Shown: one piece after another, positions 1 through 32,055 of the stretch | How positions within the stretch are numbered: the first letter of the stretch is position 1 | Layout of the letters: each line of letters starts with the position of its first letter | Origin: Bacteroidia bacterium | Lineage (GTDB): Bacteria; Bacteroidota; Bacteroidia; UKL13-3 | DNA: 32,055 nt | Assembly: GCA_022402405.1 (NCBI GenBank) | Contig: JAKRSG010000063.1 | Span: 1-32,055 of the forward strand | Direction: 5' to 3' | Made by a program: the position numbers and the translations under genes | The notes under the pieces: model-generated | The model's database searches: none | Told to the model about the DNA's origin: nothing | The model's input: the letters and a program-made list of their open reading frames with translations, nothing else

Positions 1-1494
1 TTGTGTTAAATGATAAAAAGGCTGAACACTCCAAGAATAATTTCTCTTTTCTTGTCGCACATTGTATTCTAACTGCCAACTTTTTTCTTTGTGTAAGTCG
101 GGGTTACCTAAATAATCAAAAGCATCCATAGGAATAAACAAATAAAACCCATATCGCTCGTTGCTACTAGGGTTTCGTTCGGCATAACCCATGCTAATAT
201 TTTGTCTGAACCCACCTTTATGCTGCAGGCTATGAATCCATGCAAAGCTTTTTAGATGGTTTATTTTAGCTTGAAGGATATCATGGTTGAAACCCACCCA
301 AGATTCTGCTCCAATACTTGGTTCAGCATAATGTTTTACATAATCTATACGACCATGAAAACGCATTTGGTAGTTTAAAGTAACATCGTAAGCATACTGA
401 AAAGCCAAGCCAGCGTTCTGAAGAATGCTGTTAGGTAAGGTTTGCATAAACATGATTGGATCGGTATTATTGGGATACATGGTCATGTCTGCACGCATAA
501 AATTCTGGTGTACATCTGCCCTTACTTTAAGTTGGTGACGATTTTTAGCTAATGAAATTTCGTTATAGGCACCAAATGTTCTGCTCCAGCTGGGCATATC
601 CATATGCATAGGAACAAATTCTCTTTGTGTGTCATCCATTTCATGATAGATATCGTTGGCATACAATTTTAACTCATTACTTTTAATAATTCCTTTTCCG
701 TCTGCATACAAATAGGAGATAGAGCCAATATGCGCATTAGCAAGGCCAACATCCATGGGCAATGCAGGGTATCCCATATTACGGCCCCAATCGCCCAAAT
801 AGCTGAATCTTACTTGATAATTACTATCTATTTGCACCTGATAAGAAACAGCCATATTTAATTTTTCATAAGCACTGTATCTTATTCTTCCGCTTGGTGC
901 AAAATAGTCGCCAGCCTTTCTGTAAGTACCGCTTATTCTAAACGCATCTTTGGGCCCCGATTTTTCTACCGCAAAACTGGTTGCTATTCCATTGTTATTA
1001 GTAGAGTAGGATTGCACCACTTGGGCCAACCATTGTGTGTGACAAAGCGTATTAGGTGTTTTAAAAGAAAGGTTGATGTTTCCTCCAATTCCTCCACCAA
1101 CAAAGTTTCCTGAGGCGCCATGTGCAGCAGAAATGTTTTGTAAGTTTATTGGTTCAACATAAATAGAAACGGGGTCCATTTTATCTGGACAAGCGCCGTA
1201 AATTCGCATGCCATCTATACTTAAAGTAATCTGGTTAGCACTATAATTTCTGAGAGTAGGTTCCATTCCGTAGGCACCTCTTCTTATCAAATTTACTCCT
1301 TCCATTCTAGCCAAAATTTCCTCGGTGGTAGTAAGTTTGGAACTTTGGTAAAAGCTCAACTGATCTTTTCCTGGCGAACTTTGGATAGTAAGTTCGTTTA
1401 ATAAATGATTTTTGGTGGAGTCTGTTTGAGCCAAAAGCTTTACTGCTGGAAAAAGAATTCCCAGCAGTAAAGTATAAAATAAAACCTTTTTCAT
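1..1494 (-). CDS. TonB-dependent outer-membrane receptor, N-terminal 498 codons (C-terminus lies beyond the window edge); candidate NosA/OprC-type copper receptor
   Basis: This ORF is absent from the ORF track because it runs off the window. My translation from ATG 1494..1492 reads MKKVLFYTLLLGILFPAVKLLAQTDSTKNHLLNELTIQSSPGKDQLSFYQSSKLTTTEEILARMEGVNLIRRGAYGMEP..., a signal peptide followed by a TonB-receptor plug. I spot-checked the frame at 1494-1140, 840-781, 660-591, 300-241 and 60-1 and it was open at each. It contains DGMRIYGACPDKMDP (C-x3-M, about residues 102-106) and VPMHMDMP (about residues 295-301). The start overlaps the stop of the upstream gene by 1 nt. Confidence 0.8.
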   Translation of the reverse strand, partial: MKKVLFYTLLLGILFPAVKLLAQTDSTKNHLLNELTIQSSPGKDQLSFYQSSKLTTTEEILARMEGVNLIRRGAYGMEPTLRNYSANQITLSIDGMRIYGACPDKMDPVSIYVEPINLQNISAAHGASGNFVGGGIGGNINLSFKTPNTLCHTQWLAQVVQSYSTNNNGIATSFAVEKSGPKDAFRISGTYRKAGDYFAPSGRIRYSAYEKLNMAVSYQVQIDSNYQVRFSYLGDWGRNMGYPALPMDVGLANAHIGSISYLYADGKGIIKSNELKLYANDIYHEMDDTQREFVPMHMDMPSWSRTFGAYNEISLAKNRHQLKVRADVHQNFMRADMTMYPNNTDPIMFMQTLPNSILQNAGLAFQYAYDVTLNYQMRFHGRIDYVKHYAEPSIGAESWVGFNHDILQAKINHLKSFAWIHSLQHKGGFRQNISMGYAERNPSSNERYGFYLFIPMDAFDYLGNPDLHKEKSWQLEYNVRQEKRNYSWSVQPFYHLTQ

Positions 1495-2339
1495 TAGAAG
1501 GTTATATCAAAGAAAATTTGGTCGGTTAAGAGTTTGCCGTTTTTAGATAATTTAAGTTGAATGCGCCATAAGCCTGTCATGGTAAAATTTAACTTACCAG
1601 TATAATGACCATTAGCTGTATGAGTAGGGTTTACATTATTAGGAGACCCATGACCCATAGTTGGCATGGTTGGAATCATTTCGATGGTATAATCTGTGAT
1701 AGCAGGAAAATCCATCATGGTATTTCTTTTGTGGATGGTAAACTCGGCATCGTTCATGCCTACTTTTCCTTTAGATGGAAGCACAAAGCTTACAAATATT
1801 TTAGCGCTATCGTCTTCTACCATAACACTCGAAAACAATCTTTTTGGTGAGGCATCTTTTACTTCTACCTCTAATTCACCTTCACCCTCTAAGTCGTTTT
1901 TATGATTGTGGTATCCAATATGTAAATACCATTTGCCCATACCTGCAGTTGGCATTATAAATACAAGAGCGCTGCTATATAGATTGCTGGCAGGATCAAT
2001 ATCTTCATTTTCCTCTATCGGACAACTATGTTTCATCATACCCATATCCATCATAGCTCCAAAATGAAAATGACCATCTGTTAATCTGCTACCATCAACA
2101 GAATCGTACATGGCTACATAGATTTTATTGTAACCTGTAAATAAGGCTTGTTCAGAATATACAATAGCCTTGGCTTTTGCCCCTAAAACGTAGGTTTCGC
2201 CAATTTTTACCATTCCAGCTGGTGTTATTGGAGTTTGATTGTTAGGTGTTTCGTTAGAAGGTTTAGACTCTTCTTTTTTACAGGCAACCGCGCCCATTAT
2301 TACGCCCATTATTAGGGCTAATTTTAAAATTGTTTTCAT
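1494..2339 (-). CDS. Met/His-rich lipoprotein with two YtkA/FixH-like repeats (candidate periplasmic copper-binding protein)
   Basis: 281 aa with a lipoprotein signal (MGAVAC). Met/His clusters include GHFHFGAMMDMGMMKHSCP, MPTAGMGKWYLHIGYHNH and MIPTMPTMGHGSPNNVNPTHTANGHYTGKLNFTMTGLWRIQLKL. The pattern M-x-M-x-HGS...G-x-Y-x-G...M-x-G-x-W resembles the YtkA-like domain. The gene is translationally coupled to the TonB receptor. Confidence 0.6.
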   Translation of the reverse strand: MKTILKLALIMGVIMGAVACKKEESKPSNETPNNQTPITPAGMVKIGETYVLGAKAKAIVYSEQALFTGYNKIYVAMYDSVDGSRLTDGHFHFGAMMDMGMMKHSCPIEENEDIDPASNLYSSALVFIMPTAGMGKWYLHIGYHNHKNDLEGEGELEVEVKDASPKRLFSSVMVEDDSAKIFVSFVLPSKGKVGMNDAEFTIHKRNTMMDFPAITDYTIEMIPTMPTMGHGSPNNVNPTHTANGHYTGKLNFTMTGLWRIQLKLSKNGKLLTDQIFFDITF

Positions 2340-2399
2340 GAAAATATGTGTTAAATTAAATGGAATAAAAACCTTGCAAAAAATGGATAGAATATGTTT

Positions 2400-2792
2400 C
2401 TAGCATGATTTTGTAGTAGGTGGTTTTATTAATTCTAACACATGAGGATGAAGAAGGTCTGTGAAATATCTATGGAAAGATAATTTTTTATTTACAGGGA
2501 AAATAGGTTCAACCAACATTTGCTTAAAACAAAAAACTAAGGCTATTTCTGTAATTTCTTTTTTGTTGTTGGTTGGTAAGTTGTTTTCAGGTGCCGGATC
2601 TTCTACCTTTTCTAGCTGTTCATTTAATACACAACAACCTTTACAATCCTGGCGCTTTTCGTTTTCTTTATTAATACAAAGCTCCGCAGCAATCGCATCT
2701 TGGTTAGCCTTGAACCAAATGTACAAAGCACTTTTGCTCAAGACAGGTAGCAAGATTAATAAGGTTAACAATATGCTTAGGAAGCGTTTCAC
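2400..2792 (-). CDS. Hypothetical small membrane-anchored Cys-rich protein
   Basis: 130 aa with an N-terminal hydrophobic anchor (FLSILLTLLILLPVL) followed by ELCINKENEKRQDCKGCCVL (C-x11-C-x2-CC). It is co-directional with nosY and starts 45 nt after its stop. No function is recognisable. Confidence 0.5.
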   Translation of the reverse strand: MKRFLSILLTLLILLPVLSKSALYIWFKANQDAIAAELCINKENEKRQDCKGCCVLNEQLEKVEDPAPENNLPTNNKKEITEIALVFCFKQMLVEPIFPVNKKLSFHRYFTDLLHPHVLELIKPPTTKSC

Positions 2793-2837
2793 AATGCGAA
2801 GTTAATTAATTGGTTTTTATTTTTTACATGATTTTAA

Positions 2838-3605
2838 TTAGTAATCTTTTTTTAAGAATTTTTTTACTGCAAAACTTAAAGGGAATCCAATCCAAAGTAA
2901 GAGTACAATATATATTATGGTTGAACCTAAACTTGATCCAATAAATTTCTCCATTATGGCACCTGTTAATCCCATAAGTGCTGAAATGTCTATCTTAAAA
3001 ATAAATAATATTCTGCATAAATCGATTGGGTTAAATAAGCTTAATGTAATGCCATATTTTTCTATTGGATATTCGCTCATAGTCTGAATTAACATCAAAA
3101 TTATGCCATCATAAATGGCTAAGAAATAAATACCAAGCAAAATACTAGTACCAATTCCTTTTACTTTTTCATCTATCGAAAAGGCAATCCAATTGCTAAT
3201 TGCAGAGAATATGAGTGTTAGAAATGTGCTATTCACCATAATTGAAAACAAAAATGAGCCATCCGAAAACAATACTAATGCCAAGCCAATAGCACTTAAC
3301 TGAACTAACAATAAGGCGAATACATTAGATAAAAACTGACTAAAAAAAATATATTTTCTTTGAATTGGTTGGGTTAATAAGAGTCGGATAAAGTCTGTTG
3401 ATTGGTAGATGTGACTTACAGTATAAATCATCACCACTATAGGAATAAGAATAAGTAAGGTATTATGAATTCCAATTATGGCTTTGTCTTGATCGTTTCC
3501 AAGTGTGAATAATCCAACACAAATCACAAAAAGCAATACACCATAAACCAGCATGAACTTACTTTTAAGTATATTTAGGGTAAGATATTTTGTTATTTTT
3601 ATCAT
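2838..3605 (-). CDS. nosY: NosY, ABC-2 type permease of the NosDFY complex
   Basis: 255 aa, very hydrophobic, with about 6 TM segments. It overlaps nosF by 4 nt (ATGA) and holds the canonical position after nosD-nosF. Confidence 0.8.
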   Translation of the reverse strand: MIKITKYLTLNILKSKFMLVYGVLLFVICVGLFTLGNDQDKAIIGIHNTLLILIPIVVMIYTVSHIYQSTDFIRLLLTQPIQRKYIFFSQFLSNVFALLLVQLSAIGLALVLFSDGSFLFSIMVNSTFLTLIFSAISNWIAFSIDEKVKGIGTSILLGIYFLAIYDGIILMLIQTMSEYPIEKYGITLSLFNPIDLCRILFIFKIDISALMGLTGAIMEKFIGSSLGSTIIYIVLLLWIGFPLSFAVKKFLKKDY

Positions 3606-4312
3606 GATTTGATTTCTTTTTCAAGCATAATTTCGGCAATTGTTTTACCTAATTTCTGCTGACCATTTTTCTCTTTTAGGTCGTTTATAGTTTCAAAGAA
3701 TAATACTTTTCCTTCCTGTAAAAACAATACATGAGAAGCAATTTCATCTAAATCGTTTAAGATATGAGAGGTTATAAGAATGGTTTTATTCTCTCTTTCT
3801 TGTGTAATTTTATCCTTTAATATTTCAGAAGCTACGGGGTCTAAACCAGCAGTTGGTTCATCCAGAATAAGTATTTCTGGGTTAAACATAAATGCTAGAG
3901 CTGCGCTTACTTTTTGTATGGTTCCGCCACTTAGCTGACCTAAATTTTGATGTTCTATTTTTTTTAAGGCAAATTGTTCGAAGAGTTGTTCATCGAGATT
4001 TTTAACGTCTCTAATTTCTTTCATCATTTCGAAAAGCTGGGCTAATTTCATGTTCTCTGGGTACCTTCCCATTTGAGCCATGTATCCAATTTTGTTGCGG
4101 TATTCCGGACCTGCTTGAATAGATTTGCCTTCAATTAATATATCGCCTGTTTGAAACTCTGTTAATCCTAAAATGCACTTGATTAAAGTGGTTTTGCCAG
4201 TGCCATTTTGCCCAATAAGTCCGGCAATCATGCCCTTTTTAAGCTCCACATTTATGCCTTGCAATACGGAGTGTTTGCCGTATTTTTTATGTAAGTTTTG
4301 AACGCTTATCAT
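3602..4312 (-). CDS. nosF: NosF, ABC transporter ATP-binding protein
   Basis: 236 aa with Walker A GQNGTGKTT, ABC signature LSGGTIQK and Walker B ILILDEPTAGLD. It overlaps the nosD stop by 1 nt. Confidence 0.9.
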   Translation of the reverse strand: MISVQNLHKKYGKHSVLQGINVELKKGMIAGLIGQNGTGKTTLIKCILGLTEFQTGDILIEGKSIQAGPEYRNKIGYMAQMGRYPENMKLAQLFEMMKEIRDVKNLDEQLFEQFALKKIEHQNLGQLSGGTIQKVSAALAFMFNPEILILDEPTAGLDPVASEILKDKITQERENKTILITSHILNDLDEIASHVLFLQEGKVLFFETINDLKEKNGQQKLGKTIAEIMLEKEIKS

Positions 4313-5565
4313 TAAATTTTTCTCATTAAAGGGTAGTCGTCTTTTAAGTTTTCTGGTGTTAAAGATGGTAATATTTTTTCTAATACATTCAGTAAGTCTG
4401 CCAAGAAACTTTGTAATAAAATAATAGTGCTTGGATATTCTTCTATTATTCCTGTTAACATATTCATGGGTCTGTAACTTAAATCGCCCATGCCATCTTT
4501 ATTTAAATCGTAGCCTTGATATTTGTCCCAATAATTATGTTTTAAGGTGTTTAACACTGTAAAACCATTGGTTGCATAATCAAAGGTGTTGGTCATAAAA
4601 TTGTTGAACCTAAAATTATTATCGTCGCAGCTGGCTTGCATGCGAAGGGCATAACCATTGTTCGAAAAATGATTGTTTATAAAGTCTGCTCTACTGCACC
4701 CATCCATAAAAATGCCAACTGTATTTTTATCAAAATTATTCTTGTAAAGCTTGCTATCACGAATGTCCTTCAGTAATATTCCATACGAAGAACTACCCCA
4801 GTTTTTATCAAATTTATTCTTTACCATCATAATAAATTGGCTATACATAACGGCCACTCCAGCGCCATTAGCCGCAAAGGTGTTATTGTAGTATGTATCC
4901 GAATCAGAAAACATAAAATGCAAACCGTATCTAAGATTGCCTTCACTATGATTGTTGGCTATGATAGAGTGCTTTACAAATTCAAAATAAATACCATCTC
5001 TTTGTTTTTTAATATTATTGCTAAATATAAAGTTATGTGCAGATTTCCAACAATGAACGCCGTTTCCAACATGGTTTTGCTCTCTGTTTGGTCCGGTAAT
5101 TTGGTTGTTTTGAACCAAACAATAAAAAGAATTAGATAAATAAATCCCAAAGAAATTATTTTCCAGCACATTATTTAAAATTCGCGCAAAACTCTTTTCG
5201 TAAACCTTTATTGCTGCAATATCTTCTAAGTCGGAGAATCCTGAATTTATGAGTTTAAATCCGTTTATGGTAACACAGTCAGAAAGAATTGAAATTATCT
5301 CATGTTTTAGTTCTCCATCCAAAATGGGAAGGTTTTCGCCGATGAGAGTAAGTGGTATCTTAATATTAATATTTGCCTCTTTGTAGTGCCCAGCTTTTAC
5401 CAAAATAGTATCGAATGCATTGGCCTTGTTAATGGTTTCTTGTATTGGTGTCTGACCTGACATAGGTTCAACCAGCCATTTTTTACCATAAACAGATGGT
5501 ACGAGGAATATTATAAATAAAAATAGAATAAACTTATTCATGAACAATTTCTTCTGATTTGCCAC
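4312..5565 (-). CDS. nosD: NosD, periplasmic parallel beta-helix copper-centre maturation protein
   Basis: 417 aa with a signal peptide (FILFLFIIFLVPSVYG) and repeated N-x-I/F-x-x-N-x-x-G-I beta-helix repeats. It lies between nosL and nosF. The track start at 5565 is GTG. The ATG at 5541 (MNKFILF...) gives an 8-nt overlap with the nosL stop and is at least as likely. Confidence 0.9.
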   Translation of the reverse strand: MANQKKLFMNKFILFLFIIFLVPSVYGKKWLVEPMSGQTPIQETINKANAFDTILVKAGHYKEANINIKIPLTLIGENLPILDGELKHEIISILSDCVTINGFKLINSGFSDLEDIAAIKVYEKSFARILNNVLENNFFGIYLSNSFYCLVQNNQITGPNREQNHVGNGVHCWKSAHNFIFSNNIKKQRDGIYFEFVKHSIIANNHSEGNLRYGLHFMFSDSDTYYNNTFAANGAGVAVMYSQFIMMVKNKFDKNWGSSSYGILLKDIRDSKLYKNNFDKNTVGIFMDGCSRADFINNHFSNNGYALRMQASCDDNNFRFNNFMTNTFDYATNGFTVLNTLKHNYWDKYQGYDLNKDGMGDLSYRPMNMLTGIIEEYPSTIILLQSFLADLLNVLEKILPSLTPENLKDDYPLMRKI

Positions 5566-6526
5566 TTTCTTTTAAGCCAGGAAATAAGATAGGAATATTT
5601 TCTTTATTCCTAAAAAATGCCAAGCCGCTGCCCATCGGGCTTTTAATGTTTTCATTTTGCACATAAAAGGTTTGGTTCGAACCAATTAATTTTCCTGGGT
5701 TATCTACTGCCACCACAAAGTTGGATTGTATACTTGGATTATTTTCTTTAACATACAGTTCATAGCAATGGTAATCGTCGAATTTAAATGTTTTGCCTTT
5801 TTGAGTTAGAATAGCCATTCCAAATTTGGTGTCCATGATTTTCATTTTGCAATAATCGCAATCATCTTTTCCAAAATTAATTTCTGAAACAGAAGATGAG
5901 CAAGAACTCAAAAAGCCAATAAGTAGGAGAGAGGCAACGGCATTTACTTTAGATAGTTTTCTTTTTTTTATCCATTCAAAAGCCCAGGCAGAAAGGGCGA
6001 TGATCCCTACCAAAACGATAAGCCAGCCTCCTATAGCTGGAAGAGAAAGTGCCCTAAAGTTTAGTAAATCTTTATATCCTAAAACAGGAGGTTGATATGA
6101 CATTCCTGGAACATTTATAGGTGCGGTTGGGTCTAGATTATGACCATAGTCGTAGCCCCAACGGTAAAAATCAGCGAGGGCTATAATGCCTCCTAAAATA
6201 CAAAGTATTGAAAAGGCTTTTAATAAGTTGTAATTGCCAATAGCGGCAACAATAACCCCAAGTATAATAAAGGTTATCAGAACATATTTTAAAAAAGTGA
6301 ATTCTGGAAACATCTCGGGTTTAATATGTCGCATCCCAATATAGTGGTTTAACCCATTTATAATATCTACATCACCTTTTACATCGTTATACCAAATGGT
6401 GATAGATAATCCTTCTGGATATTGTGGGGCGTATAGAAATATCTCCCATAGAGGTAGATATAAAGATGCAATTACAGCAAGACTCGATATTCCTAAGGCT
6501 ATTCTGAAATACAAATTAAATTTCAT
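5534..6526 (-). CDS. nosL: Fusion ORF: N-terminal 4-TM membrane domain (in the position of the clade-II nos membrane gene) joined to a C-terminal NosL copper-chaperone lipoprotein domain
   Basis: 330 aa. Residues 1 to about 190 carry four hydrophobic segments (LPLWEIFLYAPQYPEGL...). Next comes KKRKLSKVNAVASLLLIGFLSSC, which is a complete lipoprotein signal peptide without a Met. This is followed by the NosL-like DCDYCKMKIMDTKFGMAILTQKGKTFKFDDYHC. The junction sits on an A8 run (see findings). Confidence 0.75.
   Translation of the reverse strand: MKFNLYFRIALGISSLAVIASLYLPLWEIFLYAPQYPEGLSITIWYNDVKGDVDIINGLNHYIGMRHIKPEMFPEFTFLKYVLITFIILGVIVAAIGNYNLLKAFSILCILGGIIALADFYRWGYDYGHNLDPTAPINVPGMSYQPPVLGYKDLLNFRALSLPAIGGWLIVLVGIIALSAWAFEWIKKRKLSKVNAVASLLLIGFLSSCSSSVSEINFGKDDCDYCKMKIMDTKFGMAILTQKGKTFKFDDYHCYELYVKENNPSIQSNFVVAVDNPGKLIGSNQTFYVQNENIKSPMGSGLAFFRNKENIPILFPGLKESGKSEEIVHE
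5962..5969 (-). other. A8 homopolymer (T8 on the plus strand) at the membrane-domain/NosL junction; candidate indel or slippage site
   Basis: The minus strand reads GCT TTT GAA TGG ATA AAA AAA AGA AAA CTA. TGA-ATG is present in the -1 frame immediately upstream (5978..5973). Confidence 0.7.
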
Positions 6527-6535
6527 GTTATTAGT

Positions 6536-6568
6536 TTAAAACCAACAGCCTTAAGAAGGCTGTTGGTT
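6536..6568 (-). terminator. Perfect 13-bp stem-loop between nosZ and the nosL fusion gene (partial terminator, attenuator or mRNA-stabilising hairpin)
   Basis: AACCAACAGCCTT-aag-AAGGCTGTTGGTT at 6540..6568. On the minus-strand RNA it is followed only by UUUUAAAC. Confidence 0.35.
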
Positions 6569-6640
6569 GGTTTTTTATTGGGGTTTTATTCGAGTGAGTG
6601 AACTAATGAATTAGTTTATGAATGTTTCTAGGCATTTAAA

Positions 6641-8629
6641 TTATTTAGCAGGTGCTGGTGCAACTTTTCCGGTAGAGAAGCTTAATGGAACATTAGAACC
6701 TGCTGGCGAAACTCTAACGTATCCTTGCATTTCTTGATGCAAAGCTGAACAGAAGTCGGTACAATACATTGGGAAAACACCTACGCGGTCTGGCGACCAT
6801 TTTAACGTAGCTGTTTCGCCTGGCATAATTAATAATTCTGCATTGTTAGCACCTTTTACAGCAAATCCATGTGGTACATCCCAATCTTGCTCTAAGTTTG
6901 TTACGTGGAAGTAAACTACATCTCCCATTTTAACACCTTCAATATTATCTGGTGTAAAGTGTGAACGGATAGAGGTCATCCAAACATGTACTTCGTTTCC
7001 TTTTCTTTCTACCTTGGCTTGAGCTTCTCCTTTAGCAGCATATGGATGTTTGTTCTCTTCTATTTTGAAGATTTTAACACTGTTTTTAGCTACTAAATCT
7101 GCTGGAATAGCTTCTGCATAGTGAGGTTCGCCAGTAGTTGGGAAGTCTAATAATAACTTCATTTTTTCACCTTCAATGCTGTAAAGTTGTGCCGACTGAG
7201 TAAGTTCTGGTCCGGTAGGTAAATAACGATCTTTGGTGATTTTGTTATAAGCAATCACATATTTTCCCCAAGGCTTTGTTGTTGGTCCGCCCGGTACGCT
7301 TAAGTGACCAATAGAATAATAAGTAGGAACACGGTCAACTACTTCTAATTTTTCTACGTTCCATTTTACGATTTCAGAGGAAACGAAGAATGAAGTATAA
7401 GCAAAACCATTGGCATCAAACTCCGTATGCAAAGGTCCAAGGCCTGGTTTTTTAACTTCGCCATGTAATACGGCATCGTATTTTAACACTGGAATACCTT
7501 GGTAATCGCCTTCAAAAGTTTTAGCTTCGATAGCTTTAGTAATTTTATCAAAAGAGAATACAGGGATAACAGCGGCTAATTTACCTGAAGCTACAATGTA
7601 TTTTCCGCTTGGGTCAACATCGCAGCCATGTGGTGATTTAGGGCATGGCATAAAGTATACTAAACCTTCGTATTCTTTAGGATCTAACATGATAGATTCT
7701 GTTAAGATTTCGCTTTTTGCAGAATGTGTTTCATCGCTATAAGTGTTGTGTGCATAACGAACTTTTTTCTTAGTTCCTTTACCTTGTTTAACAAGCTCTT
7801 CACATTTTTTCCAGTTTACAGCCATAACAAAGTCTTTATCTTTTTGTGAAGCGTTTACTTCTAATAAAGTATTAGCTTGCTCAGAGTTATAACAAGAGAA
7901 AAATACCCAGTCGCCAGAAGCTTTTTTACCAGCACGAGCTAAGTCGAAGTTCATACCTGGTAATATAATTTGGAAACTTAAGCTCATGTTACCAGATTTT
8001 GGGTCAATACCAATAAAGCTAACCGTACCTTTAAAGTTTTCTTTGTAGGTGTCTATAGATACATCTGGATTGCTGGCAGCGTCGTCCATAGGGTAACTAA
8101 AACGAGTACCAGCCACAACGTATTCAGAGTTTTGAGTAATGAATGGAGAGCTATGGTTACCGCTCGAATTAGGTATCTCAATAATGTCTACAGTGCGGAA
8201 TGTTTTTAAGTCGATACGAGCAATACGTGGAGTATTGTTAGCATTAATAAAAGCCCATCTTCCATCATGAGCTCCCTCCGAAACAGATAGAGCAGGGTGA
8301 TGCGAATCATCCCAAGGCACAAATCCATGTGAAGTATTTAACATAGGTTTGGTTTCTTCGCTATATCCATAACCAGAGGTTGGGTCAACTGAAAATACTG
8401 GAATAATTCTGAATAATCTGCCAGAAGGTATTCCGTATACCGACATCTGTCCGCTGAAACCACCCGATACGAAGTTGTAAAACTCATCGTATTTTCCAGG
8501 CTCTACGTATACTTTAGAAGCTGCATCTTTGTTTGAACCGGATTTTGCACCTTTGTCTTTGCAAGCACCAAACATAGTTACTACCATAATTAGCGCTACG
8601 GTAATAATCTGAATTGATTTTGTTCTCAT
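6641..8629 (-). CDS. nosZ: Nitrous-oxide reductase NosZ, clade II (Sec/lipoprotein type)
   Basis: 662 aa. The N-terminus MRTKSIQIITVALIMVVTMFGAC has no twin-arginine motif. It carries the CuZ histidine motif WDDSHHP and the C-terminal CuA motif CTDFCSALHQEM. Confidence 0.97.
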   Translation of the reverse strand: MRTKSIQIITVALIMVVTMFGACKDKGAKSGSNKDAASKVYVEPGKYDEFYNFVSGGFSGQMSVYGIPSGRLFRIIPVFSVDPTSGYGYSEETKPMLNTSHGFVPWDDSHHPALSVSEGAHDGRWAFINANNTPRIARIDLKTFRTVDIIEIPNSSGNHSSPFITQNSEYVVAGTRFSYPMDDAASNPDVSIDTYKENFKGTVSFIGIDPKSGNMSLSFQIILPGMNFDLARAGKKASGDWVFFSCYNSEQANTLLEVNASQKDKDFVMAVNWKKCEELVKQGKGTKKKVRYAHNTYSDETHSAKSEILTESIMLDPKEYEGLVYFMPCPKSPHGCDVDPSGKYIVASGKLAAVIPVFSFDKITKAIEAKTFEGDYQGIPVLKYDAVLHGEVKKPGLGPLHTEFDANGFAYTSFFVSSEIVKWNVEKLEVVDRVPTYYSIGHLSVPGGPTTKPWGKYVIAYNKITKDRYLPTGPELTQSAQLYSIEGEKMKLLLDFPTTGEPHYAEAIPADLVAKNSVKIFKIEENKHPYAAKGEAQAKVERKGNEVHVWMTSIRSHFTPDNIEGVKMGDVVYFHVTNLEQDWDVPHGFAVKGANNAELLIMPGETATLKWSPDRVGVFPMYCTDFCSALHQEMQGYVRVSPAGSNVPLSFSTGKVAPAPAK

Positions 8630-8655
8630 ATATTTTTAAATTGGGTTTTACTTAA

Positions 8656-9147
8656 TTATTTTAATCCATCATTCATGCGCAAAAACTCTAACACGTTTCT
8701 AGCATCATCATCCGAAAGGTTTTGATTTGGCATACGAACCAAACACTCTTCCAACATCGCTATTGCTGCTGGATCTTTGTCTAACATCTCTGCAGCATTT
8801 GTAATAAAGTTCATAATCCACTCTGGCTTTCTTCTTTCGGTAACACCTTTGAAGCCGGGACCAACTAAACGTTCTTCTGTAAGTCTATGACAAGATCCAC
8901 ACTTCATATCGTAAATTCCTTTACCTCCATCGGCAAAGGCTTTGTTTAATGTTGGATCTAATTTAATGTCAGTAAATTTTCCTATTCCCTTGTCACTAGT
9001 TTCTTCTGCACTTGCCTCTTGGGTTTGGTCTGAACCAACTTCTTTGCTCGCCGATGCATTTGCGTTCGAGCTGTTGTTTTCTCCACCGCATGATGCCATC
9101 AGAAATATGGCTAAAATGGCGGTTACAGATAAGCTTATTTTTTTCAT
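8656..9147 (-). CDS. Monohaem c-type cytochrome lipoprotein, probable electron donor to NosZ
   Basis: 163 aa with a lipoprotein signal (FLMASC), a low-complexity linker and a single CGSCH haem-binding motif with a distal Met (VRMPNQ). It is the first gene of the operon and ends 26 nt upstream of nosZ. Confidence 0.85.
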   Translation of the reverse strand: MKKISLSVTAILAIFLMASCGGENNSSNANASASKEVGSDQTQEASAEETSDKGIGKFTDIKLDPTLNKAFADGGKGIYDMKCGSCHRLTEERLVGPGFKGVTERRKPEWIMNFITNAAEMLDKDPAAIAMLEECLVRMPNQNLSDDDARNVLEFLRMNDGLK

Positions 9148-9166
9148 GTTTTGTTAGTTTTAATTC

Positions 9167-9180
9167 GGATGTAAAGGTCC
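9167..9180. promoter_or_regulatory. GGAT-N6-GTCC operator-like site S1 (GGATGTAAAGGTCC), 20-33 nt upstream of the cyt c ATG
   Basis: Matches site S2 at 12/14 positions, plus a shared CGT flank. Related sites occur at 13581 and 25547. Confidence 0.5.
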
Positions 9181-9202
9181 GTATTTCACTTCTAATAGTT
9201 CT

Positions 9203-9216
9203 ATGACCGATGTCAA
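9203..9216. promoter_or_regulatory. CRP/FNR-type palindrome ATGAC-cgat-GTCAA
   Basis: Has the TGAY-N4-RTCA geometry. Its centre is 22 bp from the next box, and it lies 56-69 nt upstream of the cyt c ATG. Confidence 0.45.
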
Positions 9217-9224
9217 TAACTGAA

Positions 9225-9238
9225 CTGATATTTGTCAT
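9225..9238. promoter_or_regulatory. CRP/FNR-type palindrome CTGAT-attt-GTCAT
   Basis: This 14-mer is identical to 13563..13576. Confidence 0.5.
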
Positions 9239-9244
9239 AAATAA

Positions 9245-9258
9245 GGATGTTAATGTCC
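9245..9258. promoter_or_regulatory. GGAT-N6-GTCC operator-like site S2 (GGATGTTAATGTCC)
   Basis: Matches 13581..13594 (GGATGTTAATATCC) at 13/14 positions. Confidence 0.5.
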
Positions 9259-9267
9259 GTTATTAAG

Positions 9268-9306
9268 AAAAAAACAAAAAAAACCTCCTCTGTGCAGAGA
9301 AGGTTT
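9268..9306 (-). terminator. Strong intrinsic terminator (minus strand)
   Basis: The stem is 9281-9291 / 9296-9306 with loop gtgc. The single mismatch is C-A on the plus strand but a G-U wobble on the minus strand. On the minus strand it is followed by UUUUUGUUUUUUU. Confidence 0.7.
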
Positions 9307-9574
9307 TGTGTTGAGTGATTTGTGAGTAATTGTTAATGTTTCTTGTAACTGTATTTGTACTGATTTTTTCAGGAGCAAGTAAGCACAATAATAAATGCAT
9401 GACAATACCTAATTTTAGGTATTTTTAAGAATAAATTTAGAATTAAAAAGGAAATTGATTGGTTTTGGGAAGGGTAGATGTGGCAATAAATATTTTTAGG
9501 AGGAAATCCTATTGTACTGAAGAGTGAATATTGCCTGAATTTTTGTCTTTAAAATAGCCATATAGTTTTTGAAA

Positions 9575-9613
9575 AATGATAAAAGTCCCCAAGCAAAAAC
9601 CTTTGCCTGGGGA
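9575..9613 (-). terminator. Intrinsic terminator (minus strand) after the icd / small-ORF unit
   Basis: A 12-bp stem, TCCCCAAGCAAA-aacc-TTTGCCTGGGGA (9586..9613). The mismatch becomes a G-U pair only on the minus strand. It is followed by CUUUUAUCAUUUUUC. Confidence 0.6.
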
Positions 9614-9627
9614 AATTTTACCACAAA

Positions 9628-9831
9628 CTACACTCTATTTTTTGATTGTTTAACTGAGTTTAAATGCTCTGCAAATTTGCATATAAATGCTCCTAAGAAT
9701 ATACTCAGGGCAACAAATAAATGTCGGTGCAAATCTTCATTTGAACATACGGCTAAATAGATGCATATAATCATAAAGATTAAAGTAGATGCAAATTTTA
9801 TAATTAACGATATGTTGTTTTTTGATATCAA
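9628..9831 (-). CDS. Possible small two-TM membrane protein
   Basis: 67 aa with two hydrophobic segments (LIIKFASTLIFMIICIYLAV, LFVALSIFLGAFIC). It starts 30 nt after the icd stop, and its stop lies 15 nt upstream of the 9586..9613 terminator. No homology was recognised. Confidence 0.35.
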   Translation of the reverse strand: MISKNNISLIIKFASTLIFMIICIYLAVCSNEDLHRHLFVALSIFLGAFICKFAEHLNSVKQSKNRV

Positions 9832-9861
9832 GGTATGTGTTGTTTAAAGTAACAAAAGGTA

Positions 9862-11319
9862 TTATTGTCCTTGACCTAATGAGTATGCAGACTTTCCATC
9901 AAACTCATAAAGGTTTTCGGTTTTAATTACATCAATTTCTTCATTTAAAGCTTGATTTAACAACTTTATAATATTTGATTTAAAGAAGTCTTGTCCTGCT
10001 TCTGCTTTAAACCTACAACGCCAATGATCTGTGCAGAATGTTTCTTTAAACCCTTCTGGCCACACTTTGATACCTCTATTGGTAATCATATTTAGTTTTA
10101 CGCCATTATCTTCTAACTTCTTTACTTTCTCTGCTAAAACATTAGGGTCAAATTGATTCCAATGAACAAACAAATCTACACCCACTAATTTTTTGTTTGC
10201 GGCAGGTTTGCGTTGATATTTTGGTAATATTAATTCAGAGTTATTTGCATACGAAACAGGTTTGAGTATGTTTGGTTTCTGACCTAAATTACTAATTACG
10301 GCTTGAGCAAATTCTTTAGTTCCTACCTTTTGTTTGCTGGTACCTTCTTTATAAATATCATAGGTATGTATTCCGTCTTCTAAGGTTTTTAACCAAGCAT
10401 TCTGAACTTTTTCGGCAATGTTGGTCTGACCAATATGATTAAGCATCATAATAGCACCTTGTAATAATCCAGATGGATTTGCCACATTTTGGCCTGCTCT
10501 TCTTGGGGCAGAACCGTGTATGGCCTCAAACATAGAGCACTCTTCACCAATATTTGCAGAGCCAGCTAAACCAACTGAGCCTGTAATTTGTGCAGCAATA
10601 TCACTTAAAACGTCGCCATATAAATTCGGCATTACAATTACATCAAACGCCTCTGGTGTATCGGCCATTTTTGCAGCACCAATATCTATAATCCAATGTT
10701 CGTTTTCAATTTCTGGATATTCTTTGGCAATCTCATCAAACACTTGATGGAATAATCCATCTGTTTGTTTCATGATATTATCTTTGGTGAAACAGGTTAC
10801 CTTTTTACGGTTTTGTTGCTTGGCATATTCAAACGCATAACGAACTATCTTTTCGCAACCTGGTCTGCTTATTAATTTTAAACATTGTACAACCTCGTCT
10901 GTTTGTTGATGCTCTATACCTGCATATAAATCTTCTTCATTCTCCCTTACAATTACAATATCCATTACCGGATGTTTGGTGCTTACAAATGGATGTAAGC
11001 TCATACACGGACGAACATTAGAATATAATCCTAAGAATTTTCTAGTTGTTACATTTAAGCTTTTATATCCACCACCTTGAGGTGTGGTGATTGGTGCTTT
11101 AAGAAAGATTTTATTTTTACGAATGGTTTCCCAAGATTCGGCAGCAATTCCTGAGGTATTTCCTGCAAGGTATACTTTTTCTCCTACCTCAATTTCATCA
11201 ATCTCAATCTGCGCTCCCGCAGCCAAAATTATTTCTAAGGTAGCGTCCATAATTTCTGGACCAATACCGTCGCCTTTTGCAACCGTTATTCTTTTCATAT
11301 TTGCTTTAAATTTTGGCAA
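9862..11319 (-). CDS. icd: Isocitrate dehydrogenase (isocitrate/isopropylmalate dehydrogenase family, with a C-terminal extension)
   Basis: 485 aa with motifs ITVAKGDGIGPEI, LNVTTRKFLGLYSNVRP, VRENEEDLYAG, MPNLYGDVLSD and FEAIHGSAPRRAG. Confidence 0.85.
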   Translation of the reverse strand: MPKFKANMKRITVAKGDGIGPEIMDATLEIILAAGAQIEIDEIEVGEKVYLAGNTSGIAAESWETIRKNKIFLKAPITTPQGGGYKSLNVTTRKFLGLYSNVRPCMSLHPFVSTKHPVMDIVIVRENEEDLYAGIEHQQTDEVVQCLKLISRPGCEKIVRYAFEYAKQQNRKKVTCFTKDNIMKQTDGLFHQVFDEIAKEYPEIENEHWIIDIGAAKMADTPEAFDVIVMPNLYGDVLSDIAAQITGSVGLAGSANIGEECSMFEAIHGSAPRRAGQNVANPSGLLQGAIMMLNHIGQTNIAEKVQNAWLKTLEDGIHTYDIYKEGTSKQKVGTKEFAQAVISNLGQKPNILKPVSYANNSELILPKYQRKPAANKKLVGVDLFVHWNQFDPNVLAEKVKKLEDNGVKLNMITNRGIKVWPEGFKETFCTDHWRCRFKAEAGQDFFKSNIIKLLNQALNEEIDVIKTENLYEFDGKSAYSLGQGQ

Positions 11320-11459
11320 ATCTGAAAATTTAAATCTAATTTATTTTATTTATATTCGTAATAGCCGTAATATGAAAAATATATAAACTTTTGTTTAACA
11401 ATTGATTTTTAGGTTTTTAGCTTAAATGAGATATTGCATTTGTTTCCGATGGATATTAT

Positions 11460-11915
11460 TTACTTTTTAAGGATACTTTCATATAGATTAATCCAATCCT
11501 TTACACTCATTTTCGACATCAGTTCTCCAATCAGCTCAAAAGGAATATTCTCTGGTTTTTTGAACCGAATACAACTTTTGCCCATATCTAATTTTTGTTT
11601 GCTGTGTTTTGGGTATTCTGCCACAAACCATTCTAATAATTTGGGGTCAGAATAAATTCCCATATGGTATAAGTTTATGGTATTCTTTTGAGAGGCAATC
11701 CCAGCAAATGGGAGAGGTTCTGAGGGTTTGCAATGGTACCCATTTGGATATATACTATGCGGAACCACATAGCCCAAACCACCATAACTCATGCCTGCTT
11801 CAAATCCTTTTGGCAGGTTCTTTATGATGGTTTCATGTAATTTCCTAAAAGCCGCCGAACGCTCCTCCGGAATGTTATTTAATATTTCTTCTACCGTTGT
11901 CCCTGGTGCTTTCAT
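11460..11915 (-). CDS. DUF1801 (YdhG-like) domain protein
   Basis: 151 aa. The overall pattern (ERSAAFRKLHETIIKNLP...GMSYGGLGY...INLYHMG...GKSCIRFKK) resembles the DUF1801 family. This is motif recollection only. Confidence 0.5.
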   Translation of the reverse strand: MKAPGTTVEEILNNIPEERSAAFRKLHETIIKNLPKGFEAGMSYGGLGYVVPHSIYPNGYHCKPSEPLPFAGIASQKNTINLYHMGIYSDPKLLEWFVAEYPKHSKQKLDMGKSCIRFKKPENIPFELIGELMSKMSVKDWINLYESILKK

Positions 11916-11963
11916 GAGTATTGGTCGTTAGTCGTTTGTCTTTAGTCGTTAGTGAAAAAAAAT

Positions 11964-12003
11964 AATTCGTTCCCGCGGTGGCGGGATTTCGCAATCGCTC
12001 AAA
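11964..12003. repeat. Copy A of a roughly 39-bp hairpin-containing interspersed repeat
   Basis: The sequence is aattcgTTCCCGCggtgGCGGGAtttcgcaatcgctcaaa, with a 6-bp stem TCCCGC/GCGGGA. Two more copies lie at 25420..25497. Confidence 0.8.
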
Positions 12004-12056
12004 CTTCATAATTCATACTTCATAATTCATACTTCATAATTCATACTTCATAATTC
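12004..12056. repeat. 14-bp tandem repeat (cttcataattcata) x about 3.8, abutting the stop codon of the TDO-like gene
   Basis: Direct reading gives units at 12004, 12018, 12032 and 12046 (the last partial). One further unit precedes repeat copy B at 25407..25420. Confidence 0.9.
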
Positions 12057-12991
12057 TAAACCGGAGCTTTCTCCGTCTCAGAAGTTCCCCAATTAGCTAA
12101 TTCCGTTTCGCTCCATAACTCTGGGAAATAAATGCGTCTTTGGAAAGCTGGATGTAAATATTTTTCCCAATGACTGCCACCTGTAGCAGTTTTGGTTTCA
12201 CCTTTCGATTTCAAATAGGTTCTGGCCGTTTCTAAATGTACCATAGGCCAATCAATATTGTATTTTTTATCAAATGCGCGCAAGGCTTCAATTAGGGCTG
12301 TCTGACCCTTTTCGTCTAATTGGGGTAACATCGTTTTGTATTTGTTATTCAAATTATGGGTCTTCATAGTGTTGGCTGTTTGAACAAATAATGGCAGGTA
12401 TTTTTGTTCAAAATCACTTAGTGTTTTATTCTTTTTATTGGTCTCTCTATTAAAACCAGCTTCTTGCCAATATAATAAAGAAAATTTCTCTTCGATAGCG
12501 GTTTCTGGAGTTAAACGATTTCTTAAATAAGCAGGAATCAACAAATCTACATCGGTACACATAAGTTCTATAAACCTAAATTGAGCCGATTGAAATCCGC
12601 TAGCAGGAGATAGGCTCAGCCTAAATTGATTGTAATCTTCATAGCTCATCCCTTGATTCATAATGCTAAATGAACTGCATAGTAAATCGGTGTATCGAAC
12701 CATACGATATAGTTTCTCTACAAATAAATTAGGCTCCATATCGCTTAAACACAATTGATCTAGCTCATGACGAATAAGCTTCAATACCAATTCTGTTATT
12801 TGATGATACACAATAAAGATGGTTTCATCTTTAAAATCTGTGCGTGGATTTTGCAAGGTAAGCAATGTATCTACCTGCACATACTCCCAATAATTAATGG
12901 CTCTGTTGTGCTTTAAGCCTCTTAAATAATTCTCCGGATCTTGCCCGTTTGCTATTAATTTATCTTTTATCTCTTGTAAAATATTCTCCAT
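12056..12991 (-). CDS. Tryptophan 2,3-dioxygenase family protein
   Basis: 311 aa. YWEYVQVDTLLTLQ....ETIFIVYHQITELVLKLIRHEL resembles the conserved N-terminal helices of TDO. A TAAATTTG -7-like box lies on the minus strand at 13038..13031. Confidence 0.6.
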   Translation of the reverse strand: MENILQEIKDKLIANGQDPENYLRGLKHNRAINYWEYVQVDTLLTLQNPRTDFKDETIFIVYHQITELVLKLIRHELDQLCLSDMEPNLFVEKLYRMVRYTDLLCSSFSIMNQGMSYEDYNQFRLSLSPASGFQSAQFRFIELMCTDVDLLIPAYLRNRLTPETAIEEKFSLLYWQEAGFNRETNKKNKTLSDFEQKYLPLFVQTANTMKTHNLNNKYKTMLPQLDEKGQTALIEALRAFDKKYNIDWPMVHLETARTYLKSKGETKTATGGSHWEKYLHPAFQRRIYFPELWSETELANWGTSETEKAPV

Positions 12992-13056
12992 GTTTACTGG
13001 GTGCGTTTATGAAATTACGATTTCAAATATCAAATTTATTTTTTATTTGTTTGAAC

Positions 13057-13488
13057 CTATTTATTATTCAATACAAAAACATTGTCTTTCAGTTGCTCAG
13101 AAAGCTCATGTATCATAGTGTTTTCTAGCATTTTCTTTAAATCTGTGCGCACGTTTAAAAAATGATAATGAAGCGGACATGGATTTTTGGCGTTGCACTG
13201 TTTTAGACCCAAACCGCATGCCGTAAAAATTGAATCGCCATCTACCACCTTAACAATATCAATTAATCTTACTTTGCTTTCAGGTTTTATAAAAAAACCA
13301 CCACCCGGACCTTTAGATGATTGAATTAGGTCTGCATGAACTAATTTCTGAAGGAGTTTAGCAATGTATTGAGCAGGCACATCTGCCTTTTCTGAGATTT
13401 CATGTAAGTTAGATTTATGCCCATCCTGGGTGTTTTGGCAGATAATAATTACTGCTCTTATAGCGTATTCACAAGATTTTGAAAACAT
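13057..13488 (-). CDS. Rrf2-family transcriptional regulator (NsrR/IscR-like, probable Fe-S sensor)
   Basis: 143 aa with an N-terminal winged helix (SKSCEYAIRAVIII...ISEKADVPAQYIAKLLQKL) and a C-x6-C-x5-C-x2-H cluster-ligand motif (ACGLGLKQCNAKNPCPLH). Confidence 0.85.
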   Translation of the reverse strand: MFSKSCEYAIRAVIIICQNTQDGHKSNLHEISEKADVPAQYIAKLLQKLVHADLIQSSKGPGGGFFIKPESKVRLIDIVKVVDGDSIFTACGLGLKQCNAKNPCPLHYHFLNVRTDLKKMLENTMIHELSEQLKDNVFVLNNK

Positions 13489-13562
13489 AACTTTGATATA
13501 TAAAAGTTCGCAAAATAAGGTTTAATTCTGTTTCTAAAAACAGATATAAGTATCTTTTTTAT

Positions 13563-13576
13563 CTGATATTTGTCAT
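13563..13576. promoter_or_regulatory. CRP/FNR-type palindrome CTGAT-attt-GTCAT
   Basis: Identical to 9225..9238. It lies 75 nt upstream of the rrf2 ATG. Confidence 0.5.
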
Positions 13577-13598
13577 TTTCGGATGTTAATATCCGAAA
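13577..13598. promoter_or_regulatory. Operator-like inverted repeat S3, TTTCGGAT-gttaat-ATCCGAAA
   Basis: Perfect 8-bp arms. The core GGATGTTAATATCC matches the nos site S2 at 13/14 positions. It sits immediately upstream of the fasciclin -7 box. Confidence 0.55.
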
Positions 13599-13606
13599 TA
13601 TGTTTG
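13599..13606 (+). promoter_or_regulatory. Bacteroidota-type -7 box TATGTTTG for the fasciclin gene
   Basis: Matches TAnnTTTG and starts 29 nt upstream of ATG 13628. A TTTC lies 18 nt upstream in the -33 position. Confidence 0.4.
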
Positions 13607-13627
13607 TTCCAACAATTTAATACAACT

Positions 13628-14185
13628 ATGAAGAAATTATTTTTAAGTGCATTGGCCTTGGTAGGTTTGTTTTACCTAAGTTCTTGTGGAAACTCTGAAG
13701 CCACTAGTAGCGAAAATTCTGCTGAAACAGAAGCATCATCAGGCGGCGGACAAGCTTCGGTTCAAGACGATTTATCTGAAAAAGATATTGTAAAAGTAGC
13801 GGTTGGTTCAGCCGACCACTCAACATTGGTAACTGCAGTGAAAGCTGCTGATTTGGTAAATGTATTATCAAATGCTGGTCCGTTTACCGTTTTTGCTCCA
13901 GTTAACAAAGCCTTTGATGAGTTGCCAGCAGGTGCAGTGGAAGATTTATTAAAACCAGAAAAAAAAGAGGCTTTACAAGATGTTTTACAATATCATGTGG
14001 CTGTTGCGGTTTATCAACCAAGCATGTTTACCGATGGTCAGAAAATTGAAATGGTGAACGGAGGTTATGCCACCATTAGCATCAAAGATGGCAAAACGTT
14101 TATCAACGATGCAGAGCTTTTAGGAAATGTTAAAGCTTCTAATGGTATCGTTTATGTGTTAGACAAAGTTTTGTTACCTCAATAG
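13628..14185 (+). CDS. Fasciclin (FAS1) domain lipoprotein
   Basis: I prefer the start at the internal ATG 13628 (MKKLFLSALALVGLFYLSSC is a lipoprotein signal), because the track start at 13583 lies inside the operator palindrome. FAS1 motifs are TLVTAVKAADL, GPFTVFAPVNKAF, VLQYHV and NGIVYVLDKVLLP. Confidence 0.85.
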   Translation: MKKLFLSALALVGLFYLSSCGNSEATSSENSAETEASSGGGQASVQDDLSEKDIVKVAVGSADHSTLVTAVKAADLVNVLSNAGPFTVFAPVNKAFDELPAGAVEDLLKPEKKEALQDVLQYHVAVAVYQPSMFTDGQKIEMVNGGYATISIKDGKTFINDAELLGNVKASNGIVYVLDKVLLPQ

Positions 14186-14212
14186 GTTCTATTTTTTTAC
14201 TTGGTTTGCTTT

Positions 14213-14253
14213 AAAAGACTCATTTGTAGACAACAAATGGGTCTTTTTATTTT
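14213..14253 (+). terminator. Intrinsic terminator after the fasciclin gene, shared with the convergent mbnH-like gene
   Basis: AGACTCATTTGT-agaca-ACAAATGGGTCT (14216..14244) followed by TTTTTATTTT. The single non-Watson-Crick pair is a G-U wobble on the plus strand. Confidence 0.65.
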
Positions 14254-15302
14254 ATATAATCCCAATCACTAAGTGCTTTTAGAAAGGCAATTAATTGCTG
14301 CTTTTGTATGGGTGTTAAATTCAATTTTCTAGTTCCATTTCTTTTGTTTAATAGTGGATCTACATGTTTATCGTCGGATACACCTTCGTTGTAATGATCT
14401 ATTACTTGCTCCAAGTTGCTAAACCTCCCATCGTGCATGTATGGAGCCGTAAATTCAATGTTTCTAAGTGTTGGACTTAAGAACTTACCCATGTCTTCTT
14501 GCCTTTGTGTTAGGTTAAACAGGCCTTTATCGGAGCCGTTGTAGCTTATATTTAAACCAGTATTGTGAAATTCTTGATCGCTAAACAATGGATCAGAATG
14601 ACAATGAAAGCAATCGCCTTTCTCCGAGAAAAAAATTACATAGCCTTCATGTTCCATTTGGTTTAGGCTCAATTCTCTTCTTTTAAATTTATCGAATTTA
14701 GAGTTAGCGCTAATCATGGTTCTTATATGCTGAGCCAAAGCCATGGCTATGGTTTTTTTGAGTTGGTGGTAAGGAACTTCTTCTATTTTATTAATACCAA
14801 ACGCTTTCTTAAAAAGACTTGGATATACCGAATGCTCCGATAGTTTTTTATAAAGTTCATCGGGTTTTGTATTAAAAAATTCAGGCTCAAAATCGCCCAT
14901 AGCCAAGGTGTCTAAATTGTGCTCTGATCCTGTCCAATTAAACTTATTTCTAAAGGCTAAATTAACATGCGGTGGCACACTAATTTTAGTTCCCGACCAA
15001 GAATTAAAAATGGGTAAAGAAAAGGAATTTTCTTTAAGATGACAGCTGCTACACGACCTTCCATTGCTAGATAAAATAGGGTCTGAATAGAGCATTTTAC
15101 CTAATTGAATACCTTCTATTGTAAGTGGGTTTTCTTTGGATAAATAGGATTTTGGGAACCCCGTTGGAATGGCTAATGAATAGGGGGTAGGTTCATTATT
15201 TTCTGGATTTACCGTCGTTTCTTCCTGGCAAGATATGCTTAACAAAAGCATTCCTACACATGCCATTAGTTTAGTTTTGTATAAGGAAGGTGTCATAGCC
15301 AT
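14247..15302 (-). CDS. Dihaem cytochrome c peroxidase / MauG family protein (MbnH-like)
   Basis: 351 aa with two CxxCH motifs (CSSCH, CFHCH) and a lipoprotein-like signal (LLLSISC). It overlaps or abuts the upstream MbnP-like gene. Alternative starts are at 15296 and 15266. Confidence 0.85.
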   Translation of the reverse strand: MAMTPSLYKTKLMACVGMLLLSISCQEETTVNPENNEPTPYSLAIPTGFPKSYLSKENPLTIEGIQLGKMLYSDPILSSNGRSCSSCHLKENSFSLPIFNSWSGTKISVPPHVNLAFRNKFNWTGSEHNLDTLAMGDFEPEFFNTKPDELYKKLSEHSVYPSLFKKAFGINKIEEVPYHQLKKTIAMALAQHIRTMISANSKFDKFKRRELSLNQMEHEGYVIFFSEKGDCFHCHSDPLFSDQEFHNTGLNISYNGSDKGLFNLTQRQEDMGKFLSPTLRNIEFTAPYMHDGRFSNLEQVIDHYNEGVSDDKHVDPLLNKRNGTRKLNLTPIQKQQLIAFLKALSDWDYIK

Positions 15303-16017
15303 TATTTTTTAAGTGTTGCATTAATGCTGGTATCGCCATAGTGTAATTGCCATCTACGTTAAAGTTGTAGGTGTGTGGATTTTGAAACCATTCATTCACA
15401 TTCATTATACAGTTAAGTATAGCTGGCTTTTCTTTTTGAATATGAATGTTTATGTTAAGTTTCCTGTGTTTAATAAGCATTTCATTGGTTCCAACATGCA
15501 TGGTATAACCAAGGTTAACGCCTGCTGTGTCCAAATATCTGCCTTCTAATTTTAAAAAATGATAGCCTCCGCCAATTACATCAGGCCATTGCATATTTAT
15601 ATTTTCAGTGGTATTTTCTAAACTGTTGCTGATATTTTTGTCAGCAGCAATTCCTATCAAAAATTCTATGGCCGTATAATCTCCTTCCACTACGTGCTGA
15701 ACCAACAACTTATTCTCCTTATTCCTAGCATTAATATAATATGTAGCATCGCTATGCAGGAAAGTGCTATCTTCTTTGTATAGTTTTATTCCTGAAATAT
15801 AATATTCTAGTCTGCTCACGCTGTAGGGAGATTCCGATGAATTCTGATATAAAATGCTATCAAATTCGAGTAAAATTCCATTTACTTCATGTGATATTTC
15901 AATTGTTAAACTTGTATTTGGAAGTTCTACTTGGTTTATTAATTCTTTTTTACATGAACCTAAACCTATTGAAATTAATATAAAATTTAGTATAGCTATG
16001 GTTGATATGTTTTTCAT
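15271..16017 (-). CDS. MbnP-like lipoprotein (partner of the MbnH-like peroxidase)
   Basis: 248 aa with a lipoprotein signal (IGLGSC). The segment NMQWPDVIGGGYHFLKLEGRY and the size and gene pairing resemble the MbnP family. The call rests on pairing plus motif recollection. Confidence 0.55.
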   Translation of the reverse strand: MKNISTIAILNFILISIGLGSCKKELINQVELPNTSLTIEISHEVNGILLEFDSILYQNSSESPYSVSRLEYYISGIKLYKEDSTFLHSDATYYINARNKENKLLVQHVVEGDYTAIEFLIGIAADKNISNSLENTTENINMQWPDVIGGGYHFLKLEGRYLDTAGVNLGYTMHVGTNEMLIKHRKLNINIHIQKEKPAILNCIMNVNEWFQNPHTYNFNVDGNYTMAIPALMQHLKNNGYDTFLIQN

Positions 16018-16024
16018 TTTAGAA

Positions 16025-16032
16025 CAAAGATA
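16025..16032 (-). promoter_or_regulatory. -7 box TATCTTTG (minus strand) for the mbnP-like gene
   Basis: The plus strand reads caaagata, which matches TAnnTTTG on the minus strand. It ends 7 nt upstream of ATG 16017. Confidence 0.35.
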
Positions 16033-16054
16033 AATCTGCTTTGAAAATGCTATA

Positions 16055-16068
16055 CTGACGACAGTCAG
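16055..16068. promoter_or_regulatory. CRP/FNR-type palindrome CTGAC-gaca-GTCAG between the divergent mbnP-like and nadA promoters
   Basis: Perfect 5-bp arms with a 4-bp spacer. Confidence 0.4.
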
Positions 16069-16090
16069 GGTTTATAAGATTGTACCTTGT

Positions 16091-16098
16091 TAATTTTG
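16091..16098 (+). promoter_or_regulatory. -7 box TAATTTTG for nadA
   Basis: Matches TAnnTTTG and starts 25 nt upstream of ATG 16116. Confidence 0.35.
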
Positions 16099-16115
16099 TG
16101 AACCTTTATTTTAAT

Positions 16116-17078
16116 ATGAAAACAAACGATTTATATTCTCAGATTAATAAGATTAAAAAGGAGAAGGATGTTGTTATTCTCTCTCATTATTACATGAGCA
16201 ACGACTTGCAAGTAGAAACTAAAGATGGCGGTTTTGTAGATTTTGTTGGTGATAGCCTTGGCTTGAGCATTCAGGCTTCTCAAACTAAAGCCAATAATAT
16301 TCTGTTTTGTGGAGTACGATTTATGGCAGAAACAGCATTGTTGGTAAATGAAACTAAGCAAGTATTTATGCCTGACCCAAGCGCTGGTTGCTCCTTAGCG
16401 TCGTCTATAAATGCAAAAGATGTTATAGAGCTTCGCAAAAAATATCCTGGTGTTCCGGTGATGGGTTATATAAATACCTATGCAGAAACTAAAACTCAAT
16501 TAGATGTTTGTTGTACTTCTAGAAATGCCATTAAAATTGCTGCTTCACTTCCATCAGATAAAATAATCTTTGTGCCCGATTTATATATGGGTCAAAATCT
16601 TCAAATGCGAGTTCAAAAAGAATTAGGTAAAGAGCTAATTTTATGGAATGGTGCCTGCGAAGTTCATGAGGCTTTTGCCTCTCATAATTCTGGCATGAAA
16701 AGAGCTATTGATGCCGAATTCCTGTTTCATTGGGAGGTTCCTAAAACTCTAACTTCTATATTGGATGATGGTGCAAAAGGAATGATTGGTGGTACCACAG
16801 ATATTTTGAGCTATGTGAAAAAGAGTCCGAAAAAGAAGTTTTATTTAGCCTCCGAATGCGATTTGGGAGTGGCACTTAAAAAGGAAAATCAAGACAAGGA
16901 GTTTATCACTCCTTGCATACATTGTGCTTACATGAAACAAAATAACATGGTTAAATTATTAGCAGCTTTAAAAGCCATTGGTTCAGACCAACAGCAAAAA
17001 TACCAGGTAACCATTGATAAAAAAACCATGCAAAAGGCCAAAATGCCTGTACTTAGGATGTTGGAGTTAAGCGAGTAA
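16116..17078 (+). CDS. nadA: Quinolinate synthase NadA
   Basis: Motifs are VILSHYYM, FVGDSLGL, FCGVRFMAET, PDPSAGCSLA, YINTYAETK, CCTSRNA, VPDLYMG and GACEVHE. I prefer ATG 16116 (MKTNDLYSQ...) over the TTG at 16080. Confidence 0.9.
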   Translation: MKTNDLYSQINKIKKEKDVVILSHYYMSNDLQVETKDGGFVDFVGDSLGLSIQASQTKANNILFCGVRFMAETALLVNETKQVFMPDPSAGCSLASSINAKDVIELRKKYPGVPVMGYINTYAETKTQLDVCCTSRNAIKIAASLPSDKIIFVPDLYMGQNLQMRVQKELGKELILWNGACEVHEAFASHNSGMKRAIDAEFLFHWEVPKTLTSILDDGAKGMIGGTTDILSYVKKSPKKKFYLASECDLGVALKKENQDKEFITPCIHCAYMKQNNMVKLLAALKAIGSDQQQKYQVTIDKKTMQKAKMPVLRMLELSE

Positions 17079-17089
17079 AAGGGTTAATA

Positions 17090-18568
17090 GTGAATAAACA
17101 AAAAATTATTTGTGTGGGTGCTGGATTGGCGGCTATAAATTTTATAAGACATTTGCCTAAAGAGATTGAGCTTGTTTGGGTATTAAATGAAGGGTATCAA
17201 AAAAGTAACAGCTATTTAGCCAAAGGTGGCGTAGCTGTGAGCTTTCCGGGTGATGTGGAATCGCATATAGAGGATACCTTGGTAGCAGGTGCATCTGCCT
17301 GTGATGAGCAGTTGGTGCGTGAGGTTATTGGTGCTTCGGAGCAGGTTTTTACTTCCATGAAAAAAAGTGGTATCCTATTCGATGAGGAAGCCTTGCAAGA
17401 GGGTGGACACTCGCAAGCGCGTATTCAGCATGTTTCGGATCAAACCGGAAAATTTGTAATAGAACATTTATGGCAAGAAGTGCTCAAAAGAAGAAATACG
17501 CGTTTGTTATTTAACTATTGTGCCAGTGATATATTATGCGAAAATAATGCCTTTAAAGGATTGCAATTGTCGCATCGAATAACGGGAGAACAAATGCTTG
17601 TTTATGGCTCTGCATTGGTTTTGGCAACGGGCGGTGTTGGGAATTTATATAGCATGAATACAAATGCCATCACGGTTAATGGAAGTGCTCTTGGCATGGC
17701 TATTCGTGCCGGATTGAAAACAAAGAATTTGGAGTTTGTTCAGTTCCATCCCACTAAATTATACTCCCCATATAATAGCTCTCAGGTATTAGTAACAGAG
17801 GCTTTTAGAGGAGCTGGAGCGGTTTTAGTAAGCGAATCTGGATATGCATTTATGGATGATATACATCCATTAGCAAGTTTGGCTCCCAGAGATATTGTGG
17901 CTTTAGGGATGTTTAATCAGATGAAGAAGGATGGAGTTTTGCATGTGTATTTGGATTATTCTGCTCTTTCAGATGATGAGTTTCAGACGAAGTTTCCGTA
18001 TTTGTTCCAACAAGCAAGAAGGAGTACTTGGCATAAAAATAAGCGCATGCCGGTTGCTCCTGCAGCCCATTATTTATGCGGTGGCTTAAAAGTGAATGCT
18101 AATTGTAAAACCTCTATGTTGGGTGTTTATGCTATTGGCGAAGTGGCCTGCACTGGTTTACATGGTGCCAATAGATTAGCTAGTAATTCGCTCTTAGAAT
18201 TGTTTTATTTCTCTGAAAAGCTTGCCAAAAATATAAGTGACGATATTCAGGTTATAGAGGAAAAGGATACTATTTTAGAGAGTCTTTCGCCAGTATCGCA
18301 GTTAGATTTGGCCAAATACGAAAAGCAAATGCAATGCATCATGTGGCAGAATTTTGGTATTGTAAGAACATCTTCTGGCATGCATGCAGGCTTATCTAAA
18401 TTGCAAGAATTGGAGTTTCAACTTTGTATGTTAGCAGAGGCTTCTATTCCCTACCGTAGATTATTTAATTCGTTGCAAGCTGCTATCTGTATAGCAAAAT
18501 CTGCTTATAATCGCAAACAATCATTGGGCTGTCATGTGGTAAAACAAGATAATGTTTGTGCTTTGTAG
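17090..18568 (+). CDS. nadB: L-aspartate oxidase NadB
   Basis: 492 aa with a GTG start. It has an FAD-binding N-terminus (IICVGAGLAA), plus VLATGG, FVQFHPT, APRDIV and GEVACTGLHGANRLASNSLLE. Confidence 0.9.
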   Translation: MNKQKIICVGAGLAAINFIRHLPKEIELVWVLNEGYQKSNSYLAKGGVAVSFPGDVESHIEDTLVAGASACDEQLVREVIGASEQVFTSMKKSGILFDEEALQEGGHSQARIQHVSDQTGKFVIEHLWQEVLKRRNTRLLFNYCASDILCENNAFKGLQLSHRITGEQMLVYGSALVLATGGVGNLYSMNTNAITVNGSALGMAIRAGLKTKNLEFVQFHPTKLYSPYNSSQVLVTEAFRGAGAVLVSESGYAFMDDIHPLASLAPRDIVALGMFNQMKKDGVLHVYLDYSALSDDEFQTKFPYLFQQARRSTWHKNKRMPVAPAAHYLCGGLKVNANCKTSMLGVYAIGEVACTGLHGANRLASNSLLELFYFSEKLAKNISDDIQVIEEKDTILESLSPVSQLDLAKYEKQMQCIMWQNFGIVRTSSGMHAGLSKLQELEFQLCMLAEASIPYRRLFNSLQAAICIAKSAYNRKQSLGCHVVKQDNVCAL

Positions 18569-18572
18569 ATAT

Positions 18573-19883
18573 TTATGATTTTATAAGCTTAGGCATTCTT
18601 AGTAAATGTACTCCAATAATTCCCAAGCCTACACTGAGTAAAAATCCGCCTAACACAAATAACATAAAGAAGGGTTTTGATTGCTCCATCATGCTGGAGA
18701 AGCTTCCTGCTCGTTCACTCATTTGCCAGAATCCTTTGTAAATTCCCGCTAATATCAACCCAAGCCAAAGCATAAACAAGCCAATTTGGGTCAGCCAAAA
18801 TACTTGATGCATGTGTTTGCTGTATGTTTTATTTGGTTCAGACATAAATAAAAAGCTTGCGGCTAAAATAATCATGGTGTTTATGCCAATTGTAGTTCCC
18901 ATGGCATGTGCCACAGTTATGTGTGTGCCATGTGTATATAAATTAAAGGCAGGCACCGACATAATAAGCGCTTGAATTAAATTTAAGAATACCCAAAAGT
19001 TGGCCGCTGCAATAAATCTGTAAGCAAAAATAGATTGATATTTTTTTACTTCGGAAATTTCTGCTTTCCATTGGTAGAGTGTTTTAAGGAGAAAAATCCA
19101 TTCGGTCATGCTAACTAAATATCCCACATACCTTATGTATTCTTGTGTTGGCAGGGTATAAATATGGTGACTCCAATTAAACAACATGTTAAATAAGCCT
19201 AAGAAATACAAGGCAAAGGTTGTTTTACTGTAGGCCATTTCCGACTCACCGCTGATTTTATCCATTAGGTAAAATAAGGAGCCATATAAAATCTGATTCC
19301 AAGCGCCCACGAGCGAGCCATTTACTTTCCATTGTATGCTAATGTCTTTCACAATATTTTGATTGAAATAAGGAATAAGCCAAAGATAATTTTCGATGAA
19401 AATATAGATAAAAAAGGTCAAGCCTGTCATCCACATATACAAGTATACAGGCCATTTTATTTTGAAGCTTACCGTTCTAAAGAATTGAATCAAAAATAAT
19501 ATCCAAGCCAAGGCAATTGGAATGGCCCAAATGGGATTAAATTCCCAATATTCTCTGCCTCCAAACTGCTTGTTGAAGTAGGAATAAAACACACCCAAAA
19601 CAGCTATTATCCACAGTGCATATTGCATCAGCGCCATGGTTTTATTAATGCGTTCATGGAAGAGTTGGTTCAGCCCGAAATATACGCAGGCTGTGGCACT
19701 TAAAAGTATCCAAAAAATAGCAGCACTTACGTGCATGGGTCGGAGTGAAACGAGTCCAAATGAATCTATTAATAACTCTGGAAACAAATAGCTTAAGCTT
19801 GCTAGGCAGCCAAAAAGTAGGGTGCTTAAAAGGATAACTAATGCCGTTTTTATATATATACTTCCTAGGTTAATACTGCTCAT
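18573..19883 (-). CDS. Heme-copper oxidoreductase superfamily subunit I homolog (NorB-like), with a non-canonical ligand set
   Basis: 436 aa, consistent with about 12 TM segments. It has LRPMHVSAAIFW (helix II-type His), NWSHHIYT (HH pair) and LYTHGTHITVAHAMGT (helix X-type motif). There is no His at all between FHERI and SHH. It overlaps the upstream cytochrome c gene by 14 nt. Confidence 0.8.
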   Translation of the reverse strand: MSSINLGSIYIKTALVILLSTLLFGCLASLSYLFPELLIDSFGLVSLRPMHVSAAIFWILLSATACVYFGLNQLFHERINKTMALMQYALWIIAVLGVFYSYFNKQFGGREYWEFNPIWAIPIALAWILFLIQFFRTVSFKIKWPVYLYMWMTGLTFFIYIFIENYLWLIPYFNQNIVKDISIQWKVNGSLVGAWNQILYGSLFYLMDKISGESEMAYSKTTFALYFLGLFNMLFNWSHHIYTLPTQEYIRYVGYLVSMTEWIFLLKTLYQWKAEISEVKKYQSIFAYRFIAAANFWVFLNLIQALIMSVPAFNLYTHGTHITVAHAMGTTIGINTMIILAASFLFMSEPNKTYSKHMHQVFWLTQIGLFMLWLGLILAGIYKGFWQMSERAGSFSSMMEQSKPFFMLFVLGGFLLSVGLGIIGVHLLRMPKLIKS

Positions 19884-20289
19884 GTTTTAGAGGTTTAATC
19901 ATGCCCCAAGGGTATACTTCAAATTCTTTTGGTTGTGCAATTCCACTTTTGTTTAAGGATACCAAAAATTGATATAAACTTTCCAATTCTGTTTCGCTTA
20001 AATTAAAACTTGGCATCTGTTGTGCGGCACTTTTTATGGCGCTAGAAAGAAACAATTTCCTATCGCCTGATTGTCCGGCATAGTTTGTTAAATCTGGTCC
20101 GAGGTAACCTCCTAAACCATATATTTGGTGACAGCTTTGGCAGTTGTATTTCTGCCAAACCAGTTTGCCTTGGCTAATTACTTGGGCAATTTTTGGGTCT
20201 GTTTCGGAGTGCGATGAAGAGAGGTAAATACTCCAAGAATAATACAAATAGCTTAAGCATAAAATAAGGAAAACGAGTATTGGTTTCAT
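19870..20289 (-). CDS. Membrane-anchored monohaem cytochrome c (NorC-like position)
   Basis: 139 aa with an N-terminal TM anchor, CQSCH followed by GLGGYLGPDL, and a distal Met (QQMPSF). Confidence 0.8.
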   Translation of the reverse strand: MKPILVFLILCLSYLYYSWSIYLSSSHSETDPKIAQVISQGKLVWQKYNCQSCHQIYGLGGYLGPDLTNYAGQSGDRKLFLSSAIKSAAQQMPSFNLSETELESLYQFLVSLNKSGIAQPKEFEVYPWGMIKPLKHEQY

Positions 20290-20309
20290 GCTGGGAATGA
20301 CTTTAAAAT

Positions 20310-21176
20310 TTATAGTTTAGATAAATATACTTTAAGCGATTCTTTCCAATGTGGCATGGGTTTAAGATGTAGTTCTTTTAGTTTTTGATTAGCTAAAACG
20401 CTATAAGCTGGACGAGGAGTTTTGGCTGGGAAGTCGCTACTATTGGCCTCAGAGAGCTTGGCAGGAGTGCCACTTAGCTCAAATATGGCTTGTGCAAACT
20501 CATACCACGAACACTGTCCAACAGAGCTTATATGTACAATTCCTTTAACTGTAGTTTCTAATAGTTCTACTAATTTATCTGCGATGCTCTGAGTAGAAGT
20601 AGGCGATACAATTTCGTTTGATACCACTTTTAAATCGGCATTTTCTCTGGCCTTTTTTAACATCAACTGCACAAAGTTTAATCCATTTTTGGCTCTGCAT
20701 GGATTTACACCGTATATAGCCGAAACTCTTACGATTATGGCATCTGCATTGTTTGCTAAAATGGCTTCTTCACCTTTTTGTTTAGATAAACCATACACAT
20801 TTAAAGGCTTGGTTTGATCCGACTCTAGATAGGGTTCATTTTTGTTTCCATCGAACACATAATCTGTGCTTATATTTACAAATCTAACCTTGTGTTTAAA
20901 GCATATACTTGCTATTTGTGCCGGTGAAATGCAGTTTATGAGCATGGCTTTTTCTGGATCTGCCTCGCACAAATCTACTTGATGGAAGGCAGCGGTGTTT
21001 ATAAATACATCTGGCTTATACTCGCTAATCCATGTTTCCCATTTGGCAGATTCTTCAATGCCTGCATCGGCGTGAGTATAGCTAAATATCAGTTGTTTTT
21101 GTGCCAAGAAAGTACTAATAATATCGCTGCCTAGCTGACCATTAGCACCACTAATCATTACTTTTAATGTACTCAT
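20310..21176 (-). CDS. rmlD: dTDP-4-dehydrorhamnose reductase-like SDR (RmlD family)
   Basis: 288 aa with motifs ISGANGQLG, PDVFINTAAFHQVDLCE, STDYVFDG, PLNVYGLSK and SPTST. Confidence 0.8.
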   Translation of the reverse strand: MSTLKVMISGANGQLGSDIISTFLAQKQLIFSYTHADAGIEESAKWETWISEYKPDVFINTAAFHQVDLCEADPEKAMLINCISPAQIASICFKHKVRFVNISTDYVFDGNKNEPYLESDQTKPLNVYGLSKQKGEEAILANNADAIIVRVSAIYGVNPCRAKNGLNFVQLMLKKARENADLKVVSNEIVSPTSTQSIADKLVELLETTVKGIVHISSVGQCSWYEFAQAIFELSGTPAKLSEANSSDFPAKTPRPAYSVLANQKLKELHLKPMPHWKESLKVYLSKL

Positions 21177-22162
21177 ATTTCAATGACTTGTTTAGATACC
21201 AATTGTTTAAAAACTTGAATATTGTAATAAGAAGGTTCTTCAAAATCGTTAAAGTGATCTAAATTCTGAAATAGGTTTTCTATAATATCCTTTTCCGTTT
21301 TTTTTGCCTCATATTTTAATAATTGCTGGGCTTTCTCGGTGCTTACTTTATAGTTTCTATAATCTTGTTGGTTTTTATTATGAACCTTTACCTTCGTTCC
21401 AGTTCTGTTTTCAACGACATCTGCTACCGATTTAGCTAACTCGCCAACTGTGGCATTTAGAGAGCTAATATTAAATACTTCAGCAAAACTGTCTTCATAG
21501 TTTAACGCTAAATGATATGCCTCGCATAAATCTTCTAATGCCAGAATAGGGCGCCAAATACGATGATTGCTTAAGGTAATTTCTCCCAATAATAAGGCGT
21601 TCTTAAACATGGTATTCATGGCTAAATCTAATCTCATTCTTGGACTGTATCCGCAAACGGTTCCCTGCCGAATACATAATACCTGAAAGTTTTCTTCTGC
21701 TAAGGCTAATAAACTTCTTTCGCCTTGTAATTTGGAAACACCGTATGGGTAATTACAAATGGCAGGGTCTTCTTCTGTGTATGTTTTGTTAAGTGTATAG
21801 CCATAAACAGAGCAGGAACTGGCAAATAACAACTGCTTTACTCCGGCTTCTCTGGCCATAAAACCAATGTATGAAGGCAAGGCCGTGTTTAAAATAAAAT
21901 TACTCTTTGGAGAGAATTCTGCCATTGGGTCGTTTGATAATCCAGCCAAAAAAATGATGCTATCATAAGAGGCTAAATCTTGTTGTTTTAAGTCGAATAA
22001 ATCGCCTGTCAACAACCTAATTTTGTCTGGAAGAAAATTTCCAAACCAACACGCATCTGCCACTGTAATATCGTATCCTTTGGCTTGCAAATAGGGAGAT
22101 AATACCGAGCCGATATAGCCGGCACCTCCCATAATTAATACCTTTTTAGCTTTCATAATCAA
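21173..22162 (-). CDS. NAD-dependent epimerase/dehydratase (extended SDR)
   Basis: 329 aa with GGAGYIGS, SSCSVYG and YGVSK (YxxxK). It has 4-nt overlaps with both neighbouring genes. Confidence 0.8.
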   Translation of the reverse strand: MIMKAKKVLIMGGAGYIGSVLSPYLQAKGYDITVADACWFGNFLPDKIRLLTGDLFDLKQQDLASYDSIIFLAGLSNDPMAEFSPKSNFILNTALPSYIGFMAREAGVKQLLFASSCSVYGYTLNKTYTEEDPAICNYPYGVSKLQGERSLLALAEENFQVLCIRQGTVCGYSPRMRLDLAMNTMFKNALLLGEITLSNHRIWRPILALEDLCEAYHLALNYEDSFAEVFNISSLNATVGELAKSVADVVENRTGTKVKVHNKNQQDYRNYKVSTEKAQQLLKYEAKKTEKDIIENLFQNLDHFNDFEEPSYYNIQVFKQLVSKQVIEI

Positions 22163-22725
22163 TAGGTAAAGTGTTTAGATCTTGGGTCGTTAAGCCATTC
22201 AGAAAGTGTAGGAGCCACCTTGTCTTTCGCAGATAATGTTGGCTCTATTATCGGCCATTCAATACCAATAGCAGGATCGTTCCATAGTATGCCTGCTTCT
22301 GCGTTTTTATTATAAATGCCTGTGCATTTATATTGAATTTCGGCAGTTTCGCTTATCACACCAAAGCCTCTCGCAAAACCCGCTGGAGCGTATACCAACC
22401 TGCGGTTTTTATCACTCACAAACTCGCCATGCCACTTGCCAAAACTGGGTGAACCAATTCTAATATCCACCGCCACCAGAAAAGCTTCGCCTTGGGTTAC
22501 ACGCATTAGCTTTGCCATAGGTGGTTCCCATTGAAAATGCAATCCTCTCACCACTCCTCTAGCTGATTTTGAGTGGTTGTCTTGCACAAATTCATCCGTT
22601 ATTCCGGCCGCTGTAAAATGATCTTTTCTATATACCTCACAAAAAAAACCTCTTTCATCCTCATAAACCTCCGGTTCAAATACCTTCAATCCGTTTAAGG
22701 CTTCATTAATCAAATCTATTTTCAT
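22159..22725 (-). CDS. rmlC: dTDP-4-dehydrorhamnose 3,5-epimerase
   Basis: 188 aa with motifs DERGFF, QDNHSKSARGVVRGLHFQ, KLMRVTQGEAFLVAVD, GFARGF and YKCTG. Confidence 0.9.
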   Translation of the reverse strand: MKIDLINEALNGLKVFEPEVYEDERGFFCEVYRKDHFTAAGITDEFVQDNHSKSARGVVRGLHFQWEPPMAKLMRVTQGEAFLVAVDIRIGSPSFGKWHGEFVSDKNRRLVYAPAGFARGFGVISETAEIQYKCTGIYNKNAEAGILWNDPAIGIEWPIIEPTLSAKDKVAPTLSEWLNDPRSKHFTY

Positions 22726-22732
22726 ATTCGTT

Positions 22733-23764
22733 TTATATTAATTGTTTGTAGGTTTTTATTCTTTTTCCAAAAAAGGCCCATACGATACTTCCTTGATACA
22801 TGTTTTGATCTATTATATCGTCGCCAACTTTACGGTTTCTCTGTACTTTTACTCTTTCTACTCGAATGTTTTTATAGTTTTTTAGTATCCAAGTATGAGC
22901 GTATAAAATTCCCTTAGCTACTTGCCATTGCAAGCTTAGCAATGCTTGCGCTAAGGCAACATAATCCAATAACACATGAAAAAATGTTCTACCAAATAGG
23001 TTTTTGCTTTCATAGTTTTTAATCATCATGTAAATAGAATTCCTATGATTCCAATACGTTTTCTTAAAACTCTTGGCTGCTATTGTGGCTCCTCCTACAT
23101 GCCAAATCGTAGATTTTGGCTGAACCAATATCTTATATCCATGTAATTGAAATCTCCAACATAAGTCTATCTCATCCATATGATGTACGATGATTTCGTC
23201 TAGATAGCCAGCCTCCGTTATGGCTTGTTTGTTTACTAACATAGCAGCACCACTTGCCCAGAATATCTCGCATACATTGTTGTACTGCCCATTATCTTTT
23301 TCTAGGCTGGTAAATATTCTCCCTCGCATAAATGGGAATGCATATTTGTCTATCATTCCTCCCGATGCACCAGCATATTCAAAGTATTCGGGGTTCTTAA
23401 TGTCTAATATTTTAGGTTGTATGGCTCCAATTTTTGGGTCAGATAACATGAGTTCTATCATGGGTTCAAGCCAATTCGAATTTACCTCTACATCGTTGTT
23501 AAGACAAACCATGTAGGGCGATTTACAACTGTTAAAAGCCAAGTTATATGCAGCACAATAACCATTATTTTTTGGGTTCTGAATAATACCTACCCATGGA
23601 TATTTTTCTTTTACATAATCAACATCGTTCTCGGTTGATGCATTGTCTAATAAAAATATATGTTTCTTGGTGTAGCTCGATTTTTGTAGTGATTTGAAGC
23701 AGGCATCTAAAAATCTTCTCCCATTATAATTTAGTACCACAATGTCAACGTCTGGGTAATTCAT
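22733..23764 (-). CDS. Family 2 glycosyltransferase (rhamnosyltransferase-like)
   Basis: 343 aa with motifs DIVVLNYNG, LLDNASTEND, NNGYCAAYN, LNNDVEV and the DEID/CWR region. Confidence 0.85.
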   Translation of the reverse strand: MNYPDVDIVVLNYNGRRFLDACFKSLQKSSYTKKHIFLLDNASTENDVDYVKEKYPWVGIIQNPKNNGYCAAYNLAFNSCKSPYMVCLNNDVEVNSNWLEPMIELMLSDPKIGAIQPKILDIKNPEYFEYAGASGGMIDKYAFPFMRGRIFTSLEKDNGQYNNVCEIFWASGAAMLVNKQAITEAGYLDEIIVHHMDEIDLCWRFQLHGYKILVQPKSTIWHVGGATIAAKSFKKTYWNHRNSIYMMIKNYESKNLFGRTFFHVLLDYVALAQALLSLQWQVAKGILYAHTWILKNYKNIRVERVKVQRNRKVGDDIIDQNMYQGSIVWAFFGKRIKTYKQLI

Positions 23765-23810
23765 AGTTAATAATTTGATTCGAAATTCGTGAAACGGGGT
23801 ATGGTTGTTA

Positions 23811-23824
23811 CTGATAGCAGTCAG
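23811..23824. promoter_or_regulatory. CRP/FNR-type box CTGAT-agca-GTCAG, 47-60 nt upstream of the GT2 ATG
   Basis: Shares the TGAY-N4-RTCA core. Its centre is 52 bp from the perfect FNR box. Confidence 0.4.
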
Positions 23825-23862
23825 TTTTTTAATTGATTTATGTTAGTCTTCTGAGTATTATT

Positions 23863-23876
23863 TTGATCTGAATCAA
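23863..23876. promoter_or_regulatory. Perfect FNR-consensus box TTGAT-ctga-ATCAA
   Basis: Exact match to TTGAT-N4-ATCAA. It lies in the 133-bp gap between the crp/fnr stop and the GT2 start. Confidence 0.65.
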
Positions 23877-23897
23877 TTTATTTAAAAGGAATTGATT

Positions 23898-24584
23898 TTA
23901 CCTGTTGGCTAATTGAATTAATTCCTGACGTTTGGCAATTTTTATATACTTTTTGTGTAGTTCTACTAAGCCTTCACTTTGCCATGATTTTAGAATACGT
24001 ATGATGGTTTCTGATGCTAAACCAGTATAGGCGCCCAAGTCTTCGCGAGTGAGTTGAATTTGAAGGTAGTTCTCGGCGTTTACACCATATTTTCTTTCTA
24101 AAAATAAGAGCGCCTCTGCTAATCTTTCCTTACTTGTTTTCTGAATGAAAAATACCGATTTTTCCTCTACTTCACTTATAGTTTTGGCCATTAATTTTAG
24201 AAATCCCATCATAAATTTTTTATTATGCTCTAATAATATAATTACTAATTCTTTTGGAACAAGTAAGGTGGAACAATCTTCCAAAACTTCAGCTGTTGCG
24301 ATATATTTTCCATTTCCAACTAATCCTCTATAGCCGATAATATCTCCCTCAATAGCCAACGATAAAATTTGATTATTTCCATTGGCGCCAGTTTTATAAA
24401 GCTTCACTTTTCCACTTATCATAATATGAATATATTTTACAGTGTCTGACTCGGTGAAAAGGAGCTGACCCTTTTTGAATTTTTTTTCGTTACTCTGGGT
24501 TTCTATGATCGACCATTCTTTTTGAGTACAAGCGCCAAATAGTTTATTACATTCGAGGATTATTTTAATAATTAGATCTTCCAA
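23898..24584 (-). CDS. Crp/Fnr-family transcriptional regulator
   Basis: 228 aa with a cNMP-binding-like beta-roll (FKKGQLLFTESD...ISGKVKLYK) and the C-terminal HTH TREDLGAYTGLASETIIRILKSWQSEG, which resembles FNR ...GLTVETISRLL. It has only three Cys (C12, C19, C104), so it lacks the classical FNR 4-Cys arrangement. Confidence 0.9.
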   Translation of the reverse strand: MEDLIIKIILECNKLFGACTQKEWSIIETQSNEKKFKKGQLLFTESDTVKYIHIMISGKVKLYKTGANGNNQILSLAIEGDIIGYRGLVGNGKYIATAEVLEDCSTLLVPKELVIILLEHNKKFMMGFLKLMAKTISEVEEKSVFFIQKTSKERLAEALLFLERKYGVNAENYLQIQLTREDLGAYTGLASETIIRILKSWQSEGLVELHKKYIKIAKRQELIQLANR

Positions 24585-24600
24585 ATTAGATTTTGTTACA

Positions 24601-24652
24601 GTTTAACTCAACAAGTCGGGGTACAAACCAAACCCCAACAAGTGAGTTAAAC
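24601..24652 (-). other. Compound stem-loop between ytfE and crp/fnr
   Basis: The outer 10-bp stem is GTTTAACTCA / TGAGTTAAAC and the inner 5-bp stem is GGGGT / ACCCC, separated by a 6x6 internal loop. No U-tract follows on the minus strand. Confidence 0.4.
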
Positions 24653-24659
24653 CAATGAT

Positions 24660-25382
24660 TTAATTGGCTATACTTTCTTCCATTAATATGGCCTTAGGAA
24701 ACAATATATTATTCTCTAAATGCACATGTTGGTGGAGGTCGTCTTCAAATTCTTCTAGTTTGGCAAATAATGCTTTATAGGTATTGCAGGCCCAATCTGG
24801 TGTTGTGTATTGCTTACTTAATACGGCAATTTCTTTTAATAAATCTCCCGCTTTCTCATGCTCCATTTCCATCATGCGTATAGGGTTTTTGGCCGAACCA
24901 AATGGAGGTACATTCATCGTTGAGTTCGTTTTTTTTACTTGAACCAATTGCTTGATATAGGGAAATAATATTTGCTCTTCTTTTTGCATATGACTGTGTA
25001 ACTCGGCTGCTACTATTTTAAATAATTCTAAAATTTTGTAGAGTTCTGGACTTGCATTTCCATGCACTTTAGCTACTTTTTCGGCATATTGCAAGGTGAG
25101 AGGAATGTTTTCTGAAACATATACATGATGTGTGTTGATAATATATTCGCTTAAGAAATCAAGTTCCCAACCATTGAAGTTGTGAGATGGAAAAGTGTTG
25201 TTTCCAATAGCTGCAATATCTGCACTTAGTGCCTCTATATTTACTCCCTTTTTCTCGCAAGCCTTGGCAACACTTACCCCGCCACCACAACAAAAATCAA
25301 TACCGTATTTTTTAAATACATGCGCTGCTTTAATGTTCTCAGAAACAATTTCAGCAACTGTTCTTTCTTTTAATTCATTCAT
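24660..25382 (-). CDS. ytfE: Iron-sulfur cluster repair di-iron protein (RIC / YtfE / ScdA family)
   Basis: 240 aa with the N-terminal ScdA_N motif FKKYGIDFCCGGGVS and hemerythrin-like His/Glu motifs (HHVYVSE, HMQKEEQILFP, MEHEKAG, HVHLENNILFP). Confidence 0.9.
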   Translation of the reverse strand: MNELKERTVAEIVSENIKAAHVFKKYGIDFCCGGGVSVAKACEKKGVNIEALSADIAAIGNNTFPSHNFNGWELDFLSEYIINTHHVYVSENIPLTLQYAEKVAKVHGNASPELYKILELFKIVAAELHSHMQKEEQILFPYIKQLVQVKKTNSTMNVPPFGSAKNPIRMMEMEHEKAGDLLKEIAVLSKQYTTPDWACNTYKALFAKLEEFEDDLHQHVHLENNILFPKAILMEESIAN

Positions 25383-25406
25383 ATTAGTTGTTATTAACTG
25401 ACCTAA

Positions 25407-25497
25407 AATTCATACTTCATTCCCGCAGTGGCGGGATTTCGCTTTCGCTCAAAATTCGTTCCCGCAGTGGCGGGATTTCGCTATCGCTCAAAATTCG
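25407..25497. repeat. One 14-bp unit (aattcatacttcat) followed by tandem copies B and C of the hairpin repeat
   Basis: TCCCGCagtgGCGGGAtttcgctttcgctcaaaattcg is followed by TTCCCGCagtgGCGGGAtttcgctatcgctcaaaattcg, with a 39-bp period. The same element occurs at 11964..12003. Confidence 0.85.
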
Positions 25498-25546
25498 TAA
25501 TTGACTTTTGTTTCCTCTGCAAAGTTGCAACATTGTTTTTAATAAA

Positions 25547-25560
25547 GGATAATTTTATCC
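25547..25560. promoter_or_regulatory. Operator-like site S4, GGATAA-tt-TTATCC
   Basis: Perfect inverted repeat fitting GGAT-N6-ATCC. It shares the ATCCGA flank with site S3. Confidence 0.4.
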
Positions 25561-25571
25561 GATATTATTAT

Positions 25572-25585
25572 GTGATTTTTATCAG
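25572..25585. promoter_or_regulatory. CRP/FNR-type box GTGAT-tttt-ATCAG
   Basis: Matches TTGAT-N4-ATCAA at 8/10 positions. It begins 11 bp after the end of S4. Confidence 0.4.
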
Positions 25586-25683
25586 GGTTTGGTTTGCAGC
25601 AATAAGTTAACGAGAGAGAGAAGAAGTAGGAGTTTAAAGTTCACTTTTTTATAACCTTTAGTTAGCGTGCTATTTTTTTATTT

Positions 25684-25713
25684 TTTGTTTTGAAAATAAT
25701 TTAATTACATTTG
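25684..25713 (+). promoter_or_regulatory. Candidate Bacteroidota promoter for the tetR-efflux operon
   Basis: TTTG (25684..25687), an 18-nt gap, then TACATTTG (25706..25713), which matches TAnnTTTG. It lies about 85 nt upstream of ATG 25799. Confidence 0.4.
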
Positions 25714-25798
25714 CAGAGTGAATAATCACTAACATTAGGATTTCATTTTATATTTTCACTTATTAAGTGTAAATAAATTGGATTTAATAATAATTAAG

Positions 25799-26389
25799 AT
25801 GCCATTAGAAATATCAGGAAGACAATTAGAGATAGTAGAATGCGCCGGGAAAATATTAACTACTTCTGGGATTAGCGGGTTAACCATTAAAAATCTGGCT
25901 AAAGAAATGCAATTCTCTGAGAGTGCCATATATCGTCATTTTGCTAGCAAGGAAGAGATAATAATTTTAATGCTAAACTTTTTAGCAGAAAGTATGGATG
26001 AGCGTTATGAAAAGGCTATTTCTAACCAAGAAACTCCAGAAGAAAAATTTGTTAAACTATTTCAAAGTCAATTTTCTTTTTTCAAACAAAATCCGCACTT
26101 TGTTGTAGCGGTGTTCTCAGACGGACTAATGGAAGAGAGTATGCGTATTAATGAAGCTATATTGAAAATAATGACTATAAAAATGAAGCATTTACTTTCT
26201 ATTATTTCGGAGGGACAGCAAAAGAAAGTTTTTACTAATGCCATTACTTCTGATGAGTTAATACACATTGTTATGGGAACATTTAGATTACAAATGTTTA
26301 AATGGCGAATAGCAAATTTTCAATTTGATATTAGTAGGAATGGGGATAATATGATACAGTCGTTATTAACATTAATTAAAGCTAAATAA
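25799..26389 (+). CDS. TetR/AcrR-family transcriptional regulator
   Basis: Has the N-terminal HTH (ILTTSGISGLTIKNLAKEMQFSESAIYRHFASKEEI). I prefer ATG 25799 over the TTG at 25778. Confidence 0.85.
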   Translation: MPLEISGRQLEIVECAGKILTTSGISGLTIKNLAKEMQFSESAIYRHFASKEEIIILMLNFLAESMDERYEKAISNQETPEEKFVKLFQSQFSFFKQNPHFVVAVFSDGLMEESMRINEAILKIMTIKMKHLLSIISEGQQKKVFTNAITSDELIHIVMGTFRLQMFKWRIANFQFDISRNGDNMIQSLLTLIKAK

Positions 26390-26426
26390 ATAAATTAAAA
26401 TGTTACTAGTTTAACCAATATTTCCA

Positions 26427-26717
26427 ATGAAAAATCTAACAGAATTACATCTAACCAACAAAGAAGTGTCAGCCCAATTGCTTTTTAAAGGAGAACTCGG
26501 AACCACTACTGCTATTCAATTGCTTAGAAATGGGTCTTTGAAAGAACATGAAACTAAAACTCCAGCCTTACTACTATGCGTTTCTGGCTTCGTTACCTAC
26601 GAAGATGAGCTTGACCAAGAGATTAAACTTGAGGTGGGCGATTATATATCCATTTTACCCAATGTTAAACACTGGTTATATGCTTCGGTAGATTCTCATT
26701 TGTTATTAATCAAATAA
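26427..26717 (+). CDS. Small cupin-domain protein
   Basis: 96 aa with a beta-rich pattern (LKEHETKTPALLLCVSGFVTYE...GDYISILPNVKHWL), typical of single-domain cupins. Confidence 0.55.
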   Translation: MKNLTELHLTNKEVSAQLLFKGELGTTTAIQLLRNGSLKEHETKTPALLLCVSGFVTYEDELDQEIKLEVGDYISILPNVKHWLYASVDSHLLLIK

Positions 26718-26730
26718 AAAAATTTGAACT

Positions 26731-28050
26731 ATGAAGTTAGCGAATATTCACAAACATATTGTAGTTATATTTTTATTAATAGGATTACAGTCTGCCCATG
26801 CTCAGAATTGGTCGTTGCAACAATGCCTTGATACAGCTAGAGTTTATAATAAAAATTTACAAATGAGTAAAAACAATCTGGATATAGGTGAGCAAAAGAA
26901 GAAGGAAGCTCAATCTAATTTACTCCCTAAAATTGCGGCCAATTCAGATTACAAATACTTTACAAATTTGCCTTATCAGTTATTGCCTTTAAATGCATTA
27001 AATCCTGCAGCCCCTGTTGGGGAGTTTCGAGCAGCACAATTTGGGGTTCCACACAATCTCAACGCAAACATAACTTTATCGATGCCTTTGTACAATCCAC
27101 AGGTTTTTGGGGCTATTCAATCTACCAAAATCGCTTCAGAATTGGCTGATTGGCAATATCAAAAAACAGAAGAACAAATCTTTTTCGAAATATATAATCT
27201 TTATTACAATGCTCAAATATTGCATCACCAATTAGCTTTTATTGATAGTAATCTCATTAATGCCACTCGTATTCTTACAAACATGCAGCTGCTTAACGAA
27301 CAGTTATTGGCAAAAGGATCGGATGTAGATAAGTTAAAACTGCAAGTTTCGCAGTTAACTTCACAAAAAGTAACTATTCAAGGAAAGTATGAGCAGGTTC
27401 TAAATGCCTTAAAATTTGCTATGGGAATATCCATTCAACAGGCTATTCAAATTGCGCCTGATGTGGTATTTAATGAATATCAAAATTACAAACTATTGGT
27501 ATCAAAAGAATATCATATCAATAAAATGCAAAATAGATTATTGTTAAATGATTTAAGCATTCTTAACAAATCAAGATATTTACCTTCCATCCAACTGATT
27601 GGTTTGTATGGAACAAGCGGATTTGGTTATACTGAGAAGCCCAACTCTTTTTTCGATTTTTATCCAATTGGGTTTGCAGGAATTCAATTGAATTACCCAC
27701 TTTTTGCTGGAACAACAACACAACGAAAAATTAATCAGAAAAAAATAGAATTACGAATTGGTGAAATAAAATCTCAATTAATAAACGAGCAAAATACCCT
27801 GCAAATACAGAATAGTGAGCTGCAAAGAAATCTTGCTTTAAAATTGGTTCAAACAGCTAAAGAACAAATAAATTTAGCAAAAACTATTTATGAGCAAACA
27901 ATTCTCCAACAAAAATATGGAACAGCAAACTTAACAGATGTTTTGCTGGCAGATAATGCCCTTCGTGAAGCACAGCAAATATTCCTTAATACGGTTGTGG
28001 AATATTTAAAAGCTAATTTGGAAATGAAAAAGTTGACAGGAAACTTGTAA
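26731..28050 (+). CDS. TolC-family outer-membrane efflux protein
   Basis: 439 aa with a signal peptide (LQSAHA). It has the two-repeat coiled-coil/beta architecture typical of OEP proteins and sits first in a tolC-MFP-RND set. Confidence 0.85.
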   Translation: MKLANIHKHIVVIFLLIGLQSAHAQNWSLQQCLDTARVYNKNLQMSKNNLDIGEQKKKEAQSNLLPKIAANSDYKYFTNLPYQLLPLNALNPAAPVGEFRAAQFGVPHNLNANITLSMPLYNPQVFGAIQSTKIASELADWQYQKTEEQIFFEIYNLYYNAQILHHQLAFIDSNLINATRILTNMQLLNEQLLAKGSDVDKLKLQVSQLTSQKVTIQGKYEQVLNALKFAMGISIQQAIQIAPDVVFNEYQNYKLLVSKEYHINKMQNRLLLNDLSILNKSRYLPSIQLIGLYGTSGFGYTEKPNSFFDFYPIGFAGIQLNYPLFAGTTTQRKINQKKIELRIGEIKSQLINEQNTLQIQNSELQRNLALKLVQTAKEQINLAKTIYEQTILQQKYGTANLTDVLLADNALREAQQIFLNTVVEYLKANLEMKKLTGNL

Positions 28051-28094
28051 TGAATTACATAAAAACAATTTAAAATAGTAAATAAATTATCATC

Positions 28095-29150
28095 ATGAAC
28101 TGGAAAAAAATAGTAGGAATTATTTTAGGATTTGCTGTTGTGGCAGTCTTTGTAATAAAGTTAAAAGGCAATAAAAAAATAGCTGAGCAAAAGGTTTTTC
28201 AATTTGATAAAGAACAAGCTATTTATGTTGAAGTAGATACCTTAAAAATGGGTAAAATAACTGCTAACTATATGTATACTGGAACGTTTGAGCCAAACAG
28301 GGAAACAAAAATTAGCGCTGAAATACAAGGTAAGATTAATGAGATTTTGGTTGATGTTGGAAGTGTTGTAACTAAGGGTCAGCCTTTGGTACAACTAGAT
28401 AATTCATTATTAAAATTACAATTACAATCCATTGAAGTACAGATTGGGGGCTTAGAAGTTGATGTAAATCGATATTCAGTTTTAGCAAAGGCAGATGCCA
28501 TTCAGGGTGTTCAATTGGAGAAAGCAGAATTGGGTTTAAAATCTGCCAAGATCCAAAGAGCAACCTTGTTAGAACAAATAAATAAAACCACTATCAAAGC
28601 CCCATTTAGCGGAATTATTACAGCAAAACTAAATGAAGCAGGTGCATTTGCTGCTCCTGGGATTCCTTTACTTCAGTTAACTGATATAAGTGATTTGAAA
28701 TTTACTATAAATGTTCCAGAAAATGAGTTGAACCAATTTAAATTAAATAACCTTTATTCTTTAAAAGCCGATGCGTATTCTGAAATTTCACTAACTGGAA
28801 AAGCTTTTGTTATTGGAAGTAAGGCAAATATGGGTAGTAGTTTTACTATACAGTTTTTGCTTAAAAACACCTCGGATTTGAAAATAAAATCGGGGATGTT
28901 TGGTAAGGTAGTTTTAGAAAATGATAATCAAGAACAAGGTATTGTTATCCCTGTTTCTGCCATCGTTGGCTCTAATAATCAACCGCAAGTTTACTTAGTA
29001 AAAAACGGCAAATCTGTTTTACAGAGTATTACTATTTTAAAAAAGTTGCAAAATCAAGCAGTGGTATCGCATGGATTAAACGCTGGTGATGTAATGGTAA
29101 CAAATGGATTTATCAATCTATTTGAGGGTGCAAATGTGTTGGTTAAATAA
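28095..29150 (+). CDS. Efflux RND periplasmic adaptor (MFP/HlyD family)
   Basis: 351 aa with an N-terminal anchor, a lipoyl-like motif (ISAEIQGKINEILVDVGSVVTKGQPLVQLD), a coiled coil, and TTIKAPFSGIIT. Confidence 0.9.
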   Translation: MNWKKIVGIILGFAVVAVFVIKLKGNKKIAEQKVFQFDKEQAIYVEVDTLKMGKITANYMYTGTFEPNRETKISAEIQGKINEILVDVGSVVTKGQPLVQLDNSLLKLQLQSIEVQIGGLEVDVNRYSVLAKADAIQGVQLEKAELGLKSAKIQRATLLEQINKTTIKAPFSGIITAKLNEAGAFAAPGIPLLQLTDISDLKFTINVPENELNQFKLNNLYSLKADAYSEISLTGKAFVIGSKANMGSSFTIQFLLKNTSDLKIKSGMFGKVVLENDNQEQGIVIPVSAIVGSNNQPQVYLVKNGKSVLQSITILKKLQNQAVVSHGLNAGDVMVTNGFINLFEGANVLVK

Positions 29151-29161
29151 ATTCAATAAAA

Positions 29162-32055
29162 ATGAATATTACAGAAATTTCAATTAAACGTCCTTCGCTC
29201 ATTATAGTACTATTTAGCGTTTTTACCTTATTAGGCTTTATAGGTTATAAAAACTTGAGCTACGAATTAATGCCCGACTTTAACCAACCCGTAGTTGTAA
29301 TAAAAACAGTTTACCCCGGGGCTGAACCTAATGAAGTTGAGACGTCTGTTTCGAGGAAAGTAGAGGATGCCTTATCCAATTTGGAGGGAGTAGATTATTT
29401 AGTTACAAAGTCATTGCCCAATGCCTCTATCATTATTGCTAATCTTAAATATGGAACAGATTTAGATAAAGCCATGCAGGATGCTCAAAGGTATATCGAT
29501 AATATTAGAAAGGATTTACCCGATGAAATATTGAGTCCTGTAATGAGTAAAGTATCGCCTAATGATCTTCCAATTATGTCGATTAGTGCAACAAGTAATT
29601 TATCTGCTACCGAGTTTTATCAAAAAATGAAAGATGATTATTTGCCGCAAATTCAGCAAATAAAAGGTGTTGCAGAGATTACTGTTCTGGGAGGGGAAGA
29701 AAGAGAAATTCAAGTAAAAATAAATCAGGATAAACTTAAGTTGTACAGGATTTCTATGCTTCAAGTTGTAGAAGCTATTAATCGCTCTGGATTAGATTTG
29801 CCTGCTGGAAAAGTTCAAACAACCAAAGAAAGTAATTCTGTTCGTTTAACAGGTAAATTTACATCGCTTGAGGATATAAATTATGTTCAGGTGGCAATGC
29901 CTGTTTTGGGTAGTCCGGTTTATGTTAAAGATGTAGCAGATGTTATTGATGGAATAAAGGAAACAAGTTCAATTAGCAGATATAATGGTAAAAATGGTAT
30001 TGGATTATTGTTGAAAAAACAAGGCGATGCCAATGCGGTGGAAGTATCGAAGTTAGTAAGGGATAAATTTAGGTTGATTGAGCAACAAAATGCCAACGCA
30101 GATGTAAAATTTATTATAGCTGATGATAGCACAGACAATACTATTGCTGCTGTTAATTCGGTTGTTTTTGATTTAATTTTAGCAGTAATATTAGTTTCTT
30201 TAGTGATGCTTTTATTTTTAAGAAGTTTTAGGAATTCTTTAATTGTAATTGTTGCCATACCAACTTCATTAATTACGGCTTTTGCTGTAATGTGGCTTTT
30301 AGGTTATACGCTTAACTTAATGACCTTGCTTGCCATGTCTTTAATTATTGGCGTATTGGTGGATGATGCTGTTGTTGTATTGGAAAATATTCAAAAACAT
30401 TTAGATAGGGGCAAGGATAAACGAACAGCTGCCATGGATGGTAGGATGGAAATAGGCTTTGCAGCACTGTCTATTACCTTAGTTGACGTAGTGGTGTTTT
30501 TACCTATCCTTTTTCTCCAGGTTTTTGTGGCCGACATGCTCAAACAATTTTCGGTTGTTGTGGTAACTTCAACACTCACAAGTTTATTGGTTGGATTTAC
30601 GCTTACTCCTTGGTTAGCCTCTCGTATTGGTAAGAAAGAGGATTTACAACCAAATAATTTTTTCAATCGTTTTTTACTGTGGTTTGAGGTTCAATTAGAA
30701 CATTTTAATGAGTGGTACGGGCGCAGATTAGAATGGGTACTTTCTCATAAATTAATTTTTACTGGCATTGTTTTACTTCTTTTTGTTATGACACTAGGTA
30801 TTATGAAACAAGGTATCATAGGCAAAGAACTTATTTCTACAGGTGATCAAGGTAAGTTTAGAATGACTCTTGAGTTTGATAAATCAACATCTATTCAGCA
30901 GAATAATTTAATAGCTCAAAAAATTGAAACTTATATTATTCAACAACCTGAAGTGGCAACCGTTTTTAGTAATATAGGCGGACCAAGCACAGGTATTGGA
31001 AGCTTAGGTGTTGGTTCAGCCAATAAAACAGAGTTTACCATTCAATTGCGCATTACGAAAAATGATTTAAAAGAGAAAAATTTAAAAAAAATTCCTACAG
31101 AGGAATTTATGAAACGTTTGCGTTCTGATTTACAATCGAAATTCCCAAGTATAAATTATTCTATGGCTGCTTCAGGATTGATTCCTCGATCTGCACCAAT
31201 TGAAATTACCTTAAGTGGAAGTAATTTGGATTTAGTTATGAAAACTGGCGATGAGTTAAAAAATGTTGTCGAAAAAATTCCAGGAGCAGATAATGTTCGT
31301 TTATCAGTTGAAGCTGGTAGTCCTGAGTATAAAATCATTCTCAATAAAGATAAAATGCAACGTTTGGGTTTATCAACAGCCTATGTTGGCCTGAACCTAA
31401 GAACTGCTTTTACGGGAAATGATGATGCTACATTAACAGAAAATGGAACGGAATACCCCGTTAGAATTTGGTTAAATGAATTAAGTAGACAAAATTTTGA
31501 AGATGTGCAACGGCTTTCCATTATAAATCCTGCGGGTTTACCCATGGAGGTTTCTCAGTTTGCAACCGTTGAGCAAGATAATTCTCCGTCTTTGTTGGAG
31601 AGGAAAGATCGTCAAGCTGCAGTTACGCTCACTTCTGATGCTCTGGGAAGACCTTCTGGTACTGTGGCAGATGATGTAGTGGCTTATCTAAAAGAAAATC
31701 CATTGCCAGATGGAATTCAAATGACGTGGGGTAGTGATATCAAAAGGCAAAATGACAGTTTTGGGGCTCTTGGATCTGTTTTGCTAATTTCATTTTTGTT
31801 GATTTACCTCATTATGGTGGCTCTCTATGATAGTTTTATTTATCCTTTTGTTGCATTGTTTTCAATTCCAGTTGCGGCTATTGGTGCATTTTTCGCATTA
31901 AATTTGTCGTTAAATAACCTAAGTTTATTTGCTTTACTGGGTTTAATAATGCTTATGGGATTGGTAGTAAAAAATGCTATCTTAATAGTAGATTTTACTA
32001 ATCAATTAAAAGCAGAGGGTAAACATTTTAAGGAGGACTTGATAATAGCTGGAAA
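29162..32055 (+). CDS. RND efflux permease (AcrB/HAE1-like), N-terminal about 964 codons; the 3' end lies beyond the window
   Basis: This ORF is absent from the ORF track because it runs off the window. My translation from ATG 29162 reads MNITEISIKRPSLIIVLFSVFTLLGFIGYKNLSYELMPDFNQPVVVIKTVYPGAEPNEVETSVSRKVEDAL... and continues through LAMSLIIGVLVDDAVVVLENIQKH. All three antisense track ORFs in this span are artefacts. Confidence 0.95.
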   Translation, partial: MNITEISIKRPSLIIVLFSVFTLLGFIGYKNLSYELMPDFNQPVVVIKTVYPGAEPNEVETSVSRKVEDALSNLEGVDYLVTKSLPNASIIIANLKYGTDLDKAMQDAQRYIDNIRKDLPDEILSPVMSKVSPNDLPIMSISATSNLSATEFYQKMKDDYLPQIQQIKGVAEITVLGGEEREIQVKINQDKLKLYRISMLQVVEAINRSGLDLPAGKVQTTKESNSVRLTGKFTSLEDINYVQVAMPVLGSPVYVKDVADVIDGIKETSSISRYNGKNGIGLLLKKQGDANAVEVSKLVRDKFRLIEQQNANADVKFIIADDSTDNTIAAVNSVVFDLILAVILVSLVMLLFLRSFRNSLIVIVAIPTSLITAFAVMWLLGYTLNLMTLLAMSLIIGVLVDDAVVVLENIQKHLDRGKDKRTAAMDGRMEIGFAALSITLVDVVVFLPILFLQVFVADMLKQFSVVVVTSTLTSLLVGFTLTPWLASRIGKKEDLQPNNFFNRFLLWFEVQLEHFNEWYGRRLEWVLSHKLIFTGIVLLLFVMTLGIMKQGIIGKELISTGDQGKFRMTLEFDKSTSIQQNNLIAQKIETYIIQQPEVATVFSNIGGPSTGIGSLGVGSANKTEFTIQLRITKNDLKEKNLKKIPTEEFMKRLRSDLQSKFPSINYSMAASGLIPRSAPIEITLSGSNLDLVMKTGDELKNVVEKIPGADNVRLSVEAGSPEYKIILNKDKMQRLGLSTAYVGLNLRTAFTGNDDATLTENGTEYPVRIWLNELSRQNFEDVQRLSIINPAGLPMEVSQFATVEQDNSPSLLERKDRQAAVTLTSDALGRPSGTVADDVVAYLKENPLPDGIQMTWGSDIKRQNDSFGALGSVLLISFLLIYLIMVALYDSFIYPFVALFSIPVAAIGAFFALNLSLNNLSLFALLGLIMLMGLVVKNAILIVDFTNQLKAEGKHFKEDLIIAG

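Follow-up and report, generated by a model that had tools for sequence, protein, structure and literature searches.

Predicted dual control of a Bacteroidota cytc-nosZ operon by an FNR-type activator and an iron-sulfur Rrf2 repressor

Introduction

How do bacteria with a clade II nitrous oxide reductase switch its gene on? Such bacteria include many Bacteroidota and are considered major sinks of the greenhouse gas N2O. They are without NosR, and no proteobacterial regulator has been demonstrated in them. The question is raised in concrete form by a short interval in front of the cytc-nosZ operon in the window analysed here, a 32,055-nt stretch of DNA from a Bacteroidia bacterium. The initial annotation had placed four sites in this interval, two TGAY-N4-RTCA palindromes and two GGAT-type palindromes, and had proposed that N2O reductase is controlled jointly by a CRP/FNR-type activator and a second factor.

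The literature searched gives little guidance. An enrichment of Rrf2 regulator genes on clade II nos scaffolds of the CFB group has been reported (PMC6264515), and apart from that neighbourhood note no description of box or operator motifs at Bacteroidota nos promoters was found. The CRP/FNR meta-regulon paper (PMC8510549) leaves nosZ of Bacteroidota out. The predicted two-regulator design described below recurs across Bacteroidota, in culturable members such as Flectobacillus longus (L026), Runella and Emticicia among others, and this control of N2O consumption is undescribed there in the literature searched. What emerges from the locus and its relatives is a set of cis-elements, a pair of candidate regulators and a predicted regulon (nos, nor, RIC and rrf2), with a predicted logic in which an activator signal must coincide with relief of an iron-sulfur repressor.

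Results

Organization of the locus and its control region

The gene calls for cytochrome c, NosZ, NosL, NosD, NosF, NosY, Rrf2, Crp/Fnr, RIC and NorCB were confirmed with Pfam and NCBIfam. The features of the locus are listed in Table 1. All four sites were found again at the coordinates and with the sequences originally given, with the centres of the two TGAY-N4-RTCA boxes 22 bp apart and the two GGAT cores identical at 12 of 14 positions, each with a CGT flank. The inverted repeats of the two boxes, aTGACaaatATCAg and tTGACatcgGTCAt, have a 5-N4-5 geometry related to the FNR box TTGAT-N4-ATCAA. The distal GGAT-type core (O2), 7 nt upstream of the distal box, is embedded in the extended palindrome AATAAcGGAC-N6-ATCCtTATT. 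The minus-strand terminator reported upstream of the interval is also present.

Table 1. Coordinates of the nos operon, its control region and related features in the window.
Feature	Position	Strand	Basis and remarks
Regulated operon, cytc-nosZ onward	1494..9147	-	ORF map, Pfam/NCBIfam
Cytochrome c	8656-9147	-	Pfam/NCBIfam; ATG at 9147
NosZ, clade II	6641-8629	-	Pfam/NCBIfam
NosL-like	5534-6526	-	Pfam/NCBIfam
NosD	4312-5565	-	Pfam/NCBIfam
NosF	3602-4312	-	Pfam/NCBIfam
NosY	2838-3605	-	Pfam/NCBIfam
Unknown ORF	2400-2792	-	ORF map
YtkA-like protein	1494-2339	-	In nos operon
O1, proximal Rrf2-type operator (candidate)	9167..9180	-	Window sequence GGATGTAAAGGTCC; gene strand GGACCTTTACATCC
Proximal FNR/CRP-type box	9204..9215	-	Window sequence TGACCGATGTCA; gene strand tTGACATCGGTCAt; predicted class II position, centre ~-41.5 from predicted start
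Distal FNR/CRP-type box	9226..9237	-	Window sequence TGATATTTGTCA; gene strand TGACAAATATCA; centre ~-63.5 from predicted start
O2, distal Rrf2-type operator (candidate)	9245..9258	-	Window sequence GGATGTTAATGTCC; gene-strand core GGACATTAACATCC; centre ~-83.5 from predicted start
Intrinsic terminator of preceding unit	9280..9307 plus T-run	-	Terminator scan; upstream edge of nos regulatory region
Rrf2-family regulator	13057..13488	-	Motif C-x6-C-x5-C-x2-H; candidate binder of GGAY-N6-RTCC operators
Divergent rrf2/fasciclin control region	13542..13606	.	Two operators, FNR-type box (TGATATTTGTCA, 13564-13575), -7 box
MbnP-CCP operon promoter	16025..16067	-	FNR-type box 16056-16067, 23 nt, -7 box TATCTTTG (16032..16025)
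Two FNR-type boxes	23812-23823 and 23864-23875	-	Upstream of glycosyltransferase-rml-norCB gene string
Crp/Fnr-family regulator	23898..24584	-	cNMP_binding and HTH_Crp_2; candidate binder of TGAY-N4-RTCA boxes
scdA/RIC promoter elements	25547..25584	-	Operator GGATAATTTTATCC (25547-25560) and FNR-type box TGATTTTTATCA (25573-25584)

Housekeeping promoters of Bacteroidota have the consensus -33 TTTG / -7 TAnnTTTG, with the latter about 7 nt upstream of the start. The initial annotation had found no such -7 box in the interval. An exact TAnnTTTG is indeed absent from 9148-9306, which fits an activator-dependent promoter, but a degenerate element, GACCTTTA (9179..9172), sits within O1; it is the best match at the expected offset, agreeing at four of the six specified positions. 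O1 thus overlaps both this predicted -7 element and the predicted start near 9168. A sigma-70 promoter scan of the window gave 4 matches against 4.4 expected and is uninformative for Bacteroidota.

Frequency of the motifs in the window

The pattern TGAYN4RTCA has eight matches in the window against 1.9 expected, a count reached in none of 100 shuffles, and seven of the eight are intergenic. GGATN6RTCC occurs at four distinct sites (six strand matches, 0.84 expected; none of 100 shuffles reaches six), all of them intergenic and adjoining N-oxide genes when their coordinates are set against the ORF map. The original tallies of four GGAT-type and seven TGAY-N4-RTCA sites were reproduced, and one relaxed operator in the rrf2 promoter, AGATATAAGTATCT (13542-13555), was added. 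With a window of just 35% G+C and patterns that are short and degenerate, the four sites might be put down to chance matches in AT-rich intergenic DNA. Such an origin has next to no probability: the shuffles never reach the observed counts, and it is refuted by the comparative data given below, in which the sites stay in register in diverged relatives and the boxes are 36-fold enriched at nos promoters.

FNR-type boxes and promoter geometry across Bacteroidota

Of 74 related Bacteroidota loci, 65 have a TGAY-N4-RTCA box upstream of cytc-nosZ, compared with about 1.4 in dinucleotide shuffles. Box density between -200 and -30 of the cytc ATG is 7.15 per kb, versus 0.196 per kb over the rest of these loci (1.4 Mb). 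In 21 of the 74 loci the proximal box has an exact distal partner 22 or 23 bp upstream, and a further 21 loci have one with a single mismatch. The spacer from the end of the box to TAnnTTTG is nearly always 23 nt or 45/46 nt, with a sharp mode at 23 nt.

The same 23-nt spacing is seen in the window at the fasciclin and MbnP promoters, each with a perfect -7 box. The MbnP-CCP promoter, which is without a GGAY-type operator, provided a standard of class II geometry from within the window; its counterpart in the related locus L163 reads TGACAATGGTCA-23-TAACTTTG. In the pair of boxes upstream of the gene string that includes norCB, the proximal box is followed after 23 nt by a weak -7 element, GAATTTCG. 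At nos, an offset of 23 nt from the ATG-proximal box falls on GACCTTTA, and the start is a predicted one; the proximal box is placed as a class II activator box would be. The conserved pair and its fixed distance to the -7 element thus favour the CRP/FNR-type control proposed originally.

Phylogenetic footprint of the four sites

The interval was compared with its counterparts in L161 and L163, whose cytochromes c are 87% and 67% identical to that of the window. All four sites are in register in both relatives, whereas the spacers have diverged; footprinting had been suggested in the initial annotation as a check on the sites. The distal box is unchanged in L161 and has two central substitutions in L163. 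O2 is kept in place as AGATATTGTAATCT in L161, where its outer bases have changed symmetrically in both arms, and as AGATAACCATATCC in L163. O1 lies in a 25-nt block, CGGACCTTTACATCCGAATTAAAAC, that is invariant in the three genomes and runs past the palindrome into GAATTAAAAC. O1 is kept as aGACCTTTACATCCGAATTAAA in L001 and, at the same offset, as GGACATTTGAGTCC in L068. The distal operator was not seen in L001 (NosZ 82% identical), and in L002 there is no full RGAY-N6-RTCY core upstream of the box. L161 also carries, between icd and cytc, a gene for a 124-aa Ig-like protein, a homologue of which is absent from the window.

GGAY-N6-RTCC operators and their link to rrf2

GGAY-N6-RTCC proved to be the core of a palindrome of about 24 bp with A/T-rich arms, and the conserved operator pattern is (C/A)(G/A)GAY-N6-RTC(C/T), in its relaxed phylum-wide form RGAY-N6-RTCY. 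The GGAT-N6-RTCC motif first assigned to the second factor is thereby borne out as a conserved palindrome that is probably an operator. In the window it is also located upstream of the Rrf2, RIC/scdA and fasciclin genes. In the divergent rrf2/fasciclin region, the relaxed operator covers the -7 position of rrf2, and a second operator, tcGGATGTTAATATCCga (13581-13594), lies inside the 23-nt spacer of the fasciclin promoter, which has a perfect -7 box, TATGTTTG (13599-13606), and an ATG at 13628. This layout recurs in four relatives (L081, L082, L098 and L163). The scdA/RIC operator and box are separated by 12 nt, and the spacing is identical at the scdA promoter of L163.

Among the relatives, operators were found upstream of norC, scdA, rrf2 and nos. 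They occur at rrf2 orthologues in 61 of 107 loci (about 2.5 in shuffles), at cytc-nosZ in 28 of 74 (2.0 in shuffles) and at norC in 7 of 11 (0.33 in shuffles), versus 0/74 and 0/8 in coding controls. The presence of an operator at the nos promoter tracks the rrf2 gene in the locus, with 19 of 26 loci that have rrf2 compared to 6 of 48 that lack it (p=2.4e-7), and with 13 of 18 where rrf2 is adjacent and divergent. These data support the Rrf2 protein as the probable second factor, as had been suggested.

The operators could be real and yet bound by another factor, for example a second CRP/FNR paralogue, with rrf2 just a co-regulated target. The core GGAYA-N4-TRTCC shares the 14-bp, 5-4-5 geometry of the FNR boxes and is unlike the canonical NsrR motif, several Crp/Fnr paralogues are usual in Bacteroidota genomes, and many loci have one near nos. 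We consider a different binder unlikely, as the 80 loci retrieved with Rrf2 share no gene other than rrf2 itself and the site holds a fixed place over the rrf2 promoter in most of them, none of the 13 nos promoters where crp but not rrf2 adjoins nos has an operator, and an extent of about 24 bp with A/T-rich arms suits winged-helix Rrf2 operators.

The strict GG..CC form is present in only 3 of 76 nos promoters, which taken alone suggests non-conservation; anchored alignment showed the relaxed form AAAGAY-N6-RTCTTT a few nt downstream. In most other operator-bearing loci this relaxed form closely follows the -7 box instead of covering it, and operator placement at nos is therefore lineage-specific. 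In the window, O1 takes the position at which comparable promoters have TAnnTTTG. Because it covers the expected -7 box, its location would be that of a repressor site, in keeping with the original assessment.

A location on the core promoter can be read in another way, with O1 mainly a core-promoter and leader element, conserved as -7 box, start site and beginning of the 5' UTR, the distal site as a functionless lineage-specific leftover, and the FNR-type pair in sole control of nos. The overlap of O1 with the predicted -7 position, the extension of the invariant 25-nt block beyond the palindrome, the presence of TAnnTTTG inside many rrf2-promoter operators, and the two relatives in which the distal site was not seen or has no full core are all compatible with this. 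The arrangement is nevertheless quite improbable. Both the palindrome and the position of the distal site are kept in L161 and L163 despite sequence change; at the fasciclin promoter the palindrome is in the spacer, apart from the perfect -7 box, and in Chitinophagaceae it is downstream of a canonical -7 box with no TAnnTTTG inside; and operator presence tracks rrf2.

As inverted repeats, the sites could also act as RNA hairpins, in a leader structure or terminator, instead of as DNA sites. The terminator scan has a plus-strand hit at 9166-9181, and the palindrome at 13574-13602 folds at -9.2 kcal/mol. The two nos sites, however, fold at just -5.4 and -2.8 kcal/mol, with stems of 3-4 bp and loops of 8 nt, and given such weak predicted structures the RNA reading, which we regard as very improbable, is rejected. 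Moreover, complementarity at the palindrome centres is not kept, an Rfam scan of the whole window matched no family, and the distal site should not be co-transcribed with nos, since it sits between the terminator and the activator boxes.

Candidate regulators

All 25 aligned members of the clade retain the C-x6-C-x5-C-x2-H motif of the Rrf2 protein, which supplies the three cluster-ligand cysteines expected in the C-terminal part of an NsrR-type protein. Among the family models, that of the Rrf2 superfamily is the only one whose cut-off is reached. The score against NCBIfam NsrR (NF008240) is 30.9 bits for a cut-off of 182, and the operator does not match the NsrR motif gATGyAT-N5-ATrCATc (GAY-N6-RTC versus GAT-N13-ATC); neither the HMM score nor the operator geometry is that of a canonical NsrR. 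RsrR and IscR are closer in sequence than NsrR in the comparison with PDB structures. These closest solved Rrf2 structures share with the protein the winged-helix Rrf2 fold, the IscR-like Cys3-His spacing and a palindromic operator of about 24 bp. The protein differs in scoring under the IscR cut-off (TIGR02010, 64.7 bits versus 207.55) and in its context, which is without isc or suf and consists of a fasciclin gene, a TDO-like gene, nos, nor and RIC, with a predicted regulon of nos, nor and RIC; an IscR identity was accordingly rejected.

Operators at rrf2, scdA/RIC and cytc-nosZ in the window would amount to an NsrR-like regulon with autoregulation, and the content of this predicted regulon would be that of a nitric-oxide-responsive repressor. 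With an NsrR score far below the cut-off and an operator unlike the NsrR motif, it is solely this content that suggests NO sensing. The IscR-like spacing of the Cys3-His motif makes a redox or Fe-S status signal possible.

The Crp/Fnr gene is directly downstream of scdA. The FNR-like recognition helix of its product, SETIIRIL, aligns with VETISRLL of A. fischeri FNR, in which the pattern is E--SR. The N-terminal cysteine cluster of FNR is absent from this protein, and L163 does not have the gene beside its island.

Proposed model

The best model, and in our judgement a probable one, has an FNR-type protein as the activator and, as the gate on it, an Fe-S Rrf2 repressor whose regulon is NsrR-like. 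Site positions and statistics, conservation in place, the constant spacing to -7 boxes and the association with rrf2 genes were computed directly. From these results we infer the pairing of proteins with sites, the sense of control (repression or activation), the signals and the transcription start. The comparative tests of boxes and operators support the dual control of N2O reductase first suggested for this locus, which would operate as follows.

The interval 9167-9258 would be the control region of the cytc-nosZ-nosLDFY operon, read by two kinds of regulator. An FNR/CRP-family activator, for which the Crp/Fnr protein is the best local candidate, would occupy the two abutting boxes. From its predicted class II position, the ATG-proximal box would allow recruitment of RNA polymerase to a -7 element too degenerate to serve alone. 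The iron-sulfur Rrf2 protein would bind the two palindromes bracketing the activator pair, blocking polymerase at O1, over the -7 element and start point, and crowding the activator at O2. These operators would be shared with the promoters of rrf2, the fasciclin gene and scdA/RIC, and with norCB in relatives. Given this distribution, the most likely logic is an AND gate, in which the activator signal (low oxygen or NO) would be effective only once the Rrf2 repressor has been removed by NO or another cluster-damaging signal. A DNA loop joining O1 and O2 was also considered. A spacing of 78-79 bp corresponds to about 7.4 helical turns and, being non-integral, disfavours a simple repression loop.

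We lean, by a narrow measure, towards a wider interpretation: an undescribed NO-responsive master repressor of Bacteroidota, from an IscR-like Cys3-His Rrf2 clade whose short-core operator (GGAY-N6-RTCC or AAAGAY-N6-RTCTTT) bears no relation to the NsrR motif, would combine with abutting FNR-type activator dimers in tandem to switch clade II N2O reductase, NO reductase and RIC throughout the phylum, with the two bracketing operators found here blocking both polymerase and activator. The two motifs could also serve to predict, from metagenomic sequence, in which Bacteroidota nosZ expression requires NO.

Comparison with known systems

In Proteobacteria, FNR and NsrR jointly control N-oxide genes, such as aniA and norB of Neisseria and hcp-hcr and ytfE of E. 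coli. The predicted system shares with these an FNR-family box combined with an Fe-S Rrf2 operator overlapping the core promoter, targets that include RIC/YtfE, NO reductase and denitrification genes, and an autoregulated regulator gene. It differs in that the Rrf2 protein is not an NsrR equivalog, the operator has a 14-bp core within about 24 bp, the target is a clade II nosZ behind a promoter of the Bacteroidota -7 TAnnTTTG type, and an abutting 22-bp tandem of boxes is bracketed by two operators. NsrR regulons are covered in PMC1274295.

Clade I nos promoters under DNR, NnrR or FnrP (Pseudomonas, Paracoccus) likewise have an FNR-box palindrome at an activator position upstream of nosZ and a Crp/Fnr-family gene within the denitrification island; the DNR motif upstream of nosZ is CTTGATnnnnATCAAG (PMC1274295). 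The nos proximal box is closest to the TTGAC-N4-GTCAA type, which has been assigned to HcpR (PMC1274295). In contrast to clade I, the boxes here are TGAC/TGAT-N4-RTCA with a tandem pair as the rule, NosR is absent, and an Rrf2 layer is added.

Expression of the clade II nos cluster of Wolinella succinogenes depends on Crp/Fnr-type Nss regulators and not on NosR. The control predicted here would have this in common with it; the phylum and the type of nos cluster differ, and we know of no Rrf2 operator described in the Wolinella nos system. The gene neighbourhoods reported for the CFB group (PMC6264515) have in common with this locus the association of an rrf2 gene, or in some cases an nnrR-like one, with cytc-nosZ; the binding motif, promoter architecture and regulon, not given there, are added by the present analysis.

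The nos control region contains a four-site array

Gene identities in the window were checked with Pfam and NCBIfam, which agree with the calls for cytochrome c, clade II NosZ and NosL, NosD, NosF and NosY. The four-site array described in the initial annotation was confirmed by re-reading positions 8900–9500, with all strings and coordinates correct. It comprises two FNR-type boxes (TGAY-N4-RTCA) between a proximal (O1) and a distal (O2) GGAY-type palindrome. Read along the gene strand, the array runs terminator – aacGGACATTAACATCC – 7 nt – TGACAAATATCA – 10 nt – TGACATCGGTCA – 23 nt – GGACCTTTACATCC – 19 nt – ATG.

Coordinates of the sites and genes discussed
Feature	Position	Sequence	Remarks
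O1, GGAY-type site	9167–9180	GGATGTAAAGGTCC	read in 8900–9500
Proximal FNR-type box	9204–9215	TGACCGATGTCA	read in 8900–9500
Distal FNR-type box	9226–9237	TGATATTTGTCA	read in 8900–9500
O2, GGAY-type site	9245–9258	GGATGTTAATGTCC	read in 8900–9500
Cytochrome c gene ATG	9147		minus strand
Intrinsic terminator	9307..9280		minus strand
GGAY-type site outside nos promoter	13581–13594	tcGGATGTTAATATCCga	between rrf2 and fasciclin gene
GGAY-type site outside nos promoter	25547–25560	GGATAATTTTATCC	upstream of scdA
Rrf2 protein	13057–13488		Pfam/NCBIfam
Crp/Fnr protein	23898–24584		adjoins RIC/ScdA; Pfam/NCBIfam
RIC/ScdA	24660–25382		Pfam/NCBIfam
NorCB	18573–20289		Pfam/NCBIfam

Across the window, TGAYN4RTCA is found eight times (1.9 expected), seven of them intergenic, and GGATN6RTCC at four places (0.84 expected), which according to the ORF map are all intergenic and beside N-oxide genes; a chance origin of the four sites is excluded. 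At each of the two GGAY-type sites outside the nos promoter, a TGAY-N4-RTCA box lies at a distance of 5 to 12 nt. As RNA hairpins the palindromes are weak, and Rfam gives no match.

The box pair is widespread in Bacteroidota

A NosZ search returned 80 Bacteroidota loci (NosZ identity 72–82%) from Chitinophagales, Saprospiraceae, Cytophagales and unclassified Bacteroidia. Of the 74 usable loci, 65 have a box within 200 bp upstream of cytc, against 1.4 in dinucleotide shuffles, and the promoter zone has 7.15 boxes per kb versus 0.196 per kb in the remaining 1.4 Mb of the same loci. Pairs spaced by 22 or 23 bp are exact in 21 loci and have a one-mismatch partner in 21 more. At Bacteroidota cytc-nosZ promoters the FNR-type pair is found phylum-wide, and the clade II nosZ promoters of the phylum share a conserved tandem design for a putative activator. 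The tandem boxes differ systematically in the nos promoters of these loci (L001–L080), with TGAY-wwww-ATCA at 23/25 distal and TGATG..-GTCA at 16/25 proximal positions, which hints that they are read by two Crp/Fnr paralogues or with different affinities.

TAnnTTTG is the –7 element of Bacteroidota. Its exact form lies at an essentially two-valued distance from the box end, 23 nt (13 cases) or 45/46 nt (24 cases), the latter being 23 + 22; a box whose center precedes the –7 octamer by about 29 nt corresponds to about –41.5, the class II activator position. In the window, perfect –7 boxes follow the box after 23 nt in the fasciclin (TGATATTTGTCA, then TATGTTTG) and MbnP-CCP (TGACTGTCGTCA, then TATCTTTG) promoters. 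Since the 23/24-nt offset falls on GGACCTTTA in the nos promoter, its –7 element is probably the degenerate GACCTTTA within the proximal GGAC site, with 4/6 specified positions matched; transcription is accordingly predicted to start near 9168. The earlier statement that the interval has no TAnnTTTG box holds for the exact box; the degenerate one lies at the expected offset within O1. A purely core-promoter role for O1 would leave the distal site unexplained, and elsewhere the same palindrome stands apart from canonical –7 boxes.

Close relatives were identified by placing cytochrome c homologues on contigs L161 and L162 (87% identity) and L163 and L164 (67%); L163 carries a syntenic island (norCB-scdA-nadBA-MbnP-CCP-fasciclin-rrf2-TDO-like-cytc-nosZ). 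Footprinting of the orthologous nos promoters, a check proposed with the original claim, found all four sites in register; the stretches that separate the two boxes from each other and the proximal box from O1 have diverged. The O2 sequences are GGACATTAACATCC (window), AGATATTGTAATCT (L161) and AGATAACCATATCC (L163); the half-sites persist, with L161 showing symmetrical changes of the outer bases on both arms, as would be expected of a dimer site. A 25-nt block, CGGACCTTTACATCCGAATTAAAAC, is invariant in three genomes, and in the NosZ locus L001 (82% NosZ identity) aGACCTTTACATCCGAATTAAA is retained, equally far from a pair of boxes spaced by 22 bp.

The GGAY palindrome is associated with rrf2

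Strict GGAY-N6-RTCC occurs in only 3/76 nos promoters. Box-anchored alignment revealed that Chitinophagaceae and Saprospiraceae loci have AAAGAY-N6-RTCTTT, a palindrome of related form, located a few nucleotides 3' of the –7 box; RGAY-N6-RTCY describes both forms. In many NosZ loci rrf2 lies divergently beside cytc, and in others crp occupies that place. The nos promoter shows the joint pattern in 13/18 loci where a divergent rrf2 is adjacent versus 12/56 where none is, and in 0/13 where crp is adjacent. If rrf2 anywhere in the locus is counted, the figures are 19/26 versus 6/48 (Fisher p=2.4e-7), which strengthens the original nomination of Rrf2 as the binder.

A search with the Rrf2 protein yielded 80 metagenomic loci (identity 41–64%), with the strict motif in 16 and a relaxed form in most others. 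In these loci the site keeps a single position, about –57 to –63 relative to the ATG and 17–20 nt upstream of the –7 box, and the rrf2-box-operator-fasciclin layout of the window is repeated in the three closest relatives. Over all loci, the operator precedes rrf2 in 61/107 (shuffles 2.5), cytc-nosZ in 28/74 (shuffles 2.0), norC in 7/11 (shuffles 0.33) and scdA in 8/71; coding controls gave 0/74 and 0/8. Including its flanks, the palindrome extends over about 24 bp, wwwww(C/A)(G/A)GAY-N6-RTC(C/T)(G/T)wwwww. We infer from these sequence patterns that the GGAY palindrome is the site of the Rrf2 protein. Binding by another factor is possible given the 5-4-5 geometry, which resembles CRP/FNR sites, but is disfavored by the co-occurrence with rrf2 and the autoregulatory placement.

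In many rrf2 promoters (L088, L094, L100, L103, L136 and L157), the operator is GGA-TAAATTTG-TCY, with a full TAnnTTTG inside the palindrome and a second one about 20 nt downstream. One possibility is a pair of overlapping alternative promoters, another that the repressor site evolved from the –7 element.

Proposed dual control

An FNR-family activator would occupy both abutting boxes (centered at about –41.5 and –63.5) and would be needed because the nos –7 element is poor. Rrf2 would repress at two points. At O1, it would cover the predicted –7 element and start point, consistent with the repressor-like placement noted initially; at O2, 7 nt from the distal box, footprints of about 24 bp and 22 bp would make Rrf2 and activator collide. 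The operator lies within the 23-nt spacer of the fasciclin promoter; at scdA it lies 12 nt 3' of the box, in both the window and L163. Since crp is directly 3' of scdA, Rrf2 may also gate synthesis of the activator itself, tentatively so given a weak hairpin between the two genes. Dual control as first proposed is supported by these comparisons.

The conserved C-x6-C-x5-C-x2-H of the Rrf2 clade suggests that the protein should hold an Fe-S cluster, and the regulon (RIC, nor, nos) points to NO as its candidate signal. The ligand spacing (13057–13488 and aligned proteins) resembles the IscR Cys3-His set, unlike the NsrR pattern, so cluster type and sensed signal may differ from classical NsrR. 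Assignment to NsrR was rejected: the protein scores only 30.9 with the equivalog HMM (cut-off 182), and the nearest solved structures are RsrR and IscR.

The design is functionally similar to FNR plus NsrR control in Proteobacteria; however, the NsrR operator, gATGyAT-N5-ATrCATc (PMC1274295), differs from the GGAY type. An Rrf2/clade II nos gene-neighborhood link in the CFB group has been noted, without any motif (PMC6264515). No description of the GGAY-type and box sites was found in the literature searched; this variant of a known regulatory logic uses an operator not described previously. Dual regulation is unsurprising in principle, and control of N2O reduction in Bacteroidota is now directly testable.

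Other features of the island

The NO reductase operon context (18573–23875) is unusual. norC starts just 20 bp past rmlD, and norCB is apparently fused to a glycosyltransferase-rmlC-epimerase-rmlD string preceded by FNR-type boxes only at 23812 and 23864; in L163, norCB is preceded instead by a CoA-ligase gene. The promoter of the MbnP and di-heme peroxidase (MbnH-like) pair (14247–16067) is of a clean class II FNR type and lacks an Rrf2 operator, an arrangement kept in L163; as both proteins are periplasmic and copper-related, they may be co-induced for NosZ copper supply. A tryptophan-2,3-dioxygenase-family heme protein is encoded directly 3' of rrf2 in the window (12056–13488), L163 (8434–9786) and L164, which suggests an rrf2-TDO-like operon.

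The long scdA leader, from the predicted promoter to the ATG at 25382, contains two tandem copies (25420–25497) of a unit roughly 39 bp long, ttcccgcagtggcgggatttcgctNtcgctcaaaattcg, each with a GC-rich hairpin, CCCGCAGTGGCGGG; they may belong to a REP-like element or form leader structures. The 550 bp from icd to the nos terminator (9307–9861) contain a 67-residue hydrophobic ORF (9628–9831) with its own terminator (9613..9586), and about 280 bp without a convincing ORF, closed by the nos terminator. This interval could be a small RNA or gene remnant; it is partly conserved as DNA in L161, which has a 124-residue Ig-like lipoprotein gene at that place.

Follow-up and report, generated by a model that had tools for sequence, protein, structure and literature searches.

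The window, by which we mean the whole stretch of 32,055 nucleotides of Bacteroidia DNA analyzed here, carries on its minus strand a nitrous-oxide reductase operon (6641-9147) that begins with nosC, encoding a cytochrome c (8656-9147), and a clade II Sec-type nosZ (6641-8629) and continues to nosD, nosF, and nosY. Further along, the gene of an Rrf2-family regulator of 143 amino acids (13057-13488, minus strand) lies next to fas (13628-14185, plus strand), which encodes a fasciclin-domain lipoprotein and is conserved beside rrf2 and nos. The window also holds mbnP-mbnH, a run of GT2, rml, cyc, and hco genes, the gene of a Crp/Fnr-family regulator (23898-24584, minus strand) with cNMP_binding and HTH_Crp_2 domains, and ric (24660-25382, minus strand), which encodes a scdA/ytfE-type di-iron Fe-S repair protein. 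The elements described below stand upstream of these genes; boxes and palindromes are given without strand.

The original prediction drew attention to a composite element found in both the nos and the rrf2/fas promoters, and reading of the sequence confirms its description. The 14-mer CTGATATTTGTCAT at 13563-13576 has an identical copy at 9225-9238, GGATGTTAATATCC (13581-13594) agrees with GGATGTTAATGTCC (9245-9258) at 13 of 14 positions, and the extended inverted repeat TTTCGGAT-N6-ATCCGAAA is present at 13577-13598. Order and orientation of the 14-mer and the palindrome are the same at both loci, with a gap of 4 nt at rrf2 and 6 nt at nos, and the 14-mer stands 78 nt from the minus-strand start codon at nos (ATG 9147) and 75 nt at rrf2 (ATG 13488). 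The element consists of two separate parts, a CRP/FNR-type box with a TGA-N6-TCA core and a 14-bp palindrome of the form rGAy-N6-rTCy. We rejected the whole 32 bp as a single site for one protein because each part also occurs alone, the palindrome at 52 rrf2 genes and the box at mbnP, at GT2, and as the second box at nos.

Two neighboring palindromes, AGATA-taag-TATCT (13542-13555) and TCTGTTT-ctaa-AAACAGA (13527-13544), are likewise present as had been claimed. The former had been paired with ATGAC-cgat-GTCAA at nos; the pairing holds for position but not for motif type, as the first is a second copy of the Rrf2-type palindrome and the other a second CRP/FNR box, and we therefore do not treat them as equivalent. 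The latter is conserved in none of the orthologues and was discarded as a functional element. Sites beyond those first described are a further nos palindrome at 9167-9180 and a complete third module at 25547-25584, while 9204-9215, earlier listed as a generic palindrome, is the second TGA box at nos. An Rfam search of the whole window returned no RNA family match, which leaves the idea that the palindromes belong to a riboswitch or sRNA unsupported.

Across Bacteroidota, mostly in Flavobacteriia, the palindrome is the element conserved in front of rrf2 genes. Among rrf2 homologues outside nos clusters it was found at 52 of 59 (in Aquimarina, Tenacibaculum, Cellulophaga, and others), ending 35-48 nt upstream of the rrf2 start codon, and in operons in which rrf2 follows fas or ric, it precedes the operon. 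Its full consensus with AT-rich flanks is TTTATAAAGGAtAAatTTaTCCTTTATAAA. A matrix trained solely on rrf2-upstream palindromes from 52 other Bacteroidota genomes placed its five best matches, among approximately 32,000 positions in the window, at 25547, 9245, 13542, 13581, and 9167, that is, two at nos, two at rrf2/fas, and one upstream of ric-crp. The matches at 25547 (34.3 bits) and 9245 (22.4 bits) exceed all 100 shuffles, while those at 13542 (11.0 bits), 13581 (8.8 bits), and 9167 (7.7 bits) lie above the mean shuffle maximum of 3.9 and below the highest shuffle of 16.6. Moreover, in footprints of nine orthologous regions covering nos and rrf2/fas, the palindrome arms and the TGA and TCA of the box are invariant and the spacers vary. 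The matrix scan and comparative footprinting that the original prediction had called for have in this way recovered five sites and found both elements conserved in the nos and rrf2/fas promoters.

Some features of the element, taken singly, could be expected from chance. An exact 14-mer is unremarkable at 35% G+C, where a rough estimate gives about a dozen chance repeats in 32 kb, and single TGA-N6-TCA boxes do not rise above shuffles. Specifically, a single-box matrix scan ranked the nos and rrf2 boxes at the top and shuffles reached equal scores, so a single TGA box counts only through co-occurrence, conservation, and geometry. The box has the form aTGAy-N4-rTCAt; the strict pattern ATGAYNNNNRTCAT had no match in the window, failing on the differing local flanks, and the looser TGA-N6-TCA was adopted for this reason. 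Nevertheless, we consider it close to negligible that the likeness of the two promoters is an accident of AT-rich intergenic DNA and the element without function. The best local alignment of the nos and rrf2/fas promoter regions scores 39, compared with 20.1 +/- 2.7 in shuffles, a value reached in one of 5000 shuffles (Gumbel p ~ 9e-5 per pair), and this pair ranks second among the 91 intergenic-region pairs in the window, the first being a REP-like repeat. GGAYN6RTCC occurs four times in the window, always in intergenic DNA, against 0.68 expected, and a palindrome and box 4-13 nt apart occur four times, where 0.047 would be expected. The latter arrangement was found 51 times in 1.44 Mb of related loci (2.1 expected), with a gap that peaks at 5-7 nt. 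The conserved arms and variable spacers, along with the recovery of the sites by an independently trained matrix, further argue against coincidence, and the original view that a shared module was unlikely by chance is borne out.

A second possibility is that the element is a dispersed repeat of REP- or MITE-like type, or a recently copied DNA segment, with no regulatory role. The resemblance of the two modules in the window at nos and rrf2/fas does exceed what the motifs alone require, since the copies also agree at motif-free positions (the N6 of the box and the palindrome spacer GTTAAT); the rrf2 box equals nos box 1 within four of eight genomes, yet the boxes differ between genomes (p = 0.004); and a genuine REP-like repeat exists in the window. 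The identity within genomes is a hint that sequence may have passed between the two promoters by gene conversion or copying. Such copying would explain the excess identity but not the origin or conservation of the element, and a non-regulatory repeat appears very improbable: every GGAYN6RTCC match in the window sits in a promoter, all 51 modules in related loci lie upstream of one of five gene families (nosC, fas, cyc of a NorB-like oxidase operon, ric, or rrf2), copies from different genomes have only the motif arms in common, and there are neither terminal repeats nor target-site duplications. A repeat scattered without regard to promoters, which had been named as grounds for abandoning the prediction, was looked for, and matches were found confined to promoters in the window and its relatives. 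The element is thus a real, conserved promoter switch of two adjacent predicted regulator sites, and it probably ties the Bacteroidota nitrous-oxide reductase and nitric-oxide-defense genes into one regulon.

All promoter positions that follow rest on predicted -7 octamers, for which the Bacteroidota consensus is TAnnTTTG at -12 to -5 (PMC9723704). A sigma-70 promoter scan, which is not applicable to Bacteroidota, gave no more matches than shuffles. The box ends 23 nt before the octamer in 41 cases and 45 nt before it in 11; with the octamer at -12 to -5, the 23-nt spacing gives a predicted center of -41.5. For the palindrome, the distance from its end to the octamer is 16-18 nt (53 cases), 41 nt (16 cases), or 4 nt (9 cases), and its predicted centers are near -36.5, -23.5, or -60.5.

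At rrf2/fas, the box TGATATTTGTCA (13564-13575), which forms the core of the 14-mer and whose TGA and TCA are invariant in the nine regions, has predicted centers of -41.5 for fas and -63.5 for rrf2. It ends 23 nt before the predicted sigma-A octamer of fas, TATGTTTG (13599-13606, plus strand), conserved as TATATTTG in orthologues. Between box and octamer lies the Rrf2-type palindrome TTTCGGAT-GTTAAT-ATCCGAAA (13577-13598, 14-bp core 13581-13594), the fourth-best matrix match, with a predicted center of -23.5 for fas and, among orthologues, invariant arms around a variable spacer. The second palindrome, AGATATAAGTATCT (13542-13555), is the third-best match and is partly conserved in orthologues; its predicted center is approximately -42.5 for rrf2 and -62.5 for fas, and it is likely the autoregulatory operator of rrf2. 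The -7-like octamer predicted for rrf2 is TTATTTTG (13511-13518, minus strand), whose TTTTGCG block is kept in the closest orthologues.

The nos promoter carries two boxes. Box 1 (9226-9237) is identical to the rrf2/fas box TGATATTTGTCA, with invariant TGA and TCA and a predicted center of about -64.5, and box 2, TGACCGATGTCA (9204-9215), lies 22 bp from it with a predicted center near -42, the class II position. The distal palindrome GGATGTTAATGTCC (9245-9258; 22.4 bits) is 7 nt from box 1; it is present in five of nine close orthologues, absent in the other four, and found also in Chitinophagales nos promoters. The proximal palindrome TTCGGATGTAAAGGTCCGTA (9164-9183, core 9167-9180; 7.7 bits) overlaps both the predicted start site and the predicted -7-like octamer GACCTTTA (9172-9179, minus strand); no block of the nos upstream region is more conserved, GAC.TTTACATCCGA being invariant. 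A hairpin with a T-run, resembling an intrinsic terminator (9280-9307, minus strand), marks the upstream limit of the promoter; in the related locus L001 an equivalent hairpin stands directly upstream of box 1.

The third composite module (25547-25584), upstream of ric-crp, joins the best palindrome match in the window, GGATAATTTTATCC (25547-25560; 34.3 bits), across 12 nt to the box TGATTTTTATCA (25573-25584). Measured against the -7-like octamer CAACTTTG (25520-25527, minus strand), the predicted centers are -38.5 and -63.5, and this arrangement recurs in L001 and L081. The remaining sites, at mbnPH and the GT2-rml operon, are boxes only. A lone box upstream of mbnP-mbnH (16056-16067), conserved in L001-L006, is followed after 23 nt by the octamer TATCTTTG (16025-16032, minus strand), and two boxes in the interval between crp and GT2-rml-cyc-hco (23812-23823 and 23864-23875) are conserved beside Crp orthologues in L081-L086, the first being followed after 23 nt by GAATTTCG. 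As judged from sequence, the original proposal of a common regulon of nos and an autoregulated rrf2 is supported by the conservation of the palindrome upstream of rrf2, the CRP/FNR form and predicted class II geometry of the box, and the orthologue footprints. The predicted regulon is larger than first described, with support for the inclusion of ric-crp, fas, and the NorB-like operon. The CRP/FNR-type and Rrf2-type regulators that had been named for testing would suit the form and geometry of the box and the rrf2-linked palindrome.

The protein proposed to bind the palindrome is the Rrf2 regulator itself (13057-13488). It contains an Rrf2 domain (PF02082; 85 bits, E 6.7e-24), and C91-X6-C98-X5-C104 together with C6 are invariant in 81 homologues; the three clustered cysteines are predicted to be able to hold an Fe-S cluster. 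The NsrR equivalog model NF008240 gave 30.9 bits, compared with a cut-off of 182, which does not indicate orthology. IscR models scored higher (64.7 bits; the best NCBIfam match) but likewise below their own cut-offs, and the nearest solved structures are RsrR and IscR (E ~1e-7), ahead of NsrR (1e-4). The operator rGAy-N6-rTCy, flanked by TTTATAAA, does not match the NsrR consensus gATGyAT-N5-ATrCATc (PMC1274295). The protein thus appears to be of Fe-S type and NsrR-like in action without being an NsrR orthologue, and because it falls below the NsrR and IscR cut-offs and its operator is unlike the NsrR consensus, NO sensing is proposed purely by analogy from regulon content. By that analogy NO is the signal that the regulon suggests: in many genomes ric directly follows rrf2, truncated globins are rrf2 neighbors elsewhere, and the cyc-hco pair is NorB-like. 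The presence of palindromes in front of rrf2 and ric, and likewise of the NorB-like operon and nos, is consistent with a predicted autoregulated NO detoxification and repair regulon.

The pairing of the box with a protein is likewise conditional. The Crp/Fnr protein (23898-24584), or a paralogue, is probably the candidate for binding the TGA-N6-TCA boxes. Its recognition helix, ASETIIRILK, contains SETIIR, an FNR-like E..xR helix, the recognition residues of FNR being E209/R213, and the operon adjoining its gene has conserved TGA-N6-TCA boxes in four diverged genomes. Its 30 N-terminal residues, in the longest reading frame, include C12 and C19 as the only cysteines and no FNR-type cluster, and close relatives of 203 amino acids seem, judged from length alone, to begin downstream of both. 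The FNR subfamily model gave 94.8 against a cut-off of 228. Gene contexts, taken from homologous proteins and their encoding contigs, did not follow the expectation that Crp orthologues adjoin ric or nos: this is so in the closest relatives only (L081 and L082), while distant orthologues adjoin a glycosyltransferase/rhamnose (GT2/rml) cluster and not denitrification genes, and it is rare for rrf2 to have a Crp homologue within 10 kb. A metagenome scan with the Crp protein gave no confirmed relative. Another CRP/FNR paralogue may be the real activator.

These protein data bear on whether the signal is NO at all. Both families might bind as proposed while Rrf2, like RsrR and IscR, senses redox or Fe-S status and the signal of the CRP/FNR protein is an unrelated metabolite. 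The closest solved relatives and best NCBIfam match agree with this, as do the lack of an obvious FNR-type N-terminal four-cysteine cluster in the Crp protein and the naming of its relatives, in one source, as polysaccharide-utilization regulators. We judge a signal other than NO to be rather unlikely, given that isc and suf genes are absent nearby and that the regulon and its neighborhood comprise ric, truncated globins, a NorB-like oxidase, and nos, a gene set typical of NO-responsive regulons (PMC1274295).

We hypothesize, with a probability of roughly three in four, that the composite module combines the operator of an Fe-S, NsrR-like Rrf2 regulator with a CRP/FNR activator box and so places its target genes under dual control. 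In this model, the operators bound by holo-Rrf2 would cover part of a target promoter, whether its -33 region, its spacer, or its -7 region; alternatively, the protein would bind directly beside the activator site at approximately -60.5. Nitric oxide, the assumed effector, would release it. The box would have the placement of a class II (-41.5) or class I-like (-63.5) activator site. Dual control would extend to the clade II nos operon, fas, rrf2, ric-crp, and, in relatives, the NorB-like oxidase operon, with mbnPH and the GT2-rml-cyc-hco run under the box only.

A palindrome centered at -60.5 does not occupy a classical repressor position, which counts against this best reading. Where the palindrome lies at about -60.5 beside a class II box, Rrf2 could instead be a co-activator in a class III-like promoter with two activators. 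A center of -60.5 is the classical upstream activator position in CRP/FNR promoter classes, some Rrf2 proteins, such as IscR, can activate, and the gap between palindrome and box is fixed at 5-7 nt, or about 19 bp center to center. However, at rrf2, ric, and fas in the clade of the window the palindrome falls on repressor positions, overlapping the -33 region, the -7 region, or the spacer. In addition, the Rrf2 flank (ATA, +4 to +6) reaches the first base of the box, and the two proteins would therefore abut or compete. NsrR-type regulators are, moreover, mostly repressors (PMC1274295), and taken together we find co-activation unlikely.

Dual control by a repressor and an activator would combine features of several known systems. 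The Rrf2 half resembles NsrR, the NO-sensing repressor of proteobacteria, Bacillus, and Streptomyces, in belonging to the Rrf2 family, in its three conserved C-terminal cysteines, in a predicted palindromic operator that overlaps core promoters, and in likely autoregulation; it differs in its operator (rGAy-N6-rTCy), in the C-X6-C-X5-C spacing of its cysteines, and in the extra invariant Cys6. Among the members of the NsrR regulon are ytfE/ric/dnrN and globins, joined in some taxa by denitrification genes, and Bacteroidota were outside the scope of that 2005 reconstruction (PMC1274295). The box half resembles class II activation by FNR, DNR, or NnrR (TTGAT-N4-ATCAA at -41.5) in its TGA-N6-TCA core and predicted center of -41.5, or alternatively a placement one to two helical turns further upstream, in standing before nos and nor-like genes, and in the E..xR Crp/Fnr protein encoded nearby. 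It differs in that A is preferred over T in the flank (aTGAy rather than TTGAT), in the Bacteroidota -33/-7 promoters, in the lack of an evident FNR-type cysteine cluster, and in the GT2/rml cluster being the conserved neighbor of the crp gene.

Repressor sites beside activator sites are known from E. coli CytR-CRP anti-activation, in which repression acts on the activator and not on RNA polymerase access. The sites adjoin here also, and such anti-activation would be only a possible mechanism at the -60.5/-41.5 promoters, with the difference that CytR is a LacI-family protein. Dual control by FNR and NsrR is known for Neisseria aniA/norB and for E. coli ytfE and hcp. What we infer is similar in setting a CRP/FNR-family activator responsive to low oxygen or NO and an NO-released Rrf2 repressor on common promoters; the present module differs in being a unit with a fixed gap of 5-7 nt that serves several promoters and is found in several Bacteroidota orders, and in having as its main target a clade II nosZ cluster without NosR. 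The NsrR regulon itself extends to the denitrification genes of Neisseria (PMC1274295). Calderoli et al. (2018) noted that clade II nos scaffolds carry Rrf2 genes and that rrf2 lies beside Bacteroidetes nosZ, reporting gene adjacency only and no binding motif, promoter architecture, or regulon (PMC6264515).

Bacteroidota with clade II nosZ lack NosR and are considered important sinks of N2O, a greenhouse gas. Our literature search found no paper on the control of nos in these organisms, the 2018 observation of nearby Rrf2 genes being the only one to touch on it. The dual-site module is a variant of known regulatory logic that is new in this form. More tentatively, and at somewhat less than even odds in our view, we suggest a dedicated switch with fixed spacing (~19 bp center to center) in Bacteroidota, whereby an Fe-S Rrf2 protein abuts a class II CRP/FNR activator and, up to the arrival of NO, either blocks or assists it, making expression of the clade II N2O reductase NO-dependent in these abundant consumers of N2O; the fasciclin lipoprotein would have been recruited by the switch, as a member of the N2O-respiration regulon not recognized before, and the MbnP/MbnH copper-acquisition pair by the box alone. 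The fasciclin lipoprotein, MbnP/MbnH, and a divergent NorB-like oxidase are flagged by the regulon as likely to work together with N2O reductase. More generally, the analysis yields a concrete motif for the operator and a box for the activator, together with a predicted regulon and a promoter grammar that is regular to nearly a single base, and the switching-on of N2O reduction in these bacteria is therefore directly testable.

The minus strand of the window encodes a clade II nos cluster of the Sec type with ABC components (nosC, 8656-9147; nosZ, 6641-8629; nosD, 4312-5565), and an Rrf2 regulator gene (13057-13488, minus) divergent from fas, a fasciclin-domain lipoprotein gene whose true start is at 13628 and which runs to 14185. 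The original prediction held that the nos and rrf2/fas promoters share a repeated element, and re-reading of the sequence bears this out. CTGATATTTGTCAT is present at both 13563-13576 and 9225-9238, GGATGTTAATATCC (13581-13594) agrees with GGATGTTAATGTCC (9245-9258) at 13 of 14 positions, and the extended inverted repeat TTTCGGAT-N6-ATCCGAAA spans 13577-13598. Two further inverted repeats that had been proposed, AGATA-taag-TATCT (13542-13555) and TCTGTTT-ctaa-AAACAGA (13527-13544), were also found; the latter shows no conservation in orthologous rrf2/fas alignments. The 14-mer holds TGA-N6-TCA (the box), the core common to CRP/FNR-family sites, while the second part of the element is a 14-bp palindrome, rGAy-N6-rTCy, which stands 4 nt from the 14-mer at rrf2 and 6 nt at nos. 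Aligned on the minus strand, the two modules occupy 35 columns with a single 2-nt gap and score 39, against 20.1 ± 2.7 for shuffles, one in 5000 of which reaches 39. At 35% G+C the exact 14-mer is unremarkable by itself; the combination of both parts is remarkable.

Four matches to GGAYN6RTCC occur in the window (0.68 expected), all intergenic: at 9245 and 9167 (the proximal palindrome, 9167-9180) in the nos promoter, at 13581 in the rrf2/fas region, and at 25547 upstream of the ric/scdA/ytfE gene (24660-25382), the next gene encoding a Crp/Fnr regulator (23898-24584). AGATATAAGTATCT at 13542 is a palindrome of the same type. The original prediction missed a third composite module at 25547-25584, consisting of the palindrome, 12 nt and then TGATTTTTATCA, and the nos promoter holds a second box at 9204-9215. 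The divergent rrf2/fas region reads palindrome, box, palindrome, so that each promoter sees a distal and a proximal operator. Palindromes and boxes 4-13 nt apart number 4 in the window, where 0.047 would be expected, and 51 across the 1.44 Mb of related loci, where the expectation is 2.1. The distribution of gaps has a sharp peak at 5-7 nt, and each of the 51 modules is located upstream of nosC, fas, ric, rrf2 or cyc-hco (a cytochrome c and heme-copper oxidase pair).

The comparison set comprised 80 Bacteroidota loci from a scan with the Rrf2 protein (best identity 66%). Here rrf2 adjoins nosZ in 21 of 80, and the eight closest loci preserve the order mbnP-mbnH, fas, divergent rrf2-(tdo)-nosC-nosZ-nosD. 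When the rrf2/fas intergenic region and the sequence upstream of nosC are aligned across relatives, the palindrome arms (TTTCGGA, ATCC), the TGA and TCA triplets and a TAnnTTTG-like octamer are invariant and the spacers within the motifs vary, the pattern of classic footprints as read from sequence conservation. The rrf2 box (13564-13575) and nos box 1 (9226-9237) are identical within four of eight genomes and differ between genomes (permutation p = 0.004); these genomes include those of loci L001, L002 and L004 besides the window, whose nos and rrf2 modules agree also at positions that the motifs leave free. Gene conversion, with copying between the two promoters, could account for this excess identity; so could co-evolution of the sites with their regulator.

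Among loci without nos, tATAAA-GGATAnnTTTGTCC-gTTATa is present in 52 of 59, ending 35-48 nt upstream of the rrf2 start codon. Where fas or ric precedes rrf2 in a shared operon, the palindrome stands ahead of the operon as a whole. A matrix trained only on rrf2-upstream sites of loci without nos, with the window and all nos loci excluded, placed the five palindromes above all other positions in the window: 25547 (34.3 bits), 9245 (22.4), 13542 (11.0), 13581 (8.8) and 9167 (7.7), the shuffle maximum having a mean of 3.9 and a highest value of 16.6 bits. Such tracking of rrf2 operons is what comparative analysis normally shows for a local regulator that controls its own gene, and the palindrome probably belongs to the Rrf2 protein as its predicted operator.

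The arrangement C91-X6-C98-X5-C104 plus C6 is kept in 81 of 81 Rrf2 homologues, which fits an Fe-S sensor. Cys6 lies in the N-terminal motif MFSKSCEY and is invariant throughout (81/81); NsrR and RsrR have N-terminal cluster ligands, and by analogy Cys6 may be the fourth ligand, contributed by the partner subunit. Orthology with NsrR was rejected on family-model scores and the ranking of solved relatives. The NsrR operator consensus differs from that of the window protein, whereas the neighbours and targets of the latter form the NO-stress gene set (ric, truncated globins, the NorB-like oxidase and nos). The signal may be redox or Fe-S status rather than NO. In flavobacteria without nos (loci L007-L079), rrf2 is followed by one of a few small genes, encoding Ric, a truncated globin, a cupin of 112 aa or a membrane protein of 150 aa (motif FIWIGFVCAISFMEAWLKFQAPG) that has no Pfam match and may be an uncharacterised NO-stress factor.

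The box has the consensus aTGAy-N4-rTCAt over related loci. No single box is individually significant; significance comes from placement relative to the octamer, not from single-site score. The distance from box end to octamer is exactly 23 nt in 41 cases and 45 nt in 11 and, since the flavobacterial sigma-A octamer spans -12 to -5 (PMC9723704), the predicted box centres are -41.5 and -63.5. Within the window the spacing is 23 nt at fas, at mbnP and at the GT2-rml-cyc-hco run, and 24 nt at nos box 2. The box is thus a predicted CRP/FNR-type activator site. The Crp/Fnr protein encoded in the window carries an FNR-like recognition helix, and TGA-N6-TCA boxes are conserved in the operon adjoining its gene in four diverged genomes. 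Assignment of the box to this protein is nevertheless weak, because in relatives its gene is seldom near rrf2 and has a glycosyltransferase/rhamnose cluster as its conserved partner. Linkage of crp to a GT2-rmlC-epimerase-rmlD cluster persists even where Crp identity is as low as 47-49%, and the interval between the two (23765-23897 in the window) holds tandem TGA boxes that are likewise conserved.

From palindrome end to octamer, the distance is 16-18 nt in 53 cases (predicted centre about -36.5, over the -33 element, as in rrf2 autoregulation and ric), 4 nt in 9 (-23.5; fas in the window's clade) and 41 nt in 16 (-60.5, directly upstream of a class II box; nos, cyc-hco and Chitinophagales fas). 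In the Rrf2 site the informative flanking bases (ATA, +4 to +6) reach exactly to the edge of the box, so the two predicted binding proteins must touch or compete. We propose that a CRP/FNR-family activator would turn these promoters on from -41.5 or -63.5, and that holo-Rrf2 would hold them off, through occlusion of the core promoter or, at -60.5, through a block of activator or upstream polymerase contact. At -60.5 the Rrf2 protein may, alternatively, be a co-activator. Under the repressor reading, NO damage to the Rrf2 cluster would lead to release. The logic would be that of FNR/DNR plus NsrR, but with another Rrf2 subfamily, another operator and Bacteroidota promoter elements.

The fasciclin lipoprotein, MbnP/MbnH and a tryptophan-2,3-dioxygenase-like gene (13628-14185; 14247-16017, minus; 12056-12991) are conserved beside clade II nos clusters (loci L001-L017). 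MbnP is a copper-binding protein and MbnH its di-heme partner; these neighbours could supply copper to NosZ, and the fas and mbnP promoters both have a CRP/FNR-type box. The predicted mbnP promoter (16017-16067, minus) has the octamer TATCTTTG at 16025-16032 and its ATG at 16017, with the same spacing in L001 and L002; with a predicted leader of only ~3 nt, the mRNA would be nearly leaderless. The cyc-hco pair (18573-20289, minus) starts 20 nt after rmlD (20290-20309). Both proteins show only remote similarity to known enzymes. For the 436-aa heme-copper oxidase the best relative of solved structure is NorB 4xyd (E 3e-11), with cbb3 oxidase weaker, and the pair may be a divergent NO reductase. 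In Chitinophagales, cyc-hco comes with a palindrome-plus-box module of its own. In the lineage of the window, the NorB-like genes have been added to the end of the sugar-nucleotide (GT2-rml) cluster, a functionally odd combination.

Elsewhere, a REP-like 50-nt repeat, AATTCGTTCCCGCrGTGGCGGGATTTCGC..TCGCTCAAA, has three copies (11964-12013, 25414-25463 and 25453-25502), two of them within the predicted 133-nt ric leader; the first adjoins four tandem copies of the 14-nt unit TCATACTTCATAAT (11999-12054). In L081, a close relative, other repeats occupy this position. Downstream of the isocitrate dehydrogenase gene, a stretch of ~600 bp (9259-9861) lacks long reading frames and matches no Rfam family; it contains two terminator-like minus-strand hairpins (9613-9586 and 9307-9280) and a 67-aa membrane-like reading frame (9628-9831).

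Rrf2 genes adjacent to clade II nos clusters were noted in 2018 (PMC6264515). A 2005 reconstruction of NO regulons named Bacteroides and Porphyromonas solely in connection with HcpR2, and Flavobacteria and Cytophaga nowhere (PMC1274295). Within the literature searched, neither this operator nor the composite module is described, and a fasciclin-nosZ link is not discussed; the one paper that contains both terms uses each of them once. Resting entirely on comparative inference, the promoter module is of real interest for the field of N2O reduction.

Follow-up and report, generated by a model that had tools for sequence, protein, structure and literature searches.

A NorCB-like gene pair from a Bacteroidia bacterium and its conserved clade of predicted haem-copper reductases with an altered ligand set

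The window, which is the whole 32,055-nucleotide stretch of Bacteroidia DNA that was analysed, contains a gene pair predicted to encode a two-subunit, membrane-bound, cytochrome c-dependent haem enzyme. The large subunit is a subunit I of the haem-copper oxidoreductase (HCO) superfamily with the 12-helix fold, and sequence comparison places it, as an ordinary member, in a large and conserved sister clade of cNOR. Members of this clade lack the helix VI metal ligands of cNOR and, in nearly all representatives, carry Met at one of the two axial ligand positions of the low-spin haem. The leading interpretation, with a probability of roughly 45%, is that the pair serves under hypoxia or nitrosative stress as a cytochrome c-dependent reductase, whose substrate is most probably NO. 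The pair itself is probably not a new discovery, and the clade probably corresponds to a family that has already been named from sequence surveys.

The gene pair and its ligand residues

The small subunit (19870..20289, minus strand) is a NorC-like monohaem cytochrome c of 139 amino acids with an N-terminal membrane anchor, a CQSCH haem c attachment motif (C50-H54 in the translation; 20128..20142, minus strand), a Met ligand within QQMPSF, and a G-x-G-x-Y motif. Its best match in the PDB is NorC 3o0r_C (E 8.9e-12), over a region that spans the membrane anchor, CQSCH and the Met of QMP. The large subunit (18573..19883, minus strand; 436 amino acids) was assigned by profile, structure and tree. 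It matches the Pfam COX1 family (PF00115) with 109.8 bits against a cutoff of 34.8 (E 1.9e-31), and its best solved structures are the cNOR NorB chains 4xyd_A and 3o0r_B, followed by cbb3 CcoN. An earlier note on this DNA had described a NorC/NorB-like pair of 139 and 436 amino acids with a 14-nt overlap; both open reading frames and the overlap were recovered, and the structure matches to cNOR NorB and NorC agree with that description. An AF2 model of the large subunit (pLDDT 78, pTM 0.82) aligns with NorB and CcoN at a TM of ~0.8 in Foldseek, with ba3 far lower. Model confidence is lowest precisely at the active site (pLDDT <50 at residues 181-185 and 237-246), and the geometry of the pocket was deduced from helical periodicity, not from model coordinates.

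The HCO superfamily is marked by six His residues, two of which ligate the low-spin haem, one the high-spin haem and three CuB or FeB. Four of the six are present (H51, H239, H240 and H326), and the helix VI His and the second helix X His are absent. A census of the large subunit gives ten histidines in all (H51, 76, 239, 240, 318, 321, 326, 357, 359 and 426), exactly as the earlier note had listed them, with none between 76 and 239. The ligand register was set by phmmer against both cNOR structures, by the family profile against 3o0r, and by hhalign of the family against cNOR (probability 99.5%, E 1.5e-22), and these agree on the equivalences N188=H207, V192=E211, N196=E215, H326=H347 and M328=H349. 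In this register, the helix VI motif Q184-W-K186-V-N188-G-S-L-V192-G-A-W-N196 (19296..19334, minus strand) is the counterpart of W-W-V-V-H207-L-W-V-E211-G-V-W-E215 in cNOR. The family is one residue shorter here than cNOR and the register is therefore ambiguous by one; the family profile against 4xyd differs, placing G189 at the His position and a gap at E211. None of the alignments supplies a His or Glu at the helix VI ligand positions of cNOR. The profile alignments thus bear out the proposal that helix VI has neither the His nor the two Glu, as well as the more specific reading of Asn at the His position and Val and Asn at the Glu positions, the latter with a shift of one against 4xyd.

The remaining ligand positions were compared across 75 representative members of the clade. 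His51 (19731..19733, minus strand), which aligns with cNOR His60 and is present in 75 of 75 representatives, is the predicted first axial ligand of low-spin haem b. The helix VII pair His239-His240 (19164..19169, minus strand) is equivalent to His258/His259 of cNOR and is conserved in 74/75 and 75/75 representatives, respectively. The helix X H-x-H reads His326-Ala-Met328 (18900..18908, minus strand) in the alignments, as had been claimed, where His326 (75/75) occupies the position of the proximal ligand of high-spin haem b3 and Met328 (73/75) replaces the second axial His of haem b. The bis-His low-spin haem b of cNOR (His60/His349) is thus represented by H51 and by M328 instead of His349, and from the FeB ligands of cNOR (His207, His258, His259 and Glu211) the HH pair alone is kept. 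The helix VI face presents Gln184, Asn188, Val192 and Asn196, so that a four-ligand FeB of the cNOR type cannot form.

Five glutamates are reportedly conserved in cNOR (E135, E138, E211, E215 and E280 in P. aeruginosa numbering). Three have counterparts in the large subunit (E111, E114 and E261), and E211 and E215 are replaced by Val and Asn. The retained equivalents of the cNOR proton path and Ca site are E111=E135, E114=E138, D180=D198 and E261=E280, together with the Tyr of the NorC-like GxGxY motif.

Conservation, phylogeny and relation to described families

A homologue search with the large subunit returned at least ~3000 matches, and 162 representative clusters were obtained at E<1e-30. 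One homologue is 89% identical, hundreds of others with 52-66% identity have the same motifs, and mean column identity over 20 sequences is 67%. The clade is centred on the Bacteroidota, with members also in Verrucomicrobiota and Alphaproteobacteria. In a neighbour-joining tree with cbb3 as outgroup the clade forms a monophyletic sister group of four cNOR sequences, a placement with moderate support since the tree is distance-based and has few outgroups.

Residues conserved in at least 90% of the 75 representatives are R48, H51, G109, R110, E111, Y112, E164, Q184, W185, N196, H239, H240, Y242, H318, H326 and M328, among which the helix VI residues Q184, W185 and N196 are invariant clade-wide. 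Position 186 is Lys in 60 and His in 14 of the representatives, and the combinations K186/G189/E261 and H186/D189/A261 co-vary perfectly; this co-variation counts as a single event because it mirrors one split in the tree. Position 188 is Tyr in 31 representatives, Leu in 10, Asn in 8, Ile in 7, and Val and Cys in 4 each, with Ala, Thr and Phe among the others. Asn is confined to the subclade of this protein, where 55 of 61 close relatives retain it, and Tyr, Leu, Ile and others are found elsewhere. The idea that Asn188 is a conserved substitute ligand was rejected on this variability, which looks like the pattern of a residue freed from ligand duty, and the FeB-type site accordingly looks lost or rebuilt, not switched to an Asn ligand. 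Of the two substitutions whose conservation in orthologs the earlier note had proposed to check, Met328 is conserved and Asn188 is variable clade-wide. The existence of thousands of homologues and the presence of M328 in 73 of 75 diverse representatives point to substitutions that are under selection, not to decay.

Of the systems with solved structures, cNOR is the nearest, and it is also the sister clade. Like the cNORs of P. aeruginosa (3o0r) and R. denitrificans (4xyd), the pair has overlapping genes in norC-norB order, with a NorC homologue (membrane anchor, CxxCH, Met ligand) encoded immediately upstream of a 12-helix subunit I (TM ~0.8) that has no cross-linked Tyr and keeps equivalents of His60, His258/259, His347, Glu135, Glu138, Asp198 and Glu280. 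Unlike cNOR, to which identity is ~20%, it has the shortened helix VI and the changes His207 to Asn (variable in the clade), Glu211 to Val, Glu215 to Asn and His349 to Met, along with the clade invariants E164, Q184, K186 (His in a basal subgroup), N196 and Y242. The pair is also unaccompanied by norQD, and its partners are nadAB and nrdDG, not nir or nor genes; some genomes of the clade carry a canonical cNOR as well.

The fold, the haem b/b3 arrangement, the Ca-site Glu and the cytochrome c partner are shared with cbb3 CcoN, but the cbb3 model TIGR00780 gives 46.9 bits, its cutoff being 583, the helix VI His and the helix VII Tyr are missing, and no CcoO or CcoP gene adjoins the pair. The putative NOD of 'Ca. 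Methylomirabilis oxyfera' likewise lies on the NOR branch and has a metal-ligand His consistently replaced by Asn and a catalytic Glu replaced by Gln. NOD is, however, a fused, qNOR-type protein of ~800 amino acids with neither haem c nor a quinol site, and thus no electron input, whereas the present protein has 436 amino acids and a functional-looking NorC, its substitutions fall at other positions, and its low-spin haem ligand is also changed. The predicted His/Met low-spin haem is shared with nNOR, a likeness that would be convergent: nNOR is B-family-related with a CuA-type subunit II and the full cNOR-like FeB ligand set, and the clade has a NorC partner, belongs to the C-family/cNOR branch and is missing that set. 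Membership in nNOR, NOD or cbb3 was rejected on the basis of partner subunit, length, branch and ligands.

Murali et al. 2024 (PMC11214002; PNAS 121:e2316422121) describe a separate, uncharacterised HCO family that is 'closely related to cNOR', has a novel active site without the active-site Tyr, and lies on the C-family branch. The family was tentatively named 'N2O red', with Flexibacter (Solitalea) canadensis as the motive, a Bacteroidetes organism with a membrane-bound N2O reductase activity that is insensitive to acetylene and sulfide; matches numbered 25 in NCBI, 293 in GTDB and 597 in IMG metagenomes. As far as the published description extends in the accessible part of that text, the clade fits it, being a separate cNOR-related family on the C-family branch without the active-site Tyr, and it shares the Bacteroidetes link, the presence in hundreds of genomes and an unprecedented active site. 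Elimination among the 12 families of Murali et al. leaves 'N2O red' as the only fit, unless the clade was counted as cNOR, and on these grounds the clade is probably the 'N2O red' family. The accessible text gives no ligand set, member list or sequence for the family, and it presents gNOR as the first family to replace an active-site His, a statement that is awkward for the clade unless loosely meant. Solitalea canadensis was not found among the named matches to the clade, and a literature search for cNOR-like, NorB-like or non-NosZ N2O reductases in Bacteroidetes returned nothing beyond Murali et al. 2024. The earlier note's claim of an undescribed active-site variant is thus probably overstated, given that the 'N2O red' family, equated with the clade by elimination, likely covers it.

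Gene context in the window and in relatives

Directly upstream of the pair, and on the same strand, are GT2, rmlC, an epimerase gene and rmlD (20310..23764, minus strand), separated by gaps of -4 to +20 nt. No minus-strand terminator was found, and these genes and the pair probably form one transcription unit. At the head of this probable operon stands an FNR/Dnr-type box, TTGATCTGAATCAA (23863..23876), which is ~100 nt upstream of the GT2 start and 2 nt past the stop of a Crp/FNR gene. It is the sole perfect box in the window, where 0.15 would be expected and 14% of shuffles have at least one. The perfect box that had been reported upstream does exist, but it lies 3.6 kb from the pair and not directly in front of it. 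The adjacent Crp/FNR-family regulator (23898..24584, minus strand) is without the FNR N-terminal Cys cluster.

The YtfE/RIC iron-sulfur repair di-iron protein is encoded at 24660..25382 (minus strand; TIGR03652, 248 bits, above cutoff), and a clade II (Sec-type) nos cluster (1494..9147, minus strand; TIGR04246, 934 bits) with genes for a cytochrome c, nosZ, a nosL-like protein, nosD, nosF, nosY and a YtkA-like protein ends 9.4 kb from the pair, so that the proposed ytfE and nos neighbours are both confirmed. The supposed NsrR-like gene (13057..13488, minus strand) instead encodes a generic Rrf2-family regulator, with 30.9 bits in the NsrR model against a cutoff of 182. The nadA-nadB genes (16080..18568, plus strand) are convergent with the pair, their stop codons being 4 nt apart. 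No norQ or norD was found within the 32-kb window.

In related loci the norC-like small subunit adjoins the large subunit in 61 of 62 cases. The pairs close tightly packed gene strings near ytfE, and are packed at -23 to +30 nt behind nadB, beta-eliminating lyase, acyl-CoA-synthetase-like or c5 genes. In most relatives nadA-nadB is on the same strand and upstream of the pair; the order in Flavobacterium is nrdD-nrdG-rrf2-nadA-nadB-norC-like-HCO, and in 5 related loci the rml block seen in the window likewise stands ahead of c5-nadA-nadB-norC-like-HCO. Within 8 kb of the pair, Rrf2 is found in 26 of 63 loci, YtfE in 12/63 and NrdDG in ~15, and NosF and NosZ in 10/63 and 4/63, respectively; one locus (L064) has DUF2249, DUF1858 and YtfE as neighbours. 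Genes for norQ/norD occur in 4 of the 63 loci (L001, L002, L004 and L008), and a canonical norB, only ~23% identical to the large subunit, is inside the fetched locus in L001, L002 and L004, not L008. An FNR box with at most one mismatch was present in 4 of 38 regions upstream of relatives' operons, against a background of 0.16 per kb. The box was therefore rejected as a family-wide regulator site and is a feature local to the window. An 8-mer search for a shared regulator motif upstream of c5, nrdD, rrf2 and ytfE found AT-rich words only.

Predicted function and significance

As a cytochrome c-dependent reductase, the pair would take up electrons through the haem c of the NorC-like subunit and pass them to low-spin haem b ligated by His51 and Met328, the latter probably raising the potential of this haem. 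The next acceptor would be high-spin haem b3, bound by His326, in front of a distal pocket that retains the His239/His240 pair; the active site may be haem-only, or may hold a metal on two His plus something else. The retained proton-path and Ca-site residues argue for a proton-consuming reductase and not a relic. Gene context suggests that the substrate is a small N-oxide, most probably NO, that would be removed in hypoxic or nitrosatively stressed cells, protecting the co-encoded radical and Fe-S enzymes NrdDG and NadA, and that the pair would work beside canonical NOR, not as its replacement. NO reduction by the known mechanism is excluded by the loss of His207 and Glu211, which would abolish cNOR activity. 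According to one report, 'norBC' is present in Cloacibacterium CB-01, yet NO-reductase activity is minor; if these genes are of the clade, this would argue against efficient NO reduction. A function directed at O2, peroxide or N2O would agree just as well with the gene context, a mixed hypoxia set.

A different oxidant at the oxic-anoxic boundary, such as low-tension O2, H2O2, nitrite or hydroxylamine, could be reduced at haem b3 and the distal His pair with no binuclear centre, which would shield NrdDG and NadA of the same operon. This is in keeping with the operon linkage to nrdDG, nadA and nadB, NadB being a source of H2O2 when O2 is present, and with descent from the C-family/cNOR branch, where the oxidases have high affinity. 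In the wider clade position 188 is most often Tyr, Y242 is invariant, and some distant members carry fused FixO/CcoO-like and cytochrome c domains, recalling cbb3. Several features make such an activity unlikely: the three-His CuB site is absent, the cbb3 helix VII cross-link position has Met, Leu or Ser in place of Tyr, Tyr188 is missing from the subclade of this protein, and ytfE, Rrf2 and DUF2249 neighbours indicate NO rather than O2. Four-electron O2 reduction by the known mechanism is excluded, there being no His207 to cross-link.

It is just as doubtful that the clade represents a cNOR derivative without FeB whose chemistry is new to the superfamily, either with N2O independently of NosZ or in a reaction of NO or O2. 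Here haem b3 would sit in a pocket lined by amides and two His and would receive its electrons from a high-potential His/Met haem b, and the metal ligands would have given way to a buried Lys186-Glu261 pair (His186/Asp189 in the basal subgroup). Such an enzyme would have become fixed in a Bacteroidota hypoxia operon with anaerobic NAD synthesis and ribonucleotide reduction.

The tentative proposal that Murali et al. 2024 (PMC11214002) attach to 'N2O red' is a haem-based, membrane-bound N2O reductase that converts N2O to N2 without NosZ. The sister relation to cNOR, the missing Tyr cofactor and the Bacteroidota-centred distribution of the clade match what is published of that family, the nos cluster in the window and the NosZ and NosF genes near some relatives provide a link to N2O, and the proton path and electron-input subunit that a reductase requires are retained. 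In the accessible part of the paper, however, the proposal takes up a single sentence, and gene context does not favour it: a complete Sec-type nosZ cluster in the window leaves no gap to fill, and the clade is tied much more strongly to nadAB, nrdDG, rrf2 and ytfE than to nos. For the reduction of N2O at a haem whose pocket holds two His there is no known chemistry, and this function is slightly less probable again.

The loss of two of six canonical His and two of five conserved Glu, the free drift of position 188, and the three loci in which a canonical cNOR is right beside the variant pair could also indicate a dead or non-enzymatic cNOR derivative, serving as a haem-binding sensor of NO or redox state, as a scaffold for electron transfer, or as a partner in assembling a canonical cNOR or a cbb3 whose genes lie elsewhere. 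Conservation across the 75 representatives of the proximal His, the HH pair, Met328, Q184/N196, E164 and the proton-path residues speaks against this, as do the dedicated electron-input subunit in nearly every locus, the scarcity of loci with canonical NOR nearby, and the size, age and spread of the clade over Bacteroidota, Verrucomicrobiota and Alphaproteobacteria, and a non-enzymatic role is improbable. The possibility of a pseudogene in decay, or of a normal norB distorted by sequencing or assembly errors, has nothing but the missing ligands themselves in its favour and was rejected as virtually impossible, given the intact frame, the 89%-identical homologue, motifs shared by hundreds of relatives and the low identity of canonical norB paralogues.

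Members of the clade are labelled 'nitric oxide reductase subunit B' in IMG/UniProt and 'cbb3-type cytochrome c oxidase subunit I' in PGAP, and as a result gene-centric surveys count them as NO reductases or oxidases in Bacteroidota, a group that matters as clade II N2O reducers. Clade members cannot operate by the known NO-reductase or the known oxidase mechanism. Should NO not be their substrate, 'nor + nosZ' genotypes would be misread in many Bacteroidota, and if they were to reduce N2O, NosZ would no longer be the sole biological N2O sink. The cultured carriers Flavobacterium filum DSM 17961, F. cheniae, F. piscinae, F. ardleyense and F. orientale make the function of the clade directly testable. 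The clade is in effect a natural experiment, in which a haem-copper scaffold has been deprived of its third His and of glutamates and provided with a His/Met low-spin haem.

A NorCB-like pair with a depleted ligand set

Two overlapping reading frames resembling norC-norB, as described in the earlier note, were recovered on the minus strand: a 139-aa NorC-like ORF (19870..20289) and a 436-aa haem-copper oxidase (HCO) subunit I ORF (18573..19883) that share 14 nt. The small protein is clearly homologous to NorC: its best PDB match is 3o0r_C (E 8.9e-12), in an alignment that starts at the membrane anchor and takes in CQSCH, GxGxY and the QQMPSF Met. The large subunit matches Pfam COX1 (E 1.9e-31), and no NCBIfam model scores above its cutoff (the cbb3 CcoN model reaches 46.9 bits; cutoff 583). 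Its closest solved structures by sequence are cNOR NorB (4xyd_A and 3o0r_B), followed by cbb3 CcoN. An AlphaFold2 model (pLDDT 78, pTM 0.82) resembles NorB and CcoN structures at a TM of ~0.8, with qNOR and A/B-type oxidases ranking far lower.

Histidines of the large subunit are confined to positions 51, 76, 239, 240, 318, 321, 326, 357, 359 and 426; there is none between 76 and 239, exactly as first listed by eye. In P. aeruginosa cNOR, haem b is reportedly ligated by His60 and His349, haem b3 by His347, and FeB by His207, His258, His259 and Glu211; Glu135, 138, 215 and 280 are said to be likewise conserved. Three approaches, namely HMMER alignment of the single sequence to each of the two cNOR structures, alignment of a family profile to 3o0r, and hhalign of the family profile against five cNOR sequences (probability 99.5%, E 1.5e-22), agree in equating H51 with His60, H239/H240 with His258/259, H326 with His347, N188 with His207, V192 with Glu211, N196 with Glu215, E261 with Glu280 and M328 with His349. 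When the family profile is aligned to 4xyd, a one-residue gap moves, placing G189 opposite the His and a gap opposite Glu211. The helix VI register is uncertain by one, because the stretch between the two conserved helix VI Trp residues has one residue fewer in the family than in cNOR; no alignment, the 4xyd register included, places a His or carboxylate at the helix VI positions. The by-eye ligand assignment of the earlier note, which had called for a profile alignment, is thus borne out by the profile-profile comparison. On these alignments the subunit keeps ligands for two haems and the HH pair, lacks two FeB ligands and Glu215, and carries Met where cNOR has one of its haem b ligands. Residues of the cNOR periplasmic proton path and Ca site are retained (E111, E114 in this subclade, D180 and E261).

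Among 75 diverse representatives of the clade of subunit I homologues to which the protein belongs, H51, H240, H318, H326 and E164 are each present in all 75, H239 in 74, E111 in 73, N196 in 72, and Q184 and Y242 in 71 each. The motifs TIQWKVNGSLVG and THGTH.TVAHAMGTTIGIN are near-invariant in 20 close relatives. Retention of M328 in 73/75 representatives makes it a defining feature of the clade, and makes His/Met ligation of the low-spin haem a sound inference. Position 188 behaves differently across the same representatives (Y 31, L 10, N 8, I 7, V 4, C 4, A 3, T 3, F 2, Q 1, G 1, M 1), and position 192 is aliphatic or aromatic throughout. The Asn noted at the helix VI His position is present in the window's protein and in 55 of 61 close relatives (S, A or Y in the other 6), but it is not clade-wide. 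Asn188 was rejected as a replacement ligand, Asn being confined to the window's subclade and the position variable across the clade. Position 188 looks freed from constraint, which suggests that the canonical third ligand was lost and not swapped for Asn.

Residues 183-211 form one helix in the AlphaFold2 model, and by helical periodicity Q184, N188, V192 and N196 would lie on the face that holds His207, Glu211 and Glu215 in cNOR; two of these, Q184 and N196, are clade-wide invariant amides. Position 186 is K in 60 representatives and H in 14. Co-variation here is perfect: K186 occurs with G189 and E261 (59+1 sequences), and H or Q186 with D189 and A or G261 (15 sequences). The pattern hints at a Lys and a Glu paired in the protein interior close to the active site; it is suggestive only and counts as one evolutionary event, because it reflects a single split in the tree.

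A sister clade of cNOR and its place in the literature

A word-indexed search returned at least ~3000 matches, the best 120 of which share 52-89% identity over their full length and come from Bacteroidota. When 1.84 billion cluster representatives were searched exhaustively with a profile, 162 clusters matched at E<1e-30 and 648 at E<1e-3; Flavobacterium cheniae, F. orientale and F. helocola are among the named cluster members. Scanning GTDB species genomes with window-specific peptide patterns yielded 63 loci, all in Bacteroidota; cultured carriers include F. filum, F. piscinae, F. ardleyense, F. odoriferum and F. psychraquaticum. A neighbour-joining tree was built from 75 diverse full-length representatives, several close relatives, four cNOR (two from PDB alignments, two paralogues from the loci) and two cbb3 as outgroup. 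In it the clade is monophyletic and the sister group of cNOR, and the window's gene is an ordinary member of this large, conserved clade. A basal subgroup with QWH..D in place of QWK..G occurs in Saprospirales, Verrucomicrobiota and an alphaproteobacterium, and the clade therefore extends beyond Bacteroidota. Proteins of this subgroup (P0227-P0265 and P0441-P0519; Saprospirales, Verrucomicrobiota, Parvularculaceae) carry QWH-x-x-D on helix VI, keep H-x-M and lack a Glu280 equivalent; their His186 might serve as the third metal ligand at a shifted position. In the wider clade, four proteins of ~800 aa (P0141, P0145, P0174, P0195) join subunit I to a C-terminal FixO/CcoO-like domain and one or two cytochrome c domains, so in some lineages electrons enter through a cbb3-style module and not through NorC.

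The clade differs from cNOR in its FeB ligands, the absence of a bis-His haem b, the five Glu and its position outside the cNOR branch, and it does not match what defines cbb3, nNOR or the putative NO dismutases (NOD). Murali, Hemp and colleagues (PMC11214002; preprint 10.1101/2021.10.15.464467) describe twelve HCO families, one of them a close relative of cNOR tentatively named 'N2O red', motivated by Flexibacter canadensis, a Bacteroidetes organism, and counted 25 times in NCBI, 293 in GTDB and 597 in IMG. By elimination, the present clade is either 'N2O red' or was counted within cNOR, and we consider the former strongly favoured. The article's text does not give the ligand set of 'N2O red', and its Fig. 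1 covers B-family-derived NORs only. It credits gNOR with being the first family in which an active-site His is replaced, a statement that suits neither the present clade nor NOD unless read loosely. Our literature search gave no other handle on the clade.

The observation in the earlier note is confirmed and its interpretation partly supported: the ligand loss is real, but the clade has most likely been flagged already, in one sentence of that literature, and the gene is not a new discovery. Should the 'N2O red' equivalence fail, the clade would be a new variant. New relative to the literature text examined are the unconstrained position 188, the invariance of Q184, N196 and E164, Lys (basally His) at 186, the clade-wide Met328, the operon with genes for anaerobic NAD and dNTP synthesis, and the co-occurrence with canonical cNOR.

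Clade proteins are publicly named 'nitric oxide reductase subunit B' (IMG, UniProt) or 'cbb3-type cytochrome c oxidase subunit I' (PGAP), as seen for P0021, P0032, P0353, P0387 and others; tallying norB in Bacteroidota by KO or by name therefore takes in this clade despite its missing ligands. For Cloacibacterium sp. CB-01, which has norBC, NO-reductase activity has been reported to be only minor, possibly a physiological datum for the clade.

Gene context in the window and in relatives

The only perfect TTGAT-N4-ATCAA box in the window (23863-23876) is followed by six minus-strand genes: GT2, rmlC, epimerase, rmlD, norC-like and HCO. Intergenic gaps in this run are -14 to +20 nt and no minus-strand terminator-like site lies within it, so the box could drive a six-gene operon. 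The FNR box claimed upstream of the pair thus exists, but it lies 3.6 kb away, ahead of the GT2 gene, and is only weakly unexpected (1 seen against 0.15 expected, and 14% of shuffled sequences hold one or more). Such a box is not conserved upstream of relatives' operons (4/38), and no shared motif was found there. Beyond the box, also on the minus strand, are genes for a Crp/FNR-family regulator that lacks FNR's cysteine cluster (23898-24584) and ytfE/RIC (24660-25382). Both ytfE and nos lie near the pair as stated earlier, the latter as a complete Sec-type (clade II) cluster ending 9.4 kb away. The supposed NsrR-like gene, 5 kb from the pair, is a generic Rrf2 gene; 30.9 bits against an NsrR cutoff of 182 does not warrant that name. 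Neither norQ nor norD is present in the window.

Plus-strand nadA-nadB (16080-18568) converges on the pair, the nadB and HCO stop codons lying 4 nt apart (18568-18573), and no terminator-like hairpin was detected between or around them. The window also encodes tryptophan 2,3-dioxygenase (12056-12991), of the O2-requiring kynurenine route towards quinolinate; with the O2-independent nadA/nadB also present, NAD may be made by either an aerobic or an anaerobic route. Two features link to copper handling: an MbnP/MbnH pair (di-haem peroxidase-like; 14247-16017) between the nos cluster and the HCO pair, found near the pair in 12/63 loci, and a YtkA-like gene (1494-2339) beside the nos cluster. The gene in the nosL position (5534-6526; 330 aa) matches NosL weakly at residues 220-309, its C-terminal end, and has no NCBIfam match; its product could be a fusion protein or a NosL with an extension.

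In relatives the NorC-like gene adjoins the HCO gene in 61 of 62 loci, and the pair nearly always closes a string of closely spaced genes on one strand, in which -23 to +30 nt separate the cytochrome c gene from the gene before it. The usual order is c5, nadA, nadB, one or two beta-eliminating lyases, an ADP-forming acyl-CoA-synthetase-like gene, norC-like and HCO, often followed 3' by a proline dehydrogenase or PTPS/QueD-like gene. Here c5 is a conserved ~600-aa protein with no Pfam match (e.g. L008, 4283-6094); it is present in 28/63 loci, stands first in the nadAB-HCO string of 14 or more, and is absent from the window. Flavobacterium has nrdD-nrdG-rrf2-nadA-nadB-norC-like-HCO. Five loci place GT2-rmlC-epimerase-rmlD ahead of c5-nadA-nadB-norC-like-HCO, and the window is a rearranged form of this string, with nadAB inverted and c5 lost. 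The long string recurs across L003-L063 (e.g. L050 ~1-9300; L022; L027; window counterpart 16080-23764), and thus physically couples the haem enzyme to anaerobic ribonucleotide reduction and to the de novo synthesis of NAD. Recurring neighbours include Rrf2 (26/63), ytfE (12/63), nrdDG (~15/63), and thioredoxin-like and DUF2249/DUF1858 genes.

Three loci carry a canonical NorB (WWVVHLWVEG, GTGHH, HGH) with norQ and norD next to the variant pair: L001 (2441-9311) and L002 (2917-9332), where norC and ytfE are also present, and L004 (1474-10678). The variant is therefore not a cNOR substitute, and the two enzymes coexist. The norQD genes, which reportedly insert FeB, occur in 4/63 loci only, these three and L008; there ytfE-norQ-norD precede the pair, with no canonical norB within the fetched stretch. 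In L064, a second polytopic membrane protein (274-1566; 430 aa, weak COX1 match) lies 8 kb from the variant pair and adjoins DUF1858/DUF2249 and YtfE-like genes; this stress island may thus hold a second divergent protein of haem-copper type.

Proposed function

Electrons would pass from haem c through the His/Met haem b to haem b3. For a parallel in nNOR, Murali et al. (PMC11214002) expect Met to raise the haem potential by ~150 mV. The distal site would be haem-only or hold a metal on two His and one further ligand. Periplasmic protons would be consumed, which makes the enzyme a predicted reductase. Gene context points to a small oxidant encountered in hypoxia, NO or another, as its substrate, and to protection of the co-encoded glycyl-radical and Fe-S enzymes as its role; we give this reading a probability of about 0.45. 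Reduction of some other oxidant, such as O2 or H2O2, is an unlikely second. Slightly less likely still is a NosZ-independent N2O reductase: a full nosZ cluster stands in the same window, and linkage to nadAB, nrdDG, rrf2 and ytfE is much stronger than to nos. A non-catalytic derivative is improbable, and a decaying pseudogene, envisaged in the earlier note, deserves almost no credence given the family of conserved homologues found instead. The enzyme's predicted function is testable in cultured Flavobacterium, and bears on the reading of norB and N2O-sink genotypes in Bacteroidota.
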